DNA of 64,000 nt from Macrostomum lignano (taxonomy: Eukaryota): the NCBI GenBank assembly GCA_002269645.1, contig NIVC01002734.1:81223-145222 (forward strand), in the 5' to 3' direction. Under the pieces are notes generated by a model. That model was not told where the DNA came from and did no database searches. It worked only from the letters and a program-made list of their open reading frames with translations. This document shows, one piece after another, positions 1-64,000 of the stretch. A program made the position numbers and the translations under genes. Every line of letters starts with the position of its first letter. The first letter of the stretch is position 1.

Positions 1-79
1 TCTTGTCACTGAAATGACTTTTGCTTGTCACCAAAAGGACTGTCACCAAAACGTCTTGTCACCGAAATGACTGTAATCC
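1..79 (-). mobile_element. Probable terminus of a MULE-like DNA transposon (subterminal tgtcacc(a/g)aaa repeats), cut by the window start
   Basis: Repeated tgtcac(c/t)(a/g)aaa motifs ending in ctgtaatcc (reverse complement GGATTACAG). The layout resembles the GGCTACAG-gtcaaaagggcgaca terminus at 158. Confidence 0.4.
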
Positions 80-157
80 ATTTAAATGATGCAACTTTTA
101 TGTTTAACATATAATAAAAGCTTTTAATAAAAAGTGCATGCTATAAAGATTTGAATC

Positions 158-203
158 GGCTACAGGTCAAAAGGGCGACAGATCAAAAGGGCGACAGATA
201 AAA
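158..203 (+). mobile_element. Outer part of a host MULE terminus (GGCTACAG followed by aaaagggcgacag subrepeats), interrupted by the giant element
   Basis: ggctacaggtcaaaagggcgacagatcaaaagggcgacagataaaa. The same subrepeat array resumes at 26547. Confidence 0.65.
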
Positions 204-418
204 GCATCAGTGTCACAAACACGTAGCAGAATAGGACACGTTTTTTTCGGCTTCAGAAGCGGTCAATACATGTTTTGTGTACGAAAATGTATTAGTAAGA
301 TGTATCACCCGTGACACAACGTAAGGCTCAAAAATACCTCTTCACAAGAGCCTTAACCTTTTTTTTAGCCTTTTCCTTGAGAGCATTTTCCTTAAAGGCA
401 GATAATACCCGTCGATAG
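204..418 (+). repeat. Left terminal inverted repeat (A), ~215 bp
   Basis: gtgtcacaaacacgtagcag...gataatacccgtcgatag is the reverse complement of 26333-26540. The outermost ~6 nt are imperfect (gcatca vs ccagcc). Confidence 0.9.
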
Positions 419-1329
419 GTATTTGTACCCATATTTTTATGCATTTTAAGGCTTCCGTGTACTCGCGTGTAGAAGTTGTCACGGGTGATGTTGGTAAACT
501 GTATAATTCAAATTCCATTCTAGCTAGCTATTAAAATAATTAGCCTGCGTCAGGATTAGCAAAAATTTAAAGGGCTAGTGACCAATGTAGCTAGTTCTAG
601 TCTAGGAAGTTGCGCATCTTACCTAGCTATCTTATTCTTGGTCTAATCGGCTAGGCCTATGATATGCTGTTCGACCTAAATATTAAATTTTACTACTATT
701 GCCATTTTGTTACAGATTTATTTAGGACCTACTGTTCTACCAATGTCAATGGCAATAGATTAAATTTAAAACTACCTAGGCAGCTAGGCCTAGTAATTTT
801 GCATTTAGTAATACAAAGCCTACTGTTTCACTGATTATTTTCTTCTATTGACTAGTAGCCCTAAATCTAAAATATTTTCTTTTCTTTTGTGTTATAAGGC
901 CTAGCCTTTACCTTTATGTTATATTATTAAAATGTTCTTTTGACTTAATAATAGTATTAATAAGCATCTTTTTTCTTTCTTGGATGTAAAGTTAATTTGG
1001 TCCTTCTTTGATTTAATTTAATTAGCTTATATTTTATACAATTTACTAAGGCTATAGGAATGGAAGTATTATAATATTTATATTAATTTTTTCTAACAAA
1101 TATTATAAATTCTGTTTTATAAGCATCAAAAATGGAAATATAAAACAAGATAATATAGAGCACATTCTATATTGAAATATTATGCACATTTTTAAATATT
1201 TTGATAAATAAGATTTCTCCACAAAATTAAAAATATTTTAGAAATTAGATTATAAACTTAAAGCCATAAACCATAGACTAGCAACTAGTTATTTACTACC
1301 ATTATAAAGTAAGTCATGATATCTATCTA

Positions 1330-3185
1330 GTAGTCATGACCTTTTCTTCCTCTCTAACCTCTATCTATATCCTGTTCTTCTTTCTAGACCTATTTTCTTT
1401 TTGAAAAATTTACCTCCTCTTCCTTCCAATATTACTCCTTTCTTTATTTTAGCCCCATCATGTCTTCCCCTTGAATCCTTATTCTCTCCTCTTCACTACC
1501 TACCTTCTCTTTTCTAGTTCTTACTTTCCTCATTTCTAGCCCTTACTCTCTTCTCCTCTCCAGCCTAACCCTCCTAGCCTCACCTCTTCCTCCAGCCCCA
1601 CCTAAACCTCTTTGAACCTCTAGCCCCATCTTTTTTTCTTTCCAGCCCTATCCTCCTCCACTCTAGTCTCATCCTACCTTCCAGTCTTATCCTTCTTTCT
1701 AGCCTCACCCTCCTCCCTTTCAAGCCCTACCCTCCTTCCCTGCACCACCACCCTCCTTCTCTCCAGCCCTACCCTCCCTCCCTGCAACACTACCCTCCTT
1801 CCCTCCAGCCCTATCCTCCCTCCCTGCTACCCTGCTTTCCTTCTAGCCCTACCTTTTCCCCTACTACCCCGCATTCCCCTCCAGCTTCCATCTTCTATCC
1901 TCTAGCCCAACCCTTCAGCCCTATCCTTCCCTCTAACCCTACCCCCTTTCCCTCCAGCCCTACCCTCCTTCTCTGCAGCACCACCCTCCTACCCTCTAGC
2001 CCCACCCTCCTTCCCTCTAGCCCACCCTCCTTCCCTCTAGCCCACCCTCCTTCCCTCTAGCCCTACCCTCCTTTCCTCCAGCCCCACTCTCCTTCCCTCC
2101 AGCCCCACTCTCCTTCCCTCCAGCCCCACCCTCCTTCCCTCCAGCCCGACTCTCCTTCCCTCAAGCCCTGCCCTCTTCCCCTACTGCCCCACGCTCCCCT
2201 CCAGCTTCCATCCTCTTCTACCCTCTAGCCCCACCCTCTTACCCTTCAGCCCCATCCTTCCCTCTAACCCTACCCCCTTTCCCTCCAGCCCTACCCTCCT
2301 TCCCTCCAGCCCCACTCTCCTTCCCTCTAGCCCTGCCCTCCTCCTCGACTTTCCACCCTCCCTTCCAGCTTCCACCCTCTCCTCCCTCCAGGACCCACCC
2401 TCCCTCCTTCTAGCCCTACCCTCCTTCCCTCCAGCCCCACTCGCCTTCCCTCTAGCCCACCCTCCTTCCCTCTAGCCCTACCCTCCTTCCCTCCAGCCCC
2501 ACTCTCCTTCCCTCCAGCCCCACCCTCCTTCCCTCCAGCCCGACACTCCTTCCCTCCAGCCCCACTCTCCTTCCCTCAAGCCCCGCCCTCTTCCTCTACT
2601 GCCCACGCTCCCCTCCAGCTTCCATCCTCTTCCACCCTCTAGCCCCACCCTCTTACCCTTCCACCCCATCCTTCCCTCTAACCCTACCCCCTTTCCCTCC
2701 AGCCCCACTCGCCTTAGCTCCAGCCCCACCCTCCCTCCCTCTAGCCCTACCCTCCTTCCCTCCAGCCACACCCTCCTTCCCTCCAGCCCTGCTCTCCTTT
2801 CCTCTAGCCCCACTCTCCTTCCCTCCAGCCCCACTCTCCTTCCCTCCAGCCCCACCCTCCTTCCCTCCAGCCCGACTCTCCTTCCCTCAAGCCCCGCCCT
2901 CTTCCCCTACTGCCCCACGCTCCCCTCCAGCTTCCATCCTCTTCTACCCTCTAGCCCCACCCTCTTACCCTTTAGCCCCATCCTTCCTTCCAGCACCACC
3001 GCCTTCTTTCCCCAACCCCAACCTCTCCTCCCCTCGAGTGCTCAGCCTCTCCTCCCCTCAAGTGCTCAGCCTCTCCTCCCCTCCAGCCTCACCCTCTCCT
3101 CCCCCAGCATGAACATCTTCGCCCCTACTGGCCCACCCTTCGCCCCTGCAGTCCCCACCCTATTCTCCTTTTCAGCCTCACCCTT
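1330..3185 (+). repeat. C-rich pyrimidine minisatellite (ccctccagccccaccctcctt-type) in arm B
   Basis: Degenerate ~20-bp units, with T-richer copies toward the element end. Mirrored as a G-rich tract at ~10185-11720. Confidence 0.9.
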
Positions 3186-3334
3186 TTTTCGTAGCTTTGT
3201 TAATTAAATTTAATTATCCGTTTTAGAAGTAAAAACGAATATTTCTCCTTCCTCTCTTCTGAATCTCCTCGATGGGGAGAAAAAGATAAGGCCAAGGCAA
3301 AACCTAACAATAGCAAACCAAGCAATGGAGACAA

Positions 3335-3840
3335 TGCTACGGAGGGCCCTGCCAACAGGATGAGTACGGCTTTCTACTTCCTACCGAACAAACAGCCGCC
3401 AATCGGAGAAGCGGCTGTCACTCCTGGGTTACGCCGACGACCTGGCGCTGCCCGCCTCTACGGCTGAGGGAGCCCCAGCGCATGCTAGACAGCCTGGTGG
3501 CAGCTGCGGCATCGGTCGGGCATCAACACCGAGAAGACGAGGTGATGACTGTACCCGCGGAGCTGCCTATCAAAATCACCTGCTGGGACGCCCGACGGTT
3601 GTGCAGCAGCTCTACCTCGTTGCACCCTCGCTGCGACTACCCAGCGAGACCTTCCGCAGGCGAAGACTTCAGCTGGTGGGCCACACCATCCGCGTGGAGG
3701 CCTACTGTTCTCAACCATTGAACCAGTGCAGGACGTCCTGCTGCTCACGATGCAGGGCCCCTGGCGCCGGGATTACGGCCGGGCGGGTCGCTACGCGGAT
3801 TGCCTGCTGGATGACGCTGGGTGATCGGCCAGGCGCACGC
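3335..3840 (+). pseudogene. Internally deleted RTE-like non-LTR reverse transcriptase fragment in arm B
   Basis: Reads LLGYADDLAL..STAEG...LDSLVAAAASVG..NTEKT.VMTVP with frameshifts. It aligns to the RT at 30774-32081. Confidence 0.8.
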
Positions 3841-4819
3841 TGTTGTCGCTTTCAGAGAGTTAGCACTGAAAGAACTGATCTGACACTGCCTCCCATTGTG
3901 AACTGTTACTCTTAACTCAACCTTGCCTTGTTGTTTTCTCTTCAGAATAATTTGCCCAGCTGCAAACTGTGATGGTGCATATCTCGTACTCGCGATTAAA
4001 AAATCTTATACTTCTTACTGTTTCACTGATTTAATTCCGAACCAACCAGGAAAACAAATTTATTTTTAATTCCGTGCATTTTTCTTGTGCTTTACTTTTA
4101 CTGATCGGTGTTAGTGCTATTTATTGTGTGTAATATTATCGAAAAATTCAATTTCCGATGTCATTATTTAGGAACTTCCGCTGTGCTGTATTAAAACTAT
4201 ATAGTACTTCCGCATGCACTGACGTAGCATTGCGCCAATAATTTTACATTGCGTGACGCAGGCGCCTAAACCAATCTTTTGTTGAATGCTACTAGCATAA
4301 TAATCCTTTGAAATACATTGTATTGCTATACTGCATTGCTTTTGATGATCTAAACGAGACTAGCTAGACTCCTCACTGATCCATACGAGTATGCTCCTCA
4401 GTCCTCAAGCGAACTACGAGTATATGGAAACGAGAGCAGATTGAGCTAGCAGCAAACTTAGTATTTGATCTTCGGATCACGGATAGAATCAAGGAAATGT
4501 AGATCTGGCACTTACACAAAAGTCCTTGATTTAATGGAATACAGCAATTTTCAATCTGTCACTTTTTCAACTTCAACTTTTTAAAATTTGGATTGGCGCA
4601 AGTCTCCTTTACATCGTCAAAAGCAATACTGGTTCCAATCCAAGAGAATGATTTGTTGATAACTGTATTTCACTCTTTGAGCTGAACGCTGTGTTTGACC
4701 ATTATTTTGTTGGTGTACAGCGTGCAACAGATCGCATGAATTGGTAAATTTCCTTTCATGCGTTCCTTTCATCCTATAATTCTGGTAGGGGGCGCTGCTG
4801 TTGCAAAGAGCGGCGGTGG

Positions 4820-5215
4820 ATAGCGGAGCTGTTGCAGGAGCTGCGGCAGATAGCGGAGCTGTTGCAGGAGCTGCGGCAGATAGCGGAGCTGTTGCAGGAG
4901 CTGCGGCAGATAGCGGAGCTGTTGCAGGAGCTGCGGCAGATAGCGGAGCTGTTGCAGGAGCTGCGGCAGATAGCGGAGCTGTTTCAGGAGCTGCGGCAGA
5001 TAGCGGAGCTGTTGCAGGAGCTGCGGCAGATAGCGGAGCTGTTGCAGGAGCTGCGGCAGATAGCGGAGCTGTTGCAGGAGCTGCGGCAGATAGCGGAGCT
5101 GTTGCAGGAGCTGCGGCAGATAGCGGAGCTGTTACAGGAGCTGCGGCAGATAGCGGAGCTGTTGCAGGAGCTGCGGCAGATAGCGGAGCTGTTACAGGAG
5201 CGGCGGCAGATAGCA
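4820..5215 (+). repeat. 30-bp tandem array (agcggagctgttgcaggagctgcggcagat), 13 copies
   Basis: Direct count; the ORF 4832-5299 holds 13 x QELRQIAELL-type decamers. Confidence 0.95.
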
Positions 5216-6599
5216 GATTTACTCGTATCCCAAAAATATTCGCCTTTAAAATTGCATACAGTGTTTGAAAAAATCAATTGTGGAGTTTTAGATGCTTGAA
5301 TCAATTTTGCTTAAGCCAGTGGCGTTTGCCGTACATGCCGTTCAATCTTTTTGTACATAAGGCCAAGCATAATTCTCAAATGGTAGATTTATCGCTTGGT
5401 TTCAAGTGCGTTAAGTCCTGTCACGAGTGCGCATAGCCTCCTCGCCTGTGTGGAGTTTTATTAGCCATTGATGAGGCTCCATGACCAGTAGCGCACTTGA
5501 TGCAGTAATCTTTACGCACGAATTAAGGAATCTTAAAAACGAATAACCAATTAAGGAATTTATTTGCGAAGCTGTTTTCTGATTTAGACAAGCGTATAGA
5601 CATTTAGAGGAATTGGAACTTACCATACTGCTAAGGAAAGGGAAAACAGCTTGTCTGCATGGAGTTCTCACAGGAAGCTGGAGTTTTACCATAAGACTAT
5701 AAGAGATATACATGTAAAGAGACGAAGAGTGGGGACTAAAATTTTGAGTTGGTCCCGGAAGAAGAGGTGACGAGAAGGACGACAAGAGCTGAAAATGTCT
5801 CGAACCACTACAGATCGACTAAGGCTTTAGACTGGCATGGAGTGACGGCGCTGGTTGATGAGCACTGGCTGTCTCCGGCGATTTTTTGACGAAGATCACA
5901 GGCAAACAATTCAAATAGACTTTTGGATTACCGGAGATTGATGGAGCTGGCTGAGAAGAAGCTGTACTGGTGGAGTTGACAAGAATATTTGCGCTCAGTA
6001 ACTCGAGAAGACCAGCTGAATTGAAGGGACAAAGCGAGAAGATCGTTCTTTATTTGGGCCTCTTTTGGAAGCTTGCTTCTGCGCACATACAGCCATGACC
6101 TGACCTGAAGGACCTGACAAGATGTAAGAAAGGTCTACTAGCTACATTTAGATGCCGGCGTCAAATTTCTCTACATAACAGCACCAACGGAACCTTGTTC
6201 CAGATAATGACCTGTGCCCCAACATTCTCAATGAGTGCCAGTCCAATCGCGTCTCCACCGAAGGAATTGCCAATCTGAGATAACGCTACACTCCCGTAGC
6301 TATCGTATCACGCGATATATCCTCAATGACCACTGCTGGAACCCTGGGTGAGCTCCACTGCTACCACTGACGGTTCAAAGCAGTCAATCAACACCGGCTT
6401 TGATGTTGGGATCTTTCTGAACGGGAGGGTTTCGCAACCAACGCTCAGTACACTGAGGTCAACTCCAGTGTTTTCCAAAATGAATTAGTTCTCGCCATCA
6501 GCTCCTGCACTGCAGAGCTTCTCGCCACTGGCGTAACCGGTAAGAGCATAACCGAAACCGGCCTTGTAGACTTGGCATGGCATCTGTGGCTGCAGCGTC

Positions 6600-6670
6600 A
6601 ATTCTAAAACATTCCTTGACATGTTGGGTTCCACCAACGAATTTACTCTTCACTGGGTTCCGGGGCATGT
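6600..6670 (+). pseudogene. Possible non-LTR RNase H remnant in loop 1
   Basis: Translates ...FLDMLGSTNEFTLHWVPGHV, matching the W(V/I)PGH motif. Very short. Confidence 0.4.
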
Positions 6671-7014
6671 GCAGGAGCGGTGGAAGATAGCAAAGCTGTT
6701 GCAAGGAGCCAGCGGTGGTAGATAGTGGAGCATGGCCGGCAGGGCGGGAGCGAAGAGTAGAAGTGGCAGGCTGCAGAAGCTTTTTGTTGTTTTGCATGGC
6801 TGCTAAACATGTAAATGCTGAAGTTAATTATGATAAATTGAGTACATGTGCGTGTGAGATGTGCTTTTTATTAGCCATAAACGGTATACAGTATGTACAG
6901 TACAGCTACATTAGCATACATATATATTGTAGTTCAATAACATTTTGACTCAAACGAGTCCGGCGTTCGAGTCACGACGATGTGCCATTTTTTTAATTTA
7001 TTTAGTCTCCAGAC

Positions 7015-7170
7015 CACAAGTCCTCAAGGATACGGTACAGCTGATCAAGGGAAGCTGGCTGCTGCCTCTGGATGTCCCACTCGACCCAGTTCCATATATT
7101 CTATATCGGATTGAGGTCTGGTGACTGTGCTGGCCAGTCCATGGTGCGAATGTTGTTCTCAGCTATGCTC
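7015..7170 (-). pseudogene. Tc1-family DDE transposase C-terminal fragment in loop 1, abutting arm B'
   Basis: Minus strand reads ENNIRTMDWPAQSPDLNPI*NIWNWVEWDIQRQQPASLDQLYRILED. The catalytic E of the WPxxSPDLNPIE motif is replaced by a TAG stop. Confidence 0.85.
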
Positions 7171-7389
7171 GGCTATGCGCACTCGTGACAGGACTTAACG
7201 CACTTGAAACCAAGCGATAAATCTACCATTTGAGAATTATGCTTGGCCTTATGTACAAAAAGATTGAACGGCATGTACGGCAAACGCCACTGGCTTAAGC
7301 AAAATTGATTCAAGCATCTAAAACTCCACAATTGATTTTTTCAAACACTGTATGCAATTTTAAAGGCGAATATTTTTGGGATACGAGTA

Positions 7390-8545
7390 AATCTGCTATC
7401 TGCCGCCGCTCCTGCAACAGCTCCGCTATCTGCCGCAGCTCCTGCAACAGCTCCGCTATCTGCCGCAGCTCCTGCAACAGCTCCGCTATCTGCCGCAGCT
7501 CCTGCAACAGCTCCGCTATCTGCCGCAGCTCCTGCAACAGCTCCGCTATCTGCCGCAGCTCCTGCAACAGCTCCGCTATCTGCCGCAGCTCCTGTAACAG
7601 CTCCGCTATCTGCCGCAGCTCCTGCAACAGCTCCGCTATCTGCCGCAGCTCCTGCAACAGCTCCGCTATCTGCCGCAGCTCCTGCAACAGCTCCGCTATC
7701 TGCCGCAGCTCCTGCAACAGCTCCGCTATCTGCCGCAGCTCCTGCAACAGCTCCGCTATCTGCCGCAGCTCCTGCAACAGCTCCGCTATCTGCCGCAGCT
7801 CCTGCAACAGCTCCGCTATCTGCCGCAGCTCCTGCAACAGCTCCGCTATCTGCCGCAGCTCCTGCAACAGCTCCGCTATCTGCCGCAGCTCCTGCAACAG
7901 CTCCGCTATCTGCCGCAGCTCCTGCAACAGCTCCGCTATCTGCCGCAGCTCCTGCAACAGCTCCGCTATCTGCCGCAGCTCCTGCAACAGCTCCGCTATC
8001 TGCCGCAGCTCCTGCAACAGCTCCGCTATCTGCCGCAGCTCCTGTAACAGCTCCGCTATCTGCCGCAGCTCCTGCAACAGCTCCGCTATCTGCCGCAGCT
8101 CCTGCAACAGCTCCGCTATCTGCCGCAGCTCCTGCAACAGCTCCGCTATCTGCCGCAGCTCCTGCAACAGCTCCGCTATCTGCCGCAGCTCCTGTAACAG
8201 CTCCGCTATCTGCCGCAGCTCCTGCAACAGCTCCGCTATCTGCCGCAGCTCCTGTAACAGCTCCGCTATCTGCCGCAGCTCCTGCAACAGCTCCGCTATC
8301 TGCCGCAGCTCCTGCAACAGCTCCGCTATCTGCCGCAGCTCCTGCAACAGCTCCGCTATCTGCCGCAGCTCCTGCAACAGCTCCGCTATCTGCCGCAGCT
8401 CCTGCAACAGCTCCGCTATCTGCCGCAGCTCCTGCAACAGCTCCGCTATCTGCCGCAGCTCCTGCAACAGCTCCGCTATCTGCCGCAGCTCCTGCAACAG
8501 CTCCGCTATCTGCCGCAGCTCCTGCAACAGCTCCGCTATCCACCG
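7390..8545 (-). repeat. 30-bp tandem array, 38 copies (mirror of 4820-5215)
   Basis: ORF 7310-8527 is M + 38 decamers + the same 24-aa tail as in arm B. Confidence 0.95.
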
Positions 8546-9518
8546 CCGCTCTTTGCAACAGCAGCGCCCCCTACCAGAATTATAGGATGAAAGGAACGCA
8601 TGAAAGGAAATTTACCAATTCATGCGATCTGTTGCACGCTGTACACCAACAAAATAATGGTCAAACACAGCGTTCAGCTCAAAGAGTGAAATACAGTTAT
8701 CAACAAATCATTCTCTTGGATTGGAACCAGTATTGCTTTTGACGATGTAAAGGAGACTTGCGCCAATCCAAATTTTAAAAAGTTGAAGTTGAAAAAGTGA
8801 CAGATTGAAAATTGCTGTATTCCATTAAATCAAGGACTTTTGTGTAAGTGCCAGATCTACATTTCCTTGATTCTATCCGTGATCCGAAGATCAAATACTA
8901 AGTTTGCTGCTAGCTCAATCTGCTCTCGTTTCCATATACTCGTAGTTCGCTTGAGGACTGAGGAGCATACTCGTATGGATCAGTGAGGAGTCTAGCTAGT
9001 CTCGTTTAGATCATCAAAAGCAATGCAGTATAGCAATACAATGTATTTCAAAGGATTATTATGCTAGTAGCATTCAACAAAAGATTGGTTTAGGCGCCTG
9101 CGTCACGCAATGTAAAATTATTGGCGCAATGCTACGTCAGTGCATGCGGAAGTACTATATAGTTTTAATACAGCACAGCGGAAGTTCCTAAATAATGACA
9201 TCGGAAATTGAATTTTTCGATAATATTACACACAATAAATAGCACTAACACCGATCAGTAAAAGTAAAGCACAAGAAAAATGCACGGAATTAAAAATAAA
9301 TTTGTTTTCCTGGTTGGTTCGGAATTAAATCAGTGAAACAGTAAGAAGTATAAGATTTTTTAATCGCGAGTACGAGATATGCACCATCACAGTTTGCAGC
9401 TGGGCAAATTATTCTGAAGAGAAAACAACAAGGCAAGGTTGAGTTAAGAGTAACAGTTCACAATGGGAGGCAGTGTCAGATCAGTTCTTTCAGTGCTAAC
9501 TCTCTGAAAGCGACAACA

Positions 9519-10025
9519 GCGTGCGCCTGGCCGATCACCCAGCGTCATCCAGCAGGCAATCCGCGTAGCGACCCGCCCGGCCGTAATCCCGGCGCCAGGG
9601 GCCCTGCATCGTGAGCAGCAGGACGTCCTGCACTGGTTCAATGGTTGAGAACAGTAGGCCTCCACGCGGATGGTGTGGCCCACCAGCTGAAGTCTTCGCC
9701 TGCGGAAGGTCTCGCTGGGTAGTCGCAGCGAGGGTGCAACGAGGTAGAGCTGCTGCACAACCGTCGGGCGTCCCAGCAGGTGATTTTGATAGGCAGCTCC
9801 GCGGGTACAGTCATCACCTCGTCTTCTCGGTGTTGATGCCCGACCGATGCCGCAGCTGCCACCAGGCTGTCTAGCATGCGCTGGGGCTCCCTCAGCCGTA
9901 GAGGCGGGCAGCGCCAGGTCGTCGGCGTAACCCAGGAGTGACAGCCGCTTCTCCGATTTGCGGCTGTTTGTTCGGTAGGAAGTAGAAAGCCGTACTCATC
10001 CTGTTGGCAGGGCCCTCCGTAGCAT
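9519..10025 (-). pseudogene. Mirror copy of the RTE-like RT fragment in arm B'
   Basis: Reverse complement of ~3335-3840. One SNP seen (ccgccaatc vs ccgcaaatc). Confidence 0.8.
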
Positions 10026-10184
10026 TGTCTCCATTGCTTGGTTTGCTATTGTTAGGTTTTGCCTTGGCCTTATCTTTTTCTCCCCATCGAGGAGATTCTG
10101 AAGAGAGGAAGGAGAAATATTCGTTTTTACTTCTAAAACGGATAATTAAATTTAATTAACAAAGCTACGAAAAAAGGGTGAGGC

Positions 10185-11720
10185 TGAAAAGGAGAATAGG
10201 GTGGGGACTGCAGGGGCGAAGGGTGGGCCAGTAGGGGCGAAGATGTTCATGCTGGGGGAGGAGAGGGTGAGGCTGGAGGGGAGGAGAGGCTGAGCACTTG
10301 AGGGGAGGAGAGGCTGAGCACTCGAGGGGAGGAGAGGTTGGGGTTGGGGAAAGAAGGCGGTGGTGCTGGAAGGAAGGATGGGGCTAAAGGGTAAGAGGGT
10401 GGGGCTAGAGGGTAGAAGAGGATGGAAGCTGGAGGGGAGCGTGGGCAGTAGGGGAAGAGGGCGGGGCTTGAGGGAAGGAGAGTCGGGCTGGAGGGAAGGA
10501 GGGTGGGGCTGGAGGGAAGGAGAGTGGGGCTGGAGGGAAGGAGAGTGGGGCTAGAGGAAAGGAGAGCAGGGCTGGAGGGAAGGAGGGTGTGGCTGGAGGG
10601 AAGGAGGGTAGGGCTAGAGGGAGGGAGGGTGGGGCTGGAGCTAAGGCGAGTGGGGCTGGAGGGAAAGGGGGTAGGGTTAGAGGGAAGGATGGGGTGGAAG
10701 GGTAAGAGGGTGGGGCTAGAGGGTGGAAGAGGATGGAAGCTGGAGGGGAGCGTGGGGCAGTAGAGGAAGAGGGCGGGGCTTGAGGGAAGGAGAGTGGGGC
10801 TGGAGGGAAGGAGTGTCGGGCTGGAGGGAAGGAGGGTGGGGCTGGAGGGAAGGAGAGTGGGGCTGGAGGGAAGGAGGGTAGGGCTAGAGGGAAGGAGGGT
10901 GGGCTAGAGGGAAGGCGAGTGGGGCTGGAGGGAAGGAGGGTAGGGCTAGAAGGAGGGAGGGTGGGTCCTGGAGGGAGGAGAGGGTGGAAGCTGGAAGGGA
11001 GGGTGGAAAGTCGAGGAGGAGGGCAGGGCTAGAGGGAAGGAGGGTGGGGATGGAGGGAAGGAGAGTGGGGCTGGAGGGAAGGAGGGTAGGGCTGGAGGGA
11101 AAGGGGGTAGGGTTAGAGGGAAGGATAGGGCTGAAGGGTTGGGCTAGAGGATAGAAGATGGAAGCTGGAGGGGAATGCGGGGTAGTAGGGGGAAAAGGTA
11201 GGGCTAGAAGGAAAGCAGGGTAGCAGGGAGGGAGGATAGGGCTGGAGGGAAGGAGGGTAGTGTTGCAGGGAGGGAGGGTAGGGCTGGAGAGAAGGAGGGT
11301 GGTGGTGCAGGGAAGGAGGGTAGGGCTTGAAAGGGAGGAGGGTGAGGCTAGAAAGAAGGATAAGACTGGAAGGTAGGATGAGACTAGAGTGGAGGAGGAT
11401 AGGGCTGGAAAGAAAAAAAGATGGGGCTAGAGGTTCAAAGAGGTTTAGGTGGGGCTGGAGGAAGAGGTGAGGCTAGGAGGGTTAGGCTGGAGAGGAGAAG
11501 AGAGTAAGGGCTAGAAATGAGGAAAGTAAGAACTAGAAAAGAGAAGGTAGGTAGTGAAGAGGAGAGAATAAGGATTCAAGGGGAAGACATGATGGGGCTA
11601 AAATAAAGAAAGGAGTAATATTGGAAGGAAGAGGAGGTAAATTTTTCAAAAAGAAAATAGGTCTAGAAAGAAGAACAGGATATAGATAGAGGTTAGAGAG
11701 GAAGAAAAGGTCATGACTAC
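10185..11720 (+). repeat. G-rich purine minisatellite in arm B' (G-quadruplex-type motifs)
   Basis: Repeats such as GGGGctggaGGGaaggaGGGtaGGG. Confidence 0.9.
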
Positions 11721-13457
11721 TAGATAGATATCATGACTTACTTTATAATGGTAGTAAATAACTAGTTGCTAGTCTATGGTTTATGGCTTTAAGTTTATAA
11801 TCTAATTTCTAAAATATTTTTAATTTTGTGGAGAAATCTTATTTATCAAAATATTTAAAAAATGTGCATAATATTTCAATATAGAATGTGCTCTATATTA
11901 TCTTGTTTTATATTTCCATTTTTGATGCTTATAAAACAGAATTTATAATATTTGTTAGAAAAAATTAATATAAATATTATAATACTTCCATTCCTATAGC
12001 CTTAGTAAATTGTATAAAATATAAGCTAATTAAATTAAATCAAAGAAGGACCAAATTAACTTTACATCCAAGAAAGAAAAAAGATGCTTATTAATACTAT
12101 TATTAAGTCAAAAGAACATTTTAATAATATAACATAAAGGTAAAGGCTAGGCCTTATAACACAAAAGAAAAGAAAATATTTTAGATTTAGGGCTACTAGT
12201 CAATAGAAGAAAATAATCAGTGAAACAGTAGGCTTTGTATTACTAAATGCAAAATTACTAGGCCTAGCTGCCTAGGTAGTTTTAAATTTAATCTATTGCC
12301 ATTGACATTGGTAGAACAGTAGGTCCTAAATAAATCTGTAACAAAATGGCAATAGTAGTAAAATTTAATATTTAGGTCGAACAGCATATCATAGGCCTAG
12401 CCGATTAGACCAAGAATAAGATAGCTAGGTAAGATGCGCAACTTCCTAGACTAGAACTAGCTACATTGGTCACTAGCCCTTTAAATTTTTGCTAATCCTG
12501 ACGCAGGCTAATTATTTTAATAGCTAGCTAGAATGGAATTTGAATTATACAGTTTACCAACATCACCCGTGACAACTTCTACACGCGAGTACACGGAAGC
12601 CTTAAAATGCATAAAAATATGGGTACAAATACCTATCGACACCCGTATATACACGTTAGGCGGTATAGAACACGGCAAAAACCGCCTATAAGGCAGTCCG
12701 TATCATGCTATATGATACAGTAGCATGCTATAGACCGCCTTTTTTATGCGCACAAGGGCCAAATATGGCACAAATTTGAACAGACGTTTCTGCTTATTTT
12801 TTAGTTCACTAATGCAAAGTAGGCCTAGCGATTTTACTAACCTACTATGCTACTATTCTCTAGTACAGTATTTTAGTGTCACTAGAATGCTAGATAAAAA
12901 TTAGGTCAGGATGACTTAGTTACAAGTGTAAGTGTTAACATTTAACATTATTTTATGTAGGCCTACTAGCTGTTTATTATTTCCACAATATTAATAGGCC
13001 CAGCGAATTAATATTAGAACAGGAGAACAATACAACTCGACTTAAAGTTCAATTAGTGAACTTGGATGGCGCTCAGTTTCAGTTTGTAGCTAGGCCTATG
13101 CACAATTTTGTAACTGAATGCAATAACTGTGTGACTAAGCTAGGCCTAGGGCTATATATTCAATATTCTTTTTTCTGAACCCTGAATCCTGAGTTTAGGA
13201 GAGAAACTATTTAGTAAAGCTAGCTATATTGATAGATATATTGAACAACCATAATTTAGGGTTCTAATATACTATACTAATAGCCTATTATATATATGTA
13301 GTACAACTAGCTGAGCTAGCATAAAATTCCATAAATGGATGTATTTTTATTTTTTATTTTATTGATAAATTGGGTTCTATTCTACTATTTTATGTTATAG
13401 GTTAAGCCTGAAATTAGTATTTAGTATTTAGAGGTTCTATATTTTTTGTTTTTTTAA

Positions 13458-16270
13458 CCTTCCCTTTCCCCATAACCTGCTAGCCTTCCCTACATGGTTA
13501 CACCCTACTGCCCTTTACCATACCTTACCCCAATGGCCTTCCTACAACACTTGCTACCTTTTCTTATCAATACAAGCCTTTCCCATACCTTGCTGCCCTT
13601 CATTGTCTTTTATAGGCCTTTTCCATACCCTGCTGTCTTTCACAAACCTTGCTGCTCTTCAATGTATCCTGCTTGGCCTTCATTGTATCTTGTTGGCCTT
13701 CCCACATGGCCACACCTTGCTGGCTTTTCCCATATCCTGCTAGCCTTCCCACACCCTACTGTCTTTCCCATACCCTGCTGTCTTTCCCCTACCCTGCTGT
13801 CCTTCCCCACACCCTTGCCAGCCTTCCTTACTCCTTGCTGGCCTTCCCCACACCCTGCCAGCTTCCCCACATCCTGCTGGCCTTCCCTACTCCCTGCTAC
13901 CCTTCCCCACACCCTGCTGTCCTTCCCCATCAATGCAGGCCTTCCTCACTCCCTGTTGGCATTCCCCACACCCTGCCGGCCTTCCCCACATCCTGCTGGC
14001 CTTCCCTACTCCTTGCTACCCTTCCCCACACCCTGCCGGCCTTCCCCACATCCTGCTGGCCTTCCCTACTCCCTGCTACCCTTCCCCACATCCTGCTGTC
14101 CTTCCCCACACCCTGCTTGTCTTCACTACCAATGCAGGCTTTCCCTACACCCTGCTGTCCTTCCCCATACCCTGCTGTCTTTCCCCTACCCTGCTGTCCT
14201 TCCCCATCAATGCAGGCCTTCCTCACTCCCTGCTGGCATTCCCCACACCCTGCCGGCCTTCCCCACACCCTTGCCAGCCTTCCTTACTCCTTGCTGGCCT
14301 TCCCCACACCCTGCTAGCTTCCCCACATCCTGCTCGCCTTCCCTACTCCCTGCTACCCTTCCCCACACCCTGCTGTCCTTCCCCACATCCTGCTGGCCTT
14401 CCCTACTCCTTGCTACCCTTCCCCACACCCTGCCGGCCTTCCCCACACCCTGCCGGCTTCCCCACATCCTGCTGGCCTTGCCTTCCCTACTCCCTGCTAC
14501 CCTTCCCCACACCCTGCTGTCCTTCCCCACACCCTGCTTGCCTTACACTACCAATGCAGGCTTTCCCTACACCCTGCTGTCCTTCCCCATCAATGCAGGC
14601 CTTCCTCACTCCCTGCTGGCATTCCCCACACCCTGCCGGCCTTCCCCACATCCTGCTGGCCTTCCCTACTCCCTGCTACCCTTCCCCACACCCTGCTGTC
14701 CTTCCCCATCAATGCAGGCCTTCCTCACTCCCTGCTGGCATTCCCCACACCCTGCCGGCCTTCCCCACATCCTGCTGGCCTTCCCTACTCCTTGCTACCC
14801 TTCCCCACACCCTGCCGGCCTTCCCCACACCCTGCCGGCTTCCCCACATCCTGCTGACCTTCTCTACTCCCTGCTACCCTTCCCCACACCCTGCTGTCCT
14901 TCCCCACACCCTGCCGGCCTTCCCCACACCCTGCCTGCTTCCCACATCCTGCTGGCCTTCCCTACTCCCTGCTACCCTTCCCCACATCCTGCTGTCCTTC
15001 CCCACACCCTGCTTGTCTTCACTACCAATGCAGGCTTTCCCTACACCCTGCTGTCCTTCCCCAATTCCCTGCTGTCTTTCCCCTACCCTGCTGTCCTTCC
15101 CCATCAATGCAGGCCTTCCTCACTCCCTGCTGGCATTCCCCACACCCTGCTGGCCTTCCCCACACCCTTGCCAGCCTTCCTTACTCCTTGCTGGCCTTCC
15201 CCACACCCTGCTAGCTTCCCCACATCCTGCTCGCCTTCCCTACTCCCTGCTACCCTTCCCCACACCCTGCTGTCCTTCCCCATCAATGCAGGCCTTCCTC
15301 ACTCCTTGCTACCCTTCCCCACACCCTGCCGGCCTTCCCCACACCCTGCCGGCTTCCCCACATCCTGCTGACCTTCTCTACTCCCTGCTACCCTTCCCCA
15401 CACCCTGCCTGCTTCCCCTCATCCTGCTGGCCTTCCCTACTCCCTGCTACCCTTCCCCACACCCTGCTGTCCTTCCCCACACCCTGCTAATCTTCACTAC
15501 CAATGCAGGCTTTCCCTACACCTTTCTTTCCTTCCCCATCAATGCAGGCCTTTCCCACTCCCTTCTGGCATTCCCCACACCCTGCCGGCTTCCCCACTTC
15601 CTGCTGGCCTTCCCTACTCCCTGCTACCCTTCCCCACATCCTGCCGGCCTTCCCCACACCCTGCCGGCTTCTCCACATCCTGCCGGCTTCTCCACATCCT
15701 GCCGGCCTTCCCTACTCCCTGCTACCCTTCCCCACACCCTGCTGTCCTTCCCCACACCCTGCTTGCCTTACACTACCAATGCAGGCTTTCCCTACACCCT
15801 GCTGTCCTTCCCCATCAATGCAGGCCTTTCCCACTCCCTTCTGGCATTCCCCACACCCTGCCGGCTTCCCCACTTCCTGCTGGCCTTCCCTACTCCCTGC
15901 TACCCTTCCCCACACCCTGCTGTCCTTCCCCACACCCTGCTTGCCTTACACTACCAATGCAGGCTTTCCCTACACCCTGCTGTCCTTCCCCATCAATGCA
16001 GGCCTTTCCCACTCCCTGCTGGCATTCCCCACACCCTGCCAGCCTTCCCTACTGCTGGCCTTCCCTTTTTCCTGCTACCCTTCCCCACACCCTGCCGGCC
16101 TTCCCCATACCCTGCTGTCATTTCCCACACCCTGCCACTCTACCTCTCACAGGCTACCCCTCCCAGACAGCCCTCCCAGACAGCCCTCCCAGACAGCCCC
16201 TCCAGGCTAACCCAACTCTACCCCTCCCAGGCAGCCCTTCCGGGCTTCATCTCCCACTCAACCTCTTCCA
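13458..16270 (+). repeat. C-rich minisatellite (cttccccacaccctgctggc-type) with higher-order duplications in arm C
   Basis: Repeating ~20-bp variants; source of the long P/L/H/C-rich ORFs. Confidence 0.9.
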
Positions 16271-16272
16271 GA

Positions 16273-16605
16273 AGCGGAGGACGATCGCAGGACTGTCTGC
16301 TGCCTGCCGCTTCGGCTGCAGTGACCGCCGGCTCAAGCGGAGGACGATCGCAGGACTGTCTGCTGCCTGCCGCTTCGGCTGCAGTGACCGCCGGCTCAAG
16401 CGGAGGACGATCGCAGGACTGTCTGCTGCCTGCCGCTTCGGCTGCAGTGACCGCCGGCTCAAGCGGAGGACGATCGCAGGACTGTCTGCTGCCTGCCGCT
16501 TCGGCTGCAGTGACCGCCGGCTCAAGCGGAGGACGATCGCAGGACTGTCTGCTGCCTGCCGCTTCGGCTGCAGTGACCGCCGGCTCAAGCGGAGGACGAT
16601 CGCTG
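16273..16605 (+). repeat. 63-bp GC-rich tandem array, 5 full copies plus a partial
   Basis: Unit gcggaggacgatcgcaggactgtctgctgcctgccgcttcggctgcagtgaccgccggctcaa. About 2.7 mirrored copies at 22545-22716. Confidence 0.95.
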
Positions 16606-18333
16606 CTCCGCGTGCTATCATCTACTAGTGTTGTGAGTGCTAAGGGCGATCGAAGGACTAATGAAGAAGCATATTATCCGATTTCTTTTAGAGGAGATCT
16701 ATGCCAGTTATTTATCTTCTCGTTTAATTAGCAGTGAGTAAAAAAATACGACAATTATATGCTGCCGCTTATAGACTCTACAATATCATCAGCAGAATAC
16801 GTAAATTGAAGTCGTTTGAAACAAGAGTACGTAGATGGTAAGATGGCATGTATTTAGCTTCTTCCTAGTGAAATCAGTGAATTGTGTTGGTCGCTTACAG
16901 AACCTATTCAGCTTCTCCGCTCATAGTCACTCCAGCATCAAGTGCTAACAATGCAGATTAGCTATGAACTGTATTGGAATGCTTTGCATCATGCATTTGC
17001 ATTTTAAATACAAGGACTTTTTCTCTCGTTCATTGGCAGGTATCGAGATGAGACAAAGCAATGTGCATTATGCTGCTGCCGATGCACAGGACGCAAGAGT
17101 GCACGCAGGATCCTCGTGAGGTGAAAGAAGACGACGGTGACGACTACGACATGTATGACTATTCAGCCACATTGGACAGAAATTAGCTGTTAGCCGACGT
17201 AGCCGTATAAATGTTTGGTCACACTTCTCTGTGCCCGTGGCGTATGCAACATTTAATCCATGACCTCTTTGCAATATTGCACTACCATCAAACGCTGACG
17301 CTCTTTTTCTCGCTCTGTAATGCTGTAACCAGTTTTTTGTCCCCCCCCTTGTCGAGTTTGAGAGAACTATGCAGCGCATTTTTTCGACAAGAGTTTTTCA
17401 TTGTCTTTTGTCAATGTGCAGTTTTACGGGTACATGTATATACTTAACTGAGTATTGTAAACATGTGCCTCTAAAATAAAACAGACTTCACTGCTTTTAA
17501 CTATGCTTTTTACGATAATTCGCTCTGTCATGTCCTGAAACATTCCTGTTTTATCGAATTCTCTTTTGATGATGACACAAATATGGTCACAAAGAATAGT
17601 GGGAGGTAGAGCCATATGGCGCGAGGTATAAAGTGATTTTACATGATTTTACATGATTTTACGAGAGGTATGATTTTACATTACAGTAGTCTCAATAGTT
17701 TATCTCCCCCTATTGGCCTCCCTTTCTCCTTCTCGCCCTCTGTCTCTGCAGCACCTGTTGGTTAAAAATGAGAGGAAAGCTCGGCAAGAAAAGCCTCTGT
17801 GGAAAAGTCTCGTGCTCTCATAGCCTGACATCCTGCCACTTTTTAAATAGCCATGACTTTCCTGGTACATGGACATTTACATACGTAAGTTGTTTCCATC
17901 GGATTGAGACATGATTTATAACTAGTATAAGTATATTAGTAATAGTAAATTCAGTCAGTCTTATCATATACGAGCAGTGGCGGATCTAGAATTTCATTTT
18001 GGGAGGGGGCGGTCCAAGTTTGGGAGGCCAACATGAGTAATGAGGGGCACCAATTATGAGGGGGTGCAAAAATGCTGTACTGCTGAAAATAACGAACGGG
18101 AAACACGGATTGCATGTTATTAATTTAAATACGTACGAGTATTTGATTTGAGAAGCACAATATCGGGGAAAAGTTTTGCCTTCTCTGTGACGTGCTTGGC
18201 AAGTGCACATGCACTAGCTACATGGGGGGGTTCATAAGACCGAAATTTCACAACGCCGAAACCATACTTCACAAGACCGATACTTCATAAGACCGAAATT
18301 TCACAACGGCGGAGTTTTAACAAAAGCTCTCAG

Positions 18334-18390
18334 CCAATCGGAAAATTCAGCGTGCGTTAAAACAAATCGGCCGCGTGAGAGCTATAAAAG
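18334..18390 (+). promoter_or_regulatory. Candidate Pol II promoter (CCAAT box plus TATA box) in loop 2
   Basis: agCCAATcgg at 18334 and TATAAAAG at 18383, about 50 bp apart. Motif evidence only. Confidence 0.4.
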
Positions 18391-19890
18391 GCGGCAACTC
18401 TAACTGCGCTCGAAATATCTCCCGGTTTTTGTCCTTGCCAATGCCTGGGGCGCTCAACTTGGCCTGATACGGCCTTCTGGCTCTTCCCCCTACGGTCCTG
18501 CCGATCTGATCCTCCTTCCCCCGGCAGTTTCGTCTTCAAAAGCTAAGTTCCCCCTGAGAAGCATCATCAATATCTCCCGGCAGTGATCTAAGAGCATGAG
18601 CAGCAACGACAACCGGCAAGTGAGGAGCAACAGCGTCGCGCGTCAGTTAAGATCAGCAGCAGCATACCATCTGAGTGTTTCGGTCTCTGTGGATTCCTTG
18701 GCTACCGGCAGATAGGTCCTCTGATTGGTTGGGTGAGAGGCTCTTTTGACCTGCTTAACTGGGTGCACCCTTTGTCTGACCCCTTCCTAGGTAGTCTGAT
18801 AGGATTTGCACTTTTGCTTACTTGCTTTTGTGTGCCAATCTCGAGGCAGAAGTGTCAGTTAATATTAAAATTAGCCATTTGCTCGAACTCAATCTAAAGT
18901 GTTTAGGATTGCGGATTAAGTGAGAAAGCTAAATCTGGAAGTTAAAGACTTGGCGTTTTCATTCTTTTTCGCAATACCAGCTGAGATGAGCGGCTTAATC
19001 TAGAGGCAGAGGTCACGGTGGACCGGAAGCGGCACAGTTCCCAGTCAATCAGTCGATCTAAGAAATCATTATGTTAAGCATGCAAATTAAGTGCCAGACT
19101 GGCGCTTTCGCGCTGTCTCAGGCAGCTAAGCGGCTAAAACGAGATAAATATTAGTCTGAAGGTCTCCAAAAGTGACAATACATCTACACCATCGTTATCT
19201 GTCGACGTGTTTACACATTTAGTGCCAAAAGCGTGCAGTTACGTGTACTTATGCATGTACTTCTGGGAATTCGGTAATGAAATAGTACATTTAGTAGTGT
19301 ATGAAGGCTCGCCAGCGCAAGAACCCCCTGCAAAAGTCCTCTCTGTCCCTGCATGGCCAATGCGATCTTAGTCCCAGCAGCGTCCCTTCTATTCGGCTAT
19401 GACTTCGAGATAGACAGCTAAAAGACACTAGATGGCAGGTAAGTGCAGTGCCCCTCTAGTCGGAAGTCCGATTTCGATAGCTCCGGTTTGGTGAGCCGGG
19501 GCGCACGGACTGGTGGTAGCGGGTTAGTTAATCTGCGGATTAGCTAATCTCTACCTTTCAAATTCTCCCTGCTTGTCTCTCGCTGTCTTCTCCTAGCTAT
19601 AGGACCTTGCTGCTCGCCCACAATCTAGCTACCATGGGGCTGACCATCTGACAGGAGTGAGAGGCCAGAGTTCTAAGTGATTCATTTCCGAATTCTGAGG
19701 CCCGAAGCTATAGGCTTAGAAAGGCCGAACCCATCAAATTGAAGAGAATGTCAGTTTTGATGAGCTACAGGTAAGTTTATCCCTTGCTCAAATTTCTGCC
19801 GAGGAAAAAGCCTGATCTATTTACTACATAAGTGGCTACGTTTACACAAAAATGCACAAAAACTTGACTAAAAATGCATTCTGCTCGCTG

Positions 19891-20734
19891 AGCCGTGGAG
19901 TGGATTTCAGCTGGACTACAGTACAGTATGGCTAGGAAAGAAGTGCATTTGGGATAACTCCAGTAGTGGAATATAAAGGAAACTCCAGCATTGGAGCGAG
20001 TACTGGATCGCTGATATAAATCCAGCATTGGAGCATCGGTGCTGGCTCCAATGCCGGAATTTCCTTATGCTCTAATGCTGGAGTCATACATGTATCAGCT
20101 CCAATACTGGAGCTTCGGTTTTGGCACCGGAAAAGTGCAAATAACTCTACCGGACGACCTTCTGGCGCTCTGGGACCGGCGCCAATCGACTCAGGGGGCC
20201 GAAATCTATCAGAAAATGTTGGTCGCATAGGCGCGAAAGGCACTCTGCAAATGCCAAAAAAATGTATCCCCGGCCTAGGTGTACTTGTCAAATTCACACC
20301 TTATCAACCTGCTGCCGGTAAAGATTCTGCAAGTAAACCGGCTGTCCTGCAACTTGCAACTAATCAAAACTACGCAAGCCGCTGAGCAGTGTCGCACTAA
20401 ACTGCACGCTAAAATCTACCATCAATCTATAGTATTGGAGTCTACAAGGCTTCAATGCTGGAGTTTCCTTTATATTCCACTTTTGTACCTTTGTACTGGA
20501 GTTATGCCAAAATGCACTTCTTTCCGAGCCATACTGTTCCCCAAAACGATAGATTTGGCGCATGAAATTATACTCGATAATAGGTAAAGAAATTCTGCAC
20601 CAGCAGTACTTTACCGCTTGTCAAAATATTGAATAGTTGCTGAGATATCGATGCTACAATTTCGGTGAATTTCCAGTGCTCTTCAAATCAGCGCAAAATA
20701 CGTTTTTTAGTCCAGCTCAATCCACTTCACGGCT
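19891..20734. mobile_element. Degenerate MITE-like inverted-repeat element in loop 2
   Basis: agccgtggagtggatttcagctggacta mirrors 20705-20734, and ~19920-20005 mirrors ~20440-20548. No TSD found. Confidence 0.5.
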
Positions 20735-20934
20735 TCGTGTGGATTCACTTGCAATCAGTAAAAGTGGCAAAAGTAGAGATCTGTTTTGGTTGTTAAATAT
20801 TAAGCTTGCATGCAAAGGTATTATTAACTACCAAATAGCAGCACACAGGGACTCAATTCCAGTGTTTTTTAGAGCGAGGTGCTTGCCATCAGCTCCTGTG
20901 TGGTGCCAGAGCTGTTCGAAGGCAGCTTAGCTTG

Positions 20935-21200
20935 CAGTCAGAAATTTATTTTTCACTCCGACAGCCAAGCAGCCCTTCTGCCCGTCTGCTGCAGCACCAC
21001 CAACTCCAGATCTGTCCTGGACTGCAACGCCCGGCTCCATGCAGGGCTTGCGCTGGGCAACCAGCAGGTGGAGCTCAAATTGACCCCGGCCTACGATGTC
21101 ATGGTTTCCATCCCGGCAAGGCTGGCTCCGCCGGCACGCTTCTGGACCGGGCCCAGGGGCCCCCACCCCTGCGCCTCGGTGATTAACTCCCGCGTCAAGC
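20935..21200 (+). pseudogene. Non-LTR retrotransposon RNase H fragment in loop 2
   Basis: KFIFHSDSQAALL...NSRSVLDCNARL...NQQVELKLTPAY matches the retroelement RNase H pattern DSQAAL ... V.L.W.P.H, degenerate. Confidence 0.6.
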
Positions 21201-22526
21201 ACTGGGCTGACTCTTAGCATCTCCGCAGGTGGCAGGATCAACACTCGAAATTGCAGGAAATCCCGTGCTGCTGTCCCCCTGCGTAGAGCCTTCCTTAGGC
21301 TCAACCTCAGGGATCTTAAGAGCATTTACATGTACATGGGCCCTCTCCGGGCATGCATGGCTGCTTCTCTCGCCACCGCTTCCTTCAGGGCCAGGTACTT
21401 GAGGAGCCGTGCGCGGTGCCCCAAGCTCTTCTGCCGCTCAACAGGCAGTAAAAACGCAGAACAATTTATCTGCCACTACCTGGTCTTCACCACTCACTCA
21501 CCCCGGCCCAACTCTCCGATGCTTGCAGGCCCGAGAGCATATCGATGCTCACCCGGTACCTCAGCTGAGTTTTCCCCACCGCCGGTGAGGAGGACCGTGC
21601 TGCAAGCGAGACCGACGCCCCCGGAAGGGACATCACTTCGATGGAAGTCATTCATGGTCGCCAGAGGCTAGCGGAATTGGGCGGTCTTCTTCGCCTCCTG
21701 ATCGCTGCATCCGCCGGATGATCTCCTCTGCAGCTAGGTCAAACATACTCGTGTGCATACTGGCACTAATCCATGATTGAACATACATGTAGGTGAAATA
21801 CTTGCGTGAGTTGCGTCAGTGTCAATACGCTCTTGCTCCAAAATACTTGAGCTCTTGTGCTAATCTCCATTCTAGCCGTGCTTGCTTTTGCTAGTGCGAG
21901 CTTGTTCATGCAACCCAATTTTGGTGCTATTTTTAAGCCTAGCTTACTTGAGGTAGCAAATTAGCCAGACTATGTGGATAGTTTGCCATTAGCTAAGGAT
22001 AGTTTAACATTCTGAGCAGGATGAGAGAATTTTCAGGCCGCCGCGATCCGAAATTCAAACCGCGACTTGCAGTCTGGTCAATTCTTTTGCACGAACGAAA
22101 TTTCTCAAATAAGTGTAACACAAAGTGAAAAAATTAGAAAACTACTTGGACGATTTGACCTTTCAAAACTGCACTAAAATGCGTGGCGCAACAGCCAAAT
22201 TACCGGGTGACATCGATCGAGCAAAAGTGCTTTTTTATTTAAGTGCAAAAATTACAGCTCTCAATAAACGCAAAGGTAATGTGCCGCTTGGATAGAAAAA
22301 CTTTATGCAGCTACGCAAAAACAACTGAAGTAATACGCGCAACATAGAGCTGCCCGCAAAAACTTCAGCTACACAGCAACTACAAACCGCTGGTACAGGA
22401 CTGCGCATCGCCAGGGTGAGTCCCACGAACACGCATCACTTCAGACAATCGTTCAGATAATAAACATAGTTATTAAATAACCCTCACTTTGCCACTGTTC
22501 GTTAAGGTCGAAACGGAACCGGACTG

Positions 22527-25500
22527 GATGATAGCACGCGGAGCAGCGATCGTCCTCCGCTTGAGCCGGCGGTCACTGCAGCCGAAGCGGCAGGCAGCAA
22601 ACAGTCCTGCGATCGTCCTCCGCTTGAGCCGGCGGTCACTGCAGCCGAAGCGGCAGGCAGCAGACAGTCCTGCGATCGTCCTCCGCTTGAGCCAGTGGTC
22701 ACTGCAGCCGAAGCCGCAGCATTCATCGGATCCTTGCAAAATAAAATATCTTTTCTGGCATTCCAAATCCCAAATGGCTTTCATAAACGCACAGTTCCCC
22801 GTTGGAAAGCCGAATACAAAGTGCGGCGTCAGCGTTAGCTGACTCGCATGTACGCACCAGAAATGGTGAGAGTGAAGCGTCTGAAGTAAATAATGATGCA
22901 TAGTCTTCTTCTCAGTTTTGAACATAAATGGAGACAGTACTCAAGGGCACAGTGGGAGATAGCCTGGAAGTGGTTGCCATGGAAGGGGTAGCCTGGGAGA
23001 GTAGCCTGGAAGAGCTGCCTGGGAGGGTTAGACTGGAAGGGCTGCCTGCGAGGGGTAGTCTCGGAGCGCTGCCTTGGAGGGGTAGAGTGGAAGAGGAGCC
23101 TGAGAGGGGTTGAGTAAGAGGGGTAGCCTGGCAAGAGTAGCCAGGAAGGGTAGCCTAGGAGCGCTGTCTGGAAGAGGTTGATGAGAGATGAAGCCCGGAA
23201 GGCCGGCAGGATGTGGAGAAGCCGGCAGGATGTGGAGAAGCCGGCAGGGTGTGGGGAAGGGTAGCAGGGAGTAGGGAAGTCCAGCAGGAAGTGGGGAAGC
23301 CGGCAGGGTGTAGGGAATGCCAGAAGGGAGTGGGAAAGGCCTGCATTGATGGGGAAGGAAAGCAAGGTGTAGGGAAAGCCTGCATTGGTAGTGAAGATTA
23401 CCAGGGTGTGGGGAAAGACAGCAGGGTGTGGGGAAGGACAGCAGGGTGTGGGGAAGGGTAGCAGGGAGTAGGGAAGGCCAGCAGGATGAGGGGAAGCAGG
23501 CAGGGTGTGGGGAAGGCCGGCAGGGTGTGGGGAAGGGTAGCAAGGAGTAGGGAAGGCCAGCAGGATGTAGGGAAGGCCGGCAGGGTGTGGGGAATGCCAG
23601 CAGGGAGTGAGGAAGGCCTGCATTGATGGGGAAGGACAGCAGGGTGTGGGGAAGGGTAGCAGGGAGTAGGGAAGGCCAGCAGGATGTGGGGAAGGACAGC
23701 AGGGTGTGGGGAAGGGTAGCAGGGAGTAGGGAAGGCGAGCAGGATGTGGGGAAGCTAGCAGGGTGTGGGGAAGGCCAGCAAGGAGTAAGGAAGGCTGGCA
23801 AGGGTGTGGGGAAGGCCAGCAGGGTGTGGGGAATGCCAACAGGGAGTGAGGAAGGCCTGCATTGATGGGGAAGGACAGTAGGGTAGGGGAAAGACAGCAG
23901 GGAATTGGGGAAGGACAGCAGGGTGTAGGGAAAGCCTGCATTGGTAGTGAAGACAAGCAGGGTGTGGGGAAGGACAGCAGGATGTGGGGAAGGGTAGCAG
24001 GGAGTAGGGAAGGCCAGCAGGATGTGGGGAAGCAGGCAGGGTGTGGGGAAGGCCGGCAGGGTGTGGGGAAGGACAACAGGGTGTGGGGAAGGGTAGCAGG
24101 GAGTAGAGAAGGTCAGCAGGATGTGGGGAAGCCGGCAGGGTGTGGGGAAGGCCGGCAGGGTGTGGGGAAGGGTAGCAAGGAGTAGGGAAGGCCAGCAGGA
24201 TGTGGGGAAGGCCGGCAGGGTGTGGGGAATGCCAGCAGGGAGTGAGGAAGGCCTGCATTGATGGGGAAGGACAGCAGGGTGTGGGGAAGGGTAGCAGGGA
24301 GTAGGGAAGGCCAGCAGGATGTGGGGAAGGCCGGCAGGGTGTGGGGAATGCCAGCAGGGAGTGAGGAAGGCCTGCATTGATGGGGAAGGACAGCAGGGTG
24401 TAGGGAAAGCCTGCATTGGTAGTGTAAGGCAAGCAGGGTGTGGGGAAGGACAGCAGGGTGTGGGGAAGGGTAGCAGGGAGTAGGGAAGGCAAGGCCAGCA
24501 GGATGTGGGGAAGCCGGCAGGGTGTGGGGAAGGCCGGCAGGGTGTGGGGAAGGGTAGCAAGGAGTAGGGAAGGCCAGCAGGATGTGGGGAAGGACAGCAG
24601 GGTGTGGGGAAGGGTAGCAGGGAGTAGGGAAGGCGAGCAGGATGTGGGGAAGCTAGCAGGGTGTGGGGAAGGCCAGCAAGGAGTAAGGAAGGCTGGCAAG
24701 GGTGTGGGGAAGGCCGGCAGGGTGTGGGGAATGCCAGCAGGGAGTGAGGAAGGCCTGCATTGATGGGGAAGGACAGCAGGGTAGGGGAAAGACAGCAGGG
24801 TATGGGGAAGGACAGCAGGGTGTAGGGAAAGCCTGCATTGGTAGTGAAGACAAGCAGGGTGTGGGGAAGGACAGCAGGATGTGGGGAAGGGTAGCAGGGA
24901 GTAGGGAAGGCCAGCAGGATGTGGGGAAGGCCGGCAGGGTGTGGGGAAGGGTAGCAAGGAGTAGGGAAGGCCAGCAGGATGTGGGGAAGGCCGGCAGGGT
25001 GTGGGGAATGCCAACAGGGAGTGAGGAAGGCCTGCATTGATGGGGAAGGACAGCAGGGTGTGGGGAAGGGTAGCAGGGAGTAGGGAAGGCCAGCAGGATG
25101 TGGGGAAGCTGGCAGGGTGTGGGGAAGGCCAGCAAGGAGTAAGGAAGGCTGGCAAGGGTGTGGGGAAGGACAGCAGGGTAGGGGAAAGACAGCAGGGTAT
25201 GGGAAAGACAGTAGGGTGTGGGGAAGGCTAGCAGGATATGGGAAAAGCCAGCAAGGTGTGGCCATGTGGGAAGGCCAACAAGATACAATGAAGGCCAAGC
25301 AGGATACATTGAAGAGCAGCAAGGTTTGTGAAAGACAGCAGGGTATGGAAAAGGCCTATAAAAGACAATGAAGGGCAGCAAGGTATGGGAAAGGCTTGTA
25401 TTGATAAGAAAAGGTAGCAAGTGTTGTAGGAAGGCCATTGGGGTAAGGTATGGTAAAGGGCAGTAGGGTGTAACCATGTAGGGAAGGCTAGCAGGTTATG

Positions 25501-26329
25501 GGGAAAGGGAAGGTTAAAAAAACAAAAAATATAGAACCTCTAAATACTAAATACTAATTTCAGGCTTAACCTATAACATAAAATAGTAGAATAGAACCCA
25601 ATTTATCAATAAAATAAAAAATAAAAAATACATCCATTTATGGAATTTTATGCTAGCTCAGCTAGTTGTACTACATATATATAATAGGCTATTAGTATAG
25701 TATATTAGAACCCTAAATTATGGTTGTTCAATATATCTATCAATATAGCTAGCTTTACTAAATAGTTTCTCTCCTAAACTCAGGATTCAGGGTTCAGAAA
25801 AAAGAATATTGAATATATAGCCCTAGGCCTAGCTTAGTCACACAGTTATTGCATTCAGTTACAAAATTGTGCATAGGCCTAGCTACAAACTGAAACTGAG
25901 CGCCATCCAAGTTCACTAATTGAACTTTAAGTCGAGTTGTATTGTTCTCCTGTTCTAATATTAATTCGCTGGGCCTATTAATATTGTGGAAATAATAAAC
26001 AGCTAGTAGGCCTACATAAAATAATGTTAAATGTTAACACTTACACTTGTAACTAAGTCATCCTGACCTAATTTTTATCTAGCATTCTAGTGACACTAAA
26101 ATACTGTACTAGAGAATAGTAGCGTAGTAGGTTAGTAAAATCGCTAGGCCTACTTTGCATTAGTGAACTAAAAAATAAGCAGAAACGTCTGTTCAAATTT
26201 GTGCCATATTTGGCCCTTGTGCGCATAAAAAAGGCGGTCTATAGCATGCTACTGTATCATATAGCATGATACGGACTGCCTTATAGGCGGTTTTTGCCGT
26301 GTTCTATACCGCCTAACGTGTATATACGG
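22527..26329 (-). repeat. Foldback 2, right arm (C')
   Basis: Reverse complement of 12643-16622, with a SNP (ctatgcta vs ctacgcta), a different array length, and an extra/rearranged block at ~22717-23170. Confidence 0.92.
23170..25512 (+). repeat. G-rich minisatellite in arm C' (canonical G4 motifs)
   Basis: Repeated GGGtgtGGGGaaGGGtagcaGGG, e.g. 23247-23269. Confidence 0.9.
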
Positions 26330-26332
26330 CTG

Positions 26333-26546
26333 CTATCGACGGGTATTATCTGCCTTTAAGGAAAATGCTCTCAAGGAAAAGGCTAAAAAAAGGTTAAGGC
26401 TCTTGTGAAGAGGTATTTTTGAGCCTTACGTTGTGTCACGGGTGATACATCTTACTAATACATTTTCGTACACAAAACATGTATTGACCGCTTCTGAAGC
26501 CGAAAAAAACGTGTCCTATTCTGCTACGTGTTTGTGACACGGCTGG
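26333..26546 (-). repeat. Right terminal inverted repeat (A')
   Basis: Reverse complement of 204/210-418. Confidence 0.9.
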
Positions 26547-26600
26547 CAGATAAAAGGGCGACAGTCAAAAGGGCGACAGTCAAAAGGGCGACAGTTACAG
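26547..26600 (+). mobile_element. Continuation of the host MULE subterminal repeats
   Basis: cagataaaagggcgacagtcaaaagggcgacagtcaaaagggcgacagttacag. Confidence 0.7.
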
Positions 26601-26777
26601 TGTATTTATATTGAAAATACGAGTTCCACGTACATTAAAAGTATTTGTTAAAAGCAGTAAACATGTATCATACTTGTATTTGTTAAAATGCGTTGTTAAA
26701 ATTGTACGAGCAGTTAAAATGGGGTTGTATAAAAGCTGGACACGTATTGGACTCACTATTAAATGTTAAAATGTGGT

Positions 26778-28439
26778 TCAGTGAGGTCCATTTATTTCAC
26801 TAACCGCCTTCAGTAGATCATCCGCCGAGCGGTTGCCACGCCTGAATTCTCTCCAGTATTTGAAGTACTGGGCCTGCATGCTTCGGTATCTGTTGCGCTG
26901 TACGCGGCGCATTACTCCTTGGGAGAGGAGGTGCACCTCTACGGGGATCATTCGCGCTTCATTGAATAGGAGCTTGATGAGCAGGTAGAATTGGATGTTT
27001 CCTCGCTGGGCTCTGTAGTTTAGAGCGCGATGCCAGCTCTCTAAGTCGTTTTTTTCATTTTTTCATAACTTCACCTGTCTGTATAAGGAGATGTCATGGA
27101 CGTTCCAGATGGAGCTGGTGATCCACGTCACTTGGACATAGTCGCACAGGGCAGACAGGAGAGGTGTTAGAGTAGTCTCAACGCGGAGACGGTAAAATGT
27201 CATCGCGATATGCTGAGGTGGCAGGAAGGGGAGCGCCATCAGCTTTCGGCAGAATCGCTGAGTTCCATCATCGTCACAGTATGCTGGCTGCAAGCCTAGC
27301 TGCTGAATGTGACGCCAAACAGCCTGCGTGTAGTGGAAGACACATCCGCGAATAGATGCTTGTGGGAAGACAGTTCGGATGGCTCTCCAAACTGCAGCCT
27401 CAAAGTCAACGACAAAGCCCTCTGGTTTCGCGTGCGGGACGATGGCCTTAAGTGCCTTGCATGTATACATGTAGGAAGGAATTATGACAATGGTTAGCTT
27501 TTACTTCTCATTCTTTTCATTCTACATGTACATGTATACATGTAATTTTCTTACCTCAAGTACTTGCTGGTAATCTTCGCGGCTTTTTCCAGACATGAAT
27601 ACAAAGGCAAGTGGGACTTGTTTCATGCTGTCTCCATTAGAGATGAACGCGTGAATCGAATAAAGCTGCTGAAATGGCTGTTGGATGACATTGAAAGTGC
27701 CATCCATATACCACCATGTGGCTCGTATCAACAGCGATAGCATGTCATCTGTAGCGAAGATGATGTGGCGACGGCCATTCACATGAATGTCGCTACGGAG
27801 AAAGTTGTTGGGAATGGCATTCATGTCAATGTCAAAGTCGATTGTGTCTGGCTCCTCTGGACGGTCTTTGCGCCGGTCTCGATTGGCAGCCTGTGCAAGG
27901 TTGTCAGGATTTGGCATTCTCGGACCACTCTGAAAGTCGTTGAGCACTTGCAGCAGCTCTTCTCGTGCAATTTGAGGCGCTGACTGAAACAGTTTTTGTC
28001 GCGCCTGAGTTTTAACACGCTGTTTCAACTTCCTCTCTGCTGGTCTATGAAGTGGAGGATGGTTGTGGTGACTGTGGCCTTTGGTGAAGGTGTCACCCTT
28101 TTGAACCACTGTGGCGCCACAGTGTGCTTTGCACTGCGAGCATCGCCAGTATGTGTTGTTGCCACGAGTCCGTGACACACCAAAGCTGTACTGACCATCC
28201 ACGATTAATACATCTTTCTTCTTGTTTGAGCCATCACGAATCAGTTCAAAATCTGCAATCTCCCGTGCTGTGATCTCCCGAGGAGCTGGATCTCGAATGC
28301 TTATGCCAGTGTCCGTTGGCACACCATCCTGACTGACATCATTTCCATCCACATGGGGCAAGTAAGGACGACTGCAAAGCACATATTGGCATTGCACTGA
28401 ATTTGGTTTCACCATTATATAGAGCTGAGACAAATCCAT
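26778..28439 (-). pseudogene. FLYWCH-domain Mutator (MULE) DDE transposase, spliced, with one in-frame stop
   Basis: FLYWCH-like (YSF...TYWRCSQ..CGA...HHNHPP), WYMDGTF (D1), VVDFE (D2), NDLESWHRALN (E). GT-AG intron 27554-27456 joins LE|ALKA in frame. TGA at 27065-27063 lies just before NDLE. True 5' end not resolved. Confidence 0.85.
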
Positions 28440-29651
28440 GCTATAAAAAACGATTTATTATTAGTGAGCTTTTCAATTCATTTGCATGTACCTTTTTAGA
28501 AAATAAAGACCGCGCGTGTCTCTATATGGCTGGTAATCTCAGGCCTCGCCGAACGATTATCACGGTTGAAAATCTTGTCCAGCTTCCTGTTGACACAGAG
28601 AACGCCAGTTAGTTTATCATCAAGATCATTGCTAAAGTCGAACGGTGCCGACGATGAGTTTATCGTTCAGAGAGGTCCCCGAGGTGTACCATATGTCCAA
28701 TAAACCATTGCTTATATGGAAAAGCTCTTGCACATGAATCGCTATAGGCCGTAGTTCTGCTCATGTCTTGCTTAGACATTTATGTATCGGAATGGCTTCA
28801 AGAAAATTTTGTTTACCTGGGTAATATCGAGACCATGATCATGTCAAAAAACGTTCGCAATTGACGCACGTGCTGGGGGGCTATACTTTGGTGCTAGGAT
28901 GTTATTTCAACCCATTTGAATACATGAATTTTGGACGCACAAGGGCAAATACATTAGGAAGGATAACAGCAGATAAACTGGAGAGTATAAGTCACTTACC
29001 TTACAGTCGCCATGACTAGGACTATGCTAAGAGTCACACTGAAACTAGCAAATACAATGCAAATAGGACAAGTGTTTCTGATGATGAAGATCGCAAACCT
29101 GACTCTACAGCATGACAAACAATTAAGCTAATTGGTTTGAGAAAAAATTTCTCATTGGAACAAAATTCTGAGTAAATTTAGTAGCAAGATTACACTCTGG
29201 CGACTGTTGTCTGTGGAATAGGCATGACTGCTGCCTCCTACTGTATGGATAACATTTTGCTACACTGCATGATGATTGAACAGAGAAAGTAAGCATTTGA
29301 TAATCCGAACTACGATGTGCTACTAAGTCAGATTATATAATTGGGTAGCTCGTAGAGGCGTGAGTTGGATGCCCCACTGAGAATGAGGCGCGACTTATAA
29401 CACCGGGAATGTTACAGGGAGAGAAAGGCCGGTTAGCCTTGCAAAGTGTGTTTGAATATCTTTTTGATGCATAAAAACTTTCGGCCCACTTCCCACTTCC
29501 GGCTGTGAGCTGGTAGTACAGGGATGATCATCCCATTTTCAAGATCGTATATTTCAGTTGTCGCTAAGTGACAAAACAACACATCCTAAATACGCAAACT
29601 TGTTCCCAGCTAAATTAATTGTTTCCTAAGATTTCATTTCTTGTTTATCTT

Positions 29652-30356
29652 TCAGTACTTCTTGACGAACTTGGCCCAGCTCGGATCGGTCTCGATGGCG
29701 TCGCCGACGCTCGAGTCAGCGAAGTCCAGCATGCGGCAGTCACCGCTGGCCCGGTTGAACAGGACGGCCCGGCACTCCCAGCGCTGCACGCAGAGCCACA
29801 GGCAGTGAAACTCCGAGCTCACCGAGGCGTCAGTGTAGCAGTAGACAGGGCTGATGTTGCCCAGCTTCAGGAACTCCTCTCGTCGAAGGTACTCGCTGTT
29901 GGGCGTCGCGATCGGCTGGCAGACGAATCTTTTGCTCGAATTCGGGCGTCTGTCTCGCAAGCCTGCCTTGGTGACCCCTACAAAGTCATCGTCTATCGAA
30001 CCGCTGTTTGGCATGTCAGTCTTCCAGTCGCTGTCATTCAAAGTCGGAAACAGCGAGCCGTTGGTGAATCTCCAGCCACTGCGAGACGTGCCCGCCTCAA
30101 CCAGGAGGTCCGTCACTCCGATGTAGTAATAATCAAGCCAATGATTGACGGCTCGGATGGCAGTCAGGTCCATCAGCAGCTCTCCGCCGATTCCCAGGCA
30201 CAGTCTGGCTGCGTCGCACCAGCTGGAAACGCTGAGGTTGTAGCCGGGGTACACGCAGCTGCCCAGCCTGTCGATGAACGGAGCGACGCAGGCGCCAGAG
30301 TCAAGAGCTGCCAGTCCCGCAAACAGCGTCATCTTGAGCAGCAGTTTCGGTAGCAT
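29652..30356 (-). CDS. Secreted C-type lectin domain + PAN/apple-like domain protein (234 aa, intronless)
   Basis: ATG start and hydrophobic signal peptide. CTLD pattern (C..PF....GSC......SWCDA...C...GG.L....YYIG.TD......W.F..G....W....P......FVC). C-terminal C....C....C..V.F......C motif. Confidence 0.8.
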   Translation of the reverse strand: MLPKLLLKMTLFAGLAALDSGACVAPFIDRLGSCVYPGYNLSVSSWCDAARLCLGIGGELLMDLTAIRAVNHWLDYYYIGVTDLLVEAGTSRSGWRFTNGSLFPTLNDSDWKTDMPNSGSIDDDFVGVTKAGLRDRRPNSSKRFVCQPIATPNSEYLRREEFLKLGNISPVYCYTDASVSSEFHCLWLCVQRWECRAVLFNRASGDCRMLDFADSSVGDAIETDPSWAKFVKKY

Positions 30357-30671
30357 CAGCGAGTCTCAAGTCGGTGTAGCGTGGAGCAGCTTAATTTGTG
30401 AGCAAGTTGAAATTTTCTAAGTTGCCAACTGAAGGTATTTCTGCAAAATTTGAGCCCTATAAATCTATAGCTTAGTCTGTACCGCCTGCATTTATAGAGA
30501 GCTGCAGCAGCCAATGACTCGTAGCCAACCAACCGTCGATCCAGTGCAGCAGCGCCGACTTCGGAGACTGGCTTTGAACGATGCAAATAGCTTCCACAGC
30601 ATACTCACCTCTACACGTACGAGCGTTGCTATGATGAAAAAGTAGAGAAATTGAAATTTTATAGGAGACTA

Positions 30672-32967
30672 CTAATAATAATAATAATAGTTACACCCCA
30701 CGCCAGCCACGGGAGTGGCCAAGAGGGGGGAGCGTCAAATCGCACGTTTCAGAGCTAGGGTCTCTAACGTGCTTCACACCGGCCGCCTGGCTGGGTGTTC
30801 GCGCATCTTCAAAAAGGCGGTCGACGTAGCGGGCTGATCGCCCTGGCCACGCCTGCGCGGTCCCTGCGGGGTCCACAGCAGGACGTCCTGCAGCGGCTCT
30901 GGGCAGTAGGCTTCGGCCCGGGTGACATGTCCGGCAAGCCGCGGGCGCCGCTGACTCAGCAGGGCAGAAGGCCGCGTCAGGCCTGTGCGCTTGTACATGG
31001 ACTCGGTTGTCTCGCTGCCAGGGCCGCGGCGGGCGCCGAAAGCGGCGCGAACTAGGGCCGCATGTGCCGCGTCAAGCTGCGCCTCAAGCGCCCCGGTCAG
31101 CGTCCAGGTCCCAGAATTGTACAGCAGGGCGGTCTTAACAACCGCCTGGAACAGCTGGGACCTGGCGCCGTCGGACAGGGCCTCGGAGAGCAGCACCGCC
31201 CGCACAGATCGGAAGGCAGCCCAGGCCTTGCCGCGCCGTCTGGCCAGGTCGTCGCCGACGTCAGGCACCAGTCCGCCGAGGTAGACGAACTGAAGGCACT
31301 TCGGGAGCGCCATCCTGGGGCCGTCACCGTCTCGAAGTCTAATCTCGGCGGGTAGTAGCAGCGGCACCGTCAGCACCTCGGTCTTCCTGGCGTTGATGAC
31401 GAGACCGACTCTCGCCGCCGCCGCAGTCAGGCTGTCCAGCAGCCGTTGGGCGCCTTCGGCCGTCGAAGATAGCAGGGCGAGGTCGTCCGCGTAGCCGAGG
31501 ACAGACAGTTTCTTCTCCGGGTGCCTTCTACTGGTGCGCCTTTGCAGCAGAAAGCCGTCCTCTGTTGTCGGCAGGCCGGTTCTGAGCACCCAGTCCATCA
31601 CCAGCACGAAGAGAAAGGGCGCCAGAGTGTCACCCTGTAGCACTCCGGAGGTCGTGCTAAACAGGTACGACGGTCCGTCTGGCGTCGCTACCGCGGCGGT
31701 GGTGTCCTGATACAGCGCCATGATGGCGGAGATCAGCTGCTGCGGTACGTTGTAGGCACGGAGCACGTGAGGCAGCGCGCCGCGCGCCACCGAGTCGAAG
31801 GCCTTGAGGAAGTCAACAAAGATGACGATAAGGCTTGACTGGTGGATGCGCGCCTCCTCGATGATGCGGCGGAGGGCCAGGATCTGCGTCACCGTACCGC
31901 GATGGGGGCGGAACCCGTTCTGCTCGTACCGCAGGAACGAGTCCAGCACGGGCTGTAACCGTGCTAATAGCACCCGGTTGAACAGCTTCGCGGTACAGGA
32001 CATGAGCGAGATTCCACGATGCTCCTCCTTCCGTGTAGTGCCCGGCTTCTTCGGGATGCCGACGATGTTAGCCTGGTCCACTCGCGGGGCGCGGGCCTCC
32101 CGCCAGGACGCCGTTCATCACGCGGGCCACCTCAGTGGCAACCCTTGTGACTCGCAGCGCCTCGACGGGGACCTCGTCCGGGCCGGGGGCGCGGCCTCCC
32201 GGAGCCCTGCGGGCGAATTCCACGACGTCGGTGCTGGTCACAGGACGGGTGTCGAAGTCCTCCTGCCGCGGCAGCGCCACCTCGGGGGGCAGCGGCATCT
32301 CGTTCGGCAGAGTCGGCGGCGGCGCGTTGACAATGGCGGCGAAGAAGGTGCGCAGCTCGTTTCTGCGCTCTTCGGCCGTGTCGCCAGCCAGGTTGAGCGC
32401 CGTCTTCTTTTTGCGACCGGTTAGGGCGTTCACGACCGGCCAGACGACCTTGTTCTGCCGTTCAGGCCCGACTTAGGCGACTGCCCTGATTGCATCGTCA
32501 ACAGCGGCTTGTTGTCGACTAGCGTAGGCGTCTGCCAGGGCTTTCACGGCATCGGATGATCGGATGTCGGTCGCCTGGCTCGTCGCAGCTGCTGGACTGT
32601 GCGGCGGGCTTCCTGTGCCTCCGGGTCGCTCGCCCAAACCGGAAGTTGCCGTGACGCGGGCTCCATAAGTGGCAGAGTTTTGGCAACGGCAGTGGTGATG
32701 GCTGAGCTGATGGTGGTGTAGTCTGGCGCCTGCGCGGATCCCAGGGCAGTCGTGAAGGTGTACGCAAAGTTGCTGCGGGTACCGGGGTCTTGCAAGGCGC
32801 GGAAAAGTCTTCTCCTAGGGTGTTTTGGTGGCCTGTACAGCGGGTCAGAGAGCCTCAGGTCGCAGTAGAGAAGGCGATGGTCGGACCGGAGAGCCAGGGG
32901 TTCCACTGTGTCACAGTTCTGCAGCCGACTGCGTTCGCGGTGTCGAACCAGCACGTGGTCAAACTCT
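30672..32967 (-). mobile_element. 5'-truncated RTE-like non-LTR retrotransposon
   Basis: 9-bp TSD aggagacta (30663-30671 and 32968-32976). (ATT)n 3' tail at 30672-30690. Endonuclease tail (FDHVLV...SDHRLL) and RT in shifted frames. Confidence 0.88.
30774..32081 (-). pseudogene. Reverse transcriptase domain of the RTE-like LINE
   Basis: HRGISLMS..AKLFNRV, QNGFR, FVDFLKAFDSV, GVLQGDTLAPFLF, GYADD. Frameshifts and stops upstream and downstream. Confidence 0.9.
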
Positions 32968-33034
32968 AAGGAGACTAACAAAATAAATACAGCAAGTCCA
33001 GATAAGAGCGAAGTATTAAAACATCTCAAAAGAA

Positions 33035-33402
33035 GGGGGTCGTAGCCCAGTGGTCCTGCGCGGCGCTCTGATGTGCCAGCGGCCCAGGCTCGATTCCAAG
33101 TGCAGTCACATTAATTTGGGGCTAAATTGGAATCTCGGCTTGGCTCTGCTCGTGCAATTAGCGCCTTTGAGGCCCAACACCCAAGGCACAGTGAAGTGTA
33201 CATGCCTAACGATAAAGTTAGGGCCGCTGTACACTCCTGTGTGAGTGTGTGCCTGTGCGTATGACTGCGTACGTATCCGCGCGCTTGTGTGCCTGCTCAG
33301 GGGAGTCGACGGAATGGGCAGTAATGCCCCTCGCCGGTTGTGTGACAATGTCGCTTAAAGTGCACAAAGGTGCACACAGCCCCTTGCCTCTAACTAAAAA
33401 AA
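33035..33402 (+). mobile_element. tRNA-derived SINE
   Basis: A-box tagcccagtgg and B-box ggctcgattcc, ~360-bp body, A-rich end. Confidence 0.65.
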
Positions 33403-34042
33403 TTCTACATGGCAAAGTTCGAAGTACAACAGCCAAGTTCTAATGCAAGACACAAATAGTGTTAGCCAAACAGCAGCCCATGCAGTTTCCAGCTTTAGAG
33501 GGCCCGATCAATGACCGAGCAGCACGTTCGATGCCGTGCGGTACATTGACTCGAATTCGCTAGGGTAAAATTCGGGCTGCCGCCCCTTTGGTGACGCCAC
33601 CATCCGATAGCGCACTCAAGATGGCTCCTCCTTCTGCAGTTGCCCCGCGATTTTAAAATCTTGCTTTCTACTCTAGTTTATCTGTCAATTGTCAGATGCC
33701 ATGGAGTGCCACTTTAAAACTGTGGGTGGTTCACGAGTAGCTCATATCGTTAATTCAGCCAAAATTCAGACGAAGCTCAAGTGGAGAAGCAAATACTCAG
33801 TCAAATTTTCTGTGTGGTGCTTCAACAGAGAAATATTTTTGTCGCACAGAGTCAACAAGAATTGCTAGCTTAAAAGACAGTTGCACCATCCTTGAAAATC
33901 GACTAAGGGACGCCAGGTAAAAAAGGGGGTACCAGCTACAGAGGGGGGCACAGAGGGAGCGGTGCTAATATTGCGAGTAGTATAGTATGTGTTTTTTGCG
34001 ACAATGCATCCAAAAACGATCTTAATTTGCACGATAAATACT

Positions 34043-34805
34043 CATGTCAACCGAAAAGAAGCGTCATGTCAAACATAAAAGAAGCGTCATGTCAAACATA
34101 AAAGAAGCGTCATGTCAAACATAAAAGAAGCGTCGTCAAACATAAAAGAAGCGTCATGTCAAACATAAAAGAAGCGTCGTCAAACATAAAAGAAGCGTCA
34201 TGTCAAGCATAAAAGAAGCGTCATGTCAAACATAAAAGAAGCGTCATGTCAAACATAAAAGAAGCGTCGTCAAACATAAAAGAAGCGTCATGTCAAGCAT
34301 AAAAGAAGCGTCATGTCAAACATAAAAGAAGCGTCATGTCAAACATAAAAGAAGCGTCATGTCAAACATAAAAGAAGCGTCGTCAAACGTAAAAGAAGCG
34401 TCATGTCAAACATAAAAGAAACATCATGTCAAACATAAAAGAAGCGTCGTCAAACATAAAAGAAGCGTCATGTCAAACATAAAAGAAGCGTCGTCAAACG
34501 TAAAAGAAGCGTCATGTCAAAAATAAAAGAAGCGTCGTCAAACATAAAGAAGCGTCGTCAAACATAAAAGAAGCGTCATGTCAAACATAAAAGAAGCGTC
34601 GTCAAACGTAAAAGAAGCGTCATGTCAAAAATAAAAGAAGCGTCGTCAAACATAAAGAAGCGTCGTCAAACATAAAAGAAGCGTCGTCAAACATAAAAGA
34701 AGCGTCATGTCAAACGTAAAAGAAGCGTCATGTCAAACGTAAAAGATGCGTCATGCCAAACATAAAAGAAGCGTCATGTCAATAAAAAAAGAAGCGTCAT
34801 GTCAA
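34043..34805. repeat. 23-bp minisatellite (gaagcgtcatgtcaaacataaaa; 20-bp deletion variant)
   Basis: Period of 23 (gaagcg at 34081 and 34104). Confidence 0.95.
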
Positions 34806-35374
34806 TCAAAAAAGAATTGCGTCGATCATGTCATCCATAAAAGCTCACGGGGGATTGCTGAGATGTCAAGGCTGAGGTCAAAAACTATATGTAGTTTATT
34901 CAAAAATTTGTATTCCATTCTTTATCGGCTCCCCTACGGAGAGCACTGATTTCTTGTAGTAGCTAACTAAATATATTAATTTAACGAATATAATTCTTTA
35001 ATCATGCATAAACGAGTGGTAATAATAGCCACTCCGTGATTGAAATTACCCCGTGTTAGTTCGTATCGATCTTTTGATTTCTGATTCTTACAATGTACGT
35101 CGCTTTGACTTTGTAGGTCTTAGTCTGATTTCAGTTCTTAGTCTATGGTGAATTGCAACGCACCAAGTCGGACGGAGTACGATCGTAAAAACCAAAATAG
35201 AAAGCAATAAGATATCTCCGCTTGCCGTGGGTGTAAGTCACTCATGCTTTCAATTGTTTGCCTGAGAAGTTTTTTGAAAATCACATAGCAAATCCACATT
35301 TGTCTAGCAGAGAAGTACGAGTATATCGTATAAGAAATCTGTCGCGTTAGACTTAGGCCGGGGCAAGTGGGGTT

Positions 35375-35800
35375 ACATTGTCCAGCCAGGTTTTCAGCTC
35401 ATTGTCATCTACGAATGCTTTTTTCTTCTGGGCATTGTTCAGGGATACGAAAGGTGATAATCCGTTGGCGCTATGTATGGTCAGTGTGTCACGCCGTATT
35501 TCCTCGGCGCAGATCTAGAAGTTTGTTGACCAACCATTTTGCAGTTGTTTGGCAGACAGCTCAGCATGGCGGCAGGGGAAGTCCACCAAATGCAAAGAAT
35601 GACAGGGCCAATGGACTTCAGCCGATCTGTTGTATGACGATACGAGAGCAACGAAGTTGCCCTGACAACATGCCAGTTCCGGTCAAATTCAGGCAGCTGG
35701 TGGGCCACCCATTGATCCAAGCTCGGACACCAATTGCCTATTGTTTGCAATTGTGTTGTGCTGCGAGCTCTCGTGGTCATCGACCTCGGAAGGTGGTCCA
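35375..35800 (-). pseudogene. Mariner transposase relic
   Basis: Minus strand carries VILCIWW and (Y)IAPTDYHLF.SLNNAQKKKAFVDDNELKTWLDN, matching mariner MLCVWW and YSPDLAPSDYHLF motifs. Frameshifted. Confidence 0.7.
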
Positions 35801-36467
35801 GTTACCAGTAACAGTCTCGATATTCAAGACCCTCATCTCGAGAGAGGAGTGACGGCAGGGAGTGACAGCATAAAAAGTCATGATTAGTTAGTTTGTCTGC
35901 TTTTCACCTTTCCTTGGTTGCCATGGCAATAGTTTCCCAAGTCTGAGGTCTATTAGTACTGCAGCGGTAATGTAATTATCGAGGTAAATTTCCTAAATTG
36001 ATCATTAATAACTGCATGTCTCCCACCGCGCAGCTCTTAATTTCTTACCTATTGTTAATTTTTATTTATTAATTAATGGCCCCGTAATAATAATAGACTT
36101 GATTGGCAAGATAGGGAAACTATGTGTGGCAATCAAGCCTGCACACATGTATACAATGTGCATCGTTGATTAACTACCGTGTGTGGCTATTGTATCTGAA
36201 TAAACATAGCTGCTCAAGTCTGCAAAAGCGTGTGTTTGCGTTGCCATTGACAACCAGAGAGGCAAACACAAGCAGTAGGGAGCAAGGTGAAATCCGCTAG
36301 CCGCTAAGCAATTATTTTAATGCATTCTCAGCTATGCGTGCCAATGGCCTTGGCCTTGCAGCCACTGTATCCAATTGGTAGAAAACAGTAACTAACCAAT
36401 ACCTTTGGAATAAAAGTAGCGAACAGACTGACTGACTCGCGAGTTTTTGCTTTCCATTTCTCTAACA

Positions 36468-39400
36468 ATGAGCAAAAGCCAGGTTCGACCATCTGGGAGC
36501 GGCTCCAACCAGCTGCGGACCGTCCAGCTGCCTCTGCAGCCTCATCATCTTGAGAAGATTACCAGTCAGCTTCAAAATCCACTGGCTTCGACGAGTGCCG
36601 CCAATCTGAACTCAAATGTGGTCATCGATGTTCAGCAGCAGGTTGCCAACCTGTACCCGTGGGAGATGACCAAACATGTGAGCCATTGGTTTGATTGGGG
36701 ACTCAGGAAGCCAAAAAGTTGCATCTCAAAAAACGCTAGCTAAAATTAGTTTTCAAAGGTGCCAAAGTCTTGCGAAACGCGTGCAGAGAAGCGGGCGCAG
36801 AACAGAGGCCACCATTCATTTAGGGTTCATAGAGAGAGCCAGGGCCGCTGAACACCCTGTGCGAGCGTGTGTCAGCGCTCAGGATTCAGCAGAACGGATG
36901 TGACTGTTCGATTTTCATCCAGCGTCTGAAGGCACTAGCAAACTGACTAATCTGCAGTCACACCATTGGATTTCAAACCCTCTCAGAACTCAAAGCCGCC
37001 CCTCTCGCCCCCGCAGTTTCACCACGCGGTTCGCGAAGGCGACGCGCAGTTCGTCCGGGCGGCCGTCCTCGCCAAGCCGTCGCTGATCGACAGCTTGGAC
37101 GAGCGGCTCGCATGCGCCCTGAGCTACGCCATCAAGTACCGCCGTCTGGAGGTTCTGCAGCTGCTCATTCGGAAAGGCGCTGCGCTGAACCTTCGCGGCC
37201 AAGAGGGCACCCGGCCGATCCACGCGGCTGCAACCTTCAACGTCGAGGAGGCGATGCAGCTGCTGCTGCGGCAGAAGGGCATCAAAATTGACGTTACTGA
37301 CGACAAGGGGCAGACGGCCCTGCATGTGGCGTGCCGGAGGAGCCACGTGCAGATCGCCAGAGTGAGGGGTTGCTGATGACCTGCAGCCCTGACACCCTCA
37401 GCCCTGACACTCTCAGCCCTGACACCCTCAGCCCTGATACCCTCTCAGCCCTGACACCCTCAACCCTGACGCATAGCACTGACACCCCTCAGACCTGACA
37501 CCCCTCAGCCCTGACACAAGTCAGCTCCTGACACAACTCAGCTCCTGACACAACTCAGCTCCTGACACCCTCAGCCATGACACCCCTCAGCACTGACACC
37601 CTTCAGCCCTGACACCACCGCCTCTGACACTCTCAGCCCTGACACACCTCAGCCCTGACACCCCTCAGCCCTGACACCCCAGAGTGGGCCCTGCAAACAA
37701 TCCGAATGCCACAAACAAAACACGCCCTGACCGCAGCTGCTGCTTGAGTTCGGCGCCGATGTGCTCAAACAGGAGAAGGACGGCGTGTCTGCACTGCACC
37801 AGCCAGCTCGGAATGGCAGCTTGGAGCTGTGCGAACTTCTGGTGCGCGTTGAATTTTAAATCCCTACTAGTATGCTATTAGTAAAACTATGAAGTGTCTG
37901 CGTCTAAGTAATCATTTCATTTCTCATAGTTGTCAAGCGGCGCTAACGTAGACACGACCGATAACAACGGCCTGACTCCGGTCATGGTTGCCTCCATAGA
38001 GGGTCGTCTGCCAATACTGAAACGGCTTCTTCAGCATTCTACTGAGAAGAGTGAGCTCTCTAGTAGTCTGTTATTTTGAGCAGTGTAAATAGCTCCCTGG
38101 CTGTGTTGAACCAACAGCAACTTGCGATTTTCAGATGAAAAGGCCCGGGGCAGCCAAGCCGGAAAGATGCTGCTGTTGGAACTGCGGGATAATGACGGAT
38201 CGACAGCACTGCATCATGCGACTCAGAATCGCCAGGTTGAGGCGAGTGAAGATGGAGGCAGCTGGGAGGAATTGCTTGGGCACTGCATGGATACGGAGTC
38301 TTTAAAGAGAAGCATGACTTCTGGCCACGAGAGAAGAGAGTAGAGACTGAGAGAGAAGAGAGCAGGAGAGAAGAGAGCGAGAAAGGAGAGAGCGGGAAAA
38401 GAGAGAGCGGGAGAGGAGAGAGGGGAAGATAAGAGAGCGGGAAAGAAGAGAGCAAGAGAAAAGAGTAAAGACTAACTATAGAATGATGATGAGAATAATT
38501 CATTTCTTATCTGTAGATTCTTGCCCATTTGCTGGAAGCCGGAGCGAACGCCAATGCCAAGAGGGTTAGTTTATTTCGAGTGCAACATTAACTAAAGAGT
38601 GCAGACTCCACCGTCTGCAGCGTTAGCTAATTGCTGAAAAAAAATCAATTCAATAATTAAACCAGAATGACGGCAACACGCCGCTGCACATAGCCGCATC
38701 GCTGGGCTACCAAGACGTGGTCGAGATTCTCCTGTCGAATGGCGCAAATCCGTGCGCTTTGGACAAGAAGAAGCGAACGCCGCTGCATGAGTGAGCGCGA
38801 TTTGTGATATTTTTTGCTGTTGCTAACTTTATGGATCCATCGAAGTATCGATTCATGAATTTGGCGCCTCTGATGTCTGTTTTGTGGCGTCTCTGACGCT
38901 TGTTTGTGACGTCTCTGATGCCTGTTTTGTGGCGTCTCTGATGCCTGTTTTGTGACGTCTCTGATGCCTGTTTTGTGACGTCTCTGATGCCTGTATTATG
39001 ACGCTTCTGATGCCTGTTTTGTGACGTCTCTGATGCCTGTTTTGTGACGTCTCTGATGCCTGTTTTGTGACGTCTCTGATGCCTGTTTTGTGGCGTCTCC
39101 GATGCCTGTTTTGTGACGTCTCTGATGCCTGTTTTGTGACGTCTCTGATGCCTGTTTTGTGACGTCTCTGATGCCTGTTTTGTGGCGTCTCTGATGCCTG
39201 TTTTGTGGCGTCTCTGATGCCTGTTTTGTGACGTCTCTGATGCCTGTTTTGTGACGTCTCTGATGCCTGTTTTGTGACGTCTCTGATGCCTGTTTTGTGG
39301 CGTCTCTAATGTCTGTATTATGACGCTTCTGATGCTTGTTTTGTGACCTCTCTGACGCTTGTTTGTGACGTCTCTGATGCCTGTTTTGTGGCGTCTCTGA

Positions 39401-42162
39401 TGCCCATTTTGTGAGTCTCTGATACCTGTTTCTGACGCTTCTGATACCCGTTTATGGCATTCATTTAAAATGGAATTCAATATCCTCTTTATTAATTTGC
39501 TAGCTCGAATGCGGCTTATTTTATCCAAAATTTCCAGATGCGGACTCAACAATCAGCCAGAAATCGCCAGGCAGCTAATAATAAAGGTCATTCCCATTTA
39601 AGGCTTTATTAGAAAAAGCGCAATCGCAAAAATTCTAGCGAAGTCCCATCAAGTCACATCGAGTCCGTAAAGTCACATCAAGTCCCGTGAAACCACATCA
39701 AGTATCACTGAAATCCCAGCAAACTCTAAAATCCTCATCGTCGCGAACTCCTCCAGGGCGCTGCCGTGGACGCCGCAGACGCAGACTTCATGTCGCCGCT
39801 GCACTGGGCCTGCAAGCGGGGCCACCGTCCGGTCGCCGACGTCTTGCTGGAATTTCGCGCCAGACTGGACGGCCACGATGTCGGCATGCGGACGCCGCTG
39901 CACTGGGCGGTCATCGAGGACAACGACGGGATTGTTGAGCGGCTCCTGGAGGCGCCTGGGGTGGAGACAGTGCTCAACAAGCAAGACATGTTCGACAAGA
40001 CTCCGCTGCACTACGCCACCGAGAGGGGCTGCACCGGGGTAAGAAAAAAATTAAGGTCATATCTCGCGGAAAAGCTGTGGATGCTGTACGCAGGCTCTCT
40101 CACTTGCTACTTGACAGAAATGTACAAATCACTATTCAAACTGAATCCTGAGAAATCTGTTTTCTAAGAAAGGACACATAATCTGTTAATCGAACGTTTC
40201 TTCGAAACCTTCCTCCCACAAAAATTTCATTTCTTTCTAGGAAAATATTTACTGTATCTTCTTGGACCATGAAAACTTTCTAAGTTTTGTAGAAAAAACT
40301 TACTAAAAATGTTTGCTTGGAAAGCCGCGTGACCTTGGAAATTTAAAACAGCGTGCTTAGATAAATAGCCCTAAGAAAAGAAGTCGATCGCTCACTCCAC
40401 TCCATTCAGCTCGCCAGGCGCCTGGTGGGCAGCGGCGCCGACTGCACTGTCGTTGACGGAGACGAGCGCCGTCCCGCCACGTGGCGGCCAAGGCCGGCCA
40501 CCTGGACTGCCTGCGGCTGCTCATCGAGGCCACGGCCGGCCTGTCAGTTCATCATCGCGACCTGGACGAGCGGACAATGGTGCTGCTGGCGGCTGAGGAG
40601 GGCCGCTTTGAAGCATTTCACTTCCTGTGCGTTGAGTGCGGAGCGGACTTTAGCGCCAAGTGAGGCTGCTGGGAGTAAAGGGACCTCAGCGACCTGAGAT
40701 TACCATTTAGTGACCCAATGATCCAGTGACCCAATGACCCAGTGACCCAATGACCCAGTGACCCAATGACCCAGTGACCCAATGACCCAGTGACCCAATG
40801 ACCCAATGACCCAATGACCCAGTGACCCAATGACCCAGTAACCCAATGACCCAATGACCCAGTGATCCAATGACCCAGTAACCCAATGACCCAATGACCC
40901 AGTGACCCAATGACCCAATGACTCAATGCCCAGAGTGGCTCAATCACCCAGCAGCTCAACAAAATCAGTGACTCATTTGCACCCAATGACCCCAGGGACG
41001 ATGTGGGCCGCAACTCGCTGATGCTGGCGGTCGCCAAGTCCCACTACGAGATCGCCAAGTTCCTCCTGGACAGGGACATCGATATCAACGCCACCGATGT
41101 CAACAAGGTTGCCATTTTTAGTGCACGCGTACTAATACTAAAAGTACAAATGGCTGAAGGTGTCTCTGAATAATTGCAGAACACGGCACTGCACTATGCA
41201 GCAAAGGAGGACTCAACCGGTCGGTGCGTGAGGCTGCTGCTGGAGTACTCAGCACCGATCAGCGAGAACAACAGCAGCGAGACGGCTGTGGACTTCGCTA
41301 TTTTCGTCAGCAATCGAGAGGCGTTGGAGATTTTCTTCAGCGAGCAGTAGTATGTGGCGCATTTTAGTGACATGTATTATATGCTTGGCGTTCAATGTTA
41401 CGGTATTGGAGTTTAGTAGCATAACTTCTCATGATTCTCAAGTTGAGTAGCATAGCTGCTCATGGTTCTCAAGTTGAGTAGCGTAGCTTCTCATGATTCT
41501 CAAGTTGAGTAGCGTAGCTTCTCATGATTCTCAAGTTGAGTAGCGTAGCTTCTCATGGTTCTCAAGTTGAGTAGCATAGCTTCTCATGATTCTCAAGTTG
41601 AGTAGCATAGCTGCTCATGGTTTTCAAGTTAAGTAGCGTAGCTTCTCATGATTCTCAAGTTGAGTAGTATAGCTTCTCATGGTTCTCAAGTTGAGTAGTG
41701 TAGCTTCTCATGGTTCTCAAGTTGAGTAGCATAGCTGCTCATGGTTCTCAAGTTGAGTAGCGTAGCTTCTCATGATTCTCAAGTAGAGTAGTGTAGCTTC
41801 TCATGATTCTCAAGTTGAGTGGCATAGCTTCTCATGATTCTCAAGTTGAGTGGCATAGTTTCTGATGATTGACGTGTTTGAGAATTTTTTTTGCAATAGG
41901 AACGTTATGGATTTTACAAACGGTGGCATGAATGATATTAGTCCACATGGTTAGCATTAAAACAAATTGATCAGACCCTTGACAACCGATTCTCCATGCA
42001 AACACGGCTCTGTGTGCGCAAATTGCTGAAGGCCAGTTGCTGCTCAGTAAACACACGGATTTCTGATCTGTATGACTGCCGTATTGACATGTGTGTCTGG
42101 CAGGGTTCTGAATGTCCTCTAGGCAGCCCGCTGGCATATTCAGTACATTATAGCACAGTTTA

Positions 42163-42243
<81 letters not shown>

Positions 42244-42539
42244 CGATCGCTCTTTCTCGCTATCTACCATCTATTGCCAGGACCTGCACCGGAGCGGTTA
42301 CGAAAATTAGATTTCTCGGTAGTTGCACGTACTCTTTTGCACTACTTGAGTAGTCTGGTTTTCGTTCGGCATGGCTGGTTCCAGCAGGTAGTTCCTCTGG
42401 ATAAAAGCGCTTACCGCGCCCATTGGCTTTCCAGCTGCCTTAATCGTTTCCGGTGATCTTGTGTGCGTGCTTTCAGCTTGATTGGCTGTGGCAAGCAAGC
42501 TCGAAAGAGCTCGCTTCGCTCGCTCTTTCTCGCTATCTA

Positions 42540-42591
<52 letters not shown>

Positions 42592-42592
42592 A

Positions 42593-42641
<49 letters not shown>

Positions 42642-42681
42642 CTATCTATCCACTATCTATCTATCTATCCATCTATCTATC

Positions 42682-42767
<86 letters not shown>

Positions 42768-45700
42768 CTTCTATCTAATTCCTGCAGCTGGTCGTGGACC
42801 ATGGCCTACAGACGAGAGAACGGCAGGACCCACATGGACAAGCTGATTGAGCATTCGCTCGAGTTTGCCACGGTATTCCAGTTCTACTTTACGCAATCAA
42901 CGTCACAGCCTTTTTGCAGTCAAATGTACTTTTAATGTTTTAAAATTCGCTCATCGGTCATCATGGCACCCACCCATTCAGAAAGTTCTTGACTACGGCA
43001 TCAGCACTACAGTCCGGGATCCGATGGACAAGAACTTTGCCGTAAAGTTGAAACTATTTTCTTAAAATTATTGAGCATATTTAAGCATTGTAGTTCGTAG
43101 AGAGGAGAGAAGAGAGAGAGGAGTGATGAGAGAGAAGAGAAGACAGAGGAGAGGGGAGAGGACATTATACACCCATGCAACCAGTACACCATAATTGTAT
43201 CCTTTCATTTTTAGGTAATCTACAACTACTCCCTAATCGATCCTGGACCAGACGATCCAGCCTCTCAGCCTCATCGCTACCTGGCTCTGATGACTATGGC
43301 TCGATTCAAGCAGCTGGACTTGCTGAAGCATCCTCTGTCTTCTGCTGTTATGCAGGAGAAGTGGTGCGTGACTGAGCTAGAAGTGTCTTTTCCGGTTGAT
43401 TAATCATCAGCTAAAAACCAGGGGTGTCCACTAAGAATCAAGGTTGTCCACTAAGAATCAAAGGTGTCCACTGAGAATCAGGGGTGTCCAGTAAGAATCA
43501 GGGCCAGGGGTGTCCACTGAGAATCAAGAGACGTCCATCAATAATCAGGGTGTCCATCAACAATCAGGGGTGTCCAGTAAGAATCAGGGCCAGGGGTGTC
43601 CACTGAGAATCAAGAGACGTCCATCAATAATCAGGGTGTCCATCAATAATCAGGGTGTCCATCAATAATCAGGGGTGTCCATCAACAATCAGGGGTGTCC
43701 ATCAACAATCAGGGGTTTCCATCAGTAATCAGGGGTGTCCATCAATAATCAGGGGTGTCCATCAATAATCAGGGGTGTCCATCAATAATCAGGGTGTCCA
43801 TCAATAATCAGGGTGTCCATCAATAATCAGGGTGTCCATCAATAATCAAGGGTGTCATTAATAATCAGGGGTGTCCATCAACAATCAGGGGTGTCCATCA
43901 GTCCAACCAAAAAAAAATAGCAGTTCTGAGTGAACAATTTCAGGACTAAATTCGCTATCACCTCGCTGCTGGTGGACCTCATATTCTACGTGCTGTTCCT
44001 GACCTGTCTGACAATATTTGTGATGGACCAGGGACCGTTGCGTCCAACTGAAATGGACGAGCAGGGCTGCAGGAACACTTCGGCTGGAATGGTGATGACT
44101 CGATTTTATTGGCATCGATCGAGCTAAATAGAGGCTAGAGGCTAAATCTATAGACTGTTAGAGGCTAAATCTATAGACTGTTAGAGGCTAAATCTATAGA
44201 CTGTTAGAGGCTAAATCTATAGACTGTTAGAGGCTAAATCTATAGACTGTTAGAGGCTAAATCTATAGACTGTTAGAGGCTAAATCTATAGACTGTTAGA
44301 GGCTAGATCTATAGACTGTTAGAGGCTAGATCTATAGACTGTTAGAGGCTAGATCTATAGACTGTTAGAGGCTAAATCTATAGACTGTTAGAGGCTAGAT
44401 CTATAGACTGTTAGAGGCTAAATCTATAGACTGTTAGAGGCTAAATCTATAGACTGTTAGAGGCTAAATCTAGACCATATAGGTTTTGAATCTATAAGCG
44501 GTGAATCTAAAAACAATCTAAGCATTGGAAGGGCTTAACTGTAGGGCGTAAAATCTAAACAGTCAAGGCCGCCAAATCTAAACAGTGAAGGTCACCAAAT
44601 CTAAACAGTGAAGGCCGCCAAATCTCAACAGTGAAGGCCGCCAAATCTAAACAGTGAAGGGCGCCAAATCTAAACAGTGAAGGGCGCCAAATCTAAACAG
44701 TGAAGGGCGCCAAATCTAAACAGTGAAGAGCGCCAAATCTAAACAGTGAAGGCCGCCAAATCTAAACAGTGAAGGTCACCAAATCTAAACAGTGAAGGGC
44801 GCCAAATCTAAACAGTGAAGGGCGCCAAATCTAAACAGTGAAGGGCGCCAAATCTAAACAGTGAAGAGCGCCAAATCTAAACAGTGATGGGCGCCAAATC
44901 TAAACAGTGAAAAGCGCCAAATCTAAACAGTGGGCAAAGGGCGCTAAATCTAAACAGTGAAGGCCGCCAAATCTCAACAGTGAAGGCCGCCAAATCTAAA
45001 CAGTGAAGGGCGCCAAATCTAAACAGTGAAGGGCGCCAAATCTAAACAGTGAAGGGCGCCAAATCTAAACAGTGAAGAGCGCCAAATCTAAATTTTAATG
45101 GTACCAAATCTAAACAGTGATGGGCGCCAAATCTAAACAGTGAAGGGCGCCAAATCTAAACAGTGATGGGCGCCAAATCTAAACAGTGAAAAGCGCCAAA
45201 TCTAAACAGTGGGCGAAGGGCGCTAAATCTAAACAGTGAAGGGCGCCAAATCTAAACAGTGAAGGTCACCAAATCTAAACAGTGAAGGGCGCCAAATCTA
45301 AACAGTGAAGGCCGCCAAATCTAAACAGTGAAGGGCGCCAAATCTAAACAGTGAAGGCCGCCAACTCTAAACAGTGAAGGGCACCAAATCTAAACAGTGA
45401 AGGGCACCAAATCTAAACAGTGAAGGCTGCCAAATCTAAACAGTGAAGGCGCCAAATCTAAACAGTGAAGGTCACCAAATCTAAACAGTGAAGGCCGCCA
45501 AATCTAAACAGTGAAGGCCGCCAAATCTAAACAGTGAAGGGCGCCAAATCTAAACAGTGAAGGGCGCCAAATCTAAACAGTGAAGGGCGCCAAATCTAAA
45601 CAGTGAAGGGCGCCAAATCTAAACAGTGAAGGGCGCCAAATCTAAACAGTGAAGAGCGCCAAATCTAAATTTTAATGGTACCAAATCTAAACAGTGAAGG

Positions 45701-48700
45701 GCGCTAAATCTAAACAGTGAAGGCCGCCAAATCTAAACAGTGAAGGCCGCCAAATCTAAACAGTGAAGGTCACCAAATCTAAACAGTGAAGGCCGCCAAA
45801 TCTAAACAGTGAAGGGCGCCAAATCTAAACAGTGAAGGGCGCCAAATCTAAACAGTGAAGGGCGCCAAATCTAAACAGTGAAGAGCGCCAAATCTAAATT
45901 TTAATGGTACCAAATCTAAACAGTGATGGGCGCCAAATCTAAACAGTGAAGGGCGCCAAATCTAAACAGTGAAGGGCGCCAAATCTAAACAGTGAAAAGC
46001 GCCAAATCTAAACAGTGGGCGAAGGGCGCTAAATCTAAACAGTGAAGGGCGCCAAATCTAAACAGTGAAAGGCACCAAATCTAAACAGTGAAGGGCGCCA
46101 AATCTAAACAGTGAAGGCCGCCAAATCTAAACAGTGAAGGGCGCCAAATCTAAACAGTGAAGGCCGCCAACTCTAAACAGTGAAGGGCACCAAATCTAAA
46201 CAGTGAAGGGCGCCAAATCTAAACAGTGAAGAGCGCCAAATCTAAACAGTGAAGGCCGCCAAATCTAAACAGTGAAGGTCACCAAATCTAAACAGTGAAG
46301 GGCGCCAAATCTAAACAGTGAAGGGCGCCAAATCTAAACAGTGAAGGGCGCCAAATCTAAACAGTGAAGAGCGCCAAATCTAAACAGTGATGGGCGCCAA
46401 ATCTAAACAGTGAAAAGCGCCAAATCTAAACAGTGGGCGAAGGGCGCTAAATCTAAACAGTGAAGGCCGCCAAATCTAAACAGTGAAGGCCGCCAAATCT
46501 AAACAGTGAAGGTCACCAAATCTAAACAGTGAAGGCCGCCAAATCTCAACAGTGAAGGCCGCCAAATCTAAACAGTGAAGGGCGCCAAATCTAAACAGTG
46601 AAGGGCGCCAAATCTAAACAGTGAAGGGCGCCAAATCTAAACAGTGAAGAGCGCCAAATCTAAACAGTGAAGGCCGCCAAATCTAAACAGTGAAGGTCAC
46701 CAAATCTAAACAGTGAAGGCCGCCAAATCTCAACAGTGAAGGCCGCCAAATCTAAACAGTGAAGGGCGCCAAATCTAAACAGTGAAGGGCGCCAAATCTA
46801 AACAGTGAAGGGCGCCAAATCTAAACAGTGAAGAGCGCCAAATCTAAATTTTAATGGTACCAAATCTAAACAGTGATGGGCGCCAAATCTAAACAGTGAA
46901 GGGCGCCAAATCTAAACAGTGATGGGCGCCAAATCTAAACAGTGAAAAGCGCCAAATCTAAACAGTGGGCGAAGGGCGCTAAATCTAAACAGTGAAGGGC
47001 GCCAAATCTAAACAGTGAAGGTCACCAAATCTAAACAGTGAAGGGCGCCAAATCTAAACAGTGAAGGCCGCCAAATCTAAACAGTGAAGGGCGCCAAATC
47101 TAAACAGTGAAGGCCGCCAACTCTAAACAGTGAAGGGCACCAAATCTAAACAGTGAAGGGCACCAAATCTAAACAGTGAAGGCTGCCAAATCTAAACAGT
47201 GAAGGCGCCAAATCTAAACAGTGAAGGTCACCAAATCTAAACAGTGAAGGCCGCCAAATCTAAACAGTGAAGGCCGCCAAATCTAAACAGTGAAGGGCGC
47301 CAAATCTAAACAGTGAAGGGCGCCAAATCTAAACAGTGAAGGGCGCCAAATCTAAACAGTGAAGGGCGCCAAATCTAAACAGTGAAGGGCGCCAAATCTA
47401 AACAGTGAAGAGCGCCAAATCTAAATTTTAATGGTACCAAATCTAAACAGTGAAGGGCGCTAAATCTAAACAGTGAAGGCCGCCAAATCTAAACAGTGAA
47501 GGCCGCCAAATCTAAACAGTGAAGGTCACCAAATCTAAACAGTGAAGGCCGCCAAATCTCAACAGTGAAGGGCGCCAAATCTAAACAGTGAAGGGCGCCA
47601 AATCTAAACAGTGAAGGGCGCCAAATCTAAACAGTGAAGGGCGCCAAATCTAAACAGTGAAGAGCGCCAAATCTAAATTTTAATGGTACCAAATCTAAAC
47701 AGTGATGGGCGCCAAATCTAAACAGTGAAGGGCGCCAAATCTAAACAGTGATGGGCGCCAAATCTAAACAGTGAAAAGCGCCAAATCTAAACAGTGGGCG
47801 AAGGGCGCTAAATCTAAACAGTGAAGGGCGCCAAATCTAAACAGTGAAAGGCACCAAATCTAAACAGTGAAGGGCGCCAAATCTAAACAGTGAAGGCCGC
47901 CAAATCTAAACAGTGAAGGGCGCCAAATCTAAACAGTGAAGGCCGCCAACTCTAAACAGTGAAGGGCACCAAATCTAAACAGTGAAGGGCACCAAATCTA
48001 AACAGTGAAGGCTGCCAAATCTAAACAGTGAAGGCGCCAAATCTAAACAGTGAAGAGCGCCAAATCTAACTTTTAATGGTACCAAATCTAAACAGTGATG
48101 GGCGCCAAATCTAAACAGTGAAGGGCGCCAAATCTAAACAGTGAAGGCCACCAAATCTAAACAGTGAAGAGCGCCAAATCTAAACAGTGAAGAGCGCCAA
48201 ATCTAAACAGTGAAAAGCGCCAAATCTTAACAGTGAAGAGCGCCAAATCTAAACAGTGAAAAGCGCCAAATCTTAACAGTGAAGAGCGCCAAATCTAACT
48301 TTTAATGGTACAAAATCTAAACAGTGAAAAGCGCCAAATCTAAACAGTGGGCGAAGGGCGCTAAATCTAAACAGTGAAGGGCGCTAAATCTAAACAGAAG
48401 AGACATTAATTGAAAAAAGAAAGTTATAATTTTTAGCAAAATCTGATGTACATGTAAAAATGACAAAACACATTTTCAGAAGCAGCCAGTCAACGCTACC
48501 AGCAGTTTTGGATCGGGCTCTGGGGTAAGCAAAATGCTGTTTGGCACCAGTGGAATGCGATGGCCAAGTCATTAAAAGTGCAAACATTTTCCCAACCGAT
48601 TCAGAGACCAAAACTCACCAATTGGAGAATCATTGTGGAGAAGTCGGTGGTCACTTGCCTTCTGTTGATCAGAATTCTGCTGGAGCTGCTCAAACTGATT

Positions 48701-50762
48701 CATAAGGTTCAGATTTCTGCTGATGCTTGCTACTTGTACTACTATCAATCTAGTAGTAGTATGCTTATACACTTACACTTTCAGTTAATATTCGTAGGCA
48801 GATAAGACACTCTAGATGAAGTTAGAGCCTGTTTTTTTGTTTGCGAGAGTGATGCGATGGAGTCCGATGAGATGCGATTGAGTCTTAAGGAGATTAGATA
48901 GCTTTTGATGAAGCGAGCTGAGATAAGGGGGAAATAACAGAGAAAAGATGAAGATTACGAGCCAGTTAAATCCGATAAGATAACGGATGAGACGAGGGAA
49001 GGAAGGGAAGGGAAGGGACGAGATGGATTGAAATAAGATGAGATAAGAAGCGATAAGATGAGATGAGATGAGATGAAATGAGATATGATGGGTTAAGTTG
49101 AGATGAGACGAGATAAGATGAGATGAGATGAGATGAGTTGAGATGAGATGGGGCGGGATGAGGCGGGATGAGGTGAGATGAGATGAGATCAGATGACAGG
49201 AGATATGATAAGATAAGATGAGATGAGATGAGATAAGACGAGATGAGATGAGATAAGATGAGATGAGATTAGGTAAGATGAGATTAGATTAGATAAGATT
49301 AGATGAGATGAGATGAGGGGAGATTAGATGTAATGAGACAAGTAGAGATAAGATGCAAATGACTCCTGGCCTCCCCAACAACTCTTTCAGCGCCTGTCCT
49401 ACTTCATGAGCATCGAGGTGTACTTCTACCTGAGCCTGTACTTCTCAACCTTCCTGTTCATGTACCCGCCGGACTCGGAGCCGTGCATGTGGAACTGGAT
49501 GTTCGGGCTGGTGTCCATCGTGCTGGCCTGGTCTCTGGTGCTGTTCCAGATCGAGTGGTGAGGCAAATCGAGTCATAAAATCATAAAATTGTTAACAATT
49601 ACCACAGATACTAGAATAACTATATCCGGCTAGATGGGCCACTCGGCAAATTTGCATGTAAGCTACTTTCAGTTCAGTAGTGAGTTAAACAGAAGCATTT
49701 CAGAATTACAGCAAAGGGTCATTTATTGGCTCTTACCCCCCCCCCAGCTTAAACCCGCCAACCGCGCCTTTCCCACTACCCCCCGCCCGCCCCAATTTTT
49801 ATTGCCTTTCTCGGAATTCTGCCATGTACATTTCAGTGGACTGGCCAATGTACATTATTGCTGAACCAATTAGCAAGCTGTTTACGCCTGCAAGCTTGGG
49901 CTTCTAAACTTATCAAATCTGGCTTTACTTTTATAAAATACCTTATCTATTCTTCTATGCTACTGAACTGAAAGTAGAAAGCTGTTTTATTCGAGCTGTG
50001 GTGAGAGGCAAATTGAGAATTTCGAGCAAACCTCAGCTGGATTTGCTCCCCTCTATCATCCAGTTGAACAACCGATTAATTTCAGCGTATCATTCACCGG
50101 TCTGTACTCGCTGATGTTTCAAAAAGTGTTGGCCTCGCTTGTCAAAGTGCTGCTCATCTTCTGCTTTTTCATTATGGCCTTCGCTATGGCATTTTATTCC
50201 AGCATGAGATCTTCGGTGAGTGGCCAACTGAACCGAAAATAGCATGCTTAAACAGTACCCAGGGGTGTCGCCATGAATTTTATGGTGGGGGGGGGGACAA
50301 AGCCAAAAATTCTACATGAACTCACATGACTAAACTCCTACACGTACATTATTTTAAGAACCGCTGTTTTGAGAATGCCCTCAGGCATTCATTTTGGCGC
50401 CGGTAGGCAGACACTCATTTTAGCGGCCTGAAGCCAAATTATTGATTCCCACAACGGTCACAAGTTGGGTGGGGGACAAAGCAATGGCATGTTCCCCATA
50501 GCTTTTACTGGGGGGGGGGAGGGCATGCACCACCGGCCCCTGTTCCCTTAGGTGGTGACGCCCCTGACAGTACCCTAAACAACACTCCGTAAAACCACTG
50601 CTAAACAACACCCTGAAACCATGCGAGACCACGCTCACACAGGGTGTACAGTGGCTCTTCAAAAATCGGCAGGCATGTACACTGATTGATTGATAGATTG
50701 ATTGATTGACTGATTGATTGATTGATTGACTGATTGATTGATTGATTGACTGATTGATTGAC

Positions 50763-50801
<39 letters not shown>

Positions 50802-50824
50802 CTGATTGATTGATTGATTAATTA

Positions 50825-50897
<73 letters not shown>

Positions 50898-50898
50898 C

Positions 50899-50953
<55 letters not shown>

Positions 50954-51000
50954 CTGATTGATTGATTGATTGACTGACTGATTGATTGATTGATTGATTA

Positions 51001-51079
<79 letters not shown>

Positions 51080-51085
51080 CGTTGG

Positions 51086-51123
<38 letters not shown>

Positions 51124-51129
51124 CGTTGG

Positions 51130-51163
<34 letters not shown>

Positions 51164-51165
51164 CG

Positions 51166-51243
<78 letters not shown>

Positions 51244-54200
51244 AGTTTGTTTTTTCATTAATCGACAGCCACCTCGTCCCCAAACGTCTCCAGACGCCCT
51301 TCAGCACGGTGCCCTACGCCATACTGAAGACATTCGACATGACAGTCGGCGAGCTGGAGTTCGTCACGTACTTTGTTACGGCTGATTACGGCAGCTTTCA
51401 GACTGCCGTACAATGCGTCTTCACTGCCTTTGTAGTCATCATGCCGATTGCGCTGATGAACTTGTTGGTGAGATTTTTCCCACTAATTTTAACATACTAA
51501 ATAGAAAAAAGTAGTGTGTTTATGTATTCAAGATGGAAAAAACGTTACTCCCTCATCACACTGCAGATCGGCATTGCAGTCGGCGACATTGAAGGCATCA
51601 CTCGCGATGCAGAGCTGCAACTGTTGGCTATAAAAGTACTGCACTGATTTTTATTTGGGAGGCTTTTTTACTTTTATTTCTACTGTTAGTAGACAGTGGC
51701 AGAGCTTTGTGCGATAAATGCATGTGCTAGTTGAATGCTTCGTCTAACAAGGTGTTATGGGATTGCTTAAGGAGTTTATAGAGAGCGAGATGTCAAGCTG
51801 ATAGGGGCGCCATGAGTAGCTGATAGGGGCGCCATGAGTAGCTTGTAGATGCGACATGAGTAGCTTGTAGATGCGCCATGAGTAGCTTGTAGATGCGCCA
51901 TGAGTAGCTTATAGATGCGCCATGAGTAGCTTGTAGATGCGCCATGAGTAGCTAATAGATGCGCCATGAGTAGCTTATAGATGCGCCATGAGTAGCTTAT
52001 AGATGCGCCATGAGTAGCTGATAGGGGCGCCATGAGTAGCTTATAGAAGCCCCATGAGTAGCTTATAGAGGCGCCATGAGAAGCTTATAGGGGCACTAAA
52101 ATGATTGTGAAGGGGGCTACAAGCAGAGCAAAGCCAATTACCAAACTCATCAATCAACCCGCGCACACCTGTCGCTCAGATCAATCTAATCTACGAGGTG
52201 GAGACCAACTGTCCCAGGTATTTCCAGCGCCGGTTCCACCGCTCCCACATGGAGGTCTATCCCAACCGCACCTACACCGGACTCAAAGCCGTGTTCAGGG
52301 GCAGCTTTGAGAAAGATTATCGAGCTTACAAAACTGCTCAGAGAGCCGAGGGGAGCGGAGAGAAATCTGAGACTGGAGATGAAGGCCTGAGGGAGGCTGT
52401 GCAGCAACAGAGCCGCAGGTGAGGAATTGAAAACTTTTTCAGCTGGTTGGATTGCAGCATGCTGGTTTATCAGTTTAGCTCAGTTCTTCATTCTTGAGGG
52501 ATGCCTTCAGGTCTGGTCAGACTCATTCAGGTCTGCTTTCCCTTCCCCTCAGACTCATTCAGGTCTGCTTTCCCTTCCCCTCAGACTCATTCAGGTCTGC
52601 TTTCCCTTCCCTCAGACTCATTCAGGTCTGCTTTCCCTTCACCTCAGACCCATTCAGGTCTGGTTTCCCTTCCCCTCAGATTCCTTCAGGTCTGGTTTCC
52701 CTTCCCCTCAGACTCATTCAGGTCTGCTTTCCCTTCCCCTCAGACCCATTCAGGTCTGGTTTCCCTTCCCCTCAGATTCCTTCAGGTCTGGTTTCCCTTC
52801 CCCTCAGACCCATTCAGGTCTGGTTTCCCTTCCCCTCAGATTCCTTCAGGTCTGGTTTCCCTTCCCCTCAGACCCATTCAGGTCTGGTTTCCCTTCCCCT
52901 CAGATTCCTTCAGGTCTGGTTTCCCTTCCCCTCAGACCCATTCAGGTCTGGTTTCCCTTCCCCTCAGATTCCTTCAGGTCTGCTTTCCCTTCCCCTCAGA
53001 CCCATTCAGGTCTGCTTTCCCTTCCCCTCAGACCCATTCAGGTCTGGTTTCCCTTCCCATCAGATCCGTTCAGGCCTGGTCTCCCTTCCCCTCAGATTCC
53101 TTCAGGTCTGGTTTCCCTTCCCCTCAGACCCATTCAGGTCTGGTTTCCCTTCCCATCAGATCCGTTCAGGCCTGGTCTCCCTTCCCCTCAGATTCCTTCA
53201 GGTCTGGTTTCCCTTCCCCTCAGACCCATTCAGGTCTGGTTTCCCTTCCCATCAGATCCGTTCAGGTCTGCTTTCCTTTCCTCTCAGATCCATTCAGGTC
53301 TGGTTTCCCTTCCTCTCAGATTCCTTCAGGTCTGGTTTCCCTTCCCCTCAGATTCCTTCAGGTCTGGTTTCCCTTCCCCTCAGATCCATTCAGGTCTGCT
53401 TTCCCTTCCCCTCAGACCCATTCAGGTCTGGTTTCCCTTCCCCTCAGATTCCTTCAGGTCTGGTTTCCCTTCCCCTCAGACCCATTCAGGTCTGGTTTCC
53501 CTTCCCATCAGATCCGTTCAGGTCTGCTTTCCTTTCCCCTCAGATTCCTTCAGGTCTGGTTTCCCTTCCCCTCAGACCCATTCAGGTCTGGTTTCCCTTC
53601 CCCTCAGATTCCTTCAGGTCTGGTTTCCCTTCCCCTCAGACCCATTCAGGTCTGCTTTCCCTTCCCCTCAGATTCCTTCATGTCTGGTTTCCCTTCCCCT
53701 CAGACCCATTCAGGTCTGGTTTCCCTTCCCCTCAGACTCATTCAGGTCTGGTTTCCCTTCCCATCAGATCCGTTCAGGCCTGGTCTCCCTTCCCCTCAGA
53801 TTCCTTCAGGTCTGGTTTCCCTTCCCCTCAGACCCATTCAGGTCTGGTTTCCCTTCCCATCAGATCCGTTCAGGTCTGCTTTCCTTTCCTCTCAGATCCA
53901 TTCAGGTCTGGTTTCCCTTCCTCTCAGATTCCTTCAGGTCTGGTTTCCCTTCCCCTCAGATTCCTTCAGGTCTGGTTTCCCTTCCCCTCAGATCCATTCA
54001 GGTCTGGTTTCCTTTCCTTTCAGATCCATTCAGGTCTGGTTTCCCTTCCTCTCAGATTCCTTCAGGTCTGGTTTCCCTTCCTCTCAGATTCCTTCAGATC
54101 TGGTTTCCATTAAACTCTTTTAACAAGCCATTCTTGGAGGTGCCTGAGGCAAACAGGCTTACCACATTCCACTTCTAATTGCAATTTCAGAGTCGCTGAG

Positions 54201-54260
54201 CTGGAAACAAGTGTCAAAGATCTCACAGCAAAGCTGGACGCCTTTATGCGCAATGCCTGA
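36468..54260 (+). CDS. TRPA1-like: TRPA1-like ankyrin-repeat cation channel, 24 exons, ~1118 aa after repairing one 1-nt frameshift
   Basis: Exons: 36468-36641, 36987-37361, 37737-37841, 37930-38050, 38135-38241, 38517-38564, 38666-38790, 39538-39586, 39757-40038, 40410-40659, 40996-41107, 41180-41349, 42788-42872, 42982-43041, 43215-43363, 43944-44091, 48480-48524, 48605-48706, 49391-49557, 50086-50215, 51294-51467, 51567-51635, 52180-52418, 54191-54260. All phases are consistent except exon 10 (250 nt, needs 251). About 16-17 ankyrin repeats, LLKHPL...EKW pre-S1, six TM segments, pore TFDMTVGELEF, S6 MPIALMNLLIGIAVGDI, C-terminal coiled coil. Confidence 0.9.
37385..37682. repeat. 15-16-bp intronic minisatellite (ctgacaccctcagcc)
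   Basis: Tandem units in TRPA intron 2. Confidence 0.9.
38870..39430. repeat. 23-bp intronic minisatellite (gtctctgatgcctgttttgtgac)
   Basis: Tandem units in TRPA intron 7. Confidence 0.95.
40708..40925. repeat. 8-bp intronic array (tgacccaa/g)
   Basis: Tandem units in TRPA intron 10. Confidence 0.95.
41415..41860. repeat. 31-bp intronic minisatellite (gagtagcatagcttctcatgattctcaagtt)
   Basis: Tandem units in TRPA intron 12. Confidence 0.95.
42160..42775. repeat. Two (TATC)n microsatellites (~42160-42242 and ~42532-42775)
   Basis: Direct reading. Confidence 0.95.
43418..43900. repeat. 19-20-bp intronic minisatellite (aataatcaggggtgtccatc)
   Basis: Tandem units in TRPA intron 15. Confidence 0.95.
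44135..44472. repeat. 23-bp intronic minisatellite (ctaaatctatagactgttagagg)
   Basis: Tandem units in TRPA intron 16. Confidence 0.95.
44555..48397. repeat. 3.85-kb 23-bp satellite (aaatctaaacagtgaagggcgcc) with higher-order structure
   Basis: Tandem units in TRPA intron 16. The variant unit ...ttttaatggtacc recurs at a 1756-bp offset. Confidence 0.95.
49035..49350. repeat. (GAGAT)n degenerate microsatellite
   Basis: Direct reading, TRPA intron 18. Confidence 0.9.
50260..50566. mobile_element. hAT-type MITE in TRPA intron 20
   Basis: TIRs caggggtgtcgcca / tggtgacgcccctg and an 8-bp TSD acagtacc (50252-50259 and 50567-50574). Confidence 0.85.
50682..51243. repeat. (TGAT)n microsatellite
   Basis: Direct reading, TRPA intron 20. 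Confidence 0.95.
51800..52092. repeat. 22-bp intronic minisatellite (gatgcgccatgagtagcttgta)
   Basis: Tandem units in TRPA intron 22. Confidence 0.9.
52505..54110. repeat. 32-bp intronic minisatellite (cattcaggtctggtttcccttcccctcagacc), ~50 units
   Basis: Tandem units in the last TRPA intron. Confidence 0.95.
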
Positions 54261-54724
54261 CAAACGATTTTAGTTCGCGTCTAATCCGCGTCTTTTGTGG
54301 TTGATGAACTTATTAAACCTTCATACTGGCCTCATATTCTAATATTTTCTTTGACTAAGATCTGAACCATGTGAACTCATGCATCACTCTTGCATCAGCC
54401 ACTTATTTGTTATTCTATCTGATTAGCGTTAGACAGAAACATATTTATTTTTGCTACAAATATTTTGCTTGACTAAAAATACTCTCTGCATGTGGAGTCA
54501 AAACGACGTGTGTTGTTTTGTGACAGCGGGCCCTTAAAAGGCCGTTTTTTATTAATTGACAAGTTTCAAGTAATCGCGCAATTTTCTGACTACTCTACTA
54601 TAAGTAAACGTCTACAAAAATGCTATGCAAATAAATGTTATTCTTTATGTCGCAGAAATTATCGATCCTAAGGTAATTTATGATTTGGATCAAATAAAAG
54701 TCTTACTTACTAAATAAACAGCGA

Positions 54725-55950
54725 TTGTCCGGTCCTATGTAAACCAAATCCATTGGAGGAGCAAAGTACTTTGGTGACAGTCATTGATTTATTGAAAAAC
54801 CAGTCGGAAGTTTTGGACAGCTTCAAAAATTTTCAAGTACTAGCTGTCACAAATCAAATAGGTAAATCCATTTGGGTTATTAATGGTGGAGAGTATGCAT
54901 CAGGCAAATTCAAAGTCTTCTGTGGCCAAAACAGAATCATTTACCAAACTATGAGTACTGTGCCGTATATGAAGTAGCGGAAAGGGTGAACAGAGCCTTC
55001 AACATCTGCGAGCATTCGAATGCACAGCCAGAGCACGTGTGTTGACAGAAAAGCGTCACAAAATTGACTCAAAAGTCCAAGTAATATGATTTCAAGAGTC
55101 CTGTTTCAATGAGCAGGAATCGGATCACCGGGACACACTTCAACTACATACAAATACAGAACCAATGGTGACTGAATCGCCTAAGTCTAAGTCAAGAATC
55201 GCCTAGTGGTTAGAGCGTCAAACTCACGACTGAAAGGTCGAGGGTTCGATTCTCGATCCACTCGGAACAATTTATGTTTTTGAGCAAGATACTCAACTCT
55301 GCATTGCTTCAGTTCACCCAGCTGAAAAATGGGTGCCAGCGTTAGCTGGTGTAATTGAGGGTGTGTGGCGATGGCGACCCCCAGTCCTTGGACTGAACTG
55401 CCGTATGCAGTCTTCAGACGCGCCGCGCAATAGCTGCGGCTGAGCTGTCGGTTGCACATCTGCTCATTGGGGCAGGTGTAATTAATTATTTTTATTTTTA
55501 TGTTACATGCATCTGTGCCAACTCTCAAGAGGCAATTGGCGTATATGTGGATGATATGTTGCTAACAGTATCAGACAGTAACTGCAACGCAAATTTAAAA
55601 TTAAAGACGGTGTGAGTTTCAGTACTTCCTTGAAGTACACGCTACCTGGATGGATGGCTTATTCCTTCTATGCCAAGAGAGATAATTGAACTGCAATGGA
55701 CTTCAATGGTCCTAGCAGCTACGGAAGTCGAGTACATGGTCCTTTTTGCCGTACTCAAAAAGCTATTTAGGTAAGACAACTACTACTGGAACTTCATCTA
55801 GAGCATATGGATTGCATCACCATCACGGGCATACAATCAAGGTTGCATTGCCTTAACTAAAAACCCATCTTAGTACAGTCGTTCGAAGCACATTTCGCGT
55901 CATCATTTCCTACGAGAGAAATTAGACATCCTAATGACAGCACTGTCACA
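54725..55950 (+). pseudogene. Highly degraded Ty1/copia pol relic (integrase, RT and RNase H pieces)
   Basis: GPM.TKSIGGAKYF..VID...KNQSEV...FK..., NGGEY (integrase); GVYVDDML (RT); ATEVEYM...NQGCIALTKNP...RSKHI..HHFLREK (RNase H). Many stops and deletions. Confidence 0.75.
55191..55500 (+). mobile_element. tRNA-derived SINE with CORE-like body, nested in the copia relic
   Basis: tagtggttagagcg (A box), gggttcgattc (B box), then ttgagcaagatactcaactc...cagttcacccagctgaaaaatgggt, with an AT-rich tail. Confidence 0.7.
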
Positions 55951-56529
55951 TTACTGTTTCGTAATTTAAAAAATTGCAATTTAATACTCAGAGGCAATAG
56001 CACTTGTAGACTACGACTGCCAATTATACACGACTGTAGTATCCTTCAATAACTGTGTCTGTTTCCAATTCAGACCATTTCATACTGCCTTATCGGTAAT
56101 ATAGCAATGAAGGGGGAGTTTTAACATAAATGCGTTGCTGTACATGTATGTGTAGTTGCTACTCACTGATATGTTCTATTTTAATAGGCGAATCCGTATT
56201 CCCCTTCTAGAATATTCTAGAATGCTTCACCATTTCATACAGTACTTGTCCATGTCTGTATCTTAAAACGTCAAGCTCTGAGCCTCCCTTTAACTCAAAT
56301 CTGCGTATTTTTACCTGACCCCTGACTCTCCCTTCCTGTCGCACTTTGTCCTTTCTCTCTGTCTCTGGATCTTTCATCGCCTTCTTATCTCTCGTCTCCA
56401 TCTCTCTGCCTCCCCGATATTCGCATCGATCCCGCATCCCATCTCTTCCTTTCATTTCATTTGCTTTTCCTCTTCAGTATCCCTCTGCTGCCAACTGCCA
56501 TCTCATTCAGCTTTACCCATTCAGTCTGT

Positions 56530-56530
<1 letters not shown>

Positions 56531-56596
<66 letters not shown>
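56531..56596. repeat. (CT)n microsatellite
   Basis: Direct reading. Confidence 0.95.
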
Positions 56597-56599
<3 letters not shown>

Positions 56600-56797
56600 G
56601 ATAACTGCAATAATTGAATAATGATTGCAACTGCCTCCACCATTTATTCATTGAGGTCAAAATGCCTCAGCTCAGCTCCAGCTCAGCACATCCCCATCTC
56701 AGTGCATTTCAGTTAGAAGAGCCAATCAGCTGAAGGTCGGGTATCGGCGAAGTTCGCAGCGTCCAACGAAAGCCAACGCGGCAGTGGGCGATTCGCG

Positions 56798-58134
56798 TCA
56801 GGTGCAGCTGAAGGACAGCTGTGTTCTCTTCAGGCAGACAAAGTTCGCTGAAGTACCAGCTTTAGCTGCTGAGCAGAACTTCCAGCACTCGACCCCGTCA
56901 TTGTCAGCAATCAAACTGTTTGGATTTAGGTAATGGCAGGATCTGAACCACCAACCGGCATTTTGTCCTTGAGATTTTGAGCATGAGCTACCGGAATTCT
57001 TGTCATTGTCATTATTGTAGGTGCTGAACTTTGACCCGTTGTGATACCCTGCTACATTACTATAGAGGTCGCCACCCGGTTCCTGATCACCGAGCATCAG
57101 CCTGTAACTCTCGTTTGCTCCGCGCACCTGAAAGCCCTTGAAAGTCGCCCGCATCAGTGAGCCCTGAACTTTAATACCTTCAAATGTCAAACTGCAGCTG
57201 CGGTCCTTCGTCATGGCTGACAGCTGCTCCAGACCTGCGGGATCGGTGAGTTCAGACTGACTCTGCAATTACTGGATAATCTGACATGAAACAGCACTTC
57301 TCCCGATGCAATTCGAGTCTCAGGATTAAACTCGCATTCTCCTACTTGTCAAGCAGAGCTTTAAAACCGATTTCGGCGAATTTGGCAGCTTTATGGTCTT
57401 CTTGAAATCTTCAAAATTCCCTCTTCCCCTCCCTTGTTGACTCCTATCTTGAGCCAACTGACAGTCTGACTCCCTAAATGTTGCCTCTGCCTCTTGTTCT
57501 CACCAGTTCCTGCTCACTGCTTCTCACAAGACTCTTGAATTGCAAAGGGTCATCACTCAATTGGGCTGAGTCACCCAGGCCACTCACCCATCCAGTAGTT
57601 GCCACTGAGATCTCCGAATCCCGTAACGTAGGTGTCCCAGTTCTGTGCGAACGAGAGGCTGTTGTCCAGGTGTTGCTGGAAGACCACCTTAGGGCCGGCT
57701 TTAGGGCTGGGCACAGGGCTGGTTTTGGATCGGACAGTGTAGAACTGAGAGCCGCCGGGCGCGAATCGCACAGCCTTCTGGAGATAGGAAGGGTCCGCAG
57801 AGATTCTTCTCCTTATATTCAAACAGCTTTTGAAGCTGTTGCACAGAAATACCAGCTGACCGGCTGTTCCATCGCTGGACACTCTACACATCATGATAGC
57901 ACCGAAGTCTTTACTCAGCATTCCACTTTCAGGAATCACTTTCAGACCATTGAGAAGCTGTTGGAATGAGTCAGTGATATTGAGGTCTAGTGAGAGCTCG
58001 AACTTATCATAGAATGAGTTGTACTTCAGGCTCGCAGGCTGCTTCAAGAAGTCCACCGAGAACTCAGAGGCGGAGGTCCTCTGTGCGACGGACAGCCAGA
58101 GAACAAGGACAATCAGCGCAGAGCGGAGTTGCAT
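56798..58134 (-). CDS. Secreted fibrinogen-related domain (FReD) protein, 2 exons (58134-57588; 57234-56798), 327 aa
   Basis: Signal peptide; VFQQHLDNSLSFAQNWDTYVTGFGDLSGNYWMG|LEQL; KFSTYNNDND...C.....AGWWFRSCHYLNPN. The phase-1 GT-AG intron restores the frame. Confidence 0.88.
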
Positions 58135-58784
58135 GGCTGGCTACTGAAGATTTTCTGATTGGAATCGCTTTGGTCCTTAGAGATTGGATCATTTGAAGTG
58201 GCGAAAAGCGCTGCTGCTTATAAAGACTCGCCAGCTGTGTGCTTCTGGTCGATTGATTCTAATAGTGTCTCTGCCACGTCATTGTAGCTCGTACACGTTC
58301 GTAGGTCTAAATAACTTAGAATATCTTCTTTTCGGCGGAATGAATTTTTTCAAAGTTAAATTAAAAAATTCATTTTTCTGAATTTATTTTTTTCACGTAG
58401 ACACTGAAAATATGGTAGATTGTTTCTTTCTTTTACTTTCAGGAATTCGGTTATTAGCTCAGCATTCTTGTCCAGTGCATTCCTGCGCAACTGAAGTCGT
58501 TTTTTGCATTTTAAGCATTGAAGTTTCAACAGATAGGTTTAGGTGTGTAAACAGACAGAAACTTTTGCATTGCTCTTCCTGTGAAACTGTTGCCAAGTCC
58601 AGCTGGACTTGTGTTCCGCATGTACATGTTAACCCTCGCTGCTTTCACCCAAGCAAAGCGTATGACACGGAATCAGCTGGAGTTGGGCTGCTGGATGAGT
58701 TCTGCACAAGATTGTGGGGTTAGACAGAACGTGCCGAGCTGCAGTTCCCACTTTTATCTATCTAGATAGCTGAGCTGCCTCTCG

Positions 58785-59345
58785 CTAAGCCTCCAGGTAA
58801 GTTTCCAGCTAAACTTCCAGCTAAATTTCCTGCTAAGCCTCCAGCTGAACCTCCAGCTGAACCTCTAGCTGAACCTCTAGCTGAACCTCCAGCTGCACCT
58901 CCAGCTGAACCTCCAGCTGAACCTCCAGCTGAACTTCCAGCTAAGTCTCCAGCTGAACCTCCAGCTGAACCTCCAGCTCAAATTTCAGCTAAGCCTTCAG
59001 CTGAACCTCCAGCTGAACTTCCAGCTAAGCCTTCAGCTGAACCTCCAGCTGAACTTCCAGCTAAGCCTTCAGCTGAACCTCCAGCTGAACATCCAGCTAA
59101 GTCTCCAACTGAGCCTCCAGCTGAACCTCCAGCTGAACCTCCAGCTGAGCCTCCAGCTGAACCTCCAGCTGAACCTCCAGCTGAACCTCCAGCTGAACCT
59201 CCAGCTGAACCTCCAGCTCAACTTTCAGCTGAGCCTCCAGCTGAGCCTCCAGCTGAACCTCCAGCTGAGCCTTCAGCTCAACCTTCAGCTGAACCTCCAG
59301 CTGAGCCTCCAGCTCAACCTCCAGCTCAACCTCCAGCTAAGCCTA
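58785..59345. repeat. 12-bp tandem array (cctccagctgaa)
   Basis: Direct reading; frame-preserving variants. Confidence 0.9.
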
Positions 59346-59794
59346 AGGGCTGATGCACACCCTAAAGGATCATTCACATCGACTGCAGTCAGAAGTTTAG
59401 AAGGCTCTGACAACACAAATATATTTATCTGAATAGAGCTCTCTATACACGAAGAATGCGCCACATAAAGACACTAAATACGAATGGTGGCATTAAATTG
59501 TAAAGCACTACTTTGCCTGGTGCTTAATCTGGTGGAAAATGTTGCTGCTGGTGATGTTGTTGGTGGGAGACCCCCCCCCTAAAAGGTTTTTGAGGATGCT
59601 TAAAGTGTTAAGAAACCCGTAGCAGTTCAGTGTCCAATTAAAAAGCTCCGGAGGAACAATTTATTTATCCATTTTTAAAACTCGACCGGTTTCGGCTGAA
59701 TGAATATTCAAGACATTCGAACAGAAATAGCAAAATGGACGCCACACCAGTTGCACCCAGGAACTACCATGGGGGCAAAATGAATCCGAAGTTA

Positions 59795-61395
59795 TGAGAG
59801 AGCGAGACCTGAGAGGAGAAGAGAGGAGAGGAGAGAGGGGAGATGAGAGAGGAGAGGCGAGAGCTGAGGGGAGAGAGGAGAGGAGAGAGGGAGATGAGAG
59901 AGGAGAGGCGAGAGCTGGGGGAGAGAGGAGAGGAGAGAGGGGAGATGAGAGAGGAGAGGCGAGAGCTGAGGGAGAGAGGAGAGGCGAGAGCTGAGGGGAG
60001 AGAGGAGAGGAGAGAGCTGAGGGGAGAGAGGAGAGGAGAGAGGGGAGATGAGAGAGGAGAGGCGAGAGCTGAGGGGAGAGAGGAGAGGCGAGAGCTGAGG
60101 GGAGAGAGGAGAGGAGAGAGGGGAGATGAGAGAGGCGAGGCGAGAGCTGAGGGGAGAGAGGAGAGGAGAGAGGGGAGATGAGAGAGGAGAGGCGAGAGCT
60201 GAGGGAGAGAGAAGAGGAGAGAGGGGAGATGAGAGAGGAGAGGCGAGAGCTGGGGGGAGAGAGGAGAGGAGAGAGGGGAGATGAGAGAGGAGAGGCGAGA
60301 GCTGAGGGGAGAGAGGAGAGGAGAGAGGGGAGATGAGAGAGGAGAGGCGAGAGCTGAGGGAGAGAGGAGAGGAGAGAGGGGAGATGAGAGAGGAGAGGCG
60401 AGAGCTGAGGGGAGAGAGGAGAGGAGAGAGGGGAGATGAGAGAGGAGAGGCGAGAGCTGAGGGAGAGAGAGGAGAGGAGAGAGGGGAGATGAGAGAGGAG
60501 AGGCGAGAGCTGAGGGGAGAGAGGAGAGGAGAGAGGGGAGATGAGAGAGGAGAGGCGAGAGCTGAGGGGAGAGAGGGGAGATGAGAGAGGAGAGGCGAGA
60601 GCTGAGGGGAGAGAGGAGAGGAGAGAGGGAGATGAGAGAGGCGAGGCGAGAGCTGAGGGGAGAGAGGAGAGGAGAGAGGGGAGATGAGAGAGGCGAGGCG
60701 AGAGCTGAGGGAGAGAGAGGGGAGATGAGAGAGGAGAGGCGAGAGCTGAGGGGAGAGAGGAGAGGAGAGAGGGGAGATGAGAGAGGCGAGGCGAGAGCTG
60801 AGGGGAGAGAGGAGAGGAGAGAGGGGAGATGAGAGAGGCGAGGCGAGAGCTGAGGGGAGAGAGGAGAGGAGAGAGGGGAGATGAGAGAGGAGAGGCGAGA
60901 GCTGAGGGGAGAGAGGGGAGATGAGAGAGGAGAGGCGAGAGCTGAGGGGAGAGAGGGGAGATGAGAGAGGAGAGGCCACAGCTGAGGGGAGAGAGGGGAG
61001 ATGAGAGAGGAGAGGCGAGAGCTGAGGGGAGAGAGGGGAGATGAGAGAGGAGAGGCCACAGCTGAGGGGAGAGAGGAGAGGAGAGAGGGGAGATGAGAGA
61101 GGAGAGGTGAGAGCTGAGAGGAGAAGAGAGGAGAGGAGAGAGGGAGATGAGAGAGGAGAGGCGAGAGCTGAGGGAGAGAGGAGAGGAGAGAGGGGAGATG
61201 AGAGAGGAGAGGCGAGAGCTGAGAGGAGAAGAGAGGAGAGGAGAGAGGGGAGATGAGAGAGGAGAGGCGAGAGCTGAGGGGAGAGAGGAGAGGAGAGAGG
61301 GGAGATGAGAGAGGAGAGGCGAGAGCTGAGAGGAGAAGAGAGGAGAGGAGAGAATGGAGATGAGAGAGGAGAGGCGAGAGCTGAGGGAGAAATCT
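59795..61395. repeat. Purine-rich GA minisatellite (gagaggagaggcgagagctgagggga.../gagatga variants)
   Basis: Nearly pure purine plus strand over 1.6 kb. Confidence 0.95.
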
Positions 61396-62134
61396 GAAAT
61401 GAGAGAGGAAAGAGTCTTTCAAATATTAAGTGACCAAATTTTTAAAATCTGCTTTTAATATAATTCATATAATTTAGTAAATTACTTCATAAAATATATC
61501 GGTTCTAATCACGTGTTGCGGTATGTTTCTGTCTAATGTTGGGTTTGGTTTTCACATACTGTGGTTCCAATATCATTCAAATATAATAGTGACATACAAT
61601 TAAAATAGTGTTTTCTTCGCTTGAGTCACTGATAATAGAATAAGATAGGCTACTAAGCTACTATCAGGTAAGTAGTAAGTTAAACTGAAGCATTTTATCT
61701 ACTTTAAGACAAGGCTAATTTTATTGGCTCTAACCCTCTCCTCTAAGCTTAAACCCTCTCTAACTGCGTCTTTTTACACAAAATCTAGCCCCTACCTGCA
61801 ATGTACATTTCAGTAGCGTTGGCTAGTGTACATTTTTATGGTTGAACCAATTAGAAAGCTGTTTACGCCTGCAAGCTTGGATTCCAAACTTTACGAGCTA
61901 TCAAAGTCATTTCAGTCGCCTTTATTCTTTAAAAAAAGCTTATGTACTCTTTTTTACTACTGAACTGGAAGTGTATAACTGTTTTACTAATCACCAAGTG
62001 CCTAACTATATCTAATCTAAGTATATATCTCTGGCTGGAGCTAACACAATCTAGATTAAGTAGATTTATCTGTGCGTCAGTTGCGCTTTAAGTTTTAACA
62101 ACGGAAACTGAACAATTCAAACAAAAATCTTCTG

Positions 62135-63569
62135 TCAGGCATTGCGGATAAAGGCGTCCAGCTTTGCTATGAGATCTTTGACACTTGTTTCCAGCTCAGC
62201 GACTCTGAAATTGCAATTAGAAGTGGATCTGTTAGGTCTCTTTGCCTCAGGCACTCCCAAGGATAGCTGGTTAATAGAGCTTTAGATGGAAACCAGACCT
62301 GAATGAGTCTGAGGGGAAGGGAAAGCAGACCTGAATGAATCTGAGGGGAAGGGAAAGCAGACCTGAATGAGTCTGAGGGGAAGGGAAAGCAGACCTGAAT
62401 GAATCTGAGGGGAAGGGAAACCAGACCTGAATGAATCTGAGGGGAAGGGAAACCAGACCTGAATGAATCTGAGGGAAGGGAAACCAGACCTGAATGGGTC
62501 TGAGGGGAAGGGAAACCAGACCTGAATGAATCTGAGGGGAAGGGAAACCAGACCTGAATGGGTCTGAGGGGAAGGGAAACCAGACCTGAATGAATCTGAG
62601 GGGAAGGGAAACCAGACCTGAATGAATCTGAGGGGAAGGGAAAGCAGACCTGAATGAATCTGAGGGGAAGGGAAAGCAGACCTGAATGAGTCTGAGGGGA
62701 AGGGAAAGCAGACCTGAATGAATCTGAGGGGAAGGGAAAGCAGACCTGAATGGGTCTGAGGGAAGGCAAAGCAGACCTGAATGGGTCTGAGCGGAAGGGA
62801 AACCAGACCTGAATGGGTCTGAGAGGAAGGGAGAGCAGACCTGAAGGAATCTGAGGGGAAGGGAAACCAGACCTGAAGGAATCTGAGGGGAAGGGAAAGC
62901 AGACCTGAATGGGTCTGAGGGGAAGGGAAAGCAAACCTGAATGGGTCTGAGGGGAAGGGAAAGCAGACCTGAAGGAATCTGAGGGGAAGGGAAGCAGACC
63001 TGAATGAGTCTGAGAGGAAGGGAAACCAGACCTGAAGGAATCTGAGGGGAAGGGAAACCAGACCTGAATGGGTCTGAGGGGAAGGGAAACCAGACCTGAA
63101 GGAATCTGAGGGGAAGGGAAACCAGACCTGAATGAGTCTGAGGGGAAGGGAAACCAGACCTGAATGGGTCTGAGGGAAGGGAAAGCAGACCTGAATGAGT
63201 CTGAGGGGAAGGGAAAGCAGACCTGAATGAGTCTGACCAGACCTGAAGGCATCCCTCAAGAATGAAGAACTGAGCTAAACTGATAAACCAGCATGCTGCA
63301 ATCCAACCAGCTGAAAAAGTTTTCAATTCCTCACCTGCGGCTCTGCTGCTGTACAGCTCCCTCAGGCCTTCATCTCCCAGTCTCAGATTTCTCTCCGCTC
63401 CCCTCGGCTCTCTGAGCAGTTTTGTAAGCTCGATAATCTTTCTCAAAGCTGCCCTGAACACAGCCTTGAGTCCAGTGTAGGTGCGGTTGGGATAGACCTC
63501 CATGTGGGAGCGGTGGAACCGGCGCTGGAAATACCTGGGAAGTGTCTCACCTCGTAGATTTAGATTGAT
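62135..63569 (-). CDS. TRPA1-like: Last two exons of a second TRPA1-like copy (62204-62135; 63569-63335), inverted relative to the first and probably continuing beyond the window
   Basis: Near-identical to 52180-54260, including the intron. Last exon reads RVAELETSVKDLIAKLDAFIRNA*. The penultimate exon is 235 nt vs 239 nt, with small indels (errors or decay). Confidence 0.7.
62287..63245. repeat. Inverted copy of the 32-bp intronic minisatellite, ~30 units
   Basis: Reverse complement of the unit at 52505-54110. Confidence 0.95.
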
Positions 63570-63674
63570 CTGAGCGACAGGTGCGAGACGAGGTTTTCGT
63601 GTAGTCAGCAGTCAATCGAAGTATTTGGAAAATATTTTCAAAATTCTCATGCGACTATATCTACAGTCTACGTG

Positions 63675-63925
63675 ATGTCAATGGCGCCAATCCTACAGTC
63701 CTCATGGCGCCAATCCTACAGTCCTCATGGCGCCAATCCTACAGTCCTCATGGCGCCAATCCTACAGTCCTCATGGCGCCAATCCTACAGTCCGCATGGC
63801 GCCAATCCTACAGTCCTCATGGCGCAATCCTACAGTCCTCATGGCGCCAATCCTACAGTCCTCATGGCCGCAATCCTACAGTCCTCATGGCGCCAATCCT
63901 ACAGTCCTCATTGGCGCCAATCCTA
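63675..63925. repeat. 23-bp minisatellite (atggcgccaatcctacagtcctc)
   Basis: Direct reading. Confidence 0.95.
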
Positions 63926-64000
63926 CAGTCTACGTGACGCCAACTTTGCTCTCTGGAGCGCACCACAGTGTAGTCCACTTGAAAGCGAGAAGCGTTGAAA

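What the first reader, a model, noticed from the sequence alone, without database searches (positions are those of the whole stretch)
12625..12660. Central junction looks like two sibling foldbacks fused, leaving two independently invertible segments
Seen: the left end reads TIR...cccgtcgatag|gtatttg (arm B). The right end, read inward, is TIR...cccgtcgatag|cagccgtatatac (arm C). The centre reads caaatac-ctatcgac-ac-ccgtatatac, i.e. arm B' plus only 8 nt of the TIR, then arm C. Inference: two elements A-B-S1-B'-A' and A-C-S2-C'-A' sharing the same ends lay in tandem and lost the inner TIR pair. The resulting layout (two loops, each bracketed by its own inverted repeat) is formally like the invertible L/S segments of HSV-1 and could flip to give four isomers. 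The analogy is architectural only; no viral genes are seen.
Basis: partly seen in the sequence, partly recalled or inferred. Interest (0 to 1): 0.72.

Follow-up and report, generated by a model that had tools for sequence, protein, structure and literature searches.

The report
Foldback transposon nested inside another
The "fused junction" is the left edge of a 13.7-kb hairpin-shaped (foldback) transposon that inserted into the arm of a related 12.6-kb foldback and duplicated 8 bases of its target, so it is an ordinary nested insertion and not a fusion that lost two ends.

Summary
The fusion-plus-deletion reading is not the best explanation. The 8 nt "ctatcgac" at the centre (12633-12640) is a direct repeat of "ctatcgac" at 26333-26340. 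The two copies flank the right-hand palindrome (12641-26332) exactly, as a target-site duplication would. Removing that palindrome and one repeat copy restores the right arm of the left-hand element. The 40-mer across the healed joint occurs exactly, reverse-complemented, in the uninterrupted left arm at 391-430. The inner element has its own termini. All four ends match CA[GCT]C[CA]GT[AG]T, which occurs nowhere else in the window, and the first 70 nt of inner and outer ends are significantly alike. The whole 26.3-kb structure carries a 10-bp duplication, cagataaaag. I found no coding capacity, so both elements look non-autonomous. TSDs of 8 and 10 bp fit Mutator-type foldbacks, and a FLYWCH-MULE gene lies next door, but that link is unproven. 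Loop inversion is plausible and untested. This is an ordinary finding: a new member of a known kind.

The parts
195..204 (+). Left copy of the 10-bp target-site duplication (cagataaaag) of the outer foldback
   Evidence: CAGATAAAAG occurs only at 195 and 26547 in the window. It lies inside a 15/16-bp array and carries a junction variant (gat-aaaag, lacking the c) seen only in these two copies.
205..5438 (+). Left arm of the outer foldback. It holds a 21-bp C-rich array (1690-3108) and a 30-bp array (4797-5214).
   Evidence: Inverted-repeat map, arrays, terminus pattern.
411..418 (-). Uninterrupted copy of the inner element's target (ctatcgac on the minus strand) in the left arm. It serves as an internal 'empty site'.
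   Evidence: The 40-mer spanning the healed joint is found exactly at 391-430.
5439..7170 (.). Loop (middle segment) of the outer foldback, 1,732 bp. No coding capacity was detected.
   Evidence: The arms end at 5438/7171. Pfam found nothing on the long stop-free stretches.
7171..12640 (-). It holds the 30-bp array at 7395-8562 and the 21-bp array at 10251-11360.
   Evidence: Unique parts are 99.9-100% identical to the left arm.
12633..12640 (+). Left copy of the 8-bp direct repeat ctatcgac, the target-site duplication of the inner foldback. It is 7 bp if the final c belongs to the terminus.
12641..16622 (+). The terminus is (C)ACCCGTATATACACG. It holds a 20-bp C-rich array (13710-16135) and a 63-bp array (16272-16603).
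16623..22526 (.). Loop (middle segment) of the inner foldback, 5,904 bp. No coding capacity was detected.
   Evidence: no Pfam family; no MULE-like tblastn hit; no Rfam family or tRNA.
22527..26332 (-). Right arm of the inner foldback. Its terminus, reverse-complemented, reads CAGCCGTATATACACG. It carries about 480 bp (22720-23197) that the left arm lacks.
26333..26340 (+). Right copy of the 8-bp direct repeat ctatcgac.
26341..26545 (-). Its terminus, reverse-complemented, reads CAGCCGTGTCAC.
   Evidence: Joined to 12241-12640, it matches the left arm over 606 nt with 2 mismatches (terminal positions 3 and 5) and 1 homopolymer indel.
26547..26556 (+). Right copy of the 10-bp target-site duplication (cagataaaag) of the outer foldback. 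One extra g at 26546 lies between the terminus and the TSD.

Best explanation
Window 205-26545 holds two related, non-autonomous foldback-type DNA transposons, one nested in the other. The outer element is 12,641 bp of its own sequence, with arms of 5.2 and 5.7 kb and a 1.7-kb loop. It inserted into a 15/16-bp minisatellite and made a 10-bp target-site duplication. The inner element is 13,692 bp (12641-26332), with arms of 4.0 and 3.8 kb and a 5.9-kb loop. It later inserted, by cut-and-paste, into the right arm of the outer element about 205-213 bp from that element's end, and duplicated 8 bp (ctatcgac). The 'central junction' at 12625-12660 is therefore the host arm, then the left TSD copy, then the left terminus of the inner element. 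What is shown: the two direct repeats, the restored host arm, the shared terminal motif, the 70-nt similarity of the ends, and the absence of detectable coding sequence. What is inferred: mobilisation in trans by a DDE transposase, most likely Mutator-like given the 8-10-bp TSDs; arm identity kept high by recent origin or arm-to-arm gene conversion; and possible loop inversion by recombination between arms.
For: (1) CTATCGAC lies at 12633-12640(+) and 26333-26340(+), exactly abutting the ends of the right palindrome. The only other copy, at 411-418(-), is the intact target in the left arm. (2) Joining 12621-12640 to 26341-26360 gives a 40-mer found exactly, reverse-complemented, at 391-430. 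The reconstructed right arm matches the left arm over 606 nt with 2 terminal mismatches and 1 homopolymer indel. (3) The four termini read CATCAGTGT, CAGCCGTGT, CACCCGTAT and CAGCCGTAT. The pattern CA[GCT]C[CA]GT[AG]T occurs nowhere else on either strand of the window. (4) The first 70 nt of the outer and inner ends align with score 14. Shuffles gave -10.7 +/- 4.2, with 0 of 2000 reaching the observed score, and 3 of 5000 random window 70-mers did (maximum score 66, so probably draws overlapping the termini themselves). (5) Similarity between the left end and the right end, read inward from the termini, is near-perfect for ~209-214 nt (2 terminal mismatches and 1 homopolymer indel) and then none at all. 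That is the signature of an insertion boundary, not of family divergence. (6) The outer TSD cagataaaag occurs only at 195 and 26547. (7) TSDs of 8-10 bp are reported for the foldback families Tetris (PMC4079207) and Tm1 (PMC3169594). (8) No Pfam family, MULE fragment, Rfam family or tRNA was found inside.
Against: Only one copy of each element is available. No other copy could be found, because the collections that can be scanned by DNA pattern found no copy, and the host genome appears not to be among them. Stand-alone inner elements are therefore predicted, not observed. The two TSDs differ in length (7-8 versus 10-11 bp), with +/-1 nt of ambiguity at both elements. That is at the wide end of what one transposase family usually produces. 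The outer TSD lies in a tandem array, where flanking similarity is partly expected, although the shared junction variant argues for a real duplication. Superfamily assignment is indirect, because no autonomous partner with matching termini was found. The neighbouring MULE shows no detectable matching TIR.
Confidence: 0.9

Rival explanations
1. Two sibling foldbacks, A-B-S1-B'-A' and A-C-S2-C'-A', lay in tandem. The inner A'/A pair and the spacer were then deleted, for example by excision of the hairpin they would form, leaving 8 nt of A'.
For: It also predicts B' followed by a few nt of A' and then C. The head-to-head A'/A palindrome would be unstable, which follows from established knowledge of palindrome instability. 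Families with shared outer ends and unrelated inner arms have been described for the sea-urchin TU elements; this is from my memory and was not checked here.
Against: It needs an extra event whose endpoints must fall 8 nt into A' and exactly at the A|C boundary, which happens to reproduce a TSD of canonical length. It leaves the outer-terminus-like start of 'C' (CAGCCGT...ACACGT...ATAGRACACG) as coincidence, against 0 of 2000 shuffles. It requires C-type elements to carry two terminal modules in tandem. It requires A to be essentially identical (one homopolymer indel in the 209-bp repeat; two more differences at terminal positions 3 and 5) between two elements whose arms otherwise share nothing. 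It would also need the 26-kb fusion to have transposed as a unit to explain the outer TSD.
Confidence: 0.04
2. Reverse nesting. The left palindrome (B...B') is the insert, sitting between A and C of a host element A-C-S2-C'-A'.
For: A directly abuts C at the right end.
Against: The sequences flanking B...B' are gtcgatag on the left and ctatcgac on the right. These are inverted, not direct, so there is no TSD. The extra 8 nt after B' would be unexplained. The B ends (gtatttgtaccc...) lack the CA[GCT]C[CA]GT terminal motif, whereas the C ends have it.
Confidence: 0.01
3. Not transposition at all. The two palindromes arose in place by inverted segmental duplication or replication template switching (fold-back priming, MMBIR) inside one TIR element.
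For: Large near-perfect palindromes can arise this way, by established knowledge. The junction has 1-nt microhomology (c).
Against: This does not predict an exact 8-bp direct repeat at both ends of the right palindrome. It does not predict a perfectly restorable host arm, or transposon-like termini shared with the outer element.
Confidence: 0.02
4. Assembly artefact, with chimeric fold-back reads or mis-joined repeats creating the palindromes or the junction.
For: Unique arm segments are 99.7-100% identical. The region is extremely repeat-rich.
Against: The arms differ in array copy number and by a 480-bp indel. Both elements have intact TSDs and coherent termini, which a mis-join would not create.
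Confidence: 0.03

Closest known systems
Foldback (FB) transposons of Drosophila, and Tetris of D. virilis
   Same: Very long inverted arms built of a short unique terminal domain, internal tandem arrays and an inner domain. A non-coding middle segment of variable content. Array copy number differs between the two arms. Tetris has TSDs of 8-10 bp, and most foldbacks are attributed to the Mutator superfamily (PMC4079207).
   Different: No sequence similarity was tested or expected. The arms here are longer (3.8-5.7 kb, against up to ~1.7 kb for Tetris). The terminal 200 bp is unique sequence, not arrays. The host appears to be a different, unidentified animal.
Tm1, the Mutator/Foldback family of root-knot nematodes
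   Same: Foldback-like composite TIRs, mostly non-coding members, 8-10-bp TSDs (most often 9), short asymmetric motifs at the extreme ends, and a nested element found within a copy (PMC3169594).
   Different: Tm1 elements are about 1 kb with 14-bp repeat TIRs. An autonomous MULE-like partner is known for Tm1, but none is shown here.
Nested insertions and multi-TIR Mutator-like elements of plants
   Same: One element inserted into or next to the long TIR of another gives structures with more than two termini. Alternative use of inner and outer termini has been proposed (PMC3310237).
   Different: Those cases have duplicated copies of the same TIR in tandem. Here the two related elements are different, both TSDs are intact, and the history can be read directly.
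Galileo (P superfamily) chimeric and extended-TIR copies
   Same: Foldback-like long TIRs with arrays, independent expansion and contraction in each arm, and chimeric copies (PMC3573991).
   Different: Galileo makes 7-bp TSDs, and its chimeric copies lack matching TSDs and arise by ectopic recombination. Here both TSDs match, so no recombination needs to be invoked.
HSV-1 L/S invertible segments
   Same: Only the drawing: unique segments bracketed by inverted repeats, which in principle could flip.
   Different: There are no viral genes, no 'a' sequences and no evidence of isomers. The layout is nested (an element inside an arm), not two segments side by side sharing ends.

Membership tests
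Nested transposon insertion (one TIR element inside another) | Direct repeat of the target (TSD) immediately flanking the insert's inverted termini | tested here: met
   ctatcgac at 12633-12640 and 26333-26340, both on the + strand and abutting the palindrome ends.
Nested transposon insertion (one TIR element inside another) | Removing the insert and one TSD copy restores a continuous host sequence | tested here: met
   The healed 40-mer is found exactly at 391-430 in the other arm. Over 606 nt there are 2 terminal mismatches and 1 indel.
Nested transposon insertion (one TIR element inside another) | The insert exists as an independent mobile element elsewhere | not testable with these tools
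   The host genome is not in any searchable collection. DNA scans and protein-route searches found nothing.
Foldback-type DNA transposon | Long inverted arms making up most of the element, with a non-coding middle segment | tested here: met
   The arms make up 86% of the outer element and 57% of the inner. No Pfam hits in loops or arms.
Foldback-type DNA transposon | Tandem repeat arrays inside the arms, varying in copy number between arms | tested here: met
   21-, 30-, 20- and 63-bp arrays with unequal copy numbers.
Foldback-type DNA transposon | TSD of about 8-10 bp | tested here: met
   8 bp (7-8) for the inner element and 10 bp (10-11) for the outer.
Mutator-like (MULE) superfamily | Mobilised by a MULE DDE transposase whose autonomous element shares the termini | tested here: inconclusive
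   A FLYWCH+MULE gene lies 240 bp from the right end. No TIR matching the foldback termini was found around it, and its own ends are not resolved within the window.
   The inner element has its own termini, homologous to the outer terminus but different from it. The right-hand 'A' is accounted for as the distal stub of the outer arm.
Invertible-segment system (HSV L/S, 2-micron, plastid IR type) | Coexisting orientation isomers of the bracketed segments | not testable with these tools
   Only a single assembled sequence is available, with no reads and no second haplotype.

The most novel reading that the evidence does not exclude
The nested pair may be more than a passive fossil. Its four related termini, with both right ends CAG... 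and both left ends CAY..., could offer a single transposase several substrates: the inner element alone, the whole 26 kb, or hybrid outer/inner end pairs. Its three sets of near-identical inverted arms could flip the loops and the whole interior, giving up to eight arrangements in the population. The two insertion sites, a transposon-associated minisatellite and the arm of a sibling, might also reflect homing of this family into the ends of related elements.
Probability: 0.1. Interest if true: 0.4.

Novelty: new member of a known kind. Interest (0 to 1): 0.15.

Why it matters
It corrects a tempting but wrong reading. When an inverted-repeat element appears to share its end with a neighbour and a few bases of that end sit at the junction, the first thing to check is whether those bases are a direct repeat, that is, a target-site duplication. 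Here they are. The structure is a textbook nested insertion whose history can be read base by base, because the outer element's other arm preserves the empty target. It also documents an apparently undescribed family of very large foldback elements: 12.6 and 13.7 kb, with 4-5.7-kb arms that are at least 99.7% identical, and defined termini. That is useful for repeat annotation and for checking assemblies of this minisatellite-rich genome. It does not open a new mechanism.

Tried and rejected
I first worked through it, including hairpin excision and abortive gap repair as ways to remove A'/A. I rejected it once the direct repeat, the restored arm and the shared termini were seen.
- **Reverse nesting (B inserted into an A-C element).** Rejected: the flanking octamers are inverted, not direct, and the B ends lack the terminal motif.
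- **Homology between B and C arms or loops.** None was found beyond one 72-nt match at 71%. The 21-mer and 20-mer C-rich array units are not significantly alike, with 343 of 1000 shuffles at least as good.
- **Other copies in the window.** There are none. The A terminus 20-mer and the terminal pattern occur only at the four ends.
- **Other copies in public collections.** Two metagenome scans found nothing. The genome-contig scan gave two bacterial hits to an 18-mer. My estimate is about 17 hits expected by chance in 596 Gb, so I treated these as chance.
- **Protein-database route to other copies.** The window's MULE ORF is not on record. An ORF from the inner arm has no relatives.
- **Coding capacity.** Stop-free stretches of at least 75 aa (plus one of 77 aa) from both loops and the inner unique part of the outer arm gave no credible Pfam family. 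tblastn with 36 MULE homologues hit only 26781-28373.
- **RNA genes.** No Rfam family or tRNA.
- **Termini of the neighbouring MULE, and of a 42%-identical homologue locus (L003).** Nothing interpretable came out.

Full report
**Observation**

The window was read at the centre, the left end and the right end.
- Left end: ...gataatacccgtcgatag|gtatttgtaccc.
- Right end read inward: ...cccgtcgatag|cagccgtatatacacg.
- Centre, at 12621-12655: gggtacaaatac-ctatcgac-ac-ccgtatatacacg.

Repeat mapping gives three inverted-repeat systems that tile 205-26545 without any gap:
- An outer pair, 210-418 / 26333-26540, 209 bp at 99.5%.
- A left palindrome, 411-5438 / 7171-12640, with loop 5439-7170.
- A right palindrome, 12640-16622 / 22527-26332, with loop 16623-22526.

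The arms carry minisatellites whose copy numbers differ between partners. The 30-bp unit has 13.9 versus 38.9 copies, the 63-bp unit 5.3 versus 2.8, and the 20-bp unit 122.6 versus 104. The 21-bp arrays span 1690-3108 versus 10251-11360. One arm of the right palindrome has about 480 bp that the other lacks. The unique parts of the arms are 99.7-100% identical. This is a real structure, not a fold-back read artefact.

**What the junction is**

The same octamer at the inner edge of the right-hand 'A' (26333-26340) lies on the same strand. The two copies are therefore a direct repeat, and they abut the two ends of the right palindrome exactly. That is the anatomy of a target-site duplication.

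I tested this by joining the flanks. The sequence 12621-12640 plus 26341-26360 gives GGGTACAAATACCTATCGAC|GGGTATTATCTGCCTTTAAG. Its reverse complement occurs exactly at 391-430 in the left arm. Over 606 nt the reconstructed right arm differs from the left arm by two mismatches, at terminal positions 3 and 5, and one homopolymer indel. The third and last CTATCGAC in the window, at 411-418 on the minus strand, is the intact target in the uninterrupted left arm. The outer element thus carries its own 'empty site' control.

**The inner element has its own ends, related to the outer ones**

The four termini read:
- CATCAGTGTCAC (position 205, plus strand)
- CAGCCGTGTCAC (position 26545, reverse complement)
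- CACCCGTATATAC (position 12640, plus strand)
- CAGCCGTATATAC (position 26332, reverse complement)

The pattern CA[GCT]C[CA]GT[AG]T occurs at these four places and nowhere else on either strand of the 64 kb. The first 70 nt of the outer and inner ends align with conserved blocks CAGCCGT, ACACGT, ATAG-R-ACACG and GTC. The global score is 14, against -10.7 +/- 4.2 for shuffles. None of 2000 shuffles reached it, and 3 of 5000 random window 70-mers did. Those three, with a maximum score of 66, are probably draws that overlapped the termini themselves.

Beyond those ~70 nt the two elements share nothing. The arms and loops gave one weak 72-nt match, and the C-rich array units are not significantly alike. 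The two foldbacks are 'siblings' in the sense of belonging to one family by their ends. They do not share the 209-bp 'A'.

**The outer insertion**

The whole structure is flanked by cagataaaag at 195-204 and 26547-26556, the only two copies in the window. The site lies in a 15/16-bp array, aaaagggcgacag(a)t(c), that runs in the same orientation on both sides. Some flanking similarity is therefore expected. However, the duplicated decamer contains a junction variant (gat-aaaag, without the c) that is otherwise unique, so a real duplication is needed to explain it. One g at 26546 sits between the terminus and the TSD. Equivalently, this is an 11-bp TSD with one mismatch.

**Why nested insertion beats fusion plus deletion**

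Both models put B' next to a few bases of A' and then C. The fusion model needs:
- Two independent elements with an essentially identical A (only a homopolymer indel and the two terminal differences) but otherwise unrelated arms.
- A deletion that keeps a TSD-sized 8 nt on one side and ends at the exact A|C boundary on the other.
- A chance resemblance of the first 70 nt of 'C' to the outer terminus.
- Transposition of the 26-kb product as a unit, to account for the outer TSD.

Nested insertion needs one canonical event and predicts all of these features. By my own rough reasoning, not a computed statistic, the endpoint coincidence costs the fusion model a factor of about 10^-4 and the terminus similarity less than 10^-3.

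Reverse nesting (B inserted into an A-C element) fails because its flanking octamers are inverted, not direct, and the B ends lack the terminal motif. In-place palindrome formation by template switching does not predict TSDs or shared termini.

**What kind of element, and how it would move**

Neither loop nor arm shows coding capacity. No credible Pfam family was found on the long stop-free stretches. There is no MULE-like tblastn signal outside 26781-28373, and no Rfam family or tRNA. Both elements are therefore non-autonomous and would depend on a transposase supplied in trans that recognises the conserved terminal ~70 nt. That dependence is inference.

TSDs of 8 and 10 bp fall in the ranges reported for Tetris, with 8-10 bp (PMC4079207), and for Tm1, with 8-10 bp and most often 9 (PMC3169594). 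[quoted passage not shown]

A FLYWCH-plus-MULE transposase gene lies 240 bp beyond the right end, at 26781-28439 on the minus strand (Pfam, tblastn). Its best homologues are about 42% identical and come from bivalves, crustaceans and a sea star. The outer foldback sits in the short-repeat array downstream of that gene. I could not find a TIR around that gene that matches the foldback termini, and its far end may lie outside the window. The partnership is a hypothesis, not a result.

**Inversion**

Inverted repeats of several kb with at least 99.7% identity are known substrates for homologous recombination, and near-identity of the arms is what gene conversion between them would produce; both statements rest on established knowledge. 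With the nested layout there are three inverted pairs, so in principle three invertible intervals: loop 1, loop 2, and everything between the outer ~205-bp stubs. Nothing in a single assembled sequence tests this.

**Searches for other copies**

The decisive check is to find stand-alone copies, and it could not be done. The terminus 20-mer and a 22-mer of A are absent from the metagenome collection. An 18-mer gave two bacterial hits, which by my estimate is within chance expectation. The window's MULE ORF is not on record. An ORF from the inner arm has no relatives in the protein collection. The host species remains unidentified.

**Verdict**

The junction is the boundary of an ordinary nested transposon insertion with an 8-bp target-site duplication. 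The elements are new members of a known kind (foldback, probably Mutator-type). Interest is low.

Noticed in passing
window 26781-28439 (-): A FLYWCH zinc-finger plus MULE-domain transposase gene in three coding blocks, with short introns or a frameshift near 27040-27075. Its best homologues are only about 42% identical (bivalves, crustaceans, sea star). The outer foldback is inserted in the 15/16-bp array just downstream of it.
   Followed up: partly
window 26-63 (+), 174-197 (-), 26557-26594 (-): The short motif TGTC[AG]CC occurs three times on the plus strand, then five times on the minus strand once the foldback is removed. This is a small inverted set of tandem repeats around the outer insertion site, possibly the subterminal region of the MULE. 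The window starts inside it.
   Followed up: partly
window 205-211, 12640-12646, 26326-26332, 26539-26545: In both foldbacks the right terminus reads CAG and the left reads CAY. Position 3 differs in both elements, and position 5 also differs in the outer one. The arms are otherwise 99.7-99.9% identical. This could be functional left/right end asymmetry, or an edge effect of gene conversion.
   Followed up: partly
window 22720-23197: About 480 bp (27/54-bp repeats plus ~240 bp of unique sequence) is present only in the right arm of the inner foldback. The left arm goes straight from '...caacctcttccaga' into the 63-bp array.
   Followed up: partly
window 305-316 (+), 477-488 (-), 12563-12574 (+), 26434-26445 (-): The 12-mer TCACCCGTGACA occurs twice in each outer arm, in opposite orientations about 170 bp apart. 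About 0.1 occurrences are expected by chance. It is a candidate protein-binding site.
   Followed up: no
window 51796-54275 and 62120-63943: A third foldback-like structure. Its inverted arms (52166-54275 / 62120-63583, ~90-93%) are full of 32-bp repeats. Outside the arms lie 22/23-bp arrays in inverted orientation that share GGCGCCATGAG. The ~7.8-kb interior holds fibrinogen-like ORFs (56798-58134) and more arrays. Its ends lack the CA[GCT]C[CA]GT motif, so it belongs to a different family or is an inverted segmental duplication.
   Followed up: partly
window 30774-32081 (-): A 435-aa ORF with a reverse-transcriptase look (YADD motif), probably a non-LTR retrotransposon fragment. This is my reading of the translation and was not run against Pfam.
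   Followed up: no
window 29652-30356 (-): An ORF with a weak PAN-domain match (E = 9e-5), possibly an exon of a host gene between the MULE and the RT fragment.
   Followed up: no
window 34042-34828, 38850-39456, 41410-41870, 42161-42777, 43413-43900, 44136-48397, 50683-51243, 58773-59344, 59796-61409: The rest of the window is unusually rich in minisatellite arrays, including a ~4.2-kb A-rich array with a 23-bp period at 44136-48397.
   Followed up: no
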